Positions 1 through 64,000 of a stretch of 64,000 bases of DNA are shown one piece after another (position 1 is the stretch's first letter; each line of letters opens with the position of its first letter). The stretch covers positions 256,001-320,000 of the forward strand of contig CAWCRS010000001.1 of NCBI GenBank assembly GCA_963798085.1. The letters are read 5' to 3'. Position numbers and translations under genes: made by a program. The notes below the pieces were generated by a model. It saw nothing but the letters and a program-made list of their open reading frames with translations. It did not search any database and was not told the DNA's origin. The DNA comes from an uncultured Gemmatimonadales bacterium (lineage in GTDB: Bacteria; Gemmatimonadota; Gemmatimonadetes; Longimicrobiales; RSA9).

Positions 1-554
1 GTCGCGGCAATGCCGCCCAGCACCAGGATCTTGCCGATCGTCGTGATGTTCTGGAAGCGCGTGCCCGCACGCAGCCCGCCCAGGTGCAGCAGGGCGAAGC
101 ACAGCACCACGAAGCCGGCGACAATGCGGCGATCGCCATGCCCGAGCAGCGAGATGGTGTACTCGGCGATCACCACCGCCTTGGACGCGCCCGAGAAGCC
201 GCGCGACACCAGGATTTCGGCCCAGCCCGCCACGAATCCCGCCAGCGGGCCCCATGCCGCGCGCGCATACACGTACTTGCCGCCCGCGGCCGGCATGGCC
301 GCCGCCATTTCTGCTAACAGCAGTGTACTCAGGCCGGCAATGATACCACCCAGCAGCCAGACACCGAGGATGAGCCACGCGTGGCCGAGGTAGGACGCAA
401 TGAGCCCGGGCGTGCGCAGGATGCCCGCACCGATGACCATGCCGACAGATACGGCCAGCCCGTCGCGCACACGGATGACGCGGCGCAATCCGCCGTTCGC
501 ATCGCGGGCGACGTCTCCCGTTGCCGTGGCCGCCGCGCCCGCCGCCTGCTTCAC
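1..554 (-). CDS. APC-family amino acid permease, N-terminal part (runs off window start)
   Basis: Manual minus-strand translation, not in the ORF track: LRRVIRVRDGLAVSVGMVIGAGILRTPGLIA...AEMAAAMPAAGGKYVYARAAWGPLAGFVAGW...RFQNITTIGK, typical APC motifs. In-frame GTG at 554; start uncertain. Confidence 0.88.
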   Translation of the reverse strand, partial: MKQAAGAAATATGDVARDANGGLRRVIRVRDGLAVSVGMVIGAGILRTPGLIASYLGHAWLILGVWLLGGIIAGLSTLLLAEMAAAMPAAGGKYVYARAAWGPLAGFVAGWAEILVSRGFSGASKAVVIAEYTISLLGHGDRRIVAGFVVLCFALLHLGGLRAGTRFQNITTIGKILVLGGIAA

Positions 555-598
555 GGGGCGAATGCGGGGCAGTGCGGCGTTGTCGTGCCGGTGCTCAC

Positions 599-2419
599 TC
601 AGTAGCCCACGGCGCCCGCATCGCGATCGCGCGGATCGGCGGCGCCCACGCGCTCGCCTGTGCGCGGATCGATCATGATGCAGTGGGCCGCACCCTGTCT
701 TCCGCTCACGCGCACGGTGTACCCCATGGCTTCCAGCGCCTGCACCGTCGCCGGCGTCACGCCGTCCTGCTCGATGGCCAGGCGGTCGGGCAGCCACTGG
801 TGGTGCAGGCGAGGCGCATCCACGGCCGCCTGCACGTCCATGCCGAAATCGACCAGCTGCAGCACGACGCCCAACACCGTGTTAATGATGGTGCGGCCAC
901 CCGGACTGCCCACCACGGCGAAGAGCTTGCCGTCCTTCGCCAGAATGGTGGGCGTCATGCTGGAGAGCATGCGCTGGCCGGGCCGCGCCAGATTGGGTTC
1001 CGTGCCGATCAGTCCGGTCTCATCCGTCAGGCCCGGGCCGGCGTTGAAGTCGCCCATCTCGTTGTTGAGCAGGAAGCCCGCACCGGGCACGACGATCTTC
1101 GAGCCGTAGCCCTGCTCCAGCGTGTACGTCACGCTGACCGCCATGCCGCTGCTGTCGACGACGGAGTAATGCGTTGTTTCCGGACTCTCATGACCGTCCG
1201 CCACCGCGATGTCACCCACGGACGAAGGCGTGGCGTGCTCCGGGTCGATCGTCTTGCGCTGTTCCGCCGCGTACGCCTTGCTCATGAGACGGGCCAGCGG
1301 CATGTCCGCGGCGAAGTCCGGGTCCGCCAGCCAGTGAGCGCGGTCCCGGAACGCCCGCCGCATGGCTTCCGCCACGTAGTGCACGAATGCAGGCGACATG
1401 CTGCCCATCGCCTTGAGATCGTAGCCCTCCAGGATGTTGAGCATCTCGATGATGCCGACGCCGCCGCTGCTGGGCGGCGCCATGCTGATGACCTCATAGC
1501 CGCGATAAGTGCCGCGTACCGGCGCGCGCTCCTTCGCTTCGTACTGCGCGAGGTCCGCTTCCGTGATCAGTCCGCCGCCTCGCCGCATCTCGGCCGCGAG
1601 CAGCTGCGCGGTTTCGCCCTTGTAGAAGCCGTCGCGGCCCTGATCACGGATGCGGCCCAGCGTGCGCGCGAGATCGGGCTGGCGCAGCGTGTCGCCTGCT
1701 TCGAACGGTGTGCCCCGCTTCGAGTAGGCCGCGACACTCGCCGGGAAGCGCTGCATGGAAGGCAGCGCACTCGAAAGCGAGCGCGCCAGAACGGGCGACA
1801 CGACAATGCCGCCCGCTGCCAGCCGGTACGCCGGATCGACCAGTCGCTTCCATGCGCTCTTGCCCCAGCTGCCCTGCGCCTTCGCGAAACCAGCCACGGT
1901 GCCGGGCACTCCCACGGACAGATAGCTGTCGTGATGCGTGCGCGTGGAATACCGGCCGGTGCTGTCCAGGAACATCCGCGCGGTCGCCGCCGCTGGCGCT
2001 TTTTCGCGGAAATCGACAGTCGTCGCACGTCCGTCCGGGAAGCGGATCACCATGAAGCCGCCCCCACCGATATTGCCGGCGGTGGGATGCGTCACGGCCA
2101 GGGCGAATCCCGTGGCGACCGCCGCATCCACGGCATTGCCTCCGTCGCGCAGCACCTGCATGCCGATCTCGCTGGCAATGGCGCTGGCCGAGACCACCAT
2201 GCCATGCGTGCTGCGCACGGGAGCGCGCGCCGGGTTCTCGAATGGCAGCCCCGCCGAAGCTTCGGGCGCCGTGGTGCCCGGCAAGCCACGCGCGCCGGCA
2301 GGCAGGAGACTGAGGCGGGTGCCGGCGCGACCCGCCGGGTGCGCACACGCGGCCGCGAGCATGACGGCAGAGGCAGCCACGGCGGCGTGGCAGCGGCGAC
2401 AGAGAGCTTGCCCCTTCAT
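599..2419 (-). CDS. ggt: Gamma-glutamyltransferase, secreted or lipoprotein
   Basis: GGNAVDAAVA, GNIGGGGFM, DFREKAP, PPSSGG, catalytic ETTHYSVVD, LLNNEMGDF, RMLSSMTP, GSPGG. Confidence 0.97.
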   Translation of the reverse strand: MKGQALCRRCHAAVAASAVMLAAACAHPAGRAGTRLSLLPAGARGLPGTTAPEASAGLPFENPARAPVRSTHGMVVSASAIASEIGMQVLRDGGNAVDAAVATGFALAVTHPTAGNIGGGGFMVIRFPDGRATTVDFREKAPAAATARMFLDSTGRYSTRTHHDSYLSVGVPGTVAGFAKAQGSWGKSAWKRLVDPAYRLAAGGIVVSPVLARSLSSALPSMQRFPASVAAYSKRGTPFEAGDTLRQPDLARTLGRIRDQGRDGFYKGETAQLLAAEMRRGGGLITEADLAQYEAKERAPVRGTYRGYEVISMAPPSSGGVGIIEMLNILEGYDLKAMGSMSPAFVHYVAEAMRRAFRDRAHWLADPDFAADMPLARLMSKAYAAEQRKTIDPEHATPSSVGDIAVADGHESPETTHYSVVDSSGMAVSVTYTLEQGYGSKIVVPGAGFLLNNEMGDFNAGPGLTDETGLIGTEPNLARPGQRMLSSMTPTILAKDGKLFAVVGSPGGRTIINTVLGVVLQLVDFGMDVQAAVDAPRLHHQWLPDRLAIEQDGVTPATVQALEAMGYTVRVSGRQGAAHCIMIDPRTGERVGAADPRDRDAGAVGY

Positions 2420-2465
2420 GGATTCCGCCTCGGGTTAGTTGTGCATGAGCTGGAACGGGTCGGCA

Positions 2466-2852
2466 TCAGCGCGCTCGTTCGCGCGTGGCTTTCAGCGCCT
2501 CGTCGTATTCGGCACGGCAGCGGTAACAGGTGCGTTTGCGTCCCGTGATCCAGCCCCAGGCAACGCTGGCGGGCGCGTTCAGCACGGACGCGCCGCACAG
2601 CGGACAGCGAAAGCGATGGCGCGCGAAGAGCAGCAGTGCGAGCACCCCCGCCAGGGCTGCGCCCGACACGCGCTTCGAGTCCCAGATCATGATGGCGAGC
2701 ACGAGCACGACGACACAGATCCAGTATAGGGCCGTGACGAGCGCGATCTCGCGCTGCAGCCGTGCGCTGTCCGGCCTCACTGCGCTCGTTCCCGCGCGGC
2801 GCCGCTTCGCGCCGTGCCCGTGTGCCTCACTTCTTCCCGCCTCTGCGGCCAC
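2466..2852 (-). CDS. Small membrane protein with two CxxC motifs (zinc-ribbon-like)
   Basis: Two hydrophobic helices, then CPLC...CYRC. Lies in an operon-like run; true start probably downstream of 2852. Confidence 0.6.
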   Translation of the reverse strand: MAAEAGRSEAHGHGAKRRRAGTSAVRPDSARLQREIALVTALYWICVVVLVLAIMIWDSKRVSGAALAGVLALLLFARHRFRCPLCGASVLNAPASVAWGWITGRKRTCYRCRAEYDEALKATRERAR

Positions 2853-3099
2853 CGGCCGGCGACACGTCGATCAGCAGCGCGAGTACGATGCCCACAATGG
2901 GCACGGCGCCGCTGAAGCTGCCGCCGAACCAGTGCTGCACGCACACATACCAGAGCAGTGTCGTGGGCAGGAAGATGAACCCCAGCACCGGCCAGAGCAG
3001 CGTGGGGAAAACACCAGCGAAGAAATTCGACAGGAGCCACGCCAGCACGATGACGAGGCGAGGCGCAATCAGTGCAAAGAGCACAATCAGACAGGGCAT
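2827..3099 (-). CDS. Small hydrophobic membrane protein
   Basis: GGAGG-type RBS upstream; 90 aa with about 3 TM segments (MPCLIVLFALIAPRLVIVLAWLL...FLPTTLLWY). Confidence 0.8.
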   Translation of the reverse strand: MPCLIVLFALIAPRLVIVLAWLLSNFFAGVFPTLLWPVLGFIFLPTTLLWYVCVQHWFGGSFSGAVPIVGIVLALLIDVSPAGGRRGGKK

Positions 3100-3286
3100 T
3101 CCGTTTCCTCCTCCGCTCCTGCGGCCGCGCGGCGAGCCGCAGTCGATGCAATGGCTGCAGGCCCTCCCGCGGCGCCCCTTCGGTCATGGCGCCGCACCGC
3201 CACGGCGCAGATCACGTGCCGCTGCCAGAGCGTCTGCCGCACACGGACGCGTGAACCCGACGTCGGGCCAGCCACCGGCGCCACGC

Positions 3287-3805
3287 TCAGTCGCGCGGCC
3301 GGTGTTTCCAGCCGAGAAAGGCGAAACCCAGGAAACCCACGGCAAACAGCGCACTCTGTGCAGTGCCCCTGGCAATCGTGCCGCGCGCGTTGAGCAGCGC
3401 CGTCGCACTCTGTTTTGCCGCCTGGTTCAGAATCGCTTCCTGTCCCGAGTACAGCACCAGCAACACCACCGCCATGGCGGGTGCGAGCAGCAGAAACAGC
3501 AGTGTCAGCAGCCGCACGGCGGACAGCCGGCGTGTGGCAATGGAGGATGTGAGCAACAGGCCGAGTCCGGCCGTCGGAAGCAGCAGACCATCCAGTACGG
3601 CGGCCGCACTGCGGAAGCGCCAGGCTCCGTCGTGCGGCGACAGGGTGACCAGCAGGGGCGCCCCGATGGCGGCGACACCGATCCCCGCGAGCACGAACCC
3701 GGTCCAGCCCAGGAATGCCCAGGCCTGCCGGCGGGCAGCGCGATCCGGGTCCTCCGGTTTTCCGCGTTGAACCCGCAGCTCTTCGGGAACAATGATATCC
3801 GACAC
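3287..3805 (-). CDS. Hypothetical 4-TM membrane protein
   Basis: GTG at 3805 with GGGAGG upstream; four hydrophobic segments. Confidence 0.7.
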
Positions 3806-4053
3806 AACGCCTCCCTTCCCGCTTCGGAAACCGGGGGGCTGCTCAATTAACAGGCTGTGCCGGTGCCGGCGCAAGCCGCCGGCAACCGGTGAGCCTGCCC
3901 TCAAGGACACCCATTGGCTCATGCGCCCGTACGCGGACCCTGCATTGTCGCCTGACCCTGTTCCGGGTCGGCCGCGCCTCGCCCTCCTGTTGCGCGTTGC
4001 CCGCGCTCCTTACAATCGCTGTTTCCGTCAACCAATGTGGGGGAGCATCCACT

Positions 4054-6313
4054 GTGATTCGAGACACCGAAGTCCTGCTGTATCACAACGGCGGGCGACC
4101 GGGCAAGATCGAGGTCGTGCCTTCCAAGCCCTGTGTTACCCAGCGCGACCTCTCCATGGCCTACACGCCCGGCGTAGCCCTGCCCTGCCGGCTGATCCAC
4201 CAGGACCCCAGCAACGTCTTCAACTACACGGCCCGCGGCAATCTGGTCGCGGTCATCACCAACGGCACCGCCGTTCTCGGACTGGGCAACATCGGCCCGC
4301 TCGCGGGCAAGCCCGTCATGGAAGGAAAAGCGGTCCTCTTCAAGCGCTTCGCCGACGTGGACGTCTTCGACATCGAGCTGGCCACCGAAGACCCGGAAGA
4401 AATCGTGCGCTGCGTGAAGCTCCTGGAGCCCACGTTCGGCGGGATCAACCTCGAAGACATCAAGGCGCCCGAGTGCTTCTACATCGAGGAAGCGCTGCAA
4501 CGCGCCATGGACATTCCGGTGTTCCATGATGACCAGCACGGCACCGCCATCATCAGCAGTGCCGCACTGCTGAATGCACTGGAGCTGACCGGCAAGGACA
4601 TTTCCCACATCAAGGTCGTGTTCGCGGGGGCCGGCGCGGCAGGCATTGCCTGCGCCAACATGTACATCGCGCTGGGCGTGGATCCGGCCAACGTGCTGAT
4701 GACCGATTCCAAGGGTGTGCTGTACGAAGGGCGGGACGAGTCGTTCAATCCCTACAAGCAGAAGTACGTGTGCAGAACCGATTGCCGCACCATCGGCGAT
4801 GCGCTCGAGGGTGCCGATGTCTTCGTGGGCGTCTCCAGCAAGGACCTGGTCACGCCCGAGATGGTACGCTCCATGGCCGACCAGGCCATCGTCTTCGCCA
4901 TGGCCAATCCCGACCCGGAGATCACGTACGAGGCCGCCAAGCAGGCCCGGCCCGACGTGATCATGGCCACGGGCCGCTCCGACTATCCCAATCAGGTTAA
5001 CAACGTGTTGGGATTTCCCTTCATCTTCCGCGGCGCACTCGATGTGCGCGCCCGCGCCATCAACGACACCATGAAGATCGCTGCGGCCCGCGCCCTGGCC
5101 GCGCTCGCCAAGGAGGATGTGCCCGACGCCGTCATCAACGCCTACGGCGGCGAACGCTTCGCCTTCGGTCCCGATTACATCATCCCCAAGCCGTTCGATG
5201 CGCGCGTCCTCACCTGGGAGGCGCCCGCCGTGGCGCGCGCCGCCATCGAGAGCGGCGTGGCCCGCACCCTCATCGAGGACTGGGACGAGTACGTGGCCGC
5301 GCTCGAACGCCGCATCCTGGGCAAGAGCCACCAGGTCATACGCGGCATCGTGCAGAAGGCGCGTCGCGGCCGGCGCCGGCGCGTCGTCTTTCCCGAGGCC
5401 ACCGAAGAGAAAGTGCTGCGTGCCTGCCAGATGATCGTCGACGAGAACATCGCCGAGCCCGTGCTCGTGGGAAACCCGCAGGAAGTGCGGCTGGCCGCGC
5501 GCAGCCTGGGCCTCGATCTCGATCACGTCGAAGTCGTCGACATGCATGATTCCGACAAACTGGAATTCCACACCGAGCAGCTCTATTCACTGCGCCAGCG
5601 CTCCGGCATCACCCCGCAGAAAGCCAAGCGCCTGATGCTCGATCCGCTGTACTTCGGCATCATGATGGTGCACATGGGCGAAGCCGATGGACTGGTGTGC
5701 GGCCTGAATCGTTCGTATCCGGACATGATCCGTCCCGCGCTCCAGGTCATCGGACTGCGCAAGGGCATCACGCGCACCGCCGGCGTCTACTGCATCGTGC
5801 TCAAGGACCGCGTGCTGGTGGTGGCCGATGCCACCGTCAACATCGAGCCGACCGCGGATGAGCTGGCCGAGATCGCACTCATGGCCGCCAATGTCGCGCG
5901 CTACTACTTCGACATGACGCCGAAGGTGGCGATGCTCTCCTTCAGCAACTTCGGTTCGGTCGATCACCCGCACGCACGCAAGGTCAAGGAAGCCACTGCC
6001 ATTGCGCGCGCCCGCCAGCCATCGCTCGTCATCGAAGGCGAAATGCAGGCGGACACGGCCCTCGTGCCCGAGATCTGCGAGACCGCGTTTCCGCACTCGG
6101 CCATTGTAGGCGACGCCAACGTCCTCATCTTTCCGGACCTGCAATCCGGCAACATTGCCTACAAGCTGATCCAGCACCTGGCAAAGGCCGAGCTCGATCG
6201 GGCCCATCCTCGTGGGCCTGCGCAAGCCGGTCAACGTGCTGAACCACTACTCATCCGTATCGGAGATCGCCAACATCACGGCCATCACCACCATCATGGC
6301 TAACAGCGGGTAA
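4054..6313 (+). CDS. maeB: NADP-dependent malic enzyme with phosphotransacetylase-like C-terminal domain; +1 frameshift near 6196
   Basis: [62 protein letters not shown]. The expected [15 protein letters not shown]...* continues in the next frame to TAA at 6311-6313. Confidence 0.95.
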
Positions 6314-6319
6314 GGGCAT

Positions 6320-6665
6320 CCCGCGCCGGTCCGGGGCGGCGCGCGTGCTTCACTGGCAGGTGCTGCGCAGCGGGTGAGGGTCGCGTCGTGCCCCGGCGCG
6401 CGCTGTGCCGCCAGCGCGCGCTGCACCTGCTGCAGGGCTGAGGCGACGACGCTCTTCACATCGCCGAAGCGGGTGCCGGCGAGATTGTTGTAGCCGGCCG
6501 TCGGCGCAGCGGCGATCCTCCGCGTGCTGGCAGTGATCAGCCGAAGCCAGCAGCTGCCCAGCTGCGCCAGCGCTGGTAATCCCGTGTCAGCCGGCGGTCG
6601 CCCGTCCGGCCACACGCCAGTGCCGCCAGCCCAACGGCGATGATCACGACATTCCCTCTCGTCAT
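6320..6665 (-). other. Possible small lipoprotein gene, apparently frameshifted
   Basis: MTRGNVVIIAVGLAALAC resembles a lipobox signal but that frame stops at 6537. Plausible protein-like sequence continues in another frame (YNNLAGTRFGDVKSVVASALQQVQ). End coordinate approximate. Confidence 0.3.
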
Positions 6666-6736
6666 GACAGGCACGGTACGCGGCCTGGAAGTCACCGTCA
6701 CGCACGTCGTCCCAATTCGCCATTCTTGCGCCCCGC

Positions 6737-9700
6737 GTGCGCCGTTTTCTTGGCGCCGTGAACAACGCGGGAATCTTCGAGGCGGCGCTGCACGCGCCGG
6801 GTGGCCGGAATGTGCTGGAGGCTCTGGTGGCGGCTCTGGGGCTCGAGGCGCAGGCGCGGCCGATCGCGCCGGAGCAGTATGGCGCATGGGATGTCGCGGA
6901 CGTGGCGGACCTGCGCTGGTTCGCGGCGCTCGCTGAGCGCGGCAGCATGCTGGTCCTGGCATTCGAGCTGGCCGCGGAGCCTTCGCCCTCACGCGTGGCG
7001 GATCTGTCGCAGCGCGTACGACGCGCGGACGGCGAACGCGAGCATCTGCTGCTGGTGACGGACGCCCAGTGCCGGCGCATTGCGGTGGCGTGTCACGGCC
7101 TCGAAGGCGAGCTGCGCCATCTGACCATTGAGCGACAGGCCGTGCGCGCGACCGACCTGGAAGCGCTGCAGGAAATGATCGCGCTGCCCGAGGAAGGCGG
7201 CATCGCGCTGGTCCTGCGCTTTGCGCGTGCTCTCGACCGTTCCCGGGTCACGGTGCGCTTCTTCGTGGACTTCCGCGCCCAGCGTGCCCGTGTCGCAGCG
7301 GCGTGGCAGGGCGTACCGGCGCAGGCGAAAGGCGATCGCGAGCAGCTGGCCCTGCTGTTCCTCTGTCGCCTGATGTTTCTCTACTTCCTGCAGCGTCGCG
7401 GACATCTCGCAGGCGACGACGCGTTCCTGGCCAATCTCGTGCGCCGGTGGCAGCAGCGGCGATCGCGACGACGCACCTTCTTCCGGCGCGTGCTGGAGCC
7501 GCTGTTCTTCGGTGCGCTGAACACGCGGCCGCAGCAGCGCACGGCAGCGGCGAAGGCGCTGGGCGATCTGCCGTACCTGAATGGCGGCCTCTTCGAGCGC
7601 TCGGCGGTGGAGCACCGTCATCCCCGGCTGGATCTGGGCGACGACGCAGCCCTCGGTGTCTTCGAGCAGCTGCTCGAGCGCTATCGCTTCACCACGCGTG
7701 ATTCGGCCGACGAGGTGGCGGATGGCGAAGCGGCGCTGGGCATCGATCCGGAGATGCTGGGTCGCGTGTTCGAGGGCATGATGGCGGGCGAGCGGCGAGG
7801 CGACACGGGCACGTTCTTCACGCCTGCCGCCGCCGCGGATCGACTGGTCTCCGCGACACTGGGCGCACACATCGGTACCCGGCTGGGCCTCAGTGAAGCG
7901 AGCGCTGCGTGCGTCGTGAGCGGCGATGTGAGCACGCTCGATTGCGTCGGGAGGGAGCGCCTCGCCGGGCTCTTGCGCGACCTGCGCGTGCTCGATCCGG
8001 CGTGCGGTTCGGGCGCGTTCCTGCTGGCCGCGCTGTCGCGCGTGAGCGGGCTGCGCGCGCGGCTCGATGGCGGTGATGCCGTGCGCGCCCGCTGGGACAT
8101 TGTCGCCCGATCGCTGCACGGCGTCGACCTGCAGTCGGATGCCGCGCTGCTCTGCGCACTGCGACTCTGGCTGGCGCTGACGTTCGCGCAGCCGGCCGGC
8201 GCGGTGACGCCGCTGCCCAACCTCGATCGTCGCATCCGCCAGGGTGACGTGCTGCTGGATCCGCTGGACGTGTTGTCCGCGGAGGGACCGGGCTCTCCGG
8301 AGTGGTCGGCCGCGGCGGACCCGGTAGTGCGGCGCGCAGCCGCCGCGCTGGGGTCCCTGGCAGTCTGTTACGTGGGCGCGGAGCCGGGCGAGCGCGAAAC
8401 CGTGCGGCGCGAGCTGGCCAATGGCGAGCGCGTGCTGGCGAAGGCGTGGCTGGAGGCCGTGCAGCGGGGCCTGGCGCATCGCGTCGGTGGACTGCGTGTG
8501 CGCGCCGCGCAGCGCGACCTCTGGGGCTTGCCCGGCGACGATGCGCGTGCGGCCTCGGCGGCGCTGCCGCGCGTCGAGGCCAATGTGCGTCAGGTGCGGA
8601 GGCTGCTGTCGGCGATCGACGAATCGAGCGCGCTGCCCTTCTTTTCGTTTGCCGTGCATTTCGCCAATGCCGCGCTGTCCGGCTTCGATCTGGTGCTCAC
8701 GAATCCGCCGTGGGTGCGTGCGCATCGCTGGCCTGCGACGCTGCGCCGCATGCTGCGTCGCCGGTACGCCGTGTGTCGCGATCCCGGCTGGCGGCGAGGC
8801 GCACAGCTGGCGCGCGCGCCGCTGGCGGCGGGGGCGCAGGTGGATCTCGCGCTGCTCTTCCTCGAGCGCTCGCTGCGCGCGCTGGCGGAGGGTGGCACGC
8901 TCGGCATTCTGCTGCCGGCCAAGCTGCTGCGTTCGCTGTACGGCGGCCCCGCCCGGCGTATGCTGTTGCGCGACACGCGGCTGTCGCTCGTCGAGGATCA
9001 CTCGCTGGATCAGCACGCCATCTTCGCAGCCGACTCGTTCACCACCGCGATCGTCGCCACGCGACGCGGCATGTCCGAGACGGCGGTCGGGACGACGTCT
9101 CCGGGTGTGCGCATCGCCATGCACCGCCGCGGCGCACCGCCGCTGCGTTTCGTGCTGGATGCGGCCTGTCTGCCGGTGTTCCCCGGCGACCTGGATGCGC
9201 CCTGGCTGCTGGCGCCGCCCGCGGTGAACGGCGTGTTGCGCAGGCTGCAGCAAGCGGGCCCGCCGCTGGGCTGCCGGCTGCGCGTGCGGCGGGGCATCTT
9301 CACCGGTTCTAACAATGTGTTATTGGTGCGCGAGGTCACGCCGCGGCTGGGCGGACTGGCCGAGATCCGGGCGCAGGGCTGGCACACGAGCGGGCGGGGT
9401 GGCGGCCGGCGGGCCAGGGAGTACGAGGCGCTGATCGAGAGCGCGGTGCTGCGCCCGCTGCTGCGTGGTGGCGACATCTCAGCGTGGCGGTGTCGCCCTG
9501 CACACTGGGTCATCTGGCTGCACGACGATACGGGTCGCGCCGTCGCCCCGCCGCCCCGTCTGGCTGCCTACCTCGAGCGTCATCGTACGAAACTGGAGCA
9601 GCGCTCAGGTACGCGCGCGGGCACCCCGCTGGGCAGTGTGTTCCGCGTGTCCGCTGAAGCGCTCGGTCCGAAAGTCGTGTGGCACGACCTGGCCGACACG

Positions 9701-10126
9701 CTCAAGGCGGTGGCGGTGCCGGGTGAGGTGCGCACTGCGCTGGGCTGTGGCCAGCCGATGGTCCCGCTCAACACCGTGTACTTCATCGCCACGCATGACG
9801 AGCGCGAATCCCTGCTGCTGGCGGCGCTGCTGAACTCCCTTCCCGTGCGCACCTTCGCGCGCACCATTGCGGAGCGCGCGAAGGATGCGCGCTTCCGCTT
9901 CTTCGCCTGGGTGCTGGGCGTGCTGCCGCTGCCTGCCGCGTGGCGCGACGGCGTGCACGCGCAACGCATGCTCGGGCTTTCCCGCGCCGCGCACGAGCGC
10001 GGCTGTGTTTCCGCCGATGAGCAGGCCGAGCTGGACGGCCTGGTGGGGGGCCTCTACGGCCTGTCCGCGGTGGACCTCGAGCAGCTCGCCCGTTTCGATG
10101 CCTGGTTGTCCGGGAGAACAACATGA
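6737..10126 (+). CDS. Large N6-adenine DNA methyltransferase (Eco57I / type IIG-like architecture) with C-terminal target-recognition-like region
   Basis: PYLNGGLF, IDPEMLGRVFE, GTFFTP, motif I VLDPACGSGAFL, motif IV FDLVLTNPPW, PLLRGGDI, PKVVW, PLNTVYFI, LAALLNS. Confidence 0.9.
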   Translation: MRRFLGAVNNAGIFEAALHAPGGRNVLEALVAALGLEAQARPIAPEQYGAWDVADVADLRWFAALAERGSMLVLAFELAAEPSPSRVADLSQRVRRADGEREHLLLVTDAQCRRIAVACHGLEGELRHLTIERQAVRATDLEALQEMIALPEEGGIALVLRFARALDRSRVTVRFFVDFRAQRARVAAAWQGVPAQAKGDREQLALLFLCRLMFLYFLQRRGHLAGDDAFLANLVRRWQQRRSRRRTFFRRVLEPLFFGALNTRPQQRTAAAKALGDLPYLNGGLFERSAVEHRHPRLDLGDDAALGVFEQLLERYRFTTRDSADEVADGEAALGIDPEMLGRVFEGMMAGERRGDTGTFFTPAAAADRLVSATLGAHIGTRLGLSEASAACVVSGDVSTLDCVGRERLAGLLRDLRVLDPACGSGAFLLAALSRVSGLRARLDGGDAVRARWDIVARSLHGVDLQSDAALLCALRLWLALTFAQPAGAVTPLPNLDRRIRQGDVLLDPLDVLSAEGPGSPEWSAAADPVVRRAAAALGSLAVCYVGAEPGERETVRRELANGERVLAKAWLEAVQRGLAHRVGGLRVRAAQRDLWGLPGDDARAASAALPRVEANVRQVRRLLSAIDESSALPFFSFAVHFANAALSGFDLVLTNPPWVRAHRWPATLRRMLRRRYAVCRDPGWRRGAQLARAPLAAGAQVDLALLFLERSLRALAEGGTLGILLPAKLLRSLYGGPARRMLLRDTRLSLVEDHSLDQHAIFAADSFTTAIVATRRGMSETAVGTTSPGVRIAMHRRGAPPLRFVLDAACLPVFPGDLDAPWLLAPPAVNGVLRRLQQAGPPLGCRLRVRRGIFTGSNNVLLVREVTPRLGGLAEIRAQGWHTSGRGGGRRAREYEALIESAVLRPLLRGGDISAWRCRPAHWVIWLHDDTGRAVAPPPRLAAYLERHRTKLEQRSGTRAGTPLGSVFRVSAEALGPKVVWHDLADTLKAVAVPGEVRTALGCGQPMVPLNTVYFIATHDERESLLLAALLNSLPVRTFARTIAERAKDARFRFFAWVLGVLPLPAAWRDGVHAQRMLGLSRAAHERGCVSADEQAELDGLVGGLYGLSAVDLEQLARFDAWLSGRTT

Positions 10127-10770
10127 GTCCCGTCCTGCGCCACGCCTCGCCCACCCCTGCCTTTGTCTTCGACGACGACGCCTCGCCCGGGGCGCGCGCG
10201 GTGCTGCGTTTTCTGCTGCGGCACGCGCACGTCGTCGACCTGGCAGTCTCCAACATACGGTTAGCGGCCTTGAGCTTCGCGCGTGAGGACCTGGTGGGCG
10301 TGCGTTCGGCGCGCGTGCTGATCGCCGGTTTCGACAACCTGGGCCTGCTCAATGCGGTGGATGCCGCGGCGGACCTGCCGGCGCACGCGGCTGGACTCGC
10401 CGTGCTGCACGGCTTTCTCGCCAGCGGGCGCCTGGAGATACGCTCGTCCGGCGTGCAACGCTGGACGCCCGACTTCTGCATCGCCGGCGGGCCGCCGCTG
10501 GCGAGGTGGTTCCCGGATGGCGCAGCCAGTCTCATCGGCAACCTGGGTCTGGGTGCGGCACACCCGTACCGCCGGCCCTTGCTGACATCGCTGTTGACGG
10601 GCCGTCGCTCCATCCGCACGGTGCGGCGGGGCTTTGAACGCGTGTGGATGGCCGGTCACGACATACGGGCCGTGGTCGCCGAAGCGCTGGCCGGAGTGGT
10701 GGCCGGGAGCGGCATCAACGAAGCGGGAAGGGCGCGCGAAGACCACGGAGGAGCGGCAGCTGCGCAATGA
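10123..10770 (+). CDS. PLD-fold-like protein lacking the HKD motif
   Basis: ATGA overlap with the MTase stop. Pattern follows single-domain PLD nucleases (VDLAV, ARVLIAG, GRLEIR, LIG, FERVW) but has RWTPDFCI where HxK is expected. Fold assignment is by eye. Confidence 0.6.
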   Translation: MSPVLRHASPTPAFVFDDDASPGARAVLRFLLRHAHVVDLAVSNIRLAALSFAREDLVGVRSARVLIAGFDNLGLLNAVDAAADLPAHAAGLAVLHGFLASGRLEIRSSGVQRWTPDFCIAGGPPLARWFPDGAASLIGNLGLGAAHPYRRPLLTSLLTGRRSIRTVRRGFERVWMAGHDIRAVVAEALAGVVAGSGINEAGRAREDHGGAAAAQ

Positions 10771-10917
10771 AACCGGCACCCGAATCCGCCGCCTCTCCAG
10801 TGCCTGGATTGTGGCGACGGGTCCCGGCGCGGGATCTGGTGCTGCGTCTGCTGCAGTCCGAGTTCGGAGCCTCCGCGGGGAGTGCTGCATCCGCCAATCG
10901 CTGGGGTGGGTCCCCGA

Positions 10918-13680
10918 ATGATGCGCGTGCTGATGCTTTCGACCGCACGTGAGGAAGTGCGCACGTTCCCGCTTGCCGACTTCCAGGAGTCTGCCGTACG
11001 CCGGGCCCGGGAGATCCTGGCAAGTCGTGGAGGCGTGCTGATCGCGGACAGTGTGGGCATGGGCAAGACGTTCGTGGCGCTTGCACTCATCGAAAGCGCG
11101 CTCTCGGAGGGCGCTGCCTGTGTGCTGGTGGTGTCGCCCGCCGGGCTTCGCTCTCACTGGACGCCTCACCTGCGGCGGCTGGCACGCGCGCATGCGGTGC
11201 CCTTCTTCGGGCGCGGCGCTCGTGCTGCGGCGCAGGGCCCGCCGTCGCGGCCGTCAGGGAACGGCGGGCCCGTGCTCGGCTGGGCTTCGATCGCCATGAT
11301 TGCTCTGGGGCGCTGGACCGCCGCGCTGGAGGCGCCGCAGCTGCTGGTGGTGGACGAGGCGCACGCTTTCCGCAACCCTCTAACCAGGCGTTATCGGCAT
11401 CTCGCCTGGCTGGCCCGGTCCGCGCGGGTGGTACTGCTGTCGGCCACTCCCGTCAACAACTCGCTGCTCGATCTCTATCACCTGCTGCGACTGTTTCTGG
11501 GCCATGGCGACCTCGAGGACATGGGCGTACCCGACCTGCGTGCCGCGTTGCGGGCGGCCTCGCGTTCGCCGGACGGCCGGCTGCCGGCACCGCTGGACGC
11601 CGCCATTGCGGCCGTGATGGTACGGCGTACGCGCCACCTGCTGCTCTCCCGTGAGCCCGCGCTCGCCGCACGCTTTCCCCGCCGGGCTTCGCCAAAGGCC
11701 GTGCTGTACGACATGGACGTCGTAGCTCCCCGTTTCTTCGAACGTGCGGGCGAGCTCGTGCACGACCTGAGGCTTGCGGCTTTCGATGGTGACGCCCTGC
11801 ACGTCACGACTGCGGCGCTGCTGCGGTGCGTGCTGCTCAAGCGTCTGGAATCGAGCGTCGCTGCTTTGCACGCCACGGCGCAATCGCTGGAGCGCTACCT
11901 CGGTGCGTTCAGCGAGGCGCTGGCGGCGGGCTACCGGTTGCGCGCCACCGATCATCGCGCTCTCACGAGCAGGGGCGAGGGACAGCTGGTGTTCCTGCCC
12001 CTGGCGTTACCGCCAGCGAGCGCCCGCGTCGATCGGACGGCCTTGCTGGCGAGCGCCGCGGCGGACTGCATGGTGCTGCAACGTCTGCGGGCCCTGGTGC
12101 GGCCCGCGTTGCTCCAGGATCCCAAGCTGTGCGCGCTGCGCGAGCTGCTCCGGACCGAGCTGGCCGGGCGGAAGACGCTGGTCTTTACGGAATACCGCGA
12201 AACCGCGACGCACCTCTGGCAATCGCTGCGCGGAGAATTTCGAGTCGCGCTTGTGCATGGCGGCGGCGCTCGGATGGGGGGTCTGCGGGCAGGACGGCGG
12301 GAGACGATCGAGCTGTTCTCGCCTGCGGCCAGCGGTCGGCGGGCGCCCCGCGAGTCGGAGCGCATTGACGTGCTGATTGCCACGGACGTGCTGGCGGAGG
12401 GCTTCAATCTGCAGGATGCGTCGGATGTGGTGAGCTACGATCTGCCGTGGAACCCGGTGCGACTGATTCAGCGCGCCGGTCGCATTGACCGTCTCGGATC
12501 GCCGCACGCCCGCATCTGCTGTCACAGCTTCCTGCCGGGTGCGGGCCTCGAACCGCTGCTTGGTCTGGTCGAGCGCCTCAATACGAAGCTGTCGGCGATC
12601 CGGGCGGGTGTGGGCGTTGAGGCCAGGGTATTGCCGGCACTCGCAGCCGGCGAATCAGGCCGTCGCGCGACGGGGCGCCGTGGCGCACGCCGCGACAGCG
12701 CGCCGCCGTCCCGTGCGGCGGGTGCCCAGGCGAACGCCGGCACGCACAGTGCGCAGTCGTTCATTGCGCCCGAGGAAGGAGCAGGCGCGCCGGCGCCGGC
12801 ATTGGCTGCGCGCGTGATACGGCGACTGGCCGCGGGTGATGCCACGCTCTTCGACGACCTGGAGGAGCAGGAAGACTGTGTTCTCGCCATCGAGGAGCGG
12901 CTCCGCGTGGCGTATCAACGGTCGCAGAGAGAACGGGAGTCGCAGATCCGTGCCGGCCACCCTGACGACGTGTTGGAAGTCGCGCTGCTCACCGGCCCGG
13001 GTGACGGGCAGCCCTGCTGTGTGGCCGCGGTGGAAGTTCGCGGCAGGCTGCGCTGGTGCCTGGTGTCGGCGAATCAGGAGGTCACGGAAGACAGGACGAG
13101 CGCGTTCGGACTGCTGCTGCGCGGGCTCGAAGCCGGGCCGCGCGCTGCCCCGGATGCGGCCATGCCGGATGCCTTGCTCGCAGCCGCTGCAATGCGTGCG
13201 GCGCAGGCAGTGGTGCGGTTTTCGGCTGCATGGTCGCGACCGGCTGCTGCGGCGGCGGGTCGCGTGCGGTGGGTACTGCGCACCCGCGTGCTGCGCAGCC
13301 TGGCGGTGGAGCCGGGCGGTGCGGACGCCGCGCTCTGTGCGCGCGCCGAACGCGTGCTTGCGGCGCTGGCGGCAGGTGGTCGCGCCGGCACTGACATCGC
13401 GTTAGCGGAGCTGCTGCGCAGACCCGGCCCGCGCGCAGCGGACGGTGCTCGTGGGCCGCAGCGCACAGCGGACAGTCTTCGTGGGCCGCCGCGCGCAGCG
13501 CTTCGCCCGGGCTCGACCGCACTGCTGCTCGACGGCATGGAGGCGGCTCTGGGCGCGGGCCGCGGAGCAGCCGGGCGACCACCGCCCGGCGCCGCCTCCG
13601 GCTCGGAGACTCGGAGCACCAGCGGTCAGCCTGCCGTGCCGCGTATCACCGGGATCCTTGTGGTCGCACGCCCGCCGTGA
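10918..13680 (+). CDS. SNF2-family (SF2) helicase/ATPase
   Basis: LIADSVGMGKT, LVVDEAH, LSATPVNN, LVFTEY, ATDVLAEGFNLQ, YDLPWNPVRLIQRAGRIDR. Start uncertain (10882-10933). Confidence 0.93.
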   Translation: MMRVLMLSTAREEVRTFPLADFQESAVRRAREILASRGGVLIADSVGMGKTFVALALIESALSEGAACVLVVSPAGLRSHWTPHLRRLARAHAVPFFGRGARAAAQGPPSRPSGNGGPVLGWASIAMIALGRWTAALEAPQLLVVDEAHAFRNPLTRRYRHLAWLARSARVVLLSATPVNNSLLDLYHLLRLFLGHGDLEDMGVPDLRAALRAASRSPDGRLPAPLDAAIAAVMVRRTRHLLLSREPALAARFPRRASPKAVLYDMDVVAPRFFERAGELVHDLRLAAFDGDALHVTTAALLRCVLLKRLESSVAALHATAQSLERYLGAFSEALAAGYRLRATDHRALTSRGEGQLVFLPLALPPASARVDRTALLASAAADCMVLQRLRALVRPALLQDPKLCALRELLRTELAGRKTLVFTEYRETATHLWQSLRGEFRVALVHGGGARMGGLRAGRRETIELFSPAASGRRAPRESERIDVLIATDVLAEGFNLQDASDVVSYDLPWNPVRLIQRAGRIDRLGSPHARICCHSFLPGAGLEPLLGLVERLNTKLSAIRAGVGVEARVLPALAAGESGRRATGRRGARRDSAPPSRAAGAQANAGTHSAQSFIAPEEGAGAPAPALAARVIRRLAAGDATLFDDLEEQEDCVLAIEERLRVAYQRSQRERESQIRAGHPDDVLEVALLTGPGDGQPCCVAAVEVRGRLRWCLVSANQEVTEDRTSAFGLLLRGLEAGPRAAPDAAMPDALLAAAAMRAAQAVVRFSAAWSRPAAAAAGRVRWVLRTRVLRSLAVEPGGADAALCARAERVLAALAAGGRAGTDIALAELLRRPGPRAADGARGPQRTADSLRGPPRAALRPGSTALLLDGMEAALGAGRGAAGRPPPGAASGSETRSTSGQPAVPRITGILVVARPP

Positions 13681-13714
13681 ACGCACGCCGGTCGGGATCG
13701 CGGATGCTGGATCG

Positions 13715-13780
13715 CCGGACTGGCGGACCGGCGGGACCGGCGGACGGGTGGATTGGGCGATCGGCGAATCGGCGAGAATC
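13715..13780. repeat. Degenerate ~8-bp tandem repeat (GGCGGACC / GGCGAATC-like) between convergent genes
   Basis: ccggactggcggaccggcgggaccggcggacgggtggattgggcgatcggcgaatcggcgagaatc. Confidence 0.5.
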
Positions 13781-13863
13781 GAGCAGGGCAGCGAAACCGA
13801 CCAGCCCCCGCCCGCGTCGAGGCGGGCAGGGGCTGGACGGAGAAGGTCGCCTGTAATGTTGTG

Positions 13864-15229
13864 TCAGTCCGGCACGACCCATGTGTTGCCGGTGCCACCC
13901 TTGACTGCGTGCACCAGTCCCGAGTTCGGTGCGGAGTCGGATCGTGGAGGACGTCCGCCGAACATGTTGAAGTCGAGCGCAGCCACGCCGGGCAGCGGTA
14001 TGGTAATGGTGAAGCTGCCCTCGACCTTGTCGGGGATGGTGATGGCCAATGTGACGAGGATCCCGGTGAGCGTGCGCGGCTCGACCAGAGTCAGCGTGCA
14101 GCCGGTGACAACGCAGTGCACGCGCACGGAGATGTCCATCGGCGAAGGGGCGCCGACGTGGCCGCTGAACAGGTAGTCACCGGCGCCGCGGAAGCGCGTC
14201 GTCAGGATGAAGTTGTCGGTCGGTCCGCCGTTCTTGAACTCCCAGCCGTACGTCGTCAGGCCGACATCCTCGCCGCCCGTGTTGTCGCCGAGCGGGTCGA
14301 GGAGATAGCCGATGTTGGAGCGGCGGGGCTCGCTGATCAGCTTGACTGTCGAGGTTCCGCCCGGTCCCGCAGGCGGCAGGTCGCCGACGAACACGTTGCT
14401 GCCCTGATCACCCTGGGCCACGGCGTTGGTCTCGACGATCGCGTCGAAACCGGTGCCGGTGCTGAAACCGTCGAGAATGGCAGCTCGTTGCGCCCGCGGG
14501 CGCCGTGGTGACACCGAGCAGGATGCCGCGCGGCAGATTGGCGTAGGCCGAAGCCCACGACGGCAGCGGCGGCACCGGCCCGGTCAGCGGCAGAATGATG
14601 AAGACATTCTCTGTGCTGGGCAGTGTCAGCGTATGACCGGCCGCATCCAGGAAGTTGCAGTCCAGGGCGCCGCCGCGGATGAACTGAAGTGTGATGTTGT
14701 GCGTGTCGGGCGGCCCGGACAGCACGAGTCCGGGATTGACCACGAGCCGGGAATAGTTGGGTGGGTCGAGCGGGACCCAGCCTGTCGCTGCACTGGGGTC
14801 GTACAGCACACCCAGGTTGTTCACGCCCTGTGTGCCGCTCGTGTTGATGAGAGGCGACCCTTCGGGGAGCGGGGCCAGCACGAGCGGCTGCTCGAGGCCG
14901 GGCAGAATCGGACCCGGGTCCTTGAGGTTGCGGGCGTGCAGTAGATAGCTGCCATCAGGGAGCTCGAAGTCCGCGAGACCCAGCGGACCGGCCTGCTCCA
15001 CGTCGTATTCCCCGGTTGCCACGTTGGCGGCGGTCACGACGGCGCCGGGCACCGGATTCTGATCCGGGTCCAGGACGGTGACCACTACCTTGTGGGTGCC
15101 AGGGCTCAGGGAGGCTGCGGGACTGAACTGCGGGCTGGATGGTCCGCGCTCCTGAGAGCACGCGGCCAGCGTCGCTGTCAGCGCAAGAACACATGCGCCG
15201 ACCGAGCGCAACATCGCGTTGGGCTTCAT
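13864..15229 (-). CDS. Lipoprotein with carboxypeptidase-regulatory-like (beta-sandwich) domain; frameshift near 14480
   Basis: MKPNAMLRSVGACVLALTATLAAC lipobox; VVVTVLDPDQNPVPGAVVTA...LPDGSYLL. Reading continues ATSC|ILDGFSTG in the adjacent frame to 13864. Confidence 0.75.
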
Positions 15230-15490
15230 GGGAACCTCGGGGAGTAGGTTCTGAGTACGCGGCGGGGCGTCCCTGCCCCCCGGTGCACGAGCAATGATTC
15301 CATGCATTGCCGACGGTCTACGACCGTCCGGGGCGTGCAACCGGTTCGGGAACGTGCGGCGCGCGAAATATCGGTGTGACGCGCCGAGCACGGCAAGTAG
15401 TGTTCCTGTCCACATCCACTTTGACGGCTTCCTGGCGCGGTTTTCTCTCCAGTCGTGGAATGCGACGGGGCCGGGGCTGTGGATCAGCCT

Positions 15491-15638
15491 CGTTGCCTGG
15501 GCTGATTGCTGGGGCTGGCCACCTGGGAACGGATTGGTGTTCGAGGGTCCACGGCAGGACGCGTCGACCCGCCCGTCTCGCGGATCGGGCGGCATTTCGC
15601 TCCCGAGCAACCAGCCCCAGGAACCAGCCCCGGCAACG
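15491..15638. repeat. Long imperfect inverted repeat (28-bp arms) in a divergent intergenic region
   Basis: cgttgcctgggctgattgctggggctgg (15491-15518) vs ccagccccaggaaccagccccggcaacg (15611-15638); 25/28 complementary. Confidence 0.75.
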
Positions 15639-15760
15639 CAGTCCGCGGTCCGAATGGGAAATCTCGAGACGGATTTCGTCTCACATGTGAGGCGAGGTGG
15701 AGGCGCGGGTAGGCGAACCGGGGCGTCGCCTGATACATTGATTCAAAACGCAATGAGGAG

Positions 15761-18406
15761 TTGGCAGGGCCTTTGGGTTTCGTCGGACGGCGGACGGAGC
15801 TGGACCGCGTCACGAATGCGGTGGCGGGCTGCATCGAGAGTGGTGCAGGCCGCGCGGTGTTCATCGAGGGCCCGGCCGGTGTCGGCAAGACCACGCTGGC
15901 CACGGCGCTGATCGAGGAGTGCCTGGCGAAGTGGCCAGGGCTGGCGGTAGCCCGGGGCCGCTGCGTGCAGGCTTTCGAGAGCGGCGACCCGTACCTCGTG
16001 TTCGTCAATGCGTTGCGCGACCTGTCGGACGAATCGACCGCCGGGTTCGTGAGCCGCTCGACGATCTCGAGCCTGCTGAAGGAGCTGGCGCCGCACTGGC
16101 TGCAGGTGGTACCGGTGGTGGGCAACCTGCTGTCCGCGGCCATGGCGACGGCCACGGAGGTACAGGGCCGGCTGAAGAAGGCGGGCGCGCCCTCCCGCGA
16201 AGCGCTGTTCGTGCAGTACCTCGAGCTGATTACGCGACTGGCTCGCCAGTCCCCGCTCCTGCTCTTCCTGGATGACCTCCACTGGGCCGATCACGCGTCG
16301 CTCGCGTTGCTCAGCTATCTGGCGCGCGGTTTGGGGCATCTCCCTGTCGCCATTGTGGGCACGCTGCGGGCGCTGCAGGCGGAGCACACCGATCCGGCAC
16401 TCAGCCAGACCATTCTGGAACTGGAGCGGGAAGACCTGGCATTGCGGGTCCCGCTGGGAGAGCTGGATCCGACCGCGCTGGAGGATCTGCTGAAGGATGT
16501 GCTGCAGGGCGACGTCGCGGAGCCGCTGCGGCGCTGGGTGCACCGCACGGCCGGTGGCAACCCGCTGTTTGCCTCGGAACTCGCCCGGCTGCTGCTCTCC
16601 ACGGGCGGCATAGTGAACGAGCGCGGCGAGTGGCAGCTGACCGAAGCGGCGCAGCAGACCGAAGTGCCGCGTTCGGCTGAGGCCGTGATCGAGAAGCGCC
16701 TGCAGCGTCTGGCGCCCGAGGAGCTGAACCTGCTGCAGTACGCCAGCGTCAATGGCACCGACTTCGATTCCGCGGTGCTCGCCCGGTTGCTCGGCCAGGA
16801 TGAACTGGAGGTGCTGGACGCGCTGCAGCCGCTGGAGCGCAAGCACGGTCTGGTGGATTCGACGGGCGACCTGCCATTGCCCGATGGCGACATCGCAATG
16901 GCGTTCCGGTTCCGCCACGCCCTGGTGCAGACAGTGCTGTACCGGCAGGTCGTGGGCAAGCGCCGGATCCTGCTGCACCGCAAAGCGGGCGAGGCGCTGG
17001 AGACGCTGTATGGCGACACGGCCGATCAGGTTGCCGGCCGGCTCGCGCGCCACTTCCACGAAGGCCGGCAAACGGATCGGGCCCATCGGTTCGCGCGTGT
17101 CGCCGCTGATGCCGCGGCCGTCGTGTTCGCCAACTGGGAAGCCGTGGAGTACCTCGACATCGCGCTGAAGAATGCGAAGCAGCCGCTCGAGCTGGGCTGG
17201 GTCAACGAGCGACTGGGCGACATCTACGGCCTGGTGGGTCATTACGCCAACGGAATCGCGTGTTATCGCGCGGCGCACGCGACTGCGGATGAGGCTGCGC
17301 GCGTGCGCATCGAGCGCAAGATCGCGACGCTGGAGCGGCGCTCCGGCCTCACGCCGGCGCCCGAGCTGGCGCAGCGCGTGCGCGCGCTGCTGCCGCGCGC
17401 GCACGCTCCGGCCGAGCATTGCATGGTATTGCTGGAGCTGACTCGCCTGCCGGGTGGAACCGGGGCGACGGATCTGGCCTCCGAGGCGGTGCGCATTGCC
17501 AGCACACTGGAAGATCGCATGCTGCTGGCGGAGGCACTGGAGCGGCTGGCGGTTGCGCACCTGTTCGTCGAGGGCGGCGTGCAGGATGCCTTCCCGCATC
17601 TGCAGCGCGCGCTGGAGATCGCCGAATCCGTGAATGACCCCTCGCTGGTCGCGAAGTATCACAGCATCGCGGGCATTGCTCATGCGAAGTTAGGGCATTA
17701 CGCGGACGCGCGCATTGATCTGCAGGAAATGCTCAAGGCTTTCGAGCGCATGGGCAATCCGAACGGCATTGGCGCTGCCTGCACGAATCTGGGCGCCGTG
17801 CTGCTGCGTTCCGGTCTGTACGACGAAGCGGAGCGCATGCTCGATCGGGCGAGGTCGATACACGAGCGGCGTGATCGCGCGACCGTGGTCGAGTCATTGT
17901 ACAGCCTGGCCATGCGCGCTCTGCTTTCCGGCGACCTGGCGCTGGCGCTGGAGCGCTATGGCCTTTTGCTCGAGCACGCCCGCGAGTTCCAGCACTGGAA
18001 TTCGGAGGCGGTCGCGCACGCGGGCATGGGACTCTGCTGGCTGGAGCAGGGACGCGTTTCCGAGGCGAGGCAGGCGGCGGAGAGTGCGCGCGCAGCGGTC
18101 GCGGGCCACGATCACTGGTTCGAGGATCGCGACCTGCTCGAGCTGTTCCTGGCGCGACTCAATGCGGTGGATGGACAGCTGGACGCAGCGGTGGCGCGGC
18201 TCGCATCCGCGGCCGAAGCACTGCGTCCGCGGGATATCTACCTCTGGGCGCGCATCGAGCTGGAGCGTGCGCGCCTGCTGCAGCAGATGGACCTGGATGC
18301 GGCGGCGGATGTCGTGGACCGCGTTGCCGAGGCCACGGCCGGCATTCAGTCACCGCCCATCGCGTCGGCAATGTCGGCGCTGCGTGAGCGGCTGGCCGTC
18401 GCATGA
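15761..18406 (+). CDS. AAA ATPase (AAA_16 / STAND-like) with C-terminal TPR repeats; no recognisable effector domain
   Basis: FVGRRTEL, Walker A GPAGVGKT, Walker B LLFLDDLHWAD, TAGGNPLF, FRFRHAL, then helical TPR-like repeats. Confidence 0.9.
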   Translation: MAGPLGFVGRRTELDRVTNAVAGCIESGAGRAVFIEGPAGVGKTTLATALIEECLAKWPGLAVARGRCVQAFESGDPYLVFVNALRDLSDESTAGFVSRSTISSLLKELAPHWLQVVPVVGNLLSAAMATATEVQGRLKKAGAPSREALFVQYLELITRLARQSPLLLFLDDLHWADHASLALLSYLARGLGHLPVAIVGTLRALQAEHTDPALSQTILELEREDLALRVPLGELDPTALEDLLKDVLQGDVAEPLRRWVHRTAGGNPLFASELARLLLSTGGIVNERGEWQLTEAAQQTEVPRSAEAVIEKRLQRLAPEELNLLQYASVNGTDFDSAVLARLLGQDELEVLDALQPLERKHGLVDSTGDLPLPDGDIAMAFRFRHALVQTVLYRQVVGKRRILLHRKAGEALETLYGDTADQVAGRLARHFHEGRQTDRAHRFARVAADAAAVVFANWEAVEYLDIALKNAKQPLELGWVNERLGDIYGLVGHYANGIACYRAAHATADEAARVRIERKIATLERRSGLTPAPELAQRVRALLPRAHAPAEHCMVLLELTRLPGGTGATDLASEAVRIASTLEDRMLLAEALERLAVAHLFVEGGVQDAFPHLQRALEIAESVNDPSLVAKYHSIAGIAHAKLGHYADARIDLQEMLKAFERMGNPNGIGAACTNLGAVLLRSGLYDEAERMLDRARSIHERRDRATVVESLYSLAMRALLSGDLALALERYGLLLEHAREFQHWNSEAVAHAGMGLCWLEQGRVSEARQAAESARAAVAGHDHWFEDRDLLELFLARLNAVDGQLDAAVARLASAAEALRPRDIYLWARIELERARLLQQMDLDAAADVVDRVAEATAGIQSPPIASAMSALRERLAVA

Positions 18407-19383
18407 GCGAAGCACTGGCGACCACGAGCCCGGGCGAAGCGTCGCTCGCTGCTTTCGCCGAGAGCCTTGCGACAGCGCGTGCGGGCACACCTGCCTTGTT
18501 GCTCTTCACGGGCAATGGCGGTGGTCCACGCAGCGAGCTGTCACTGCTCGCGCAGGACGCGCCCGCGGGGCGTGGCACGCGTGTAGTGGAAGTCGAGCCT
18601 GGCATTGCGGGGCGCTACGACCCGGTGGCCGCGGCGTGCCGCAACTGGCAGCAGGGCGTGGTGCGCGTTTCCTTCGAAAGCACGGGCTCGCGGCTGGCGC
18701 TCGAGTGGCTGCAGGTGCTGCCGGTCTGGGGTGATCTGCTGGCGGCGATCGCGGAGACGTGGCGCGCGCTGCGCGAGCGCAAACACGAAGGGCAGCGCGA
18801 TGTCGAAGCTGCCCGGCTGCTGCACGCCGCACGGCGCCGCCCGATCGTGCTGGTGCTGCACGACCTGCATCTCGCGGATCACGCGGCCGCGCATCGTCTG
18901 GCCGCGCTGATCGCACACGCGGGCGCGCGCTCGCGGCTTCTGATCGTGGGCGGTGTCGAGCTGTCGGCACAGGGCACGGCGCAGCCGGCGATTCTCGACG
19001 TCGCGGGGTTTCTGCCTGCGGAGCGTGTGCATGTGGAACGGCTGGCCACACAGGGCGGCGCCGTGCTCGACTCGCTCGCCGGCTCGTCACGGGACGCGCT
19101 CAATGCGGTGCACGCGGCCGCGGTGCTGGGTGATTCCTTCAATGGCGCCAGCGTCGCCCGCATGCTCGAGATCGATGAGCTGAGCGCGGAGGACCGGCTG
19201 GCCCTGGCCGTGCGCAGTGGCCTCATCCATGTGGCGGGTGTGATCGATCTGCCGGATGGCGATATCGTGACCGAGTACCGCTTCGAGGCCGGTGGCGTGC
19301 GCGTGGCCACTCTCGCCGCGATCCCCGCCGACGTCCTGACCAGACTGCGCCACCGCGCGCAACAGGCAAGACCCGTCCGCTGA
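18403..19383 (+). CDS. Truncated, degenerate paralogue of the upstream ATPase domain (pseudo-ATPase)
   Basis: ATGA overlap. Shared blocks WLQVLPVWGDLL, VLVLHDLHLADHA, LPDGDIVTEYRF. Walker A replaced by GNGGGPRS. Confidence 0.8.
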   Translation: MSEALATTSPGEASLAAFAESLATARAGTPALLLFTGNGGGPRSELSLLAQDAPAGRGTRVVEVEPGIAGRYDPVAAACRNWQQGVVRVSFESTGSRLALEWLQVLPVWGDLLAAIAETWRALRERKHEGQRDVEAARLLHAARRRPIVLVLHDLHLADHAAAHRLAALIAHAGARSRLLIVGGVELSAQGTAQPAILDVAGFLPAERVHVERLATQGGAVLDSLAGSSRDALNAVHAAAVLGDSFNGASVARMLEIDELSAEDRLALAVRSGLIHVAGVIDLPDGDIVTEYRFEAGGVRVATLAAIPADVLTRLRHRAQQARPVR

Positions 19384-19492
19384 TCCGCCCGCCGCTGAGA
19401 AGCGCGGCACAACCTCCCGTTATCCCTCCGGAAGCCTGAAGTCACCCGGCCGCTTCGCCGCGCGCGATGCGGCGCTCCTTCGAACAGGCGTC

Positions 19493-21592
19493 ATGCTCGG
19501 CATCACTGCGCATTCCCGAACCAGGCTGTTTCTCACGTCATCCGTGGCGGCGCTGCTGGCGGTGGGCACGCCGGCGGCGGCGGGGGCGCAGGAGCCGTTG
19601 GGCGTGACCGCGGCGTTTGATAACAGTCGTTTCATCAGCGCCACTTCACCTCTGGACCTGCACCTCAGTCGGCCGCTCAATGCGGAGGAAGAGCGGGTAG
19701 CGATCTTCCTGGGCACGCTGGACCTGAGCGCACTGTACCAGCGCACCGGCGCGCAGCTGCGGTACCATGCGCGGGGTACCCGCCTGCCCGCAGGCGAGAG
19801 CGAGCTGATCGTGTACGCGGTGGCGCGTACGGGCGAATGGAACGAGATCGGGCGCGTGCCCGTGCGTCTACTCACGGCGGCCGGCTTCGAGAAGACGTCG
19901 ATCACGCCCAAACTCGCTGTCAGTAACAAGGGGCAGGTACTTGAAGGTCACGCGCCCGATGCGAATCGACCGCCTCGTCCGGCGTTCCAGGACTTCAGCC
20001 TGAATCTGGGTCTGCAGTCGGAACAGGTACGCGGCGGCTGGGCCCTGCGCACGCAGTCCAACATGCTGGGCGTGAGCAATCGGCAGGAAGCGCTGCGCTT
20101 CGGTGAACGGCAGGACGAAGCGCCCCGCCTCGACCTCGCGGACTACCTCGTCACGCTGCAGCACGGCGGCACCACGCTCACGGCGGGCAATCTCGCGTTC
20201 GGCAGCGAGCGCCACATCGCGAACAGCTTCGAAGCCAGGGGCCTGAGCGCGCGCTTCCATTTCGGGCCGGTCGCGTCTCTGTCGCTGGCCGGCATGAGTG
20301 GCAGCCGACTGGTCGGCTGGACGAATCCGCTGGGCATCGCGCAGCCGAAGCACCGCCTGCTGGGCGGCACGCTGGGCCTCGATCTCGTGCCCCACCGGCC
20401 GGGCCTGGTGCAGCTGGAAGTGTCCGCACTCAATGGGGATGCGCTGCCACAGGCCGGCTTCAATCGCGGCGCCATCACCAATGCGGAGCAGAGTCGCAGC
20501 GCAGGCGTGCGCGTGAACGCGAGCGATCCCTCGCAGCGACTGCATCTGGACGCCGGTTTCGCGCGCACGCGTTTCACCAATCCCGCCGACCCGTTGCTGG
20601 CGCAGGGCGCGACCCTGGTTGCCGTGCAGCCGGAAACGCGCAATGCGCACTACATCGATCTGTCGTGGGATGCGTTGCGCTCAATTCGCCTGTCGCCGAC
20701 GCTGCCCGCCAACCTTGCGTTCACAGTGCGGCACGAACGCGTCGATCCGCTCTATCGCAGTGTGGCCTCGCCGCAGACGCGCGCGGATCTGCTGCAGAAC
20801 GGTGTGCAGGCAACGGCGTCGGTCGGTGCACTCAGCGCGCAGCTGGTCCTGAACCGCGGTCACGACAACCTGGACGAGATCGCGACGATCCTCACCACGC
20901 TGACGCGCTCGGCCGCTTTCAACCTCGCGCTGCCGCTGAATGCGGTGCTGGGACCGACGCGCACGTGGCTGCCCATGATCACGTGGGGCCTCGCGCGCAT
21001 TCATCAGTTCGGTGACAGCGTGCCCACGCTGGGCGGGTTCACGCCCACGTTCGTGCCGGACCAGGTCAGTCTCAGCCACAACGTGATGGTGGCCTGGCAG
21101 GCGGCGCGCTGGCGGGTGCTGTACCAGCTCAGTCGATCGTCGCAGGACAACCGGCAGGAAGGCCGGGAGAATGCGGACCTGGTCAACACCGCGCACACCC
21201 TCTCGCTCGGCGTCACGCCGCTGCCCGTTCTTGATGTGGCTGTGGATGGCGGCCTCGAGAAGGCTGATAACCGCGAGTTCGCGCAGCACAACACGACGCA
21301 GCGGCTGGCCACACTGCTGACCTGGCGCTTCACCGCGCGCAATGCGGTGATCGCGGGGGTGTCGCACACGAGCGTGTCGGACGATCCGCGCACGTTCACG
21401 CAATCCGCGACGGACCTGCGCCTCGAGCTTTCGCAGCGTTTCACGCTGTTCCGTGCCCGACTGGATCGTGGCCCGGCGCAGGTGTTCGTGCGTTATGCCC
21501 GGCAATTCGGCGACCGTCTCGTGCCACCCGGCGCCGGCGATACCCGCCGCAACTGGAGCCTGAACACGGGGCTCACGCTCAGCGTGTTCTGA
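19493..21592 (+). CDS. Predicted outer-membrane beta-barrel protein with N-terminal soluble domain
   Basis: Signal peptide (AAAGA|Q), many amphipathic beta-strands, C-terminal NWSLNTGLTLSVF ending in Phe (beta-signal-like). Confidence 0.75.
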   Translation: MLGITAHSRTRLFLTSSVAALLAVGTPAAAGAQEPLGVTAAFDNSRFISATSPLDLHLSRPLNAEEERVAIFLGTLDLSALYQRTGAQLRYHARGTRLPAGESELIVYAVARTGEWNEIGRVPVRLLTAAGFEKTSITPKLAVSNKGQVLEGHAPDANRPPRPAFQDFSLNLGLQSEQVRGGWALRTQSNMLGVSNRQEALRFGERQDEAPRLDLADYLVTLQHGGTTLTAGNLAFGSERHIANSFEARGLSARFHFGPVASLSLAGMSGSRLVGWTNPLGIAQPKHRLLGGTLGLDLVPHRPGLVQLEVSALNGDALPQAGFNRGAITNAEQSRSAGVRVNASDPSQRLHLDAGFARTRFTNPADPLLAQGATLVAVQPETRNAHYIDLSWDALRSIRLSPTLPANLAFTVRHERVDPLYRSVASPQTRADLLQNGVQATASVGALSAQLVLNRGHDNLDEIATILTTLTRSAAFNLALPLNAVLGPTRTWLPMITWGLARIHQFGDSVPTLGGFTPTFVPDQVSLSHNVMVAWQAARWRVLYQLSRSSQDNRQEGRENADLVNTAHTLSLGVTPLPVLDVAVDGGLEKADNREFAQHNTTQRLATLLTWRFTARNAVIAGVSHTSVSDDPRTFTQSATDLRLELSQRFTLFRARLDRGPAQVFVRYARQFGDRLVPPGAGDTRRNWSLNTGLTLSVF

Positions 21593-21597
21593 TCGGA

Positions 21598-22953
21598 GTG
21601 ATGATGATACCGGCCTCTGCACTGCAGCGGTTGCCGAATGCCGGCGTTGCCGGCGACTCCGGCCCTCGCCCTCGCCGGCGGGGTCGTGTCGTTGCCCGCC
21701 TGGCCGGTGTCGTCCTGCTGGCGCTGCGCGGCGCACAGCGTGCGGACGCACAGATCCACGTCAATCCCACGGGTGTCGACGTCAATGGTCAGGGCGCTAC
21801 CACGGTGTTCCTGACGTTCGGGCCGCTCATCGACTACGCGCCGGCGGAGTCCTTCTGGTGCGGCGAAGTGGTCGATGCGACGCCCGACATCGGCCGGCGC
21901 TGCAATGCGACGACGCTGTTCGGCGCGCTGCCCGCGCGTCTCGACCAAGCCCGCCTCCATGGCACGGGCTTTACCGATATCATGTCGATCCCGCCATCGG
22001 TCACCCGCCGCGCCTGGCAGGCCGCGGCCGCGGGAGCCGTCGCGCCTTTCTTCTACGTGCGCCGCTTCGTGAGCACACGGGGTGCGCCCGACCAGTACGT
22101 CGCGGTCACCTGCCGCCTCACGGGTGGCGGCGCGCGCGTGCCGCTCTCGCTGACCAATGTAAATGTCGCGTTTGCGGTGGAGACGCCGGTCCTGCAGGTG
22201 CCGGCCGGTCAGTCGCCGCCGCCGCTGCGCGCGAAGATCGCCTACACGGGCACGGGCCGCCTGGTCGGACGCTGGGAAATCGTGCGCCCGGGCGAGGAGC
22301 TGCCGGAAGCGCACGATCTGCTGACCGAGGCGACGCTGCCGCTGGAAGAGCGCGGCACGCAGAAGCGCTACAGCGAAATCCAGCGCTTCAACGTCTTCCT
22401 GGCGCCCGGCGGCAGCTTCACGCTGCCCGGGCCGGATGCCTCCCGCCTGCCTGTCAATGTCGAGGGCATGTACCTGCTGCTGCTGCGCATCGAGGCGAGC
22501 AATGACAAGGAAGGCGATTCCAATCTCTCCACGGTGGGCGGCACGGGTGTGGTGCACAGTGGTGCAGTCGCAGGCTTCCCCATGCCCGCACTGCGTTACG
22601 TGGTGGGGACCGGCGGCAGTGAGCAGTCGCCCGTCCGCGTCGACGAGTCGCTGCGTCTGCTGCTGCCCGCCGATAACGCCGTGCTATCAGGCGACCGGCT
22701 GGCGGCCTTCTCCTGGGTCGAAGACCCGCGCGCCGCACTCTACCGTCTGGAGATCGAGACCGCTGCAGGCGACGCCGTGCTGTCCGCGTTCGCGGAGCGG
22801 GGCCGGCCCTGGTACAGCCCGCCGCCCTGGCTGGCGCAGCGAGTGACCGAAGCCGGGCTGCGCTGGCGTGTGGTGGCGCTCGATGCCGGCGGCGGCGTGC
22901 TCGGTCGCAGCGCCTGGCGGCGTCTGGCACCGACGTCGGCGCCCGGTGGCTGA
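21598..22953 (+). CDS. Secreted/periplasmic beta-rich hypothetical protein
   Basis: Signal ending ADA|QIHVNPTGVDV; 5 bp after the barrel gene; strong coding-like codon usage. Start uncertain. Confidence 0.8.
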   Translation: MMMIPASALQRLPNAGVAGDSGPRPRRRGRVVARLAGVVLLALRGAQRADAQIHVNPTGVDVNGQGATTVFLTFGPLIDYAPAESFWCGEVVDATPDIGRRCNATTLFGALPARLDQARLHGTGFTDIMSIPPSVTRRAWQAAAAGAVAPFFYVRRFVSTRGAPDQYVAVTCRLTGGGARVPLSLTNVNVAFAVETPVLQVPAGQSPPPLRAKIAYTGTGRLVGRWEIVRPGEELPEAHDLLTEATLPLEERGTQKRYSEIQRFNVFLAPGGSFTLPGPDASRLPVNVEGMYLLLLRIEASNDKEGDSNLSTVGGTGVVHSGAVAGFPMPALRYVVGTGGSEQSPVRVDESLRLLLPADNAVLSGDRLAAFSWVEDPRAALYRLEIETAAGDAVLSAFAERGRPWYSPPPWLAQRVTEAGLRWRVVALDAGGGVLGRSAWRRLAPTSAPGG

Positions 22954-23047
22954 CATGATCGCATTTCGCATCGCGCCCGTGCTCCGCACGCAGCGCCTTC
23001 GTCCACGTTGCACTGGCTGACCCATGACCCCGATGACAGAGGAGGGA

Positions 23048-24280
23048 ATGATGACCGCGCACAGATTGCAGGCGTGGATCCTCGCGGCGCTGCTGCTGGG
23101 GGCCGGCGGATCCCGCACCGGACTCGCCGCACAGAGCGGCGGAATCACGCTCAGCATCAATGACGTCACGGTCCCGTTCGAGACCAATGGCGGTGCCGGC
23201 CTGGCAACCTTCACAGTCTCGTTGCACGGCGGTTCGCACAACACCATCACCGTGTTCTTCTCGACCACCGGGGGTACCGCCACGGCGGGCAACCAGTGCG
23301 GCGGGTCCACGGACTATCTGAGCGTAAACAGTGCCGCCCTGACGTTCTCGCCGACAGACAGTGTCAAGCAGATCAACATCACCGTCTGCGGCGACACGCG
23401 GGATGAACCGGACGAGACCTTCTCGGTGAATATCTTCAACGCCAGTGGCGGCGCGACCATCCAGAAGGCGACCGGCACCGCGACGCTGATCGATGACGAT
23501 CCGCCGCCCTCGATCCGCATCAACAATGTCACTGTCACCGAGGGCAATGCCGGCGCAGTTGGTAACGCCGTGTTCACAGTAACGCTGTCGGCCGCGAGCG
23601 ACAACCAGATCACCGTCGCGTACACCACCGCCAATGGTACGGCCACGGGCGGCGGCTGTGGCACCAATAACGTCGACTACGGCACGAACTCCGGCTCGCT
23701 GACCTTTGCGCCGGGGCAGACCAGCCAGACTGTGAACGTGCCGGTGTGCGGCGACAACCTGCGCGAAGGCAATGAGCAGTTCCAGGTGCGCCTGTCCAAC
23801 CCCACCAACGCCACGATCCAGACCGGCACAGGAACGGCGACCATCAGCGACGACGATCCGCTGCCCGTGCTCAACATCGCGCCGGCGGACCTGTCGGTGT
23901 CCGAGCCGGCATCGCGGCTGGTTCAGAGTCACGCCGTCGTACACGTGACCCTGACAGGCGTCACAGCGCAGACGGTTTCTGTGCAGTACACCACCAACGA
24001 CAACTTCGCGCGCGGTGGAACGAACTGCACGATCAGCTTCAACCTTCCGACGAAGGGTACTTCCGGCACGGCGGGCGATTTCATCAGGCAGCAGGGCACA
24101 CTGACGTTCGCGCCGAACGGACCGACCACGCAGGACATCTCGATCCCGATCTGCTTCGACCTCGAAACATCCGAGGCGGACGAGAACTTCTCCGTGAAGA
24201 TCCTGAATCCCGCGAATGCGACGATCGGCAACGCTTTCAGCAAGATTACCATTCTTGCCGGCGGCAAGGACAACGACTGA
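23048..24280 (+). CDS. Secreted protein with three Calx-beta domains
   Basis: RBS GAGGAG, signal peptide, three repeats of TVTLS...TANGTAT..DY...GSLTFAPG...ENF.V.L.NP.NATI...TI.DDD. Confidence 0.92.
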   Translation: MMTAHRLQAWILAALLLGAGGSRTGLAAQSGGITLSINDVTVPFETNGGAGLATFTVSLHGGSHNTITVFFSTTGGTATAGNQCGGSTDYLSVNSAALTFSPTDSVKQINITVCGDTRDEPDETFSVNIFNASGGATIQKATGTATLIDDDPPPSIRINNVTVTEGNAGAVGNAVFTVTLSAASDNQITVAYTTANGTATGGGCGTNNVDYGTNSGSLTFAPGQTSQTVNVPVCGDNLREGNEQFQVRLSNPTNATIQTGTGTATISDDDPLPVLNIAPADLSVSEPASRLVQSHAVVHVTLTGVTAQTVSVQYTTNDNFARGGTNCTISFNLPTKGTSGTAGDFIRQQGTLTFAPNGPTTQDISIPICFDLETSEADENFSVKILNPANATIGNAFSKITILAGGKDND

Positions 24281-24312
24281 GCAGTTCTAACACTCTGACA
24301 GGAGGAAACGCC

Positions 24313-25020
24313 ATGTTGGGAAACACGCAGTTCAGCGGACTGCTGGTGCGGGTGCGCCGCAATGCACGTTTCGGCGTGCTGGCTCTGCCACTGCTGGTGC
24401 CGCTGGCGCGCCGGACCGGTGTCGCGTCCGTCACGGTCCGCCCCGGCGACATTCCCGCCGGCTCGAGCGCCACGGGCACGGTGACGCTGGACGCTCCGGC
24501 GCTCGCCGGCACGCGGGTACAGCTGAGCAGCGCCGATCCCTCGGTCGCCACCGTGCCCGCCAGCGTGAGCCTGAGCGGCAGCGCCATTGGCACAAGCTTC
24601 AGCGTGAGCACGACCTCGGGCTCGGCGGGCTGCACGGAAGTCTCCGCGAAAGTGATGGCCACGCCCAAACAGCTGGCTACCGGCATCGCGCGGACCGCGT
24701 TCATCTATGTGCTGCCGGTGACGCCCGCCGGTTCGCCTGTGCAGCTGCGGCTGCAGTTCCCGCTGGTCGTGGGCGGCACGCAGCTTACGGGCACCGTTTC
24801 ACTGGCGAACCCGGTCTCGCAGAAGCTTCCGGTGTCCTTGAGCAGCAACAACCCGCAGGTCACGGTACCGTCCACCGTGTCCGGATTCGGCCGGCTCAAC
24901 TCGGGCACGTTCACGATCAGCACGACGGACTCGGGCCGCAACACGTGCGCCGTGATCACGGCGACGCAGGGCTCATCGGTGAGCAAGGCGTTGCTGAAGA
25001 TCGTCACTGCCGGCGGCTGA
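24313..25020 (+). CDS. Secreted Ser/Thr-rich protein with two Ig-like repeats
   Basis: AGGAGG RBS; repeats TGTVTL...VQLSSADPSVATVPASVS...F.VST and TGTVSL...VSLSSNNPQVTVPSTVS...FTIST. Confidence 0.8.
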   Translation: MLGNTQFSGLLVRVRRNARFGVLALPLLVPLARRTGVASVTVRPGDIPAGSSATGTVTLDAPALAGTRVQLSSADPSVATVPASVSLSGSAIGTSFSVSTTSGSAGCTEVSAKVMATPKQLATGIARTAFIYVLPVTPAGSPVQLRLQFPLVVGGTQLTGTVSLANPVSQKLPVSLSSNNPQVTVPSTVSGFGRLNSGTFTISTTDSGRNTCAVITATQGSSVSKALLKIVTAGG

Positions 25021-25155
25021 CGCGGGTCTCCGGTGGCTGCCGGGCGGAGTCGCGCGTGGTCTTGCCGCGCGTGGCTCCGCCAGACACTTTGGGCACGCGA
25101 CCCGACGGTCGTGGTCGTGACGACGGCTGCTCATCGCCTTCAGGTCCGGTGGCCC

Positions 25156-25747
25156 ATGATTCGACGCTCAACCGCTCTGCTCTTCGCTGTACTCCTGCTC
25201 GCATCCTGCCAGAATCAGGGGGGCAACGGCAGCGCCGCCGGGGGCGGCATGACAATGCAGGGCACGCCGGTCGCGCTCCTCGACTACGTGACAGCTGCAC
25301 CCGCGAGCTGGCAGAGCCGAGCGCCGTCGAGCAACATGCGGCTGGCGGAATACGCGGTGGCGGGCGCAGCCGGCGGTGACAGTGCGGAAGTCGTCGTCTA
25401 CTTCTTTGGCGCCGGCCAGGGCGGCAGCGTGGACGCCAACATCGAACGCTGGAAGGGGCAGTTCACGGATGCTGGCGGCACCCATCCCGAACCGACCATT
25501 ACACGCATCAGTGATGCGGCCTTCCCCACCACGGTGGTCGAGCTGCGCGGCACCTATGCGCGCGGCATTGGCATGGGCGACCAGGCCGCACCCAAACCCG
25601 ACCAGGTCCTGCTCGCCGGCGTGGTCGAAACACCGAAGGGCAGCCTGTACATACAAGATGCACGGGCCCACCGCCCTGGTGACCGGGCAGAAGGACGCAT
25701 TCCTGCGCTTCGTGCGTCAGATCCGGCCGCATCCGCAGGCCTCCTGA
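25156..25747 (+). CDS. Hypothetical lipoprotein; +1 frameshift near 25654
   Basis: MIRRSTALLFAVLLLASC lipobox; MRLAEY...GGSVDANIERWKGQF; continues LYI|KMHGP...FLRFVRQI to TGA at 25747. Confidence 0.75.
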
Positions 25748-25907
25748 ACGGTCTCACCGCGGAGAGCGCGCGGCGCGCAGTGATCCTGGAAACCGGGCTG
25801 TGGCCGCCCTGGTTCCCATGAGGGGTCGCTAACGATTTGTTGGAATGTCGTTGCCGGCATTGACCTTGACTGCCGGAAGCTGATTCTGTTCAGCGGGTGG
25901 GTGTATC

Positions 25908-26261
25908 ATGGCCTTCGTGCCGAGTGTGCCGCCATCGGGGCAGCAGGATCTGAGCAATGCGTCGCCTCGCGTGCGCGATCTGACGCTAAAGCTGACCCAG
26001 ACCATCGAGGAGTTCCGGCGCTACTATCCGGACACGACGGATGCCAATGTGCAGAAGTCACTGCGCATCACGTCGGCGGGCCGGGGCGGCGCCAGCGGCG
26101 CAGTCGCGGTCGCGGCGGCGGCGTGCGCGGCAGGCGCCGGGGTCGTTGTCGCGATTACGCAGCAGGGTCACGCGGGCCTGAATCCCGCCATGCTCGCCGG
26201 CATTGTCGCGGCTCTGGCGGCAGTGGTCGGCGTCGCGATCCGCATCTCCCGCCGCTCCTGA
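25908..26261 (+). CDS. Small hypothetical protein with two C-terminal TM segments
   Basis: 117-aa ORF filling the gap; hydrophobic C-terminal half. Confidence 0.6.
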   Translation: MAFVPSVPPSGQQDLSNASPRVRDLTLKLTQTIEEFRRYYPDTTDANVQKSLRITSAGRGGASGAVAVAAAACAAGAGVVVAITQQGHAGLNPAMLAGIVAALAAVVGVAIRISRRS

Positions 26262-26301
26262 GGCAACGCGCGACCCGGCCGCACGGGACGGAGCCGGCAG
26301 G

Positions 26302-29300
26302 CTATTCGACCAGCTGGAGAAAGTGCAGCCCGCCGTCCGCTGACCCTGCCACGAACAACCTGTTAGAAGGGCCGATCACGGCCTCCACGGCCGCGTCGGC
26401 CTGGTACGTCGCGATCACCTGACCCCGTGCCAGATCCCACAGCCTGACGCACCGGTCGGTGCCGGCCGTCAGCACGCGCAGGCCGTCCGGCGTCACGGCA
26501 ATGCCATTGATGACGCCCGTGTGACCCGCGAACGTGGCCAGCTCGGTGCCCTTCGTCAGGTCCCACACCTTGAGCGCGCCCGTAAACGTGCCGCACAGCA
26601 GGCGGTCGCCGTCCGGTGTTACGGCGAGGCAGCGCACCGTGCCTTCCTCCAGGCGCAGAGGCTGCAGCTCCGTGCCGTTCGACAGCTTCCATATCCTGAT
26701 CGCGCCGCCATTCGTGGCAGCAATCACGCGCGTTCCGTCGGGCGTGACCGCTATGGAAGTAACCCAGTCGGCGTCAGTCTCCAGCCGGTACAGTGGTTCG
26801 CCTGTCGACAGCTCCCACACTTCGACGGTTCCCCGACTCGAGCCGTTGAGCACGCGACTGCCGTCCGGCGTGACGGCGAGCGCGGTGACGGACTCTGCGT
26901 GACTGACCAGGGTCGCCAGCTCGCGCTCGCCCTTCAGGTCCCAGAATGCTGAGTGTACCATCATCCGGACCCGCACCACTGATGATGCGCGCCCCATCCG
27001 GTGTCACCGCCAGCGCATTGACGGGCCCGTCGTGACCGGTGAGCACCGCGAGTGCCTCGCCGGTGCCGGAATTCCACAGCCTCACCGTGCAATCGGCCCC
27101 ACCGCTGACAATGCGTGCGCCATCGGGCGTGCAGGCCAGCGCGTTGACGCTGCCTGTGTGACCTGCACTCGGTTTCGCGCCGGCTGCGCCGGACAGCTCC
27201 CAGACCTTCACCGTGGAGTCGAATGAGCTGCTCAGAACACGCGTGTCATCAGGGGTAACGGCTACGGACAGCACACCGCCGGTGTGGCCCTGCAGAACGG
27301 CCAGCTCTCTTCCATGCAACAGATCCCACACCCGAACCGTGCCATCGCCGGAACCACTGATGACGCGGCTGCCGTCGTGCGTTACCGTGACGGAGCTCAC
27401 GTAGCCCGTGTGCGCTTCCAGGAGCATCAGTTGCACCGCACTGGACAGGGCCCAGACTCGCAGCGTGCGGTCATCCCCGCCACTCACGACGCGCGTTCCG
27501 TCCGGTGTCACGGCGACGCAGCACACGGCGCCGTCGTGGCCCCGCAGCGTAGCCCTCTCGCTGCGGCTCGCCAGATCCCAGACCTTGAGCAGGCCATCGT
27601 ATGATGCGGTGATGGCGCAGGCGTCATCGGGTGCGACCGCGATGCCATGCACTTCCCGTTCGTGTCCGGCCAGCCCGCCCAGTGACTCGCCGCCGGGCAG
27701 CGTCCACATTCTCACGGTGCCATCAGCGCCGCCCGTAATGGCGAGTTTGCCATTCGCCGTAATGCAGACCGCGGTCACACTGTTCGTGTGACCTTCGAGT
27801 ATGGCGATCTCGCGACCCGCGGGCAGCTCCCAGACGCGGACCAGCCCGTCCCCGCCACCACTGAGCGCGAGCCGGCCGTCCGGCGTGACCGCCAGCACGT
27901 TCACCTCCAGGGTGTGGCCCGTCAGGGTGGCCAGTTCCCGGCCGCTGAGCAGGTCCCAGACTTTCACGGAGTGGTCGAAGGATGCGCTGAGCACGCGTGC
28001 TCCGTCCGGTGTCACGGCTACGGCGTTCACCCACGCGCGGTGGCCGGCGAACGTCTGCAACAGCGGTCCACCGGGCGGCGTCAAACATGTGGTTAGAGGA
28101 CGCAGCCAGGGGCCGCGACCCTGCATGCCCTGCCAGTTCCGCAGCGTGTGTGCAAGCTCCAGCTCGGCCGTGGCCGGAATGCGGCCCAGCAGCTGGGGCA
28201 GCAGCGCCGCAGGATCGCGCTCCAGCGCTGCGGCGGACAGCCGCAGCGCCTGCCCCAGCCGTCGCACGGTCACGTCGGGCGCGAACCCATCATAGTCGCG
28301 CAGCAGCTGCGCTGTATCGGTGCGCCGCAGCTTGGCATCCACCCAGTCGAGATCGAGCAGCAGCCCGCGCAGCTCGGCGTCGAGCCTGGCACCCCACAGG
28401 TGCATGGGCAGCTGCTGGAAGAAGTAGCCATCGTTGGGGCCGTGCGCCCAGCCGTCCGGACAATGTGCGCGATAGGCCTCGACGAGGATGCGGTCGCTGG
28501 CGGTGCTGTCGTAATCGGGAGGCCGCCGCAGCCAGGCACGGATCACATCATGCAAGCGGATACGACGTGTCCCCAGATCGAACTCCAGCAGCAGCGACAG
28601 CCGGTGCAGTCGCTGCAGGATGTCCTCCGTGTCGATTTCGTCCAGGCCAGCCGTGTGGCGCCACAGGACCTGGACGGCGGCAATGGGCGCATCGACATCC
28701 TCGGGAAAGACGGCCAGCTCCTGGAAGCGGTCGCGTTCAGCAGGACTCAGCAGCTCGAGGCTCACGCCCAGCGTCCGCGACACGGCATCCGAGCGCTGCC
28801 CGGCATCGCGCGCGTCGAAACCTGTAAGGCCGCGTTTGTCGAGAACGCGCCCCGCATACTGGACGGCACCGGCCAGCGAGTCGTGCGCGTCCTGCACGCG
28901 CGCCAGCAGCACGCGGTTCACCATCTTGAGCAGCAGCGGCCATTCGCCCAGCCGCTGCGTGAGCGCGCGCAGCGACGCGTCCTCACCGGGCGGCAGCCCG
29001 GCACGCAGCATCGCGACCGCCTCCGTGTCCTGCATGGCATGCACGAGCACTTCGTGAACATCGCGCGGCAGTGCGTCCGCGTTGCGTGTGGTGATCAGCC
29101 GCGCGCAGCGCTCGCCGCCGAGCAGAAACGGCTGCAGGTGCGATGCATTCCAGACGTCGTCGATGACCAGCAGCACCGCCCGGTCGGCCAGCAGCTCCGC
29201 CATGCGGCTTTTGCGCGACTCCAGCAATGCCAGCAGGGATGGCTGCCCCGTGAGCGCCACGATCAGATCTTCCACCCGGCTCGCAAGATCGCCGGGCGCT

Positions 29301-29932
29301 TCGCCCAGCGTCACCCAGAGGATGCCGTCATGAAACGCGTCCTGCACGTCGTCGTCGTGACAGAGCGCGCGCGCCAGTGTGGTCTTGCCGTAACCGCCGG
29401 CGCCGCGCAGTGCGGCCGTGACCGCGACGGGGTCGCCGGACTGCGACAGCAGGCCGCTCTTCAGTTCTGCGAGTTCGCGTACGCGCGGCACATAGTCGAA
29501 GGGCAGCCTGTCCGCCATCACGGGAACGCGCATTTGCGCGCACGAGCCCGCAAGATCCGCAACCAGCTCTTCCCACTGTTCCGGGATGGTAGTGTCGATC
29601 ATGTGGGCCTGACGCATCCATGCGGCCAGGCCGGATGTGTCGGGCAGCTCGCCGCGGAACACCGGCCTGACGCATCGCCCCTGCTGCCGGGCGTAGCGCC
29701 ACTCTCGACGGACCCATTCCGAGCCCAGCGCCGCCTCGGTGAGCAAGAGGATGACGTACTGCACGTGGTCAATGACGTCCGTTACCTGACGCCACCAGTC
29801 ATCGCCGCCGTGCAGGTCCGCGATGTCGTGCCAGAGCGAGAAGCGTGATTCGAGGCGGGCGCGCAGCTCACGCGCGTACTCCAGTCCGTCCGCACGGGCG
29901 TACGAGATGAAAATGCGTGGGGCATCGGACAT
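26302..29932 (-). CDS. TIR - NB-ARC - helical - 14x WD40 protein (Apaf-1/NLR-like); frameshift near 26945
   Basis: IFISYARAD...SEWVRREW (TIR), GAGGYGKTT and LLVIDDVW (NB-ARC), RLHDVIR, 14 GH...WD repeats once DGTLSI|WDLK is rejoined. Confidence 0.93.
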
Positions 29933-29969
29933 GGCTGCCATCCGTCGAGGCGACGGGCTCCGCCTCAGC

Positions 29970-31334
29970 TCATTTGACGCGCTTGCCGCCCTTGATCACA
30001 ATGTCGATGCTGCTCATGACGCGCATGTCGGTGAGCGGATCGCCACGCACCGCGACAATGTCAGCGAGCCGGCCGGGCGCGAGGGTGCCGAGGTCCTGAT
30101 CGACCTTGAGGAAGCGCGCGGGCCAGAGCGTCGCCGACTGGATCACCTGCATGGCCGGCACGCCCAGTTCCACCCACTTCACCATTTCCCGCCAGGTTGC
30201 ATCATTGTGGAAGTTCGCGGGGATACCGGCATCGGTGCCAATGAGCATGGTCACGCCCGTCTCGCGCAGCTGCTGGAACTTGTGCGGCAGCGTGGGAATG
30301 CGCGACGGGAACTGCGCATAGTAGGGCAGCGCGGGAATGTGATCGAGCGAGCGGCGGATCTCATCCGCCATCTCCTGCGGCATGTACTGCCGCCATTTCG
30401 CGTCATCGAGCCGTTCCGGAAACACCTCGCCTGTGTACTGCATCACGTAGAGCGGCTCAATGGTGGGCGTCCAGAATAACGCGGCGTTGCGCTCGCGCAG
30501 GGCCTGCAGGATGTCCTCCGGATAACCCGGTGCCGTGCTCAGGCCGGTGTGCTCGAAGCAGTCGACGCCCCATTTCAGGCCCATGCGGATCTCGCCCACG
30601 CGGTGCGCGTGTGCGACCACCGGCTTGCCGCCGCGGTGCGCGGTCTCGACAATGGCGCGCACCTCGTCATCCGTCAGCTGGTCCTGATCGATCATCTTGA
30701 TGACGTCGACGCCCGCATCGATCAGACGCTGCACTTTCTGCCGTGCATCATCGGGCCCGTTCACGCCCCAGCGCAGGTCTTTCTCGTAGTCCTCGTAGGG
30801 TGCGCGCTGGATGAAGGGCCCGGACACGAACAGGCGGGGGCCGGGAATGTCGCCCGCGTTAATGCGGCGTTTGACTTCCAGGATCTCGTTGAGCGGTGCG
30901 CCCAGGTCGCGCGCGGATGTGATGCCCGCGGACAGCAGCTGGTGCGCGGCAATGGGCATGACATCGGTGGCGAGGCGCTTGCCGTACAGATCGTTCCAGC
31001 GCCGGTAGTCGGCGTGTCCCAGAATCTGCAGGTGCACGTGCATGTCGAAGAGGCCGGGCAGCACGGTCATGCCCTCGGTCGAGATTACCTGCACGTTCTG
31101 CGGCACCGTGAGGCTGGCGGCGGGGCCCATGGCGATGATGCGGTCGCCGGCCACGAGGATGGCGCCGTTCTCGATGGGCGGCCCGCCGTAGCCGTCGAGG
31201 ATGCGCCCGCCCACCAGCGCCAGTGTGGGCCGGTCCGGCGCCGTCCGGCCGCGCTGCGCGCGCAGTGAACACGGTGTCAGCGCGAGCACTGCCAGCAGCA
31301 GGGGCGCCGTTCGTCGTGTCCGAGTCGTGTGCAT
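29970..31334 (-). CDS. Amidohydrolase family protein, secreted
   Basis: VLPGLFDMHVH, VDVIK, AHAH, FEH, GTDAG, GTLAPGRLADIVAV. Confidence 0.93.
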   Translation of the reverse strand: MHTTRTRRTAPLLLAVLALTPCSLRAQRGRTAPDRPTLALVGGRILDGYGGPPIENGAILVAGDRIIAMGPAASLTVPQNVQVISTEGMTVLPGLFDMHVHLQILGHADYRRWNDLYGKRLATDVMPIAAHQLLSAGITSARDLGAPLNEILEVKRRINAGDIPGPRLFVSGPFIQRAPYEDYEKDLRWGVNGPDDARQKVQRLIDAGVDVIKMIDQDQLTDDEVRAIVETAHRGGKPVVAHAHRVGEIRMGLKWGVDCFEHTGLSTAPGYPEDILQALRERNAALFWTPTIEPLYVMQYTGEVFPERLDDAKWRQYMPQEMADEIRRSLDHIPALPYYAQFPSRIPTLPHKFQQLRETGVTMLIGTDAGIPANFHNDATWREMVKWVELGVPAMQVIQSATLWPARFLKVDQDLGTLAPGRLADIVAVRGDPLTDMRVMSSIDIVIKGGKRVK

Positions 31335-31466
31335 GGGCGTGCTCCCGGCCGTCGAGCCTCAGAATCGGTTGGCGAACCCGCCGGGTCTTGGCGACACGGC
31401 GGCCGTCAAACTAGCTTGGAACCGACACGGCTGTCCAAGCATTCCCTCTGTCAGCGACCAGTACTC

Positions 31467-31799
31467 ATGTGCAGGAACATTCGCCAGCTGCGCCTGCCGG
31501 ACCGCGCGCCCAGTGACGAGGAGCTGCAGAACGCGGCGCTCCAGTACGTGCGCAAACTGACGGGCTATCGTATGCCGTCCCGAGCCAACGAAGAAGCCTT
31601 CCACCGCTCGATTGCCGACATCGCCGGCGTCACCCGTCGTCTCTTCAATGAACTCGTCACCCATGATCATGCGCATCGTGTCGGTGAACACGGGCCAGCC
31701 ACAGCCGATCCTGTGGCGGGACCGCACCATCACCACCGCGATCTTCAAGCACCCGGTCGCCGGCCCCGTCCGCGTGCGGCGGCTCAATCTCGAGGGTGA
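31467..31799 (+). CDS. DUF2277 family small protein; 3' end uncertain, overlaps next gene
   Basis: MCRNIRQL...AALQYVRKLTGY..PSRANEEAF signature. Confidence 0.8.
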   Translation: MCRNIRQLRLPDRAPSDEELQNAALQYVRKLTGYRMPSRANEEAFHRSIADIAGVTRRLFNELVTHDHAHRVGEHGPATADPVAGPHHHHRDLQAPGRRPRPRAAAQSRG

Positions 31800-32304
31800 C
31801 GGACAGGCCGACCTGGAAGTGCACGGCGGCGAGAACAAGGCGATCTATGCGTACGCCGCCGGTCACTACGCGTGGTGGCGCCGGGAATTGCCCGACGCCG
31901 AGCTGGCCTGGGGCAGTTTCGGTGAGAACCTGACGCTCGACGACTTCAACGAGCACGACATCCATATCGGCGACGTGTTTCTTGCCGGCACTGCCCGCCT
32001 GATGGCAGTGCAGCCGCGTCTGCCTTGCACCAAGCTCAACCTGCGCTTCCGCCGTGACGACATGATCGATCGCTTCCTCGCCAGCGGCCGCACCGGTGTC
32101 TACTTCAAGGTCATCGAAGAAGGTGTGCTGCAGGCTGGTGACATCGTCGAGCGAACCATCGCTAACGCGTCCGGCATCACGATTGCGCAGGCAACGCAAC
32201 TGTACACGGGTGCCAGCGACGACCCGGCACTGCTTCGCCAGGCCGTTGCGACGCCGGCGCTGCCCGAGGCGTGGCAGCGGCGATTCGGCCGGAAGCTCGG
32301 GTAA
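31663..32304 (+). CDS. MOSC domain protein (YiiM-like)
   Basis: GDGQADLEVHGG.NKA, FGENLT, QPRLPCTKL, GRTGVYFKVIEEG. Confidence 0.92.
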   Translation: MIMRIVSVNTGQPQPILWRDRTITTAIFKHPVAGPVRVRRLNLEGDGQADLEVHGGENKAIYAYAAGHYAWWRRELPDAELAWGSFGENLTLDDFNEHDIHIGDVFLAGTARLMAVQPRLPCTKLNLRFRRDDMIDRFLASGRTGVYFKVIEEGVLQAGDIVERTIANASGITIAQATQLYTGASDDPALLRQAVATPALPEAWQRRFGRKLG

Positions 32305-32345
32305 GACTGCGAAGGCATTGCCGGGGCCGGGCCTGGTTGCTGAGG

Positions 32346-32506
32346 GAACGGATTTACGGCAGGTTGGGGCTGGGAACTACGGCATCCCTGGAGTCTCGCG
32401 CTTCCCAGCGTCGGCGATTCGTGCCCACCGGACGCCCTCGCGTTTCCAGCCGCACCCCTCCGTGCCCACTGTGTCCGCTGTGTGATAATGATCCGTTAAT
32501 CCGTTC
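32346..32506. repeat. 14-bp inverted repeat pair (REP-like) between convergent genes
   Basis: gaacggatttacgg (32346-32359) / ccgttaatccgttc (32493-32506); 13/14 complementary. Confidence 0.5.
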
Positions 32507-32531
32507 GTCCGGCACTGCGTAGAGGTTGCGC

Positions 32532-35236
32532 CTACCGCTTTGCCGCACCGCCTCCGCCCGCCACCGTGTCCGCCTTCACCCAGAAGCCCGGACTGCCCGC
32601 TGCCTTCGCCGCGACTTCACCCCCGAAGAGCGCGGCGTTGAACACGATGCGGAACGTGCCCAAGGGCTGTCCCCGCCACTGCGGCCGGAACCCGATGAGG
32701 ATGACGTGGCCATTGCCCTGCTTCACATCGAGCGCGGCCGCCTGGCCGTGCAGGCTCTTCTCGCCCAGCAGATAACCGGACATCAGGGGCGAGCCTGACT
32801 TCTGGTACTTCGCCAGCACTTCGCCCTTGAAGCCATCGAGCGTCGTGAACACGGGGCTGTTGTCGAAGAACACCGGCGCGCGTCCCGGCATGCCTGCCAT
32901 CACCGGGTGCGCGGGATCGGTGAGGATCTCGAGAATCGAGCCACTGGCGAAGAACTCGCGCCGACTCACGCCTGCCAGCGCGTTCTTCACCGGCAGATGC
33001 AGCTGCTTGATGGCGAAGTCGGTGGCGCTGTTCAGGCAGACGAGCGGTGCCGCCATCACGCACGAAGGCGTCCAGCGCGCGCACGCCCTCGTCGCCAATG
33101 CCGCCTTCGTAGCGCGGCGGTACCGTGCCTTTCGCGTACCCTTCGAGCATGCCCGCGCGTGTTGTCGGAGGGCAGCAGGATGCCGTGAAGCGATCACCCA
33201 GATCGCCGGCACGGAAGTCGGCGTTGCTTATGACAGTGTAGGCGAAGCCGTACTGATCGAGCAGCCACTCGGTCCAGCCTTCGTCCATGCTCGCCCGCCA
33301 TGACTTGTACAGCGCGATGCGCGGCCGCACCGCCGCTTCGCCCGTCGCATTCGTGCGCTCCGCGTGAATGGCCAGCGAATCCACCAGGTGCTGAGCGTTG
33401 CCTGCGGACACGCCGTCAATGATGTACCGCCCGCTCTCGCCGCCCTCGCCGTCCTTGCCCGGCTTTCCCGCCGCGAAGCGCACGGTGCCGCCCGCGCCAG
33501 GGCGCGGTTGATCAGCGGAACGCATTGTTCTCCGCCGCGTCCACGGCCAGGTGTGCGCCGGTTCCGGTGATGCGGCCGGCGGCGGCACGATGGCGGCGGC
33601 CACACCGTTCGACGCGAAAGGTGCGTCCGGCGCATTGGCCGCGGCACCCGGGTCCGCCTGCAGCATCGTCATGGCCGCGCGGAAATCGTCGGGCAGTGGC
33701 GCGGCCGCGGTGATCACATGCACGTCCATCTGGAACGGCAGCGTCCAGCCCGCCGCGTCGTAGGGCTGCTCGGGTGGACCATCCGGATACTCGCGCAGAT
33801 CCGGGTAGTCCTGCACATCGAACAGCTGGCGCACCAGCTCGGCAAACTCCTGATTCATGGGAATCACCCACGTGCCCTTCGCGTAGCTCACGCCATCGTA
33901 CGTCTGCATCGCGGGTCAGCTGCGCGATCCGGATACCGTTGAACGCCAGCCGGCGCAGCAGGTCGGCGGCGACGCCGGGATCGCGCTGCGCCTGCGGGAC
34001 TATGTAGGCGTACGGCGGCTCCTTCTCGTAGCGATGGATGGCGTCACGACCCGCCTGATAGCGGTTGTAGAGCAGCTGGTCCTTGTACTTGGCCGCGTAG
34101 TCGAGCACGGAGATGGATGCGGTGACCATGTAGTCGACCGCATCACGCAGGCGCCACCAGCCGCCCGGCCAGGGACTCGAGTAGAGCGCACCGGGCCGCA
34201 GGTCGCGCATGTTCTGCGGGAAGTCGCTCATCGTGTAGAAATGCGGTGTTGCGTAGTTGTACAGCGCCGTCTCCGTCCAGAACGCGGCAATGTTCTGCAT
34301 CATGGGCATGTAGTCAATGTAGCCCGGGTACCACGCGTCGTAGCCCGTGCCCATGTGCGTGGCGCCGGGCTGGCCGTTGGACTCGAGACCCTGCGCGATC
34401 AGCATGCCAATGGCGTTCACTTCGCGCGACATGAGCGGCGGCACGCGCGGCGCGATGGGCTCGGCGAAGGGCGGCAGCCAGATGCGCGTGGGAAAAGGCG
34501 ACGACTGGTGCTGCACGTAGATGATCTGCGGCTCCCACTGCCGCCATGTTCTGGCTACTACACGCGACTCCTGCACGTTCAGCATGTAGGCATCGCGGTT
34601 GTTGTCGTGGCCAATGTACTTCTGATACAGCTCGTGCAGGGGCGCGCCCTCGTAGGACGTGCCCACGTTTTCGCGGTACCAGTCGGCGACAATGTCCTGG
34701 CCGTCGGGATTGATCGACGGCCACAGGAATAGCACGACGTTATCGAGTATTGCGCGCAGCTTCGGATCGGCCGTACCGGCGATCAGGTCGTGCGCCAGCT
34801 GGATGGTGTGCTGCGCGCCGGCGACTTCGGAAGCGTGCAGGCCGCCACTGATGTCGACGAACGCTTTCGTCTGCTGCACCAGCTGCCTCGCCTCGGCGTC
34901 GCTCAGGCCGGCCGGATGCGCCAGCCGCTGCGCGATTTCGCGGTAGTGGTCGAGGTTCCGCAGATTCTCCGGCGACGAGATGATGGCCAGCGTCCAGGGC
35001 CGGCCCAGCGAGGTCCGGCCCACTTCCACGAGCCGGATGTAATCGGATGATGCGGCCAGCCGCCTGAAGTAGTCGATCGACTCCTCGTACCGTGCCAGCC
35101 TGTAGTCTGCCCCGGGCTGGAACCCGAGCACGGATTCGGGTGTGGGAACAGCCTGTTGCGCGGCGAGGCGCGCGGCCGGGCCGCCTGCGAGGATCGTGGC
35201 AACGCACAACAGCGTGGACAGGGCACGTGGCTTCAT
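32532..35236 (-). CDS. M14-family zinc carboxypeptidase-like secreted protein; multiply frameshifted in its 3' half (assembly error or pseudogene)
   Basis: GGLHASE, NPDG, GHDNNRD, HQ. Downstream blocks PYDAAGWTLP, SMDEGWTEWLL, LDAFVRDGG and GFRPQWRGQ lie in different frames. Confidence 0.85.
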
Positions 35237-35456
35237 CGCTGGCTCCGTGTGGTGATTCGCGGCTCCTCGACCGGCTGCGCAGCAGGACCGTAGGTGGCAG
35301 GGACATGCGGGGCAAGTGGCGGCCGGCGGGCCCGGGGCCGGCGCACACGTCAGGCGACAGCCTCGCGAGTCGTTCTCCCATGCGAGCGCGCCGCCCTGAG
35401 CGACAGTCGCCAGGTGGCGGGCAGCAGCTCGCAGGTGCAACCGTGAATGCAGGTCA

Positions 35457-36521
35457 ATGAATCGTCCCCCAGGGATCGTGCGCTGGCCGGCCCGGTGGCT
35501 GCTGCCCGCGCTGCTGGCTCTCGCCTGTCACGGCGGCGAGCCGGCGGGCCCCGGCTACGGCGGGTCGACACCTTCCGTGCGCTTCGGCAATCCCCTGCCC
35601 GGACCCTTGCTGACACTCGAGTTCTACGGCGCCTACATCGATCACAATGCGACCAGCGGCATCAGCGACTACACGTGCGGTCTCAAGACCTACGACGGCC
35701 ACACCGGCGTCGACATCCTGCTGCGCAATTTCCAGGTGCAGGATTCCGGCGTGGTGGTGGTGGCCGCCGCCAATGGCACGGTGCAGTCGACGCATGATGG
35801 CGAGTTCGATCGCAGCACGACAAACGGCGCGGGCGGCTTCGGCAACAACGTCGTGATCGCGCACGGCGAGGGCGTCACCAGCATTTACGGCCACATGCGG
35901 CGAAGCTCGATCGCTGTAACACCGGGTCAGGTCGTGACCGCGGGCACGATGCTGGGCCTGGTCGGCTCTTCCGGCAACTCGAACTGGCCGCACCTGCACT
36001 TCGAGGTGCAGCTCAACAATGCACCGCGCGACCCCTTCCACGGTTCATGCAACGCGCTGACCGGCCTGTGGTCCAGCCAATTGGCCTATCAGGACACGTT
36101 CCTGCTGGCGGATGCGGGTATCGTGCGCAACGACATCTCCTTCGCGCAGCTGCTCGAGAAGCCGCCGCCCGTCAGTCTCATCACGTCAAATGACGCCTCC
36201 CTCACGTACTGGCTGGAGTTCTTCAACATCCAGAACGTCAGTGCCCGCTTCAATGTTTACGATCCGCGCGATTCACTGTACCTGTCGCAGCCCGTGAACG
36301 TGGGCCGCACCTTCTCCATGCGTTTCCTCACTTTGAACCTGCCCGTTGCCGGCCAGCTCTCGCGGCCCGGCACGTGGCGCATCGAGTACTTCCAGAACGG
36401 CCAGCGCCTGGACACGCGCTCCTTCGTGCTGGCCCTGGTTGCGAGCGCCTCGCCTGCCACGCCCCCACGCGCGCGCGCGCCACGCGTTCTGTTGTCGGAG
36501 CAGGGCGGCGACGGGCGCTAG
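35457..36521 (+). CDS. M23-family metallopeptidase lipoprotein
   Basis: LALAC lipobox; YDGHTGVD (HxxxD), YGHM, PHLHFEV (HxH). Confidence 0.92.
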   Translation: MNRPPGIVRWPARWLLPALLALACHGGEPAGPGYGGSTPSVRFGNPLPGPLLTLEFYGAYIDHNATSGISDYTCGLKTYDGHTGVDILLRNFQVQDSGVVVVAAANGTVQSTHDGEFDRSTTNGAGGFGNNVVIAHGEGVTSIYGHMRRSSIAVTPGQVVTAGTMLGLVGSSGNSNWPHLHFEVQLNNAPRDPFHGSCNALTGLWSSQLAYQDTFLLADAGIVRNDISFAQLLEKPPPVSLITSNDASLTYWLEFFNIQNVSARFNVYDPRDSLYLSQPVNVGRTFSMRFLTLNLPVAGQLSRPGTWRIEYFQNGQRLDTRSFVLALVASASPATPPRARAPRVLLSEQGGDGR

Positions 36522-36602
36522 CGCTGGCGCTTGCCCTGCCTGCCAGCCCGGCCTCACCTTGCAGCCCGGTATCACAGTCGCACCAAACGCATGGAGGGGT
36601 TC

Positions 36603-36794
36603 ATGGGTCTCTTCTGGGATCTGTTGCAGCAGAGTCAGATCAGCCGTCAGGGTGAACGGACGGCGTCTGTGGAGACACGCCTCAGCTATCTGGAGTCCGA
36701 GCTGCGCCGCACGCAGGAGCTGATGCGGGACGTGATCCAGCGGCTGGAGCAGAAGGTGGGCGCCGACCTGGATCGTGACGGTCGCATCGGCTGA
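36603..36794 (+). CDS. Small coiled-coil protein with C-terminal DxDxDG motif
   Basis: GGAGG RBS; MGLFWDLLQQSQI...ADLDRDGRIG. Confidence 0.75.
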   Translation: MGLFWDLLQQSQISRQGERTASVETRLSYLESELRRTQELMRDVIQRLEQKVGADLDRDGRIG

Positions 36795-36860
36795 AGACGG
36801 AACGAGCCGGGTCGCTGTAATCCGCCGTTAGAGCGGCTCGCGCATGATGCAGGCGACGAC

Positions 36861-37652
36861 GTGACCTCCACGCTTCTCCTGGCCGGCCACCACCTCGAGT
36901 ACCGCTGGATCGACGGCGCTCCCGATCGCGCCGCGCGTGCCCCTGCCATTGTGTTCCTGCACGAGGGGCTGGGCAGTGTGTCCGCGTGGCGTGATTTTCC
37001 CGACCGCGTGGCCGGCGACACCGGCCTCGCCGCACTGCTCTACAGCCGGCTCGGATACGGCGCATCGGACCCGGTCGCCGGGCCGCGCGCGGTTTCCTTC
37101 ATGCACGAGGAAGCACTCAGCGTCCTGCCTGCCCTACTGCGTCATTTCGAGCTCGACAATGTGATCCTGTTCGGGCACAGTGACGGCGCATCCATCGCGC
37201 TGATCTACGCGGGTGCCGCGGCGGGTCCCGTGCGCGCGCTCGTGCTGGAAGCGCCCCACGTTTTCGTCGAGCCCATCTGCGTGCAGAGCATCAGCCGCCT
37301 GGCCGCGAGCTTCGAGAGCAGCGGACTGCACGAGCGGCTGGCGCGGCATCACGGTCCTAACACGGAGTCAATGTTCCGCAGCTGGACGGGTGTCTGGCTG
37401 GATCCGGAGTTCCGCGGCTGGAACATCGAGGCGTACCTGCCGGGTGTGGTCGATCCGGTGCTGGTCGTGCAGGGCGAGCGCGACGAGTACGGCACACTGT
37501 CGCAGGTGGACGCGATCATGGCGAGGGTGCGCGGTCCGGTGACGTCACTGGTGCTGCCGGACGGCGGTCACGCGCCGCACCGCGACCAGCCGGAGCGTGT
37601 GCTGGCGGCGGTCACGCGCTTCATTCGCGACACGCTCGAGGGCGGCGGCTGA
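36861..37652 (+). CDS. Alpha/beta hydrolase
   Basis: FLHEGLGS, nucleophile elbow GHSDG, GERDEYG, GHAPH. Confidence 0.93.
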   Translation: MTSTLLLAGHHLEYRWIDGAPDRAARAPAIVFLHEGLGSVSAWRDFPDRVAGDTGLAALLYSRLGYGASDPVAGPRAVSFMHEEALSVLPALLRHFELDNVILFGHSDGASIALIYAGAAAGPVRALVLEAPHVFVEPICVQSISRLAASFESSGLHERLARHHGPNTESMFRSWTGVWLDPEFRGWNIEAYLPGVVDPVLVVQGERDEYGTLSQVDAIMARVRGPVTSLVLPDGGHAPHRDQPERVLAAVTRFIRDTLEGGG

Positions 37653-37870
37653 ACCGCATCTCAACGCTGACGCCGGGCGAGGCGTCAGTTCCCCGTTGCG
37701 CGCGCAACGCTGGCCGCCGGCATGCGCGGGCTGGCGTGTGCTGGCGCGGGCCGCCGCAGGTGTGCTAAGGTTGTGCCGCCGGCCGCGCCGCGTCGCCCCC
37801 GGTCAACGCGCATGGATCGCGGGCGGACCTCCACCAGCCACACATCCTGACGCCGGAGTCGTTGCCTCCT

Positions 37871-40315
37871 ATGACCCGACCAGAATCGCCGTCGGTACAA
37901 GTCGCCGTGTCGCGGCAGGTGCTGCCACTGCTGCTCCTGCTGTTCGTGGGCAGTGGCTGCGCCGCGCTGATCTACGAAATCGTGTGGTTCCAGCTGCTCT
38001 CGCTGATCGTGGGCTCATCCGCGATCTCGATGGGCGTGCTGCTGGCCACGTTCATGGGCGGCATGTGCCTCGGCAGTCTCGCGCTCGCCCGCTACATCTC
38101 ACCACGCCGGCATCCGCTGCGCGTGTATGCGCTGATCGAGCTGGGCATAGGCGTCTTCGGCCTGCTGGTTCTGTTCGGCCTGCCCTGGGTGGGCGGACTG
38201 TACACGGCCATTGGCGGGCCCGGCTTCACGGGTCTGCTGTTCCGCGGCCTGTTCTGCGCGCTGTTCCTGCTCGGTCCCACACTGCTGATGGGCGCGACAC
38301 TGCCCGCCGTGGCGCGCTGGGTCGAGGGCACACCACAGGGCGTTTCCTGGCTGGGCTTCCTCTACGGTGCTAACACCGTGGGCGCGGTGGGCGGCTGCCT
38401 GCTCGCGGGATTCTATCTGCTGCGCGTGCACGACATGCAGACGGCCACGTACGTCGCGGTGCTGATCAACGTGATCGTCGCCGCGGGCGGCTACGGCCTG
38501 TCACGCGTGCTGCCGCACCATCCACCCGCGGAAAGCGCACAACCCGTGATCGCGCGCGTGCCTGCCGGCTCGTGGCCCGTGTTAGTCACGATCGGCCTCT
38601 CCGGACTCACCGCGCTGGGCGCGGAAGTGGTGTGGACCCGCCTGCTCTCCCTGACACTGGGCGCAACCACCTACACGTTCTCGCTCATTCTGGCCGCGTT
38701 CCTCGTCGGCATTGGCCTGGGCAGCTGGGCGGGCTCGATGATCGCGCGCACCAGCACGAACGCACGCGTCGCGCTCGGCCTCTGCCAGCTGCTGCTGATG
38801 CTGGGCATTGCGTGGGCCGCGTATTCGATTTCCGAGGCGCTGCCCTACTGGCCCATCAATCCTTCTCTCTCGCCAGCGCCGCGCTTCACGTTCGAGATCG
38901 ACATGGTGCGCTGCCTCTGGGTCGTGCTGCCTTCCGCCATTCTCTGGGGCGCCAGTTTCCCGCTCGCGCTCGCCGGCATTGCCACACGCGAGCAGGACAC
39001 AGGCCGCATGGTGGGCGTCGTCTACGCAGCGAATACTGTGGGCGCCATCATTGGCGCGCTGGTTTCGTCGCTGCTGCTCATCGCATGGATCGGGACGCAG
39101 CAGTCACAGCGTCTGCTGATCGTGATTGCCGGCCTCAGCGCACTGCTGCTGCTGGTGCCCGCGGTCGCCGCTTCGGGCAGGCTGATCCTGCGCTCGCAGA
39201 GCGTGGCGTGGCTCGTGGTCACCATCGTGCTGGGGGGCTGGCTGGTCGCCGACGTCCACGCCATTCCGCCGCTGCTCGTCGCGTACGGCCGCTACATGGT
39301 CACGTGGCTCGACAACCACGGCGACATCATCTACTGGGGCGAGGGCATGAACTCGTCCATGGCCGTCTCGCGTCTGTCCAATGGCGTGCTCAACTACCAC
39401 AACGCGGGCAAGGTGCAGGCCTCGAGCGAGCCGCAGGACATGCGGCTGCAGCGTATGCTCGGTCATCTCACCACCCTGGTGCCCGAACACGCGCGCTCCG
39501 TTCTCGTGATCGGCTGCGGCGCCGGCGTCACGGCGGGCGCGGTGAGCATCGACCCGGTCGTCGAGACCGAGACGATTGCGGAAATCGAACCGCTGGTTCC
39601 CTTCGTGGTGTCGAAGTACTTCAGCGAGCACAATTTCTCCGTCGTGTCGAATCCCAAGGTGCACGTGAAGATCAATGACGCGCGCCATTTCCTGCTGACT
39701 TCGCATCAGAAGTTCGACGCGGTCACGTCCGATCCCTTCGATCCGTGGGTCAAGGGCGCGGCGACACTGTACACGAAGGAATTCTTCGAGGTGGTGAAGC
39801 AGCACCTGAATCCGGGCGGCATCATGACGGTGTTCGTGCAGCTCTACGAGAGCAACACGGAAGCCGTGAAGAGCGAGGTCGCCACCTTCTTCGCCGCGTT
39901 CCCGAATGGCGTCGTCTTCGGCAACACCAACAACGGCAGCGGCTATGATGTCGTGCTGATGGGTCAGGTCGAGCCCCGCCAGATCAACATTGATGCCATG
40001 GAAGAGAAACTGGCCAGCCCGCAGTACGCGCAGGTGGCGGAGTCGCTGCGCCAGATCGGCTTCTATTCCGCTAAGGACCTGTTTGCCACGTACGCGGCGC
40101 AGGGGCCGGACCTCAAGGAATGGCTGGCGGACGCGCAGATCAACCGTGACCGCAACCTGCGACTGCAGTACCTGGCCGGGCTGGGACTCAACCTCTACGA
40201 ACAGGACCAGATCTATCGCGGCATGCTGCAGTACCGGAAGTTCCCCGAGAACCTGTTCACGGGCTCGCCCGAACGGCTGTCGGCGCTGCGCGCCGCCATC
40301 CTCTGGGGACAATAG
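37871..40315 (+). CDS. Fused membrane domain / spermidine-synthase-like SAM-binding protein
   Basis: SGCAALIYEIVW, LYGANTVGA duplicated membrane halves; VLVIGCGAGVT, EIEP, NDARHF, FDAVTSDP. Confidence 0.9.
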   Translation: MTRPESPSVQVAVSRQVLPLLLLLFVGSGCAALIYEIVWFQLLSLIVGSSAISMGVLLATFMGGMCLGSLALARYISPRRHPLRVYALIELGIGVFGLLVLFGLPWVGGLYTAIGGPGFTGLLFRGLFCALFLLGPTLLMGATLPAVARWVEGTPQGVSWLGFLYGANTVGAVGGCLLAGFYLLRVHDMQTATYVAVLINVIVAAGGYGLSRVLPHHPPAESAQPVIARVPAGSWPVLVTIGLSGLTALGAEVVWTRLLSLTLGATTYTFSLILAAFLVGIGLGSWAGSMIARTSTNARVALGLCQLLLMLGIAWAAYSISEALPYWPINPSLSPAPRFTFEIDMVRCLWVVLPSAILWGASFPLALAGIATREQDTGRMVGVVYAANTVGAIIGALVSSLLLIAWIGTQQSQRLLIVIAGLSALLLLVPAVAASGRLILRSQSVAWLVVTIVLGGWLVADVHAIPPLLVAYGRYMVTWLDNHGDIIYWGEGMNSSMAVSRLSNGVLNYHNAGKVQASSEPQDMRLQRMLGHLTTLVPEHARSVLVIGCGAGVTAGAVSIDPVVETETIAEIEPLVPFVVSKYFSEHNFSVVSNPKVHVKINDARHFLLTSHQKFDAVTSDPFDPWVKGAATLYTKEFFEVVKQHLNPGGIMTVFVQLYESNTEAVKSEVATFFAAFPNGVVFGNTNNGSGYDVVLMGQVEPRQINIDAMEEKLASPQYAQVAESLRQIGFYSAKDLFATYAAQGPDLKEWLADAQINRDRNLRLQYLAGLGLNLYEQDQIYRGMLQYRKFPENLFTGSPERLSALRAAILWGQ

Positions 40316-40320
40316 GCGAC

Positions 40321-41820
40321 GTGACGCACTTCTCCTGGCTGGACGGCTCCATCGTCGGGCTGTACCTGCTGGCCACCATGGTGATCGGCATCATGGTGCG
40401 GAAATACGTGGGCAGGGTCGAGGACTTCCTGGTGGCAGGCCGCGAGATGAATCTCTATCTCGGCATTGCCTCCCTCGCCGCCACCGAGTTCGGCATTGTC
40501 ACGTGCATGTACACGGCGCAGGCGGGCTACAAGTACGGCTTCGCCGGCGCCACACCCGGCATTGCCAATGCTATCGCCATGTTTGTCGTGGGCTGGACCG
40601 GCTTCGGCATCAAGCCGCTGCGCGATGCCGGAGTCATGACCATTCCCGAGCTGTTCGAGCAGCGCTTCGGAACCTGGATCCGCTGGGCATCCGGCATTGT
40701 CATTGTGTTGGGCGGCCTGCTCAACATGGGCGTGTTCCTGCGCGTGGGTGGCGAATTCCTCATGCTCGTCACGGGCGTGGACATGCGCTACCTCGAGCTG
40801 ACCATGACCGCGCTGCTGGTGCTCGTCGCCGTCTACACCATCCTGGGCGGCATGCTCTCCGTGCTGGTCACGGATTTCCTGCAGTTCATTGTCATGAGCG
40901 CCGGCCTGCTGGCCGTGACGTTTCTGATCCTCTCGCACATCGGCTGGAACGCGCTGCAGAGCGCGGTGAGCACACACATCGGCGCGGGCGGCTTCAATCC
41001 CTTCGTGCACCCGGAGCTGGGCCCCTCCTACGTGCTGTTCAATCTGGTCGCGCAGTTCGCCGTGGTGCTCACGTGGCAGACGACGATTGCGCGCGTGCTG
41101 TCCGCGAAAGACACGAAGACCGGAAGACAGGTCTACACGCGCACCGCCTTCTTCTTTGTCGCGCGCTTCGTCATTCCCGGACTCTGGGGCATTGCCGCAC
41201 TCGCCACGCTCGCGCCCGGTGTCGTGGGCAGCAACGACCTGCACGCCATGCCCATTCTGCTCAGCGGCCTGCTGCCCGCGGGCCTGCTGGGTCTGGTGAT
41301 CGCCGCCATGCTCGCGGCCGACATGTCCACCGACTCGTCGTACATGCTGACGTGGGGCGGCATCATCTACAATGACATCCTCGCGCCTTTCCGGCGCACG
41401 CGCTGGAGTGAGCGGCGAGGCCTGCTGTGGAACCGCATGATCGTCGCCTGCATCGGCATCTTTCTGCTGTTCTACGGCCTCTGGTATCCACTGCAGGGCG
41501 ACCTCTGGAGCTACCTGCTGGTCACGGGCTCCATCTACCTGTCCAGCATGTCCGTGCTCCTGATTGCATGCTGTTACTGGAAACGCGCCAACAGCTGGGG
41601 CGCCACCGCCGCCATCATCGTGGGCGCCATCATTCCCATCGCGTCACTGGTGCTCGAGCAGGTGCCGGCCACCGCCGCGTTCGCGCAGAGCGTAGGCCGC
41701 AATCGTTTCGGCCTCGCCGCCTACGTCGGCACCGCGCTGGCCATGATCATCGGCTCGCTGCTGAAGCCGGGCGGCGGTGCCCGGCCTTTCACAGCGCAGG
41801 CGACGACGTTCGTCACCTGA
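40321..41820 (+). CDS. Sodium:solute symporter family protein
   Basis: DFLVAGR, TIPELFEQRFG, YTILGGM.SVLVTDFLQF, AAMLAADMST. Confidence 0.93.
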   Translation: MTHFSWLDGSIVGLYLLATMVIGIMVRKYVGRVEDFLVAGREMNLYLGIASLAATEFGIVTCMYTAQAGYKYGFAGATPGIANAIAMFVVGWTGFGIKPLRDAGVMTIPELFEQRFGTWIRWASGIVIVLGGLLNMGVFLRVGGEFLMLVTGVDMRYLELTMTALLVLVAVYTILGGMLSVLVTDFLQFIVMSAGLLAVTFLILSHIGWNALQSAVSTHIGAGGFNPFVHPELGPSYVLFNLVAQFAVVLTWQTTIARVLSAKDTKTGRQVYTRTAFFFVARFVIPGLWGIAALATLAPGVVGSNDLHAMPILLSGLLPAGLLGLVIAAMLAADMSTDSSYMLTWGGIIYNDILAPFRRTRWSERRGLLWNRMIVACIGIFLLFYGLWYPLQGDLWSYLLVTGSIYLSSMSVLLIACCYWKRANSWGATAAIIVGAIIPIASLVLEQVPATAAFAQSVGRNRFGLAAYVGTALAMIIGSLLKPGGGARPFTAQATTFVT

Positions 41821-41852
41821 TCGTCGCGAGGAAAAGCGAAGGAGGTCCACGC

Positions 41853-42002
41853 ATGCCGCAACACTTCCTCTGGTGGCTGCTGGTCGTCGCCTGCGTCGTC
41901 TGGTACTCGACCATCACCATCTACGTCGGCATCCGCGGTTTTCGGGATATTCGAGGCATGCTCGATCGGCTGGAACGCGGGCGAGGGGGTGGGGACCACT
42001 GA
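41853..42002 (+). CDS. Small single-TM protein, probable symporter accessory subunit
   Basis: AAGGAGG RBS; MPQHFLWWLLVVACVVWYSTITIYVGIRGFRDIRGML; directly after the SSS gene. Confidence 0.75.
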   Translation: MPQHFLWWLLVVACVVWYSTITIYVGIRGFRDIRGMLDRLERGRGGGDH

Positions 42003-42205
42003 TCGGGAGTGCCGATTGCTGCGGTTGTGGCGGCTGCCGTGCATGGTCGCTGCTCCAACCGTTGTTTATCACGCGGAGCCGCGGAGCCGCGCGGACTGAT
42101 TTCAGCGCGGCACCACGCGACAAGATGTCGGCCGCATGGAGCCACTGATCACTGAAGGAAACATCGGAGCCCTCTTGTTACCAGCCCTCTCTCCCGCCAA
42201 CTGAA

Positions 42206-44152
42206 ATGGCCAACGAGGAACGGGAATCGCCTCCTCCTTCTGCCTCCAGCCCGATTACCCGCAAGGACTTCCTCAATAACACGCTGTTGGGCGTGGGCGC
42301 GGCGCTGCTGGGTGCGGGGTCGCCGCTCGAGCAGCTGCGGCGGGGCGCCGGTAGCAGGGGCCTCCCGCGAAGTGCGTCCGGCAGCGAGGTGGCCGACCCG
42401 TGGACAGGGTATGGCGGCGTGGGTGACTACGCGCAGGCGAACGGCAACACCTGGCCCGTGCTCGAGGCTGCCCACCGCATTCGCGATGGCAAGTATGTCG
42501 CGCTGCCTTCCAGTACGCGGGACACCGGCGAGCTGTATGACCTCGTCATTGTGGGTGGTGGCATTTCCGGGCTCACGGCGGCGTGGACTTTCCTCAAGGC
42601 GACCGGCGGCGCGAAGACCTGCCTGATCGTCGAGAACCACCCCATCTTCGGCGGTGAAGCGAAGCAGAACGAATTCGACGTGGATGGCGTGCGACTGGTT
42701 GCGCCGCAGGGCTCGAACCAGTTCGGTGCGCCGCGCGCGGGTTCTGGTGGCCTGAGCGATGAGATCTGGACGGACCTCGAGCTGCCTCGCCAGTTCGCGT
42801 ACGAGGAACTCGATCCCACGCTGGACGGACTCCGCATTCCGCTCGACAACTACGCCCACATGGATGGCGTCAACGAGACGCAGGTCGATGTCGGCTACTT
42901 CTTTGACGCGCAGAGCGGCGCCGCCGGTCCGAAATGGATGCGCAACATCTGGGGCAACGATCTGGCGGGGACGCCATTCCCTGATGACGTGCGCCGGGAC
43001 CTGCTCCGGTGGCGCAACACCAGCGGGCAGGGTTCGGACGCGTTCCGCCGAACACTTGATGGCATGACCTACGCGCAGTACCTCGAGGGCCAGCTGGGAC
43101 TCCGACCCGAGGTCACGAAGTACATCGCGCCCGTCATCGGCCTGATCAATGGCGCATCGCCTGACGCTGTGAGCGCGTTTGCCGCGCAGCAGATCGGCAT
43201 GCCCGGCGTGAGTCGCGTGCGTTCGCGCACGGGCCCGCTGCCGCAGTCGTTTCCGGGCGGCAATGCCACGGTCGCGCGGCATTTCGTGAAGTACCTGGTG
43301 CCGGGCGCCATTTCCGGCGGGAAGAGCTTCGACGGCGTGTACGACGGGCGCGTGGATTTCGCCGCGCTGGACCGCGCGAATCAGCCCACGCGCATTCGGC
43401 ACGGCGCCATTGTCGTGCGTGTGGAGCACGCCCGCGACACGGGCGGCGATCACGTTGTGGTTGCCTACGAGAAGGGCGGGCACGTGTACCGCGTGCGTGC
43501 ACGCAATGTGGTGATGGCCTCGGGCGGCTGGATCAACCGCCACATCATCGCGGACCTGCCCGCGGAGCTGCACGATGCGTACGGGGAATTCCTGTACTCG
43601 CCTGCAATGGTCGTGAACGTGGCGCTGCACAACTGGCGCTTCCTCTACAAACTCGGAATTTCCTGCGCGCGCTGGTTCGATGATGCGTTCGGCTTCTCCT
43701 GCAACATCCGCCGGCCCATGCGTGTGGGCCGCGTGGTGCCGCCGCTGCACCCCGACCGGCCGACCGTGCTCACCTTCTACATGGGCCTGTACGCTTCGGG
43801 CCGGCCGCTGGCCGAGCAGGGCGCGCTGGGCCGCAACATGCTGTTATCGACGACGTTCGCCGATCATGAACGCCGGCTGCGTGCGCACCTGTCGCGTCTG
43901 TTCGAGGACAGCGGCTTCGACGCGCGTCGTGACCTGGCCGGCATCATCCTGAACCGCTGGGGCCACGCCCGCCTGGTGCAACCGCCCGGCTTCTACTACG
44001 GCCGCGATGGCAAGCCGGCCGCGCGCGAGATCATCCAGCGCGGCTTCGGCCGCATCGCCATCGGTCACTCCGAGCTGAACGGCCACCAGAGCATGACCGG
44101 CGCCATGGCGCAGGGACACCGTGCCGCGGAGCAGACGCTCGGCCTCGGATGA
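42206..44152 (+). CDS. FAD-dependent oxidoreductase, spermidine dehydrogenase (SpdH)-like, with Tat-like signal
   Basis: TRKDFL, YDLVIVGGGISGL, ENHPIFGGEAKQNEF, FPGGNATVAR, NRWGHA. Confidence 0.82.
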   Translation: MANEERESPPPSASSPITRKDFLNNTLLGVGAALLGAGSPLEQLRRGAGSRGLPRSASGSEVADPWTGYGGVGDYAQANGNTWPVLEAAHRIRDGKYVALPSSTRDTGELYDLVIVGGGISGLTAAWTFLKATGGAKTCLIVENHPIFGGEAKQNEFDVDGVRLVAPQGSNQFGAPRAGSGGLSDEIWTDLELPRQFAYEELDPTLDGLRIPLDNYAHMDGVNETQVDVGYFFDAQSGAAGPKWMRNIWGNDLAGTPFPDDVRRDLLRWRNTSGQGSDAFRRTLDGMTYAQYLEGQLGLRPEVTKYIAPVIGLINGASPDAVSAFAAQQIGMPGVSRVRSRTGPLPQSFPGGNATVARHFVKYLVPGAISGGKSFDGVYDGRVDFAALDRANQPTRIRHGAIVVRVEHARDTGGDHVVVAYEKGGHVYRVRARNVVMASGGWINRHIIADLPAELHDAYGEFLYSPAMVVNVALHNWRFLYKLGISCARWFDDAFGFSCNIRRPMRVGRVVPPLHPDRPTVLTFYMGLYASGRPLAEQGALGRNMLLSTTFADHERRLRAHLSRLFEDSGFDARRDLAGIILNRWGHARLVQPPGFYYGRDGKPAAREIIQRGFGRIAIGHSELNGHQSMTGAMAQGHRAAEQTLGLG

Positions 44153-44274
44153 GCTGAAAAGGCGAGGCGGAATCGTCGCCTGAATCGAATGCGCTGAAGA
44201 GGCGAGGCGGAATCGTCGCCCTGAACAGAATGCGCTGAAGAGGCGAGGCGGAATCGTCGCCTGAAATGAAGTGC
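44153..44274. repeat. Three tandem 40-41 bp hairpin-containing repeats
   Basis: GCTGAARAGGCGAGGCGGAATCGTCGCC(C)TGAA..GAA(G)TGC starting at 44153, 44193 and 44234; stem GGCGA/TCGCC. Confidence 0.92.
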
Positions 44275-44636
44275 ATCGGATTCAGCGTATCGTGGGCTCA
44301 CCCGCCAGCCACACGGTGCGTAGCGACGTTGCCTTGCCGTGCCGTTCGGCAATTCCTCGATCCGGGGCTACGGTCGGTTGTAGCCGGTCGGGTGCACCGT
44401 GGGGGCGCCCTGCAGGACGATGGCGGCGGGCTCTGCCTCGTTCAGGATGGCGTCTGTCAGGATCGGAGTGCGGGCCGCGGTCTGGCCGGCCCTGTTCCTC
44501 GCCTCGCCCGGCGCCGGTCCGGCCCGGTTCCCGATCCGGGGACTTGCGCGACCATTGGTGGATTCGGCAACCTGCCAGTCGTCGGATGCCTCCGCGCCGC
44601 CCGGCCGTGCAGCCCTTCGCTGAAGGAGCGATTGCC

Positions 44637-46232
44637 ATGTCCGATCACCACGTGTCACGCCGTGATTTCGTCGCCGACAGCTCGCGACTCGCTTTCGGCG
44701 CCATGGTTGTTCCGCGCCACGTGCTGGGCGGGCCCGGCCACAAGGCGCCCAGCGACACGCTCAACATTGCCATTGTCGGGATGGGCGGACAGGGCACGCA
44801 GAACAGCCTCGAGCTGGTGGGCGAGAACATTGTGGCCGTCTGCGATGTCGATCTCGACTTCACTGCGAAGCAGATCGGCGATCAGCAGAAGGACAACAAG
44901 GGCAATCCGCGCGAGAACGGCGTCAAGCTGCTCGAGCAATTCACCAGAGCAGCGAAGTATTCCGACTTTCGCGAGATGCTGGACAAACAGAAGGATATCG
45001 ACGCCGTCGTCGTCGCCACACCGGACCATCTGCACGCGACCATTGCCAAGTCTGCCATGCAGATGGGCAAGCACGTGTACGTGCAGAAGCCGCTCACGTA
45101 CTCGGTGCACGAGGCGAGAGTGCTGCGGCGCACGGCGCAGGAGACGGGCGTTGTTACACAGATGGGGAATCAGGGACACTCGAGCGACGACGCACGCCTC
45201 ATCAACGAGTGGGTACAGGCGGGCGTGATCGGCGCCGTCCGCGAAGTGCACGTCTGGACCAACCGGCCCATCTGGCCGCAGGGCGTACCCAGGCCCGCGA
45301 GTGAGCAGATGCTCGCGGATGCGCAGCGCCGGGCCTTCGAGCAGCGCGCAGCCCAGCAACTGCGCTCCAGCGCGTCGCTGCAGAAGCCGCCGGCCGGCGC
45401 GCCCCAACAGCGGAGTCAGCCGTTCAAGTATCAGCCACCCGAATGGGATCGGCGCGGCGTCAGTGACCGCCTGGCAACCGCAATGTGGGGCGACTACAAG
45501 CCGTCGAAGAACCTGCACTGGGATCTTTATCTCGGCCCGGTCGCGGAGGAAATCCGCTACCACCCGATCTATCACCCGTTCAACTGGCGAGGCTGGGTCA
45601 GCTTCGGCGTGGGCGCGCTGGGCGACATGGGCGCGCACCTCATCGATCATCCCTTCTGGGCGCTGGGCCTCACGTACCCGACCAGCATTGAGGCCACATC
45701 GACGACATGGGGCGGGCCCCGCGACAATCCGGTGTCCTACCCGCTCTCCATGACCGTCCATTACCAGTTCCCTCGCCGGGGCCTGCAGCCGCCCGTCAAG
45801 CTGTCCTGGTACGATGGCGGACTGTACGCACCGCGGCCCGACGCGTTGCCCGATAACATCGAGTTGCTGGGAGAGGGCGGCGTGATCTTCGTGGGCGAAC
45901 GTGGCATCCTCCTGCACGAAACCTACGGCCGCAACCCCCGCATCTTCCCGGAGTCACTGATGGAAGAGGCGAAGGCGGTGCCGCAGACGTACCCGCGCAT
46001 CAAGGAGAAGCACGAGATCAACTGGGTAATGGCGTGCAAGGGACAGGGCAAGGCGACATCGCCCTTCGAGTACGCGGCGCAGCTCACCGAGACCATGCTG
46101 CTCGGCATTGTCGCGCTGCGCACGGGCCAGGGGAAGAAGCTGCTGTACGATGGCGAGAACATGAGAGTCACCAACCTGCCCGACGCGAATCAGTACCTCA
46201 CACGCGAGTATCGCGAGGGCTGGGCCGTCTGA
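44637..46232 (+). CDS. Gfo/Idh/MocA family oxidoreductase with Tat-like signal
   Basis: [47 protein letters not shown]. Confidence 0.95.
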
Positions 46233-46254
46233 CATCCACGAATTCGAGGAAGCC

Positions 46255-47031
46255 ATGAAGCACCGCGTGCAGGGAACCATCGCTCTGATCGGCGGCGTCA
46301 TCGCTTTCGCGCCGCTCATTGTCACGGCGCAGGACCTGACTTTCCAGCAATCGGATGCGGAGGCGAGGCTGCTGGCGTCGCAACAGGGTGTTCCCAACAC
46401 GCTCTCGGCTGCCGAGCAGAAGGCCGGCTGGCGCCTGCTCTTCGACGGCCACACCACAAAGGGCTGGCGAGGCTACATGAAGCAGGAGATGCCCGCCGGC
46501 TGGAAGGTCGTGGACGGCGCACTGACACGCGTCGCGCCGGCCGGCGACATCATCACCAACGAACAGTTCACCAACTTCGAGCTGTCCATTGACTGGAAGG
46601 TCGAGCCCGGCAGCAACAGCGGCATCTTCTATCGCGCGGTGGAGGGCCCCGAGGAGATCTACTTCGGCGCCCCCGAAATGCAGGTGCTGGATGACGCGAA
46701 GCATCCTGACGGCAAGTCCGAACTCACCTCGGCCGGCTCTGACTACGGCCTCTATCCCGCGCCGCGCGGCGCCGTACACCCGGCAGGCGAGTGGAACACC
46801 GCCCGCATTGTCGTGAACGGCACCCACGTCGAGCACTGGCTCAACGGCCGCAAGCTGCTCGAGTACGAGCTGGGCAGCGCCGACTGGAAGCAGCGTGTCG
46901 CTAACAGCAAATTCAAGGAGTGGCCCGAGTACGGCAAGGCAGCCACCGGCCATATCGGATTGCAGGAACACGGCGGCGGTGTGGCGTACCGCAATATCAA
47001 GATCCGCGTGATTTCTGCGGGGGGAGGGTGA
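46255..47031 (+). CDS. DUF1080 (3-keto-disaccharide hydrolase/lyase family) protein
   Basis: GWRLLFDG, NSGIFY, EMQVLD, GEWN, GHIGLQEHG, YRNIKIR. Confidence 0.95.
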   Translation: MKHRVQGTIALIGGVIAFAPLIVTAQDLTFQQSDAEARLLASQQGVPNTLSAAEQKAGWRLLFDGHTTKGWRGYMKQEMPAGWKVVDGALTRVAPAGDIITNEQFTNFELSIDWKVEPGSNSGIFYRAVEGPEEIYFGAPEMQVLDDAKHPDGKSELTSAGSDYGLYPAPRGAVHPAGEWNTARIVVNGTHVEHWLNGRKLLEYELGSADWKQRVANSKFKEWPEYGKAATGHIGLQEHGGGVAYRNIKIRVISAGGG

Positions 47032-47372
47032 GGGAGGGGGTCGGGGCTCAGGGGTCGGACGCGGGCGCGGGCAGGGGTTGAGAGGTGGGGCTGAGGGGTC
47101 CTTATTTCTGCCCTGCCCATTCCCGTAGACACTCCCCCTTCTCATCCTCGGCCCCATCTTCCATTCCCTTCTCCATTTCCCGACCCCGACGCCAACAGAC
47201 TCGGATGACGGCCGGGCAGGGAGAAGGAGATGGGCAGGGAGACGGGTCGGAGGCGGAGGAGCGGGAGGGTTCAGGGGAAAGGGAACGGGATGTTTGTTGC
47301 AATCCCCTCCCCCTCCCCTCAACGCTTGCCCTTGCCCGCGTCCGACGCCTGAACCTCGACCTTTCCCTCACC
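47027..47372. repeat. Inverted pair of a ~57-bp dispersed repeat (47027-47085 minus, 47315-47372 plus)
   Basis: Consensus CCCCTCAACGGGTGCCCTTGCCCGCGTCCGAC....GAACC.GACC..TCCCTCACC. Confidence 0.8.
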
Positions 47373-47403
47373 GGTCCCCGACTCGAGAAACGGGAAACGA
47401 GCG

Positions 47404-48291
47404 ATGAGCGACGCTGATTCAGCAGCAGACAGCAACGGAGCCCCCGGCCTCGACCGCCGTGACTTCCTGCGTACCCTTCCCGCGGTGGGTGCCGCACTCT
47501 ACGCAAGCGACGCATTCCGCACCCCGGCCCAGGCCGGCACCCAGGTCCGTTCAATCGGCATCCAGGCGTACACAATGCGCTCCGTACTGAGCAAGGACCT
47601 CGAAGGCACGCTCGCGGCGATTGCAAAGATCGGGTATCGCGAGATCGAGTTCGCAGGACTGTACGGCAAGTCGCCGGCAGAGATGCGCGCCATCCTCGAC
47701 CGCGTGGGACTGACCGCGGTTTCCAGCCATCACTCGACGGAGGACATCCGTGGGGACTGGCAGAAGACGCTCGACGGCGCGCGCACGCTGGGCCAGAGTT
47801 ACGTGGTGGTCGCATCCGTTGGCGGGAATGACCGCACTGCAGAGGGCCTGCGCGCTGTGGCCGACGACTTCAACAAGGCAGGCGAAGCGGCCAACAAGGC
47901 GGGCCTGCGCTTCGGCTATCACAACCACGACTTCGAGTTCAAGCCCGTGGATGGCCTGCTACCCTACGACGTGCTGCTCGAGCGCTGCGACCCGTCGCTC
48001 GTAATCATGGAGATGGACCTGTTCTGGATCGTGAACGGCGGGCAGGATCCGCTCAGGTACTTCGCGAAATACCCGGGCCGCTTCCCCCTCGTGCACGCGA
48101 AGGATCGCACGGCCGGCGGCGAGATGGTCAATGTGGGCAAGGGCGTGATTGATTTCCGTGACATCTTCGCGCATGCAACGCAGGCGGGCATCCGCCACGT
48201 CTTCGTCGAGCACGACAACCCGCCGTCGCCGGTCGACGACGCACGCGTCAGCTTCCAGGCGCTGCGCCGGCTGGGGCTCGGCGGCGGCTGA
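47404..48291 (+). CDS. Sugar phosphate isomerase/epimerase family TIM-barrel protein with Tat signal
   Basis: DRRDFL, GIQAYTMR, YHNHDFEF, EMDLFW, HAKD, FVEHD. Confidence 0.93.
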   Translation: MSDADSAADSNGAPGLDRRDFLRTLPAVGAALYASDAFRTPAQAGTQVRSIGIQAYTMRSVLSKDLEGTLAAIAKIGYREIEFAGLYGKSPAEMRAILDRVGLTAVSSHHSTEDIRGDWQKTLDGARTLGQSYVVVASVGGNDRTAEGLRAVADDFNKAGEAANKAGLRFGYHNHDFEFKPVDGLLPYDVLLERCDPSLVIMEMDLFWIVNGGQDPLRYFAKYPGRFPLVHAKDRTAGGEMVNVGKGVIDFRDIFAHATQAGIRHVFVEHDNPPSPVDDARVSFQALRRLGLGGG

Positions 48292-48294
48292 GAC

Positions 48295-48930
48295 TCAGTC
48301 GTCGCCTTTCCTCGCCTTGTCCCACTCCTCGTAACTAACCCCGAGTTTCTGGAGTGCAGCAGGCGGACAGCCCTTCCATTCCAGCACGGGCACATTGCCC
48401 ATGTACTGCAGGTCCGCAACACCCATTTTGCTGGAGAAGAAGCCCGACGCTGTCAGGTCGCGGAACATGTTGAAGAAGCGCACGCCATCGCCCACCTCCG
48501 GCTTCGCCTTCGCCGGCCATGCGATGTCATTGAGGATGGCTTTCTGCTGATCGGCAGTGGCGCCTGCGAAAGGCTGCTGGAAACGGCGCCGGCTCTCGCG
48601 ATCGAGCCACGCGAGCCCAGTCCGCATGCCCGTCTGACTGTCCGGCCGGTCCGTCATGACGAAGTCCATGAACTCCGGCACGCCGGCATCCGTTGCACTT
48701 CCCGAGCGTGCATCACGCGGTATGATGAGGTCCACGAGCAGTCGCACCGCGCGCCATTCCGCGGGCGTGAAGAATTTCGGCGCGTACTGCTGACCCGTGC
48801 GCTCGCGCTCGCGCACCGCGTCTTCGGCCGCGCGCACGGCGCGCTCGACAATGGAGGGGCCATCCAGCACACTGGCCAGCGGGATGGTGGCCACGAGGCC
48901 CAGCAGATCGCGACGTGACAGCTCGCTCAT
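48295..48930 (-). CDS. Gluconate 2-dehydrogenase subunit 3 family protein (GMC partner, Tat)
   Basis: SRRDLL, LVDLIIP...SATDAGVPEFMD, DLTASGFFSSKMG..DLQYMGN; overlaps the GMC stop. Confidence 0.92.
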   Translation of the reverse strand: MSELSRRDLLGLVATIPLASVLDGPSIVERAVRAAEDAVRERERTGQQYAPKFFTPAEWRAVRLLVDLIIPRDARSGSATDAGVPEFMDFVMTDRPDSQTGMRTGLAWLDRESRRRFQQPFAGATADQQKAILNDIAWPAKAKPEVGDGVRFFNMFRDLTASGFFSSKMGVADLQYMGNVPVLEWKGCPPAALQKLGVSYEEWDKARKGDD

Positions 48931-50618
48931 AGCGCTCCTGCCTTTCGCTGCCTTGCAATGTAGTCCGATGTGCGCATGGAGAGTGCGAGGATGGTCCAGG
49001 TCGGATTCTTGTCCGCCTGCGAGACGAAGGGCGAACCGTCGGCCACGAACAGGTTCTTCACGTCGTGCGCCTGGCAGTTGCCGTTGACCACCGACGTCTT
49101 CGGGTCCGCGCCCATGCGCGCGCCACCCAGCTCGTGGATGATGCTGCCGCCCGTGGCAATGCCGTAGCCGCGTTCCGCGGTGGGCATCGGCGACCAGATT
49201 TCGCCGCCCATCTCGGTGATGATGCTGCGGAAGGTCTCCTGCATGTGCTTTACCTGCTTGTACTCGTAATCCGTGAACTCCCAGTGGAAGCGCAGCACGG
49301 GAATGCCGTAGCGGTCCTTCACAGCGGGGTCGATCTCGCAATACGACTTATCGTTGGGGATCATCTCACCACGGCCGTCGAAGCCGACCGTCGTGCCGTA
49401 GTAGCGGCGATAGTCGTTCTTCAGAGCCGCACCATAACCGCCGCCCGCTGGGTAGCGCTGGATGCCGCCCATGAACCCGGAGGAGGGCACGCCCAGCCCG
49501 CCCCACACCTCGATGTGGTAGCCGCGCGGGAAATCCAACTTCTTGTTATCCAGCCACCACGGCATGTAGACGTGCATGCCGCCCACGCCATCCTCGTTGT
49601 GCGGCACGTGGTCCACCAGCTTCGGAATGAAACCGCCCACGCCCGTTCCCGTCGTGTCGGTGAGGTACTTGCCCACCGCACCGCTCGAGTTCGCCAGGCC
49701 GTTGGGGAATTTCGACGACTTCGAGTTGAGCAGGATCCTCGCCGTCTCGCAGGCACTCGCCGCGAGCACCACGATCCTCGCCTGCACATGCTCATCACGA
49801 CCGGTGCGCTTGTCGATGTACGACACGCCGTCCGCCAGACCCTGCGGATTCAGCGTCACCTCGCGCGCCATGGCCTCCGTGATGAGCGTCAGTTTGCCCG
49901 TCTTGAGTGCCGGCGCAATCAGCACGGCCGGGCTCGAGAAATTCGAGTTGGTGCCACAGCCGCGGCCGCACTGGCCGCAGTAGTGACACGCGGGCCGGTT
50001 GTTGATGGACTGCGTGATGATGGAGAGACGCGATGGGATGCACGTGATGTTGAGCCGGTCGCAGGCCTGCTTCACCATCAGCTCGTAGCAGCGCGGCCTC
50101 GGCGGCGGCTGGAAAAGACCATCAGGCTCGTTGTGCAGATTCTCGTGGCTGCCGAACAGACCAATGAGCTTGTCGACCTCATCGTAGAACGGTTTCACAT
50201 TATCGTAGCGAATGGGCCAGTTGGGGCTGAGTCCATCGAGATCACCGCGGCGGAAATCGTCCGGTCCGAAGCGAAGCGAGATGCGACCCCAGTGGTTGGT
50301 GCGTCCGCCCAGCATGCGCGCGCGCCACCAGCGGAAGCGCGTGCCCGGCGCCGTCGTGAACGGCTCGCCCTCGAGATCCCAGCCGCCGATGCAGCCATCG
50401 AATTCGCCGAACGGCTTGTCCTGCGTCGACGCACCCCGCCGCTGCGTCTCGTACGGCCACTTCAGCATCGCGCTGTCGCGCGTCGAGTACCACTCCGGCC
50501 CCGCCTCGAGCAGCGCCACGTCCGCGCCCGCCCGCGACAGCATGTACGCCGCCATGCCGCCACCCGCGCCCGAGCCGACAATGCACACGTCGTACGTCTT
50601 GCGCTGGGGCTGGATCAT
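48927..50618 (-). CDS. GMC family oxidoreductase (glycoside 3-dehydrogenase-like flavoprotein)
   Basis: IVGSGAGGG, LGGRTNHWGR, CHYCGQCGRGC Fe-S motif, HELGGARMG, KNPTWTILAL. Confidence 0.95.
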   Translation of the reverse strand: MIQPQRKTYDVCIVGSGAGGGMAAYMLSRAGADVALLEAGPEWYSTRDSAMLKWPYETQRRGASTQDKPFGEFDGCIGGWDLEGEPFTTAPGTRFRWWRARMLGGRTNHWGRISLRFGPDDFRRGDLDGLSPNWPIRYDNVKPFYDEVDKLIGLFGSHENLHNEPDGLFQPPPRPRCYELMVKQACDRLNITCIPSRLSIITQSINNRPACHYCGQCGRGCGTNSNFSSPAVLIAPALKTGKLTLITEAMAREVTLNPQGLADGVSYIDKRTGRDEHVQARIVVLAASACETARILLNSKSSKFPNGLANSSGAVGKYLTDTTGTGVGGFIPKLVDHVPHNEDGVGGMHVYMPWWLDNKKLDFPRGYHIEVWGGLGVPSSGFMGGIQRYPAGGGYGAALKNDYRRYYGTTVGFDGRGEMIPNDKSYCEIDPAVKDRYGIPVLRFHWEFTDYEYKQVKHMQETFRSIITEMGGEIWSPMPTAERGYGIATGGSIIHELGGARMGADPKTSVVNGNCQAHDVKNLFVADGSPFVSQADKNPTWTILALSMRTSDYIARQRKAGAL

Positions 50619-50760
50619 TCTGCGGCTCCGCGTTTCGAGGGATCGCCTGACCTGCCTCATCTAGCGCCGGGCCCCCGTGGAGGGCAAGTGCATTCCGCAG
50701 CGCGGCGCTCACACTGCACCTCTCCTCGCTCATGGCCCGGAAACCACGCGTGCTGGAAAG

Positions 50761-51198
50761 GGTGAGGGGAAGGGTCTGGTTCTGACGGCGGACGCGGGCA
50801 AGGGCACCCGTTGAGGGACAGGGAAGGGGTCCAGTCAGCCCTGCGCCGCCGTCAGCCCACCCCCTTCTTCTGCCACCCGCTCTGAACCGCAACCTGTCCC
50901 TGACGCTGTGTTAGAGCGGGACACTCGCCGGCTCTGAGCCAGTTACGCGGTGGTCGCTTGCCGGGAGAGAGGGAAGCGTTGCGTGCTTCCCCCTCACTCC
51001 TGTTTCCGGGGCCAATCGTAACCAGTCGTCAGAAGCGGAAAGCAACGGAGAGGGGAGTGGCGACGGAGAGAGGTCGGGGAGGAGGTGGGGCAGCGTTGAG
51101 GGCAGGAACAGGATGGCCACTTCAGCTCTCCCTAACCCCTCCCCTCAACGGGTGCCCGTGTCCGCGTCCGACCCCGCAACCAGACCTTTCGCCTCGCC
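50761..51198. repeat. Second inverted pair of the ~57-bp repeat (50761-50817 minus, 51141-51198 plus)
   Basis: ggtgaggggaagggtctggttctgacggcggacgcgggcaagggcacccgttgaggg ... cccctcaacgggtgcccgtgtccgcgtccgaccccgcaaccagacctttcgcctcgcc. Confidence 0.8.
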
Positions 51199-51295
51199 CT
51201 TCCGCGCATCCTGATGCGCTGGCCGACCGCTGCGCCAGGTGATGCGCAGGCCGGGCGCGCGACGGATTGCCGGTCGGCCGCTGTGGTCGTCTAAC

Positions 51296-52498
51296 TCATT
51301 GTTGAAGTGCGCGCGCGCAGCGGAAGCCGCGCTCGTCCGAGATGTCCTGGGGATCGACATAGAAGCGACGCGCCGCCGCCAGCGCCGGATCGTACCAGCC
51401 GCCGCCGCGCTCGATCTTCTTGCTGCCGGATTCGGGGCCCCTCGGATTCATGAGCGCGTCCACCGGAAAGTCCTCGGCATACCAGTCGGCCACCCACTCC
51501 GCGGCATTGCCGATCATGTCGTACATGCCGTAGGGACTGCGGCCCGCTGCGTGACTGGACACGGCGGCGAGTCCTTCGGTGAGGGACAGGTCAGAGTCGC
51601 GCGCGGAATTGCTGAGGCTGTCGTCGGGACTGGTCTCGCCCCATGGATACGTCCGGCCATCGGTGCCGCGCGCGGCCTTCTCCCATTCTGCATCGGTGGG
51701 CAGCCGCCGGCCGGCCCAGTGACAGTATGCGTCCGCCGCACGCCAGCTCACGCCCACCACCGGCAGGTTCCCCAACCGCTTCAGGTCCACGCTGTCCCAG
51801 TACTCGGGCCTCAGCAGGGAGCCGGTCGCCTCGAGGAACTTCGCGTACTGCGCCATGCTGACTTCGTAACGGTCCATGTAGAAGGCATCGAGGTAGACCT
51901 CGTGGACCGGATAGAACTGGTCGTCTCCCATCGTGAATTTCCCGGCCGGAATCAGCAGCGAGACCGCACCGTCGCGGCTCGTGATCTCCGGGACCCCGCC
52001 TGAGCGTGCGCGCAGGCCGGTCCGGAGCGCCAGAGCGCCCGCAGCGAGCGCGAGGAAAACAGCGGCGCCGATCAGGCCCAGGTTGCGGCGCCCTCGCCAG
52101 CGCAACCGCGCAATGCGATGCACGGCGTCCGCCACATCGGCCTGCAGGTTGCCGCTGGGTTCGAGTACCGTGACCGCACGCAACCAGGGTGGCAGCTGGC
52201 TGTAGTCGGTGGGATGCAGCAGCACGGGCAGCACATGGCCGCTCGGACGCGGCCAGCGTTCTTCGGCGATAGCCAGTTCGCTGAGTGTATAGCTGCCCGC
52301 ATCGATGGCCTGCGGGCTCACCAGGAAGATGAAGAGTTCCGCACTCTCAATGCCGCGGCGGATGCGCATGTCGTACTCCTCGCCCGCGGGCAGATCCTCG
52401 CGGTCGAAGAAGACGTCGTGACGGGCCGCGCCCAGCGCGAGCGCAATCGCCTCGGCGGGCTGGCTGTCCGTGCGCGAATAGCTCAGGAAGATCTTCAT
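51296..52498 (-). CDS. TIR domain - TM helix - FGE-sulfatase (SUMF1-like) domain protein
   Basis: MKIFLSYSRTD...YTLSEL (TIR); LGLIGAAVFLALAAGALAL (TM); IPAGKFTMG, RLPTDAEWEKAARG, YDMIGNAAEWVAD, RGGGW, GFRCAR. Confidence 0.92.
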   Translation of the reverse strand: MKIFLSYSRTDSQPAEAIALALGAARHDVFFDREDLPAGEEYDMRIRRGIESAELFIFLVSPQAIDAGSYTLSELAIAEERWPRPSGHVLPVLLHPTDYSQLPPWLRAVTVLEPSGNLQADVADAVHRIARLRWRGRRNLGLIGAAVFLALAAGALALRTGLRARSGGVPEITSRDGAVSLLIPAGKFTMGDDQFYPVHEVYLDAFYMDRYEVSMAQYAKFLEATGSLLRPEYWDSVDLKRLGNLPVVGVSWRAADAYCHWAGRRLPTDAEWEKAARGTDGRTYPWGETSPDDSLSNSARDSDLSLTEGLAAVSSHAAGRSPYGMYDMIGNAAEWVADWYAEDFPVDALMNPRGPESGSKKIERGGGWYDPALAAARRFYVDPQDISDERGFRCARALQQ

Positions 52499-52783
52499 TG
52501 GCGTGCGTACCCCGATCGTGGCCGGGCGGCCAGGTTCGAGCAGGGCAATGGGCTCGCAGAGACGCGGCAGCGGTGCCGGTCCGCCCCCGCAAAATCGCCG
52601 CTGCGCGACGCTGCGTCAGTCGTTCGGCTGTCTCTGCCGGCTACTTCTCCCGCCATGCTTCCGCCTCCCCGGGCCATTGATCCCTCCGGGCGCCTTTCTA
52701 ACTGAACGTTAGAAGTGGATGGCAGGTCGGCTCCGGGTCTCGCAGGACCGGAGGACCAGCCGCCGCCGTTCCCCGTTTCCCCT

Positions 52784-52837
52784 CCCCTCAACGGGTGCCC
52801 TTGCCCGCGTCCGACCCATGAACCCGACCCCTCCTCC
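52784..52837 (+). repeat. Fifth (solo) copy of the ~57-bp repeat
   Basis: cccctcaacgggtgcccttgcccgcgtccgacccatgaacccgacccctcctcc. Confidence 0.8.
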
Positions 52838-53020
52838 AGCCTTTCCCCGACATTCCCGGTGCCATCCGCGCAATTCAGGTGGTACCCGCAGAGTCGAGCG
52901 AAAGAAGCGAAATCATGGCACGCCGGGCATGGCTGCTGCGACGGTGTGCAGAAGCTTGCGCCCTGCCGCCGCGTACGTCATGGTGAACCGGAGCGGACCC
53001 TGAGACGGGAGGAACTGCCA

Positions 53021-53425
53021 ATGAAGGGCGCGGGCGGCACGCCGGGCGGACTGGGCGCATTCTTCGTGGGCGCGGGCATGATGATCGCGGGCGGATACCT
53101 GCTGCTCACGCGCGTGACCGTGGCCAGCGGCGTCTGGCAGATCTGGGGCTACAATGCCTTCGGTCTTTCGCTGCTGCCCTTGCTGGGCGGTGTTGGCGTG
53201 CTCTTCTTCAACGGGCGCGCGCCCCTGGGCTGGTTCCTCACCGCGGCCGGCGCGATCATCATACTCGTGGGCATCATCGGCAATCTCGGTATCTATTTCC
53301 GTCCCACCTCGCTGTTCGACACACTGATCATCCTGGGACTGATCGCGGGCGGCCTCGGGCTCGTGGCCAGATCACTGCGCCCATCGGGACCCGCGTCGTC
53401 GCCTCCCTTCAACAGTCCCGGCTGA
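53021..53425 (+). CDS. Small 4-TM membrane protein
   Basis: GGAGG RBS; MKGAGGTPGGLGAFFVG...TSLFDTLIILGLIAGGLGLVARSLR. Confidence 0.85.
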   Translation: MKGAGGTPGGLGAFFVGAGMMIAGGYLLLTRVTVASGVWQIWGYNAFGLSLLPLLGGVGVLFFNGRAPLGWFLTAAGAIIILVGIIGNLGIYFRPTSLFDTLIILGLIAGGLGLVARSLRPSGPASSPPFNSPG

Positions 53426-53448
53426 ACCCCGACGCTGCGGAGGACAGC

Positions 53449-55638
53449 ATGACCCTGCACATCCGGTCGGCCGGCGCGGCCGCGACCAGGACACTGCTGT
53501 CAGCGTGCGTCGTACTCGCCGTGTGGCAGACGATGCCCGCGCATGCCCAGGACCGACTGCGCGGCATGCCCGGCTACGAGCGCTATCAGCGCATTAACAG
53601 CCAGCTCAATGGCGCGGTAGTGAGCGGTGCGCTCCCCGTCGTCTGGCTCGATGGCGGGCGGGCTTTTTCCTATGAACGGGACGGGAAGTCGTACCGCTAT
53701 GACGTCGCCGCGCGCAAAGCCGTCGAGACGCCAGGCTTCGAAGCGTCGGCGGAAGGTGGCCGCGGCGGACGCGGCGGTCGGGGCGGCGGCCCGGCGCGCG
53801 GCCGTCAGTTCGATGTCGCCGTCTCACCGGACAGCACGCACCGCGCCTTCTATCGCGACCGCAATATCTGGCTCAGCAACGCCAATGGCAGTGACGCGCA
53901 ACAGCTGACAGCAGATGGCGATGAGCGCGCGCGTATCAAGTACGGTACGGCCAGCTGGGTATACGGCGAGGAACTGGGCCAGACGACGGCGATGTGGTGG
54001 TCGCCGGACGGGAAGAAGCTCGCCTTCTATCGCTTCGATGAGAGCGGCATCCCCGACTACTACCTGCAGCTGCGCCAGACTCAGGTCCAGGACACGATCG
54101 ATGTGGAAGCCTATCCCAAGCCGGGCGTGCCCAATCCGGTGGTCGATCTCTTCGTCTACGATCTGGCCACGCACAGGACCGTGCGCATCGACGTGCGCGA
54201 TGGCCAGCCGTTCACTAACGACGTGCAAGGCCACTACGTCTACAGCGTCGCCTGGTCACCGGATGGACGGGAGCTGACGTTCAACCGGACGAATCGCCGG
54301 CAGAACAGCCTCGACTTCGTCGCCTGCAATCCGGACTCGACCACCGAACTGGTGCCTGCCTCGACCAGCAGCCTGCGGGCTGCCGCAGCGTCGAAGTGCC
54401 GCGTGATCGTGCACGAGTCGTGGCCCACCGGCTGGGTGCAGAACCACCCGCCCATGCAGTACCTCGCCGATGGCCGCCGCTTCCTGTGGACGTCCGAGCG
54501 CAGCGGCTTCCGCAACCTGTACCTCTATGATCTGAGCGGACGGCTGCTGGCCACGCTCACCAAACACCCGTTCGAAGTGGCCAACGTCGTGCAGGTCAAT
54601 GAAAAGGCAGGCGTCGTCTGGTACATGGCGCGTGATGGCGACAACTTCATGAAGCTGCAGCTGCATCGCGTCGGTCTGGATGGCAAGGGCGACCGGCGAC
54701 TCACCGATCCGGCGTTCAATCACAACGTGTCGCTGGCGCCCAATGGCAGGCATTTCGTCGACATCGCGCAAACCCATGATCAGCCGCCCGTCACCCGCCT
54801 CATCGATGCGGACGGCCGCGTGATCACGGAGCTGGCGAAAAGTGACCTTTCGCGTTTCGAGCAGCTCGGCCTGCGCAAGGTCGAAATGTTCACGTACATG
54901 GCGGCCGACGGAAAGACCGAACTGCACGGCATGATCAGCTTCCCGTCGGACTTCGATCCGCAGCGCAGGTATCCCGTGCTCGTGCCGGTCTATGGCGGGC
55001 CCGCATCCGCCAGCAACACCGCGCGGGAGACCTTCGCCATGCCCAATCCGCTCACGGAATACGGTTTCCTCGTGGTGAACCTCGACTCGCGCGCCGTGCC
55101 CGGGATGGGCAAGCGCACGCTCAATGACCTGTACCTGAAGCTCGGCCAGACCGAGATCAATGACATGGCCGGAGGCGTGAAGGCGCTGTGGGATCGACCC
55201 TGGGTCGACAGGAATCGTGTCGGCATCTACGGCACGTCGTACGGCGGCTACAGCTCGGTCATGGCGATCCTGCGCTACCCGGATGTGTTCGCGGCCGCGG
55301 CCGCGTCGTCGCCGCCCACCGACTGGCGCAACTACGACACCATCTATACCGAGCGATACATGTGGATCCCGCAGGAGAACGCGCAGGGCTACGACGCGGG
55401 TTCCGCCATGACGTACGCGAAGGACCTGCGCGGCCGGTTGCTGCTGTACTGGGGCACCGCCGACAACAATGTGCACCCGTCCAACATGATGCAGCTCATT
55501 CAGGCGCTGCAGCGCGCGGGCAGGAGCTTCGACCTCCAGGTCGGTCCCGATCAGGGGCACTCCGGCGTGAACCAGCAGCGCATGATGGAGTTCTTCATCG
55601 AGAACCTCATCCTGCACGCCCCGACCGCCACTAACTGA
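53449..55638 (+). CDS. S9B family dipeptidyl peptidase IV-like protein
   Basis: WVYGEE, WWSPDG, YPKPG, VYGGP, GTSYGG, YDTIYTERYM, GTADNNVH, GH. Confidence 0.95.
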   Translation: MTLHIRSAGAAATRTLLSACVVLAVWQTMPAHAQDRLRGMPGYERYQRINSQLNGAVVSGALPVVWLDGGRAFSYERDGKSYRYDVAARKAVETPGFEASAEGGRGGRGGRGGGPARGRQFDVAVSPDSTHRAFYRDRNIWLSNANGSDAQQLTADGDERARIKYGTASWVYGEELGQTTAMWWSPDGKKLAFYRFDESGIPDYYLQLRQTQVQDTIDVEAYPKPGVPNPVVDLFVYDLATHRTVRIDVRDGQPFTNDVQGHYVYSVAWSPDGRELTFNRTNRRQNSLDFVACNPDSTTELVPASTSSLRAAAASKCRVIVHESWPTGWVQNHPPMQYLADGRRFLWTSERSGFRNLYLYDLSGRLLATLTKHPFEVANVVQVNEKAGVVWYMARDGDNFMKLQLHRVGLDGKGDRRLTDPAFNHNVSLAPNGRHFVDIAQTHDQPPVTRLIDADGRVITELAKSDLSRFEQLGLRKVEMFTYMAADGKTELHGMISFPSDFDPQRRYPVLVPVYGGPASASNTARETFAMPNPLTEYGFLVVNLDSRAVPGMGKRTLNDLYLKLGQTEINDMAGGVKALWDRPWVDRNRVGIYGTSYGGYSSVMAILRYPDVFAAAAASSPPTDWRNYDTIYTERYMWIPQENAQGYDAGSAMTYAKDLRGRLLLYWGTADNNVHPSNMMQLIQALQRAGRSFDLQVGPDQGHSGVNQQRMMEFFIENLILHAPTATN

Positions 55639-55841
55639 TCGTTACGCCAGGCGTCATGCGCTCGACCGGAGTGGTTCGTCCTGCCGCCCTCGCCTCGCCG
55701 GGCAATGCACGCCCGGCCTGGGCGTGGGACGGCATGCGGCCGGCCCATGAACGAACAGGATCGTCGACACTGCCAGTGGCCGGACAGGTCAGCCCGGCCC
55801 TGCGGCCTGCACCGGCCCTTCTCCTTTCCCCGGGACCCGAC

Positions 55842-57038
55842 ATGCGCCTCCTGACGATACTTCTGCTGGTCCTCCTGACGCCCCGACTCGGCCTGGCGCA
55901 GGGACGCTTCGCGAGCGTGACAACCATCGGACGTGTCGATTCCGTCCATTCCGCGACGCTCGGCGAAACACGGCCGTACCTCGTCTACACGCCGCCTTCC
56001 TACGGTGATACCACGGCCTCGCCGCAGCGCTACCCGGTCCTCTACCTGCTCGACGGCGACGCGCACTTCCAATCGGTAACGGGATTGATCCAGATCCTCG
56101 GCACGGGTGTGAACGGAACGTACGTCGTGCCCGAGATGATCGTGGTCGCCATCCCTAACACGGACCGAACGCGCGATCTCACGCCAACGCACACGGAAAC
56201 CGGCTTCGATGGTCAGCCCAATCCGGGATTCAGGACGAGCGGCGGGATGCTGAAGTTCTTCACCTTCATTCGCACCGAGCTCATTCCGCGCATCGAAGCG
56301 CAGTACCGCACGATGCCATTCCGCGTCTTTGTGGGACACTCGCTCGGTGGAATCACGACGATCAACGCACTCTACGAGATACCGCAGACCTTCAACGCGT
56401 ACGTGGCCATCGACCCGAGCCTCTGGTGGGACAACCAGACGCTGCTGCGCAAGGCGAAGAACTACTTCGAGACCGCGCGGCTCGAGGGCAAGGTGTTGTA
56501 CGTGGCGCAGGCCAACACACTGAACCCGGGAGATACCAGTCGCAACCTGCATTTCGAGTCGATCCTGCAGTTCAACGCGCTCATGCAGGCGTATGACAGG
56601 AGCGGCATCCGCTATGCGTACCGGTACTACGATCGCGACGATCACGGCTCCGTCCCAATGATCGCCGAGTACGATGCGCTCCGCTTCATCTTCGACGGAT
56701 ACAAGCTGCCGCTGCTGCAGGTACTCGACCGGCCGAGTCTGCTGGTGGAGCATTTCCGCAAGGTGTCGGAGCGTCTCGGTGCGACGTTCACACCGTCCGA
56801 GGGAATGGTGCGACAGCTCGCGGAGATCGAGCTGTCGCGTGACACCGCCAACGCGATCGAACTGGCTGAGACCCGCGTGCGATTGTATCCGGAGAGCTTC
56901 CGCGCGTACGAATTCCTGGGCGACGTCTGGGCCGCGCGCGGTGACCGGCCGAAGGCCCGCTCGTACTACGAGCAGGCGCTCGCGAAGAGCTCGAACAGCG
57001 TGGCCATCCGCGAGAAGATCGCCAGGCTCGGGCGCTGA
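55842..57038 (+). CDS. Secreted alpha/beta-hydrolase-fold esterase with C-terminal TPR
   Basis: YPVLYLLDG, DRTRDLTP, GHSLGG, DPSLWWD, DHGSVP; TPR-like tail. Confidence 0.9.
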   Translation: MRLLTILLLVLLTPRLGLAQGRFASVTTIGRVDSVHSATLGETRPYLVYTPPSYGDTTASPQRYPVLYLLDGDAHFQSVTGLIQILGTGVNGTYVVPEMIVVAIPNTDRTRDLTPTHTETGFDGQPNPGFRTSGGMLKFFTFIRTELIPRIEAQYRTMPFRVFVGHSLGGITTINALYEIPQTFNAYVAIDPSLWWDNQTLLRKAKNYFETARLEGKVLYVAQANTLNPGDTSRNLHFESILQFNALMQAYDRSGIRYAYRYYDRDDHGSVPMIAEYDALRFIFDGYKLPLLQVLDRPSLLVEHFRKVSERLGATFTPSEGMVRQLAEIELSRDTANAIELAETRVRLYPESFRAYEFLGDVWAARGDRPKARSYYEQALAKSSNSVAIREKIARLGR

Positions 57039-57115
57039 AGTCGGTCAGCTGCTGGCATGCTGTCGGACCATTCACTGCCGGCATCCTGGAGCACCATTCC
57101 AGCTGGTTGGCATGC

Positions 57116-57262
57116 TTTCGGACCAGCTTGGCGTTCTTGCGTTCCGCCACGCTGAGACGTGCGTGCGACCCCCGCGCACATGATTGCCCCGTTTTCATGC
57201 CGTCCTGAGCCGCGCTGATCGTCCAGTCGGCCGGAAGTAAAGAATGCCATGCTGGTCCGACA
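57116..57262. repeat. 147-bp palindromic element, copy 1
   Basis: TCGGACCAGCTTGGCGTTCTT...TGCCCCGTTTTCATG...AAGAATGCCATGCTGGTCCGA. Confidence 0.9.
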
Positions 57263-57340
57263 GGGCCTGGCCAGCCCTGGGCCTGGGCTGCCGCGTCTGC
57301 GTCAGCGCAGTTGATCGGCCTTGCCGTCGGCCACGGTCTG

Positions 57341-57565
57341 TCAGCCGTGCTCGAGCTGCTCCGCGAGTTGCATCAGCTCGTTCGCACGCTGGCGGGCCAG
57401 GTCGGCCACCGTTGAACGCCAGCGCTCCGGAAGCAGCTCCCGCTCGCGCTCTGTGTACGCGCGCGCCGACTGGATTGCGGTGAGCGGCACGCTCAGCTGG
57501 CTGGCAATGTCATCGAGTGTGTAGACGTCGACGGTGAGGGTATCAATCGCAGCTGCGAAATTCAT
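57341..57565 (-). CDS. 74-aa protein with probable helix-turn-helix
   Basis: GAGGGGGAG RBS-like sequence; YTLDDIASQLSVPLTAIQSAR fits an HTH pattern; amphipathic C-terminal helix. Confidence 0.7.
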   Translation of the reverse strand: MNFAAAIDTLTVDVYTLDDIASQLSVPLTAIQSARAYTERERELLPERWRSTVADLARQRANELMQLAEQLEHG

Positions 57566-57637
57566 TTCTCCCCCTCATGAATAATGGGGTCGCCCAGTCC
57601 AAATGTACGGCGCTCCAGGGCAGCGCGCCCCATTTCT

Positions 57638-57784
57638 TTTCGGACCGTCCTGGCATTCTTGCGTTCTGCTCCACTGTCGCATGGCCGGGACCCGCGCTGA
57701 CATTTCTGCCCCGTTTTCATGTAGGTCGCGGTCGCATCGATAGCCAGAGCGGCCGGAAGGAAAGAATGCCAAGACGGTCCGACA
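57638..57784. repeat. 147-bp palindromic element, copy 2 (direct orientation to copy 1)
   Basis: TCGGACCGTCCTGGCATTCTT...TGCCCCGTTTTCATG...AAGAATGCCAAGACGGTCCGA. Confidence 0.9.
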
Positions 57785-58024
57785 TCCAACAGGCCTGCAC
57801 TCCGCGCGCCGCGCAGTAGCGCATCCAGCCGCTCCGGGTCGAGCCGCCGCCCACGCCCGAACTCACGCGGGTCCGTGTCGCTCCCTTGCCCCGGTCCGAC
57901 AAGAACCCGCGCAAACAGAACCATGCAACGACGGTCTGACAGTCGCGGGGGCCGGCCATGGGAAACCGCTCACCGGGACCGTCGGCAGTGCAGCAACCTG
58001 TCGTGCCACCCCTCCGCCCTTGCG

Positions 58025-58055
58025 GCCAAATAGATATGCCATTTATATATTTGGC
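58025..58055. promoter_or_regulatory. AT-rich inverted repeat, candidate PadR operator
   Basis: GCCAAATAGATA-N7-TATATATTTGGC (11/12 complementary), 80 bp upstream of the PadR start. Confidence 0.6.
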
Positions 58056-58134
58056 GCTTAGTCTTTCGACCGGCCGGATGCGCCGGCGCCAGCTGCAAGG
58101 TTCGCACGTCCACTCGACGCACACAGGAATCGCA

Positions 58135-58542
58135 ATGCCCAGAAACTCGCCGAAGCCCACGCAGCCGCCGGCTCCGCTGACGCCGCTCACACCGTTGACG
58201 TACCACATCCTGCTCGCGCTCGCGGATGGCGATCGTCATGGCTACGGCATCATTCGCGAGATCGAGGAGAAACTGGGCGAGGCGGCGTCACCGAGCACGG
58301 GTGCGCTGTATCTCGCGCTGCAGCGCATGGAGGATACGGGCCTGGTCGAGGAGTCGAGCCACCGGCCGGAGCCCGAGGAAGATGACGCGCGTCGTCGCTA
58401 CTACCGCATGACGGCGATCGGGCGGGCGGCCGCGCGCGCGGAGAGCGAGAGGCTGGCGTCGCTTGTGGGTGTGGCCGCTGCGAAGCGGCTGGTGACCGGC
58501 GCCACCGTTGCGGCATCACTGCGGGGGCCGGGTCGCTCATGA
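58135..58542 (+). CDS. PadR family transcriptional regulator
   Basis: ILLALADGDRHGYGI, GALYLALQRME..GLVE, RRRYYRMT..GR. Confidence 0.95.
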   Translation: MPRNSPKPTQPPAPLTPLTPLTYHILLALADGDRHGYGIIREIEEKLGEAASPSTGALYLALQRMEDTGLVEESSHRPEPEEDDARRRYYRMTAIGRAAARAESERLASLVGVAAAKRLVTGATVAASLRGPGRS

Positions 58543-61241
58543 ACGGCGCGAGCGAGCGCGTGTCGCTGTGGCGCGCGGCGCTGATGCTTCTGTTCCACGT
58601 CGGGCTGCGCATCTATCCGCCGCGGTTCCGCGAGCGTCATGGCGGGCAGATGCTGGACACATTCAGGCAACGGCTGCGCGCGCGAACAGGGATGTTCGCA
58701 ACCGCTGGATTCAGTGGACGGGAACTGATTGGACTCACGGTTCACGGAGTGCTGGCACGCATGCGCCAGCCCGCCGGCCCGGAACCGCACAGGAAGCGGA
58801 GAAGAATGGGAATGGCGACACTGCTGCAGGATCTCAGGTTCGCGCTGCGCACGATCAGTCGCAATCCGGGCTGGGTGGTGATCGCGGTCACCGTGCTGGC
58901 ACTGGGCATTGGCGCCAACACGGCGATCTTCTCCGCGATCGATACCATCATGCTGCGTCCGCTGCCGCTGCATGATCAGGGGCGCATCGTGATGGTCTGG
59001 GAGAAGAATCCGGAGAAGAACTGGTACAAGGCGGTAGCGGCGCCCGCGAACATGTACGACTGGCGCGAACAGGTGAAGGCGTTCCAGGACGTTGCGGCGT
59101 ACACGGAGTTTGGCGCTGGCACGCTGACCGGGCATGGGGACCCGGCCATTCTGGTCGGCTCGCGCGTGACCGGCAACTTCTTCAATGTGGCGGGCGTGCG
59201 CCCGGCGCTCGGTCGCACCTTCCGCGAAGAGGAGACGTGGTCGGACGCGGCGCCTGTGGTGGTCCTGAGCGATGCCCTCTGGCGCGGTAGATTCGGCGCC
59301 GACCCGGCCATCGTAGGCTCGACCATCACGCTCAATGGCAAGGACTGCCAGGTCATCGGCGTGATGCCGGCCAGCTTCGATTTTCCTCGCCAGCACATGG
59401 ATATCTGGGGCCCCATGGGGTGGGATCGCAAACAGCTCGCGGACATTTCCTTCCGCCGCGCGCACTGGCTGCGTGTCATTGCGCGGCTGCGACCCGGCGT
59501 CACGCTGAAGCAGGCGGACGAGCAGCTGCAGGTGGTGGTGAATCGACTGGCGCACGACTATCCGGAGACCAACCGCGTCATGGGCGCGGGGATCACGCCG
59601 TTGCACGAGTTCCTGGTGGGTGACACGCGCACCCGCCTGTTCATTCTCATGGGCGCGGTCGGCATGCTGCTGCTGCTGGCGTGCGCCAATGTCGGCAATC
59701 TCGCGCTCGTGCGCGCATCTGCCCGCCGTCGCGAGATGGCGCTGCGCACGGCGCTGGGCGCAGGCCGGCTCCGCATTCTGCGCCAGGTACTCACGGAGAG
59801 CCTGATCATCTCGCTGACGGGTGGCGTGCTGGGGCTGGGCCTGGGCGTGATCGGTCTGCGGCTGATCATCCGGGTACGCCCCGGGGAGCTTGCCACGCTC
59901 GACACCCTGACACTCGATTATCGCGTGCTGGCCTTCACCTTCGCCGCGGCGCTTGCCGCCGGCCTGCTGTTCGGCATGTTGCCTGCTCTGCGCAGTGCGC
60001 GCTCGGATCCGGGCGACACACTGAAGGACGGCTCTCGCACCGGGACCATGGGCCGCAGGAGCCTGCGCGCCAGCAACGTCCTCGTAGTATCGGAAGTCGC
60101 ACTCGCCATGCTGCTGGTGACCGGCGCGGGCCTGCTGGTACGCAGCTTCACCGCGCTGCGCCACGTCGACCCCGGCTTCCAGACGCAGAATCGCCTGCTC
60201 GTCGATATCGCCCCATCGGGCGCATCGTACAAGACCGCAGCCAGTGTGCTCACATTGTACGACGGACTGCAGCAGCGGCTGGCGGCGCAGCCCGGCGTCG
60301 TGTCGGTCGCGATCACCAGTGCCGTACCGCTCGGGAACTCCAGCTACACGAGCGACTACGTCGCGGAGGGTCGTCCCGCTGAAGGTTATGGCACCGAAGT
60401 GCTGCACCGCAGCGTGTCGCCTGATTATTTCGAGTCCATGGGTGTTCCCATTCTCTCCGGCCGCGGTCTGGCCGACACGGACCGCGAGGGCACAGAGCCG
60501 GTACTCGTCATCAACAATGCGCTGGCGAAGAAGTACTTCCCCAATGAGGATCCCATCGGCAAGCGGCTGGCATTCGACAAGCATCCCAACGCCCAGACGC
60601 AGTGGTATCGCATCGTCGGCGTAACCGGAAGCGAGCTGCAGAACGGCGTCGGCCTGCCACCGCAGGTGGAGGTCTACCGAACACTGCGTCAGGAGGCCGC
60701 GGGCTTTGTCACGTTCATCGTGCACACACGTACGGACCCGCTCGGGCTGGTGCCGGTCGTGCGGCGCGAGCTGCGAGCCATCGACCCCGCGCTTCCGGTC
60801 TTCTCGGTGAACACTCTCGACGACGTGTATCGAGCATCACTCGCGCGCGACCGCTTTCTGCTGCTGCTGCTGAGCGCGTTCGCCGCAACAGCACTCGTGC
60901 TCGCGGCCGTCGGCATCTACGGCGTTGCATCGCAGGCGACGAAGCGGCGCACACAGGAGATCGGCATTCGCGTGGCGCTGGGCGCACGTACCGGTCAGGT
61001 GATGCGCATGATCCTCGGACAGGGCGCCGTTCTCGCCGGCGCCGGCATCATCACCGGCGTGGTGTTGTCGCTCGCGCTCTCGCAGGTCCTGCGGGGTGTG
61101 CTCTTCGGCATCGGCCCGCGCGATCCGCTCACCTTCGTCGCCGTGCCCGCCGTACTGGCGCTCGCGGCACTGCTCGCGTGCTGGATCCCGGCTCGCCGGG
61201 CTACGCGCATCGATCCGGTGGCGGCGCTGCGCATCGAGTAG
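58539..61241 (+). CDS. Duplicated MacB/FtsX-type ABC permease (ADOP family)
   Basis: QDLRFALR, LALGIGANTAIFS, LLLACANVGNL, RTQEIGIRVALGA, IPARRATRIDPVAALRIE; ATGA overlap with PadR. Confidence 0.95.
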   Translation: MNGASERVSLWRAALMLLFHVGLRIYPPRFRERHGGQMLDTFRQRLRARTGMFATAGFSGRELIGLTVHGVLARMRQPAGPEPHRKRRRMGMATLLQDLRFALRTISRNPGWVVIAVTVLALGIGANTAIFSAIDTIMLRPLPLHDQGRIVMVWEKNPEKNWYKAVAAPANMYDWREQVKAFQDVAAYTEFGAGTLTGHGDPAILVGSRVTGNFFNVAGVRPALGRTFREEETWSDAAPVVVLSDALWRGRFGADPAIVGSTITLNGKDCQVIGVMPASFDFPRQHMDIWGPMGWDRKQLADISFRRAHWLRVIARLRPGVTLKQADEQLQVVVNRLAHDYPETNRVMGAGITPLHEFLVGDTRTRLFILMGAVGMLLLLACANVGNLALVRASARRREMALRTALGAGRLRILRQVLTESLIISLTGGVLGLGLGVIGLRLIIRVRPGELATLDTLTLDYRVLAFTFAAALAAGLLFGMLPALRSARSDPGDTLKDGSRTGTMGRRSLRASNVLVVSEVALAMLLVTGAGLLVRSFTALRHVDPGFQTQNRLLVDIAPSGASYKTAASVLTLYDGLQQRLAAQPGVVSVAITSAVPLGNSSYTSDYVAEGRPAEGYGTEVLHRSVSPDYFESMGVPILSGRGLADTDREGTEPVLVINNALAKKYFPNEDPIGKRLAFDKHPNAQTQWYRIVGVTGSELQNGVGLPPQVEVYRTLRQEAAGFVTFIVHTRTDPLGLVPVVRRELRAIDPALPVFSVNTLDDVYRASLARDRFLLLLLSAFAATALVLAAVGIYGVASQATKRRTQEIGIRVALGARTGQVMRMILGQGAVLAGAGIITGVVLSLALSQVLRGVLFGIGPRDPLTFVAVPAVLALAALLACWIPARRATRIDPVAALRIE

Positions 61242-61329
61242 GCGAGGCCCGCGCGCGGCCGCCGCCGGACTGCGGCCCGGTATCCTGAGTCACGGCGCCT
61301 CGAGGCCGTGCTGGCGGAGGTCGCAGGCC

Positions 61330-63840
61330 TCACTCCGCGCGCAGCGCCGTCAGCGGGTGCAGGCGGGCCGCGCGCAGGGCGGGCGGCATGCCGGCGGCAG
61401 ACGCCACAGCGAGCATGGCCAGGGCCGCCGCCGCAATCGCCAATACGTCGTTAGCGGAGACCCCGAACAGCAGACTGCTCACGATGGGTCCCGCCGCAAT
61501 GGCTGCCGGAACTCCCACCACCAGGCCCGCCAGCGCCAGCAGCGCAACCTGTCGCAGGATCAGCCACAACACCGACAGAGGCTGTGCGCCCAGCGCGATG
61601 CGCACACCGATCTCCGACGTGCGGCGCGAGACCGAGTACGCGGTCACGCCGTGCAGCCCGATGCTCGCCAGCAGCAGCGCGAACAGGCCGAAGGCGGCCA
61701 GCAGCTGTGTGAACACACGCTCCTTGCCCGTGGTCCGCGCCATCTGCTCGAGCTGTGTGCGAATCTGCACCACGGGCAGATCTCGGTTCGCGTCCGCCAC
61801 GGCCCGCCTGATCCCGGGCTCGATGCGCGCGAGCGGCGCGTCTGTCCGCAACACAATGTGGTGACCGCCGTAGCCGTCGCGCTGCAGCGCCGCGTCGTAC
61901 ATGGTCGGCCGGACCGCGGACCGTTGCCTGTCGTAGCGACTGTCGCTGACCACGCCGATGATCTGCACTTCGCGTTTCCCGACCCGCAGCACGCGGCCCA
62001 GCGGCGAGACGCCGCCGAACAGCTGTTGCACGGCAGTCTCGTTCAATGCCGCGACGGACGGGCGTTCGGGTGTGTCCTGGGGCCCGGGCATGCGCCCCGA
62101 CAACAGATGCATGCCCATGGTCTCGACGAAGTCCGGGCCCACCGCGTTCATGTAGAGGTCCTGCTCACGCCCGTCAATCGTGATGCTGGTGTTGGAGGTG
62201 AGCCCGCTCAGCAGCGCGTTCTCCACCAGCGTGGCCGAGCGCACGCCCGGAACCAGACGCAGGCGCTGCAGCAGGTCCGCGTACAGCGCGGGGTATTGCT
62301 CGTGCGGCCGGCCCGTGTATCCGGGATCCACCTGGAACATGACCAGGCCGCGTGGATCGAAGCCCAGGTCGACAGCGTTCAGGTTGGCGACCGTGCGCAG
62401 CAGCAGCGCCGCGCCCACGAGCAGCGGCACCGTCAGCGCGATCTGGAACGCGATGAGTGACCGGCCCAGCATCAGCTTCGGCCCGGCGCCGCCCATAACA
62501 CGGTGTTTGAGAAACGCTCCGGGGTCCACAGCGGCCAGGCGCAGCGCGGGCAGGAGCCCGAACAGCATCGTCGCCCCGCCGCAGAGTGCCGCACACAGCG
62601 CCACCACTCTGGCATCCACCGCGGGACGGAGCGCAATCGAGCCGAAGGCCGACGAACCCAGACCGTCAGTCAGCAGTGATGCAAGCGCGCCGCGCGTCCA
62701 GAACAGGATCAGGATCCCGCACAATGTACCGCACACGGCGAGCACGAAACCCTCCAGCAGCGTCTGCCGTATCAGTCGCGTCCGTCCGCTGCCCAGCGCC
62801 CGCCGCACCGCCATCTCACGCTCGCGTGCCACACCGCGCGCCAGCATCAGCGTGGCCAGATTCACGCACGCGATCAGCAGCACCGCGCCGACAACGCCCA
62901 TCAGGATCCACAGCTGACGGCTGGTGTCGGCGCCTACGGGCTGAGGTCCGCGCGCGCCCGGCGCCAGCAGCAGAACCGGCGGCGCGCTGGCCCCTGCGTT
63001 GGCCGGCGAAGGCGCAGAACGGAACGCAGCAGTCAGGTTGCGCATCGCAGCGGGCAGGGCGCCGTGGTCTGGAACCCGCGCCATTACGCGCAACCAGAAG
63101 ATGTCGTCTGCCGTCAGCAGCGACTCGCCGTGAAGGCTCCACTGCGCCTTGACGCGCGGTTGCGCCATCAGGGGAATCGTGATGTCCGTCAGCGCGAAGA
63201 AGCCGCCATGCGACAGCCCTTCGAAGCCCTTGCCCGTCACGCCCACGACTTCCGCCGGCACGCCGTTCACGCGGATCGTGCGACCCAGCACCGCGCGATC
63301 GCCGCCGAACGCTCGCATCCAGAATGAGTAGCCCAGCACCGCGGCCAGTGGCGCATTGACATCGTTGTCCGCTTCCGTCAACCCGCGGCCGAACGCCATG
63401 GGCGGCTGCAGCACCGTGAAGTAGCGACCATCCGCGAACGCGCCACCCGCCACCACCGCCGGCTGATCGCCCGCGGCCACACTGAGTGCGTTCACGAAAT
63501 TGAACGCGAACAGCTGCGCGCCCGGAGCCGCATCACGCATGGATCGATAGAGCGGGTAGCTGAAATTGCTGCGGTACGACTCGCCGCTCGCCGGATCGCG
63601 ATAGGAGCTGGATGCCACCTGGCTGATCTTCAGGTCGCCGGAACGCGCCCAGTACGCGATCACCAGCTGCTCCGGCCGCTGCACCGGCAGCGGATCCCGC
63701 AGCATGTTCGTGATCGTGCCGAATAACGCGCCGTTAGTCCCGATCCCGAGCGCCAGCGACAGCACCGCGACCAGCGTGAACCCCGGACTGCGCGCCAGTA
63801 CGCGCAACACGTACCGCAGATCCGTTACCAGGCCTGCCAT
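61330..63840 (-). CDS. Second duplicated MacB/FtsX-type ABC permease (ADOP family)
   Basis: DLRYVLR, LALGIGTNGALF, LLIACVNLATL, RTSEIGVRIALGA, PALRAARLHPLTALRAE. Confidence 0.95.
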   Translation of the reverse strand: MAGLVTDLRYVLRVLARSPGFTLVAVLSLALGIGTNGALFGTITNMLRDPLPVQRPEQLVIAYWARSGDLKISQVASSSYRDPASGESYRSNFSYPLYRSMRDAAPGAQLFAFNFVNALSVAAGDQPAVVAGGAFADGRYFTVLQPPMAFGRGLTEADNDVNAPLAAVLGYSFWMRAFGGDRAVLGRTIRVNGVPAEVVGVTGKGFEGLSHGGFFALTDITIPLMAQPRVKAQWSLHGESLLTADDIFWLRVMARVPDHGALPAAMRNLTAAFRSAPSPANAGASAPPVLLLAPGARGPQPVGADTSRQLWILMGVVGAVLLIACVNLATLMLARGVAREREMAVRRALGSGRTRLIRQTLLEGFVLAVCGTLCGILILFWTRGALASLLTDGLGSSAFGSIALRPAVDARVVALCAALCGGATMLFGLLPALRLAAVDPGAFLKHRVMGGAGPKLMLGRSLIAFQIALTVPLLVGAALLLRTVANLNAVDLGFDPRGLVMFQVDPGYTGRPHEQYPALYADLLQRLRLVPGVRSATLVENALLSGLTSNTSITIDGREQDLYMNAVGPDFVETMGMHLLSGRMPGPQDTPERPSVAALNETAVQQLFGGVSPLGRVLRVGKREVQIIGVVSDSRYDRQRSAVRPTMYDAALQRDGYGGHHIVLRTDAPLARIEPGIRRAVADANRDLPVVQIRTQLEQMARTTGKERVFTQLLAAFGLFALLLASIGLHGVTAYSVSRRTSEIGVRIALGAQPLSVLWLILRQVALLALAGLVVGVPAAIAAGPIVSSLLFGVSANDVLAIAAAALAMLAVASAAGMPPALRAARLHPLTALRAE

Positions 63841-64000
63841 GTTCACCTCGGTTGTGCGTTCCTCTCATTGGACATGGCGGTGAGCCCGAATGGTTGCCAC
63901 ACCGCCTCCGGGATGCATCCGCCGAGGCAGCCATCGGACCGGCCTCTCCGTTCCCCTCGCGGCCGCCACGCCCATCGACATGATCCATGGCGGCCTCCCG

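What the first reader, a model, noticed from the sequence alone, without database searches (positions are those of the whole stretch)
15761..19383. STAND-like ATPase-TPR paired with a truncated, P-loop-dead paralogue of itself
Seen, ORF1 vs ORF2: AVFIEGPAGVGKTTL vs LLLFTGNGGGPRSEL; HWLQVVPVVGNLLSA vs EWLQVLPVWGDLLAA; LLFLDDLHWADHAS vs VLVLHDLHLADHAA; ASVNGTDFDSAVLARLLGQDEL vs AAVLGDSFNGASVARMLEIDEL; LPDGDIAMAFRF vs LPDGDIVTEYRF. ORF2 has lost Walker A Lys/Thr, one Walker B Asp, the GNPLF helical segment and all TPRs, yet stays open for 326 aa and is coupled by ATGA. ORF1 shows no kinase, cyclase, HTH or nuclease output. Inference: a sensor plus pseudo-ATPase (decoy, inhibitor or hetero-oligomer partner), analogous to paired NLRs. 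I do not recognise this as a described bacterial module.
Basis: partly seen in the sequence, partly recalled or inferred. Interest (0 to 1): 0.78.

Follow-up and report, generated by a model that had tools for sequence, protein, structure and literature searches.

The report
Conserved dead partner of signalling ATPase
A bacterial switch ATPase with no usual output domain sits beside an old, conserved, sensor-less partner gene that here has lost its ATP-binding motifs, and both share a hydrophobic hairpin that may be the real output of an apparently undescribed cell-envelope-linked module.

Summary
ORF1 (A) is an effector-less STAND ATPase with TPRs. ORF2 (B) belongs to an old family of TPR-less STAND proteins: 101 rows form one clade, and a tree pairing ORF2 with ORF1 is rejected (p-AU 6e-96). 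B co-occurs with A in 23 genomes of 218 searched, mirrors A's tree, and has dN/dS below 1 in 11 of 11 pairs. (1) B is dead only in some lineages: 22 of 98 keep both Walker motifs, and the HD1 loss recurs (15 changes on the tree). (2) The pair is the remnant of a four-gene cluster with a lipoprotein (C, divergent here) and a family-5 solute-binding lipoprotein (D, not found here). (3) What B keeps best is a hydrophobic hairpin, W-x4-P-x2-G-x4-A-x3-T, and the winged helix; the hairpin marks STANDs that lack an N-terminal effector. Best model (inferred; binding not shown): B is a one-sided subunit that joins and tunes A oligomers at the membrane. Active/inactive STAND pairs are known; this module was not found in my searches.

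The parts
15773..18406 (+). ORF1 / gene A: effector-less STAND ATPase (NBD-HD1-WHD-arm-TPR), 877 aa from TTG 15773; the frame is also open from TTG 15761 (881 aa, numbering used here)
15869..15892 (+). A: intact Walker A (GPAGVGKT, aa 37-44)
16088..16153 (+). A: hydrophobic hairpin insert between Walker A and B (aa 110-131; W113 P118 G121 A126 T130 invariant in 29 of 29 A rows); low AlphaFold confidence at 109-147
16259..16276 (+). A: intact Walker B (LLFLDD), followed by sensor-1 R203 and R223 (candidate trans-acting Arg), both 100% in A rows
16553..16570 (+). A: HD1 GxP motif (GNPLF region), deleted in ORF2
16715..16918 (+). A: winged-helix domain (about aa 319-386)
17183..18403 (+). A: TPR sensor (about aa 475-881); nearest folds MalT domain III (Z 27.8) and Rap/NprR, but helical-repeat Z-scores are generic
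18403..19383 (+). ORF2 / gene B: 326-aa TPR-less pseudo-STAND (NBD + WHD; HD1, arm and sensor absent), ATGA-coupled to A
18511..18540 (+). B: eroded P-loop (GNGGGPRSEL)
18697..18765 (+). B: conserved hairpin (W102 P107 G110 A115 T119; 97/93/99/100/93% in 101 B rows)
18847..18870 (+). B: altered Walker B (VLVLHDLH)
19024..19026 (+). B: R208, in an [ED]R pair kept by 10 of 10 dead-clade rows, about three residues from A's R223 in the alignment; candidate trans-acting Arg, homology not proven
19075..19302 (+). B: winged-helix domain, 26 of 76 columns invariant among 7 dead-clade proteins against 28 of 209 elsewhere
13864..15229 (-). Gene C: divergent lipoprotein (lipobox Cys; transthyretin-like plus DOMON/CBM9-like beta-sandwich domains in the model of the G023 orthologue), split by a frameshift near 14480 in this assembly

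Best explanation
B is a dedicated, accessory, sensor-less partner of the STAND ATPase A. Shown: old separate clade, co-inheritance, purifying selection, loss of the nucleotide site in this lineage, retention of hairpin, WHD and an Arg before the last NBD strand. Inferred mechanism: A rests autoinhibited, with its hairpin (in the ISM region that the arm and TPR clamp in PH0952) covered. A ligand bound by the TPR, plausibly one gathered by the co-encoded lipoproteins C and D, opens A, which oligomerises head to tail and presents the hairpins to the inner membrane as its output. B has no arm or sensor to hide its hairpin and, in this clade, cannot hold ATP. It can therefore offer only one face (hairpin, WHD, Arg) and joins A oligomers as a terminal subunit that sets their threshold or size. 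Capping/switch-off is slightly more likely than seeding.
For: B rows form one clade (SH-aLRT 99; 100/99); ORF1+ORF2 as sisters is rejected (p-AU 5.8e-96). A and B trees agree (Mantel r 0.67 over 20 genomes; matching subclades). Both genes occur in 23 genomes, A alone in 7, B alone in 3, of 218. dN/dS of B is 0.16-0.69 in 11 of 11 pairs. Five hairpin residues are at 93-100% in B while the Walker A Lys is at 46%. 95 of 97 hairpin-bearing long STANDs start directly with the ATPase, and 60 of 69 hairpin-less ones have over 120 N-terminal residues. The hairpin is tandemly duplicated in several proteins. Head-to-tail multimers with ATP between protomers, and arm/TPR capping of the ISM helices, are from PMC6468293 (passages).
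Against: No binding, localisation or activity evidence. Four family-f7 genomes have C-A-D and no B was found genome-wide. G271 (one contig, 87% complete) has an intact B and no A orthologue (best 308 bits against over 1000). Tree congruence and co-occurrence also follow from plain linked vertical descent. The G000/G023 pair gives the weakest dN/dS (0.69, dS near saturation). Hairpin hydropathy is borderline (mean best 19-residue KD 1.5; 34-43% of rows above 1.6), so it may be buried in a protein interface. The hairpin/effector exclusion is probably one evolutionary event. The link between HD1 loss and P-loop loss (18 of 30 vs 6 of 68) is not significant on independent pairs (median p 0.25). 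Long branches could inflate support for one B clade.
Confidence: 0.55

Rival explanations
1. B is a trans-activator or membrane-docked seed: its uncovered hairpin and NBD bind A's arm/TPR or NBD and trigger A oligomerisation, as an isolated NB domain does for plant helper NLRs.
For: B lacks the arm and sensor that autoinhibit STANDs (PMC6468293 passages). An NB domain alone activates helper NLRs (10.1101/2023.11.30.569466, abstract only). B keeps the hairpin that lies in the TPR-capped region.
Against: A constitutive activator translated together with A would keep A on unless something else gates it. A persists without B in 4 f7 genomes.
Confidence: 0.15
2. A and B are parts of an envelope-spanning machine with C and D: a hairpin-lined STAND ring in the inner membrane that acts as a gated conduit or anchor for a periplasmic binding protein, with B as a structural spacer subunit.
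For: D is translationally coupled to A (gap -4 or -1 in 7 of 7 A-D junctions examined). No permease gene was recognised among the adjacent ORFs that I listed; only part of them were scanned against Pfam. The hairpin can be duplicated. Proteins with an extra TPR-less module in front of A arose separately.
Against: No D orthologue was found in G000 or G023 (best 33-34% identity, against 51% for an orthologue). The hairpin is short and borderline for a bilayer. D may use permeases encoded elsewhere (not checked).
Confidence: 0.13
3. Anti-phage abortive system: A senses a phage protein with its TPR, the hairpins permeabilise the membrane, and B restrains it.
For: Many STAND-TPR proteins sense phage proteins (PMC13581612 passages). 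In G000 and G023 the locus adjoins a methylase / SNF2 helicase cluster with sub-cut-off DISARM and type IIG similarity. Distribution is patchy (30 A carriers of 218 genomes).
Against: A has only a weak P-loop-level PADLOC hit (mad8, E 2e-5) and B none. The helicase neighbour was found in 1 and the methylase in 2 of the other loci scanned. Gene trees are congruent and the cluster carries a solute-binding lipoprotein, which fits signalling better.
Confidence: 0.1
4. B works independently of A (a homo-oligomer or adaptor for another partner) and is only linked to it.
For: G271 has B without A; f7 genomes have A without B.
Against: 23 of 26 B carriers have A; of the other three, one ends at a contig edge and one is a 168-aa fragment. 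B stays next to A through three gene orders.
Confidence: 0.05
5. ORF2 is a decaying duplicate of ORF1.
For: B evolves 2.7 times faster than A; dN/dS 0.69 for G000/G023; no close match in the one same-genus genome searched.
Against: AU test; ten dead-clade rows share the same deletion and open frames of about 295-350 aa; rate heterogeneity among sites (lnL gain 47) concentrated in the WHD (p 1.5e-4); a 20-member cluster of a dead-clade B whose 8 full-length members align without a break.
Confidence: 0.02

Closest known systems
STAND ATPases with TPR sensor (PH0952, MalT; AAA_16 / kinase- and cyclase-fused STANDs)
   Same: NBD-HD-WHD-arm-TPR layout; top Foldseek hit 6MFV PH0952 (E 3.4e-14); TPR nearest MalT domain III; best NCBIfam hit is the ATPase part of TOMM kinase/cyclase fusion proteins (E 3.6e-41, far below cut-off).
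   Different: No effector domain at either end; an extra conserved hydrophobic hairpin in the NBD; a dedicated TPR-less partner; two lipoproteins in the cluster.
nSTAND2 two-gene systems (PMC8195603, passages)
   Same: Operon of two STAND modules, one with eroded NTP-binding motifs; the authors predict a hetero-multimer from a conserved Arg finger in both.
   Different: That family is described as closer to CR-ATPases/DAP3 and its inactive member carries GT4 or HEPN effectors. Here both are AAA_16-type, B has no effector, and many B are not eroded.
iSTAND / iSTAND2 ternary systems (PMC7159879, PMC8195603, passages)
   Same: Catalytically inactive bacterial STAND kept as a constant component.
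   Different: No MoxR-vWA pair recognised in the cluster, no N-terminal effector or EAD on B, and an active paralogue beside it.
Paired / sensor-helper NLRs (NAIP-NLRC4 from search listing of PMC9975940; Rx-NB with NRC from abstract of 10.1101/2023.11.30.569466)
   Same: Two STAND paralogues with divided labour; a bare NB domain can act in trans.
   Different: Here the degenerate partner lacks the sensor, the reverse of the usual pair; no immune role shown.
KAP NTPases (recalled; the defining paper was not held)
   Same: Hydrophobic segments inserted inside the P-loop domain, singly or doubled; weak Pfam KAP hits on one B (E 8e-4) and one tandem protein (E 1e-5).
   Different: The insert is one short hairpin of borderline hydropathy; the proteins have STAND HD1/WHD/TPR; scores are below the KAP cut-off or driven by the P-loop.

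Membership tests
STAND ATPase (ORF1) | NBD with intact Walker A, Walker B and sensor-1 Arg | tested here: met
STAND ATPase (ORF1) | HD with GxP motif, WHD, arm, repeat sensor | tested here: met
   AlphaFold model and Foldseek to 6MFV; Pfam
STAND ATPase (ORF1) | Effector domain at one end (general rule in PMC6468293) | tested here: not met
   No effector Pfam hit; most window-type homologues have Walker A at residue 33
STAND ATPase (ORF1) | Inducer-dependent, ATP-dependent oligomerisation | not testable with these tools
   needs biochemistry
STAND ATPase (ORF2) | NBD and WHD homology | tested here: met
STAND ATPase (ORF2) | Functional nucleotide site and HD1 | tested here: not met
   (by sequence only)
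nSTAND2 two-gene system | Two adjacent STANDs, one with eroded motifs | tested here: met
nSTAND2 two-gene system | GT4 or HEPN effector on the inactive member | tested here: not met
   ORF2 ends about 30 residues after the WHD; only AAA_16 in Pfam
nSTAND2 two-gene system | Belongs to the CR-ATPase/DAP3-like clade | tested here: inconclusive
   AAA_16 is the only NTPase family above cut-off for ORF1; nSTAND3/5 are weak and below cut-off; no nSTAND2 sequences were put in my trees
nSTAND2 two-gene system | Conserved Arg finger in both proteins | tested here: inconclusive
   R223 100% in A; [ED]R nearby in 66 of 101 B and 10 of 10 dead-clade B, offset about 3 residues
iSTAND ternary system | MoxR AAA+ and vWA genes in the operon | tested here: not met
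   cluster genes are A, B, C, D only
Avs / defence STAND | N-terminal defence effector or match to a defence profile | tested here: not met
   PADLOC: only mad8 at E 2e-5 over the P-loop for A, none for B
Avs / defence STAND | Phage-triggered activation | not testable with these tools
   needs experiment
KAP NTPase | Two or four transmembrane helices inside the P-loop domain (recalled) | tested here: inconclusive
   one hairpin, KD about 1.4 in ORF1 and ORF2, 1.5 family mean

The most novel reading that the evidence does not exclude
A class of STAND ATPases whose effector is built into the nucleotide-binding domain: a caged hydrophobic hairpin that, on hetero-oligomerisation of A with sensor-less B subunits, inserts into the inner membrane to form an ATP-gated pore or conduit serving a periplasmic solute-binding protein and a lectin-like lipoprotein. 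This would be a STAND ring used for trans-envelope signalling or uptake, not as a hub for fused enzymes.
Probability: 0.15. Interest if true: 0.9.

Novelty: new variant of a known kind. Interest (0 to 1): 0.62.

Why it matters
STAND ATPases are normally read as sensor-switch-effector chains. This family has no effector domain, and its most conserved feature is a hairpin inside the ATPase that a partner keeps while it repeatedly discards the nucleotide site and HD1. That gives a natural series, from intact to dead partners, for asking which surfaces a STAND subunit needs in order to join or stop an oligomer, a question central to paired NLRs. It also ties a STAND to secreted binding proteins in a little-studied phylum (relatives are labelled Gemmatimonadota / Longimicrobiales by their sources).

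Tried and rejected
'Fusion proves partnership' was rejected: the tandem module-module-TPR proteins (P0009, P0015, P0037, P0069, P0047) carry an N-module that groups with window-type A, not with B, and two of them share a contig length with a B gene. P0204 is a frameshift chimera of adjacent A and B, not a fusion. The hairpin profile has no PDB match (one hit at E 8) and only weak Pfam hits (best E 0.007-0.02), so a recalled resemblance to membrane-inserting hairpins is unsupported. C has no close solved relative (best Z 9.1 over 79 residues; Foldseek best E 2.6e-4); its middle part was barely tested. Sequencing runs: no RNA holder listed; the one DNA run covers the region in short pieces and not the break in C. 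No sigma-70-like promoter; terminator-like sites at chance level; no significant fold downstream of B. Earlier scan findings: nothing by sequence, place or words. Literature searches that found no description of the module; supplement search of PMC13581612 for Gemmatimonad/Longimicrobi/SWACOS found 0 files, but its tables may list these proteins by accession. Supplements of PMC7159879 and PMC8195603 were not read.
Full report
OBSERVATION. ORF1 (A, 15761-18406) and ORF2 (B, 18403-19383) are real, overlap by ATGA, and contain the quoted motifs. They are homologous (BLASTP E 6e-10 and 1e-8). A is AAA_16 plus TPR with no other Pfam domain above cut-off; B has a weak AAA_16 hit only. The AlphaFold model of A (pLDDT 82.6, 9-sequence alignment) matches the STAND-TPR protein PH0952 best. 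Residues 109-147 are low-confidence. A probably starts at 15773. In its own genome B matches only A, apart from itself.

B IS AN OLD FAMILY. A profile of 11 B proteins found about 90 representatives of up to 470 aa among the best 150 hits of the 50%-identity library. I built a tree of 145 rows (two A rows dropped: one frameshifted, one with an internal repeat; some genome rows duplicate library rows). All 101 B rows form one side of a branch (SH-aLRT 99); ORF2 sits in a 10-row clade (99) with G023's B. A careful tree of 50 rows gives B 100/99 and A 97/97. Forcing ORF1 and ORF2 together costs 262 lnL units (p-AU 5.8e-96, 77 rows). Long-branch pull remains a caveat.

SELECTION. Nei-Gojobori dN/dS for B is 0.16-0.69 in 11 of 11 pairs, and for A 0.15-0.43 in 9 pairs. 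dS is 0.67-1.57, near saturation in these GC-rich genomes, so I read the ratios as upper bounds (inference). The only pair that includes this window (G000/G023) is the weakest, 0.69. Among 7 dead-clade proteins (one fragment dropped), 26 of 76 WHD columns are invariant against 28 of 209 elsewhere (p 1.5e-4), and a gamma model gains 47 lnL units. Uniform neutral decay would not give this.

CO-INHERITANCE AND CONTEXT. In three families searched whole (73, 31 and 114 genomes) I assigned by hand 30 A carriers and 26 B carriers; 23 have both. Kin are not independent, so the Fisher p is not quoted as a test. Four genomes flagged unpublished (G015, G016, G019, G085) enter only the denominator. Class and phylum samples of 401 genomes each added no B outside these families (the phylum search used the narrower dead-clade profile). 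A and B distances correlate (Mantel r 0.67, 20 genomes). Eight database B proteins share a contig length with a window-type A, out of 24 B clusters looked up, and the pairs so inferred fall in matching subclades. The cluster has four genes: B, a lipoprotein C, A, and an SBP_bac_5 lipoprotein D. Orders seen: B-C-A-D in 12 contiguous loci (one with a frameshift in A), C-A-D-B in 2, divergent C then A-B in G000 and G023, and C-A-D without B in 4 f7 genomes. A and D overlap by 4 or 1 bases in 7 of 7 junctions examined. Here B has taken D's place; no D orthologue was found in G000 (90% complete) or G023. C diverges fast (25% mean identity). The model of G023's C (pLDDT 68.9) has a transthyretin-like domain (Z 9.1, rmsd 1.7, 79 aligned) and a DOMON/CBM9-like domain (Z 8.5, rmsd 3.9, 132 aligned). 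These Z values are near the level the tool calls common. In the window C is split near 14480.

AGAINST. A persists without B in f7. G271 keeps B with no A orthologue and G217 has only fragments. The other A-only and B-only cases end at contig edges. So B is accessory, and the tie is strong but not absolute.

WHAT B KEEPS AND LOSES. Of 98 B rows with an N-terminus, Walker A is GK[ST] in 43, GR[ST] in 21, G[KR]x in 10 and eroded in 24; 41 keep both Walker B acids; 22 keep both motifs; 30 lack HD1 (regular-expression classes, imperfect). HD1 loss needs 15 changes on the tree and Walker A erosion 11. Their association is not significant on independent pairs. In contrast W113, P118, G121, A126 and T130 are 100% in 29 A rows and 97, 93, 99, 100 and 93% in 101 B rows, and WHD residues such as A328, F335, E348, D353 and L355 are at 88-95%. 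The dead clade has lost the sensor-1 Arg but keeps [ED]R (ORF2 R208) in 10 of 10 rows near A's invariant R223. The alignment offset leaves the homology open.

THE HAIRPIN. It lies between Walker A and B, is nearly uncharged in A (0.7 charges in the core against 3.7 in 7 outgroup rows) and has borderline hydropathy (1.5 against 0.5). All 48 single-module window-type homologues carry the strict motif, and 2 of 51 more distant hits do. Among 166 long proteins with a Walker A from two searches (4 without one dropped), 95 of 97 with the hairpin begin with the ATPase, and 60 of 69 without it have over 120 N-terminal residues; kinase and HTH domains are common among the latter. This is probably one origin, and one search was seeded with the hairpin. 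The hairpin is tandemly doubled in G266's A and in P0068, P0097, P0103, P0104, P0131, P0138 and P0147. Hairpin-bearing STAND-TPR proteins also exist outside the A clade; their contexts are unknown. In PH0952 the ISM helices of the NBD are clamped by the arm and TPR (PMC6468293, passages). I place the hairpin in that region by position, not by structural superposition.

MECHANISM. Shown: ancient paired inheritance, constraint, loss of the nucleotide site in this clade, retention of hairpin and WHD, link to two lipoproteins. From established STAND behaviour (PMC6468293): resting monomer, inducer-driven opening, head-to-tail multimers with ATP between protomers. Inferred: the hairpin is A's output and engages the membrane when uncovered; B, with no ATP site or HD1, can fill only one side of an interface and so ends, sizes or seeds the oligomer. 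I give 0.55 to B as a one-sided modulator (capping favoured), 0.15 to a trans-activator, 0.13 to a structural subunit of an envelope machine, 0.10 to phage defence, 0.05 to independence from A and 0.02 to decay. A's TPR is nearest MalT and Rap/NprR folds, which fits a small imported ligand, but such scores are generic for helical repeats. No complex prediction was obtained.

KNOWN SYSTEMS. Inactive bacterial STANDs (iSTAND; PMC7159879, passages) and an active/inactive two-gene pair (nSTAND2; PMC8195603, passages) are described, so the idea of a pseudo-STAND partner is not new. This module fails their defining features (no MoxR-vWA; no GT4/HEPN). The 2026 survey of prokaryotic STANDs (PMC13581612, passages and a supplement term search) showed nothing on it. 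Searches found no description; subscription papers and unread supplements could hold one. KAP transmembrane inserts are recalled, not read. Verdict: new variant of a known kind; interest 0.62.

Noticed in passing
window 6737-13680 (+): N6-methylase (1129 aa), 215-aa ORF and SNF2 helicase (932 aa) with sub-cut-off similarity to type IIG R-M / DISARM DrmD; all three syntenic in G023, the methylase also in G029.
   Followed up: partly
window 26302-29941 (-): TIR-like, NB-ARC-like, WD40 protein (1055 aa) whose WD40 repeats continue in another frame (26302-26997); with the break in gene C this suggests assembly indels.
   Followed up: partly
window 19493-25020 (+): Run of four secreted-looking ORFs downstream of B (699, 451, 418 aa with Calx-beta, 235 aa); the first two have no Pfam or NCBIfam hit and were not found in the other loci.
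   Followed up: partly
proteins P0009, P0015, P0037, P0047, P0069, P0163, P0181: Tandem module-module-TPR proteins (1196-1395 aa) from a separate duplication within the window-type A clade; two share a contig length with a B gene.
   Followed up: partly
L113 4534-7401 (-) and P0068, P0097, P0103, P0104, P0131, P0138, P0147: Tandem duplication of the hairpin unit (about 45 aa period) inside the NBD.
   Followed up: partly
L064 7573-12002 (+): G091 has a second A-D pair with no B or C detected beside it.
   Followed up: no
L102 11392-12648 (-): G271 keeps an intact B at the usual chromosomal place, with a partial D orthologue elsewhere and no A orthologue.
   Followed up: partly
window 51296-52498 (-): A second ORF whose N-terminus looks TIR-like by eye (400 aa); not scanned.
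   Followed up: no

Follow-up and report, generated by a model that had tools for sequence, protein, structure and literature searches.

Bacterial MITEs mobilized by DDE transposases are gene-less elements of 100-300 bp, bounded by terminal inverted repeats (TIRs) and sharing their ends with an autonomous partner. Closer still to the repeats analysed here are TIRtrons, in which a RAYT-like Y1 gene, the TIRYT, is flanked by TIRs rather than by REPs (Di Nocera et al. 2013, PMC3733652). The accessible text of that report describes TIRs that are also dispersed as dimers, clusters and single copies, states that different enzymes carry different TIRs, and notes that TIRYT genes and TIR families are not obviously correlated. 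TIRYTs have been equated with subclass 2.1.2 of the TnpA-Y1 enzymes (Quentin et al. 2018, PMC6006769), which corresponds to RAYT Group 1 (Bertels et al. 2017, PMC5581495). Subclass 2.1 as a whole is the second largest Y1 group, represented in 14.9% of species, and no REP-like sequences are reported for it in the sections available to us; its DnaA-like tail, according to a suggestion made there, may have no part in target recognition or may be directed to the fork (PMC6006769). In REPIN/RAYT systems, a single-copy Y1 enzyme is flanked by an extragenic repeat whose dispersed copies comprise inverted doublets with a preferred length as well as singlets and tandem remnants (Bertels and Rainey 2011, PMC3116915). 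The portions of these four papers that we could consult give neither biochemistry nor a settled role for the DnaA-like tail of subclass 2.1.

Here, we analyse two palindromes in a 64,000-nucleotide stretch (the window; G000:C1:256001-320000) of a 6.2-Mb genome, hereinafter the source genome, or G000. As in the TIRtrons and REPINs outlined above, the repeat flanks a single Y1 gene and is scattered as extragenic inverted pairs and single arms. The enzyme displays the motifs NH[YF]H, Y[IV]HLNP and SS and the C-terminal HTH_23/HTH_28/DnaA_C-like (Bac_DnaA_C) domain of subclass 2.1.2, which likewise lacks GT[AG]G REPs (PMC6006769). By contrast with the TIRs described in the available text of PMC3733652, the end tag is CGGAC rather than GGGGWSAS, although the latter is not obligatory for a TIRtron because other TIRs in that report lack it, and the family is large (218 arms), with quantised lengths and phased AA/TT steps. 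Unlike REPINs as presented in the parts of PMC3116915 at hand, the arm has neither a GTAG (GT[AG]G) foot nor a short palindromic REP, and lengths are many, in 10.55-bp steps; the spacer also shows no pairing or covariation in G000 and the related genome G005, a difference partly bridged by the arms of another relative, G438. The picture drawn for subclass 2.1 differs as well, in that a cognate repeat family exists here and its phasing favours recognition of duplex ends. Like DDE MITEs, the window elements are gene-less, TIR-bounded and share their ends with an autonomous partner, but they lack target-site duplications, the partner is an HUH enzyme, and the interiors are highly diverse (median identity 53%). 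The repeat class is already in print and the window finding alone is ordinary, whereas the length quantisation, its phase across genomes and the shared AA/TT register are apparently new: neither duplex action by a TIRYT nor helical quantisation of TIR or REPIN dimers came up in a literature consisting mostly of non-subscription papers.

Palindromes of the window and their family

The first-pass annotation described two colinear copies, 57116-57262 and 57638-57784, and their gap-free alignment is borne out, at 71% identity. The core of copy 1 (Table 1) consists of two inverted TIRtron arms of ~25 bp and dyad-symmetric subterminal motifs which, counted from each end, are AT at 41-42, G.C.C at 49-53 and AT at 62-63. 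The half-site described to the left is present too, in the form of a direct repeat that represents a decayed arm. Farther right, an AT-rich near-palindrome at 58030-58056, upstream of padR, is likely an operator or promoter.

Table 1. Features around the two palindromes (window coordinates)
Feature	Position	Strand	Remarks
Esterase-TPR gene, left neighbour	55842..57038	+	
Decayed arm remnant	57054..57070	+	Left junction of copy 1, partly duplicated in tandem; matches 57109-57125 at 16/17
Mini-element copy 1, core	57119..57259	.	141 bp, CGG..CCG; arm equals the ends of the TIRYT element L001:1389-2442
Gene for 74-aa small helical, probably HTH-like protein	57341..57565	-	Bystander; weak wHTH match, E 0.011
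Mini-element copy 2, core	57641..57781	.	141 bp; same orientation and 141-bp subfamily as copy 1
Extra decayed arm right of copy 2	57919..57938	-	5 mismatches in 20 against the arm consensus
PadR regulator gene, right neighbour	58135..58542	+	Ahead of MacB/FtsX permease

A profile of the arm matched 218 sites in the source genome at a score of at least 20 and none in the reversed-genome control. These arms form 92 inverted pairs (two arms less than 400 bp apart) and leave 34 unpaired, 24 of which have a paired element no more than 400 bp away. All but two of the pairs (90/92) are outside genes according to our rough gene calls. Measured from CGG to CCG, the pairs span 125-309 bp, and 45 of the 92 fall at 141-143 bp; the exact colinearity of the window copies is therefore real, but it is the norm of the family and not a peculiarity of this locus. 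Indeed, the window pair is ordinary and slightly more alike than average, with identities of 70% overall and 60% in the interior against family medians of 66% and 53%. The supposedly invariant centre marks the 141-bp subfamily but differs in most family members. In the same vein, the change from AGC/GCT to GTC/GAC is present in the stems, but the selection for pairing read into it is not supported, as there is no family-wide covariation; the AGC-type change occupies both arms in one of 92 elements, the window's own, and a single arm in 9.

No target-site duplication accompanies the dimers (0/92 at 3-8 bp; 2-bp matches at the chance level, 6 against 6.5), and none of 3 bp flanks the autonomous parent elements (0/32), in keeping with an HUH enzyme and not with a DDE one. 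The 141-bp subfamily has 4 members on contig C1, one of them beginning 71 bp beyond the window end. Density across the genome is very uneven, with 41 pairs on C3 (1.1 Mb), 14 on C7 (1.9 Mb) and 1 on C2. A dispersed pair of elements, C3:448616 and C3:840875/841055, 392 kb apart, has interiors 94% identical and similar first flank bases and is, by its sequence, the most promising candidate for recent copying.

Several features of the surroundings were also observed. An element end lies no more than 5 bp after a stop codon in 16 of the 48 elements outside 141-143 bp (parent included) compared with 3 of 45 in the main class, by our own gene calls, the chance per end being ~0.016. A GATATATCG-like motif stands just outside one end in 12 of 93 elements, and the flanks of the long-class elements are G-rich, read inward. 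An internal ATGG-N20-TAGAAT-like motif, defined after viewing the data, recurs in 12 of 40 long elements, mostly at positions 92-95 from one end and five helical turns inward of the ATGG of the arm; it resembles a -10 box, but only 5 of the 12 point at a codirectional gene, and it was rejected as the promoter of the next gene. PadR and MacB/FtsX permease genes, of the kind present at 58135-63846 in the window, are expanded genome-wide (82 and 165 paralogues, respectively) and account for 16 of 162 element-flanking genes, with 8.4 expected.

Pairing was assessed in 35 non-redundant members of 141-143 bp by comparing symmetric columns with a column shuffle. Complementarity stayed at the shuffled value in the arms (0.807 against 0.821) and in the interior (0.450 against 0.448 and 0.426 against 0.433), and arm covariation was absent from G000 (35 and 40 elements) and G005 (14 elements). 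In G438, the two arms of each dimer do covary at positions 23-45 (0.82 against 0.67, 0/1000), which fits hairpin pairing or arm-templated copying. Folded as RNA, whole elements give z of -4.8 to -6.4 on each strand; stripped of the 26-nt arms, interiors across the family fold no better than shuffles (mean z -0.3), and RNAalifold pairs only the outer arms of the 35 members. Rfam returned no match to the window at gathering thresholds and 2 chance rows at E<=10. A blastn search of 57040-57960 found no match in phage and plasmid sequences, and the variable parts have almost no matches in the source genome outside the family.

We also looked for signs of movement. Orthologues of the esterase gene occur in G010 and G023, and the regions that follow, inspected by eye, carry no such element; they provide no clean empty site, because the downstream genes there are different. 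The G010 orthologue is followed by an unrelated tandem repeat of ~60 bp (L288:2600-2780). Three soil-metagenome contig sets cover the region in scraps, with one joint connecting 57150 to 57750 (33-nt side, 85% likeness); most likely, this joint is another copy of the family, so that it is no evidence of excision. Derivation of the dimers from the parent by deletion was considered and rejected: among the matches listed, only short, chance-level ones link the interiors to the parent, and since the interiors are unlike the parent's, the dimers are not simple internal deletions.

The 74-aa ORF reported between the copies exists, its HTH-like character resting on the weak wHTH match given in Table 1. 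Its product has 3 full-length distant relatives (40-44% identity); a word search matched only the protein itself, and WXG100-like leads from the Atlas were dismissed as being at or near the chance level, the other rows being hypothetical proteins. Together with G000:C8:559801, C5:764186 and C2:244088, it forms a small family of helical proteins of 74-105 aa, with several paralogues in the source genome and no Pfam family above cut-off. Its paralogues are unflanked, at distances of 4.5 and 12.4 kb to the closest arm. Bracketing by consecutive elements within 3 kb is shared by 10 genes, which encode 74-640 aa.

Partner enzyme and its relatives

The window was described as devoid of a transposase, and the matching enzyme indeed turned up elsewhere, on contig C8. 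The sole PF01797 match in the source genome (4 candidates scored) sits there between two otherwise unpaired arms. The parent element, L001:1389-2442, is 1054 bp long, has inverted ends made of the same arm as the window palindromes, and is placed between two permease-like genes. The 338-aa transposase narrowly passes NF047646, the NCBIfam model for REP-associated tyrosine transposases (80.9 bits, cut-off 80), and carries the motifs NHFH, YVHLNP and WSS (SS), with H59, H61 and Y118 invariant in 36 aligned homologues. The best structural match of its predicted model is TnpA-REP (4ER8, E 1.3e-6). The C-terminal HTH is recognized as HTH_23 in 13 and as HTH_28 in 6 of the 36 members, and the top folds for the tail are DnaA domain IV, with TM of 0.72-0.75 at an E of only 0.19-0.25. 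Given that the motifs and the HTH tail agree with the keys published for the subclass, as far as the accessible text of PMC6006769 sets them out, the parent is, judging from sequence, a TIRYT/TIRtron encoding a Y1/HUH tyrosine transposase with a C-terminal HTH, of TnpA-Y1 subclass 2.1.2. Close homologues are labelled Longimicrobiales.

Members of the enzyme clade occur in 34 of the 72 additional genomes of the family. We examined 37 loci, 28 from the 71 matches listed and 9 others, L012 and L306 being one locus. TIRs scoring at least 17/24 were found in 32 of the 37, L012/L306 scored 16, and 3 gave none. All begin with CGGAC (GGGAC in two arms), keep a constant spacing to the Y1 gene and differ at positions ~7-23; they share CATG near 40 and CCCC near 50, the dyad motifs seen inside the window elements. 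Cognate-arm patterns searched in 18 genomes revealed at least 2 short dimers in 13 and no pair in 4; the remaining genome, G028, was uninformative because the pattern used there did not match its own TIRs. G001, a 91% complete genome of the same genus, lacks both the clade enzyme and the paired pattern, and the paired pattern of the window occurs in none of 60 relatives, as expected if arms are enzyme-specific. L013 (G440), L305 (G465), L012/L306 and 7 G439 pairs come from genomes flagged as unpublished.

Two further observations concern these loci. At the gene-proximal ends of L093, L098, L099 and L295-L322, the transposase ATG lies ~75-80 bp from the end, by eye, and apparently 6-7 nt after a -10-like hexamer without an obvious RBS, which suggests leaderless transcription. 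L096:1308-2265 (G341) contains a more distant Y1 gene with GGGGTCAG-type TIRs and with doublets that are short and closely spaced, as in the classical form of TIRtron.

Length and sequence phasing

Dimer lengths outside the main class are periodic at 10.55 bp (R 0.756, 0/5000 jittered nulls; 45 pairs outside 141-143 bp, with 2 that contain an internal duplicated arm dropped). The periodicity persists when only the 33 distinct lengths are used (again 0/5000) and when one motif-sharing subfamily is left out (R 0.758); 1085 intergenic gaps used as a control give R of 0.018. The lengths of the autonomous elements show no significant phasing (354/5000). The period and phase obtained for G000 were then applied unchanged to a held-out set of 98 dimers, paired by hand, from 13 further genomes, with the provisos that G005, G438 and G439 had been viewed beforehand and that genomes related to one another are not independent samples. 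Of 51 length clusters, 30 lie within 2 bp of the predicted phase, compared with 19.3 expected (8/20000 nulls). For lengths up to 262 bp, the count is 27 of 40 (0/20000), and above this length the signal is lost. The phasing holds when G439 is omitted (36/61, 0/20000), and the test on globally distinct lengths is weaker (572/20000). Among individual genomes, G449 is off phase (mean cos -0.31), and G452 and G443 are unphased.

The same period is apparent within the elements. The interiors of the 40 long elements are nearly all unique in sequence. Inside these elements, AA/TT steps return every 10.55 bp and keep the register of the invariant TT of the arm (0/400), and the same AA/TT phase is found in 23 dimers of G005 and G438 (0/400). 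The outside flanks of the long elements show AA/TT phasing at about half the amplitude (0/400), and part of the signal may thus reflect host curvature.

Discussion

Taken as a whole, the evidence makes it likely that the palindromes are non-autonomous, MITE/REPIN-like TIR dimers of the TIRtron on C8. An MITE-like origin, one of three options put forward initially, was thus essentially right: the window copies are 2 of 92 dispersed pairs with the ends of the C8 enzyme element. That this enzyme made and spread the dimers is itself likely; points against it are the lack of signs of movement, interiors unlike that of the parent, and the missing correlation of TIRYT genes with TIR families in PMC3733652. 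The nick would fall at the conserved CGGAC tag and proceed through a phosphotyrosine intermediate, and the arm-specific positions ~7-25 might be read in duplex DNA by the tail, which resembles DnaA domain IV. The length steps of one helical turn hint that the enzyme may grip the ends on double-stranded DNA: the two ends would come together across a short, bent loop of duplex, after which the HUH core would nick at CGGAC, and because the ends must share one face of that loop, only lengths differing by whole turns would persist. We would stop just short of calling probable this part of the scheme, in which the tail reads the variable arm in duplex and the ends meet across a bent loop ahead of the nick. 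The enzyme may build new mini-elements by clamping its two ends around host intergenic DNA that is already curved; this would account for interiors that are both unique and phased and for the abutment on stop codons. The 74-aa gene is probably a bystander, enclosed by elements that either inserted independently or are old local copies.

The other two options, a structured RNA and a one-gene cassette, fare poorly. An ncRNA that presents two variable guide loops on a fixed scaffold, akin to bridge or TIGR RNAs, would accord with the fixed length around a variable interior and with the strong folding of the whole element. However, the lack of covariation and of interior folding argues against it, the lengths span 125-309 bp, the would-be guides match nothing in the phage and plasmid sets and almost nothing elsewhere in the genome, and Rfam has no counterpart; moreover, the ends are those of a transposase gene and match a known REP/MITE-type class, and covariation failed to emerge as more copies were added. 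The RNA reading is already largely refuted, and we consider it highly improbable. The cassette, in which the two copies delimit a mobile unit with the 74-aa gene, as a composite element or as attC-like sites, could draw on the identical orientation and subfamily of the copies, on the 10 genes that lie between consecutive elements, and on the prospect that the outer ends might, in principle, be substrates of the clade enzyme. Yet the copies are only 60% alike inside, the paralogues of the gene are unflanked, the unit has no second copy in the genome, and the similar bracketing of 10 genes counts against it as well; this reading, too, is improbable. Terminal inverted repeats with phase-dependent short loops are textbook DDE behaviour, the activity of short DDE mini-transposons being periodic with length, and one could imagine MITEs of a DDE transposase with TG..CA-type ends, the Y1 gene lying between two arms by chance. 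The missing target-site duplication speaks against this, and the pairing of arm and enzyme throughout the clade, where 32 of 37 loci have their own CGGAC TIRs, each arm different and matching the dimers of that genome, refutes it unless a DDE element with these ends exists; of all the readings, we give this one the least credence.

A different mechanism for the same family and enzyme has to be taken more seriously. In a REPIN-like route, the arms would pair as an ssDNA hairpin on the lagging strand, and the 10.5-bp steps would arise later, via binding of host nucleoid proteins or insertion into curved intergenic DNA. All characterised Y1 enzymes work on ssDNA, and this need counts against duplex action (PMC6006769, in the text accessible to us); furthermore, the arms are able to pair and do covary in G438, the flanks of the long elements are phased too, and some genomes are off phase. 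Set against this are the lack of covariation in G000 and G005, interiors that are unfolded, unlike REPIN spacers with their common compensatory changes (PMC3116915, available portions), a hairpin loop offering no obvious reason for quantisation at 10.55 bp, and the identical AA/TT phase in 23 dimers of two other genomes. Given the ssDNA requirement of Y1 enzymes and the covarying spacers of REPINs, as documented in those sources, the hairpin route with later phasing is a live rival, possible if on the doubtful side. Our own proposal on this point is correspondingly tentative: the TIRYT clade could consist of HUH transposases that act on double-stranded DNA, the tail bridging two arm-specific duplex sites over a bent loop of whole helical turns. 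Such duplex synapsis or DNA capture, if true, would be unlike the mechanism of IS200/IS605 TnpA or of TnpA-REP.

Within the clade, a single CGGAC tag is combined with many natural enzyme-arm pairs that differ in specificity, and the duplex-loop reading predicts that activity oscillates with element length at 10.5 bp. If it does, HUH transposases would not be confined to ssDNA hairpin substrates, and the clade would provide enzymes that are compact (~320 aa), orthogonal to one another and free of target duplication.
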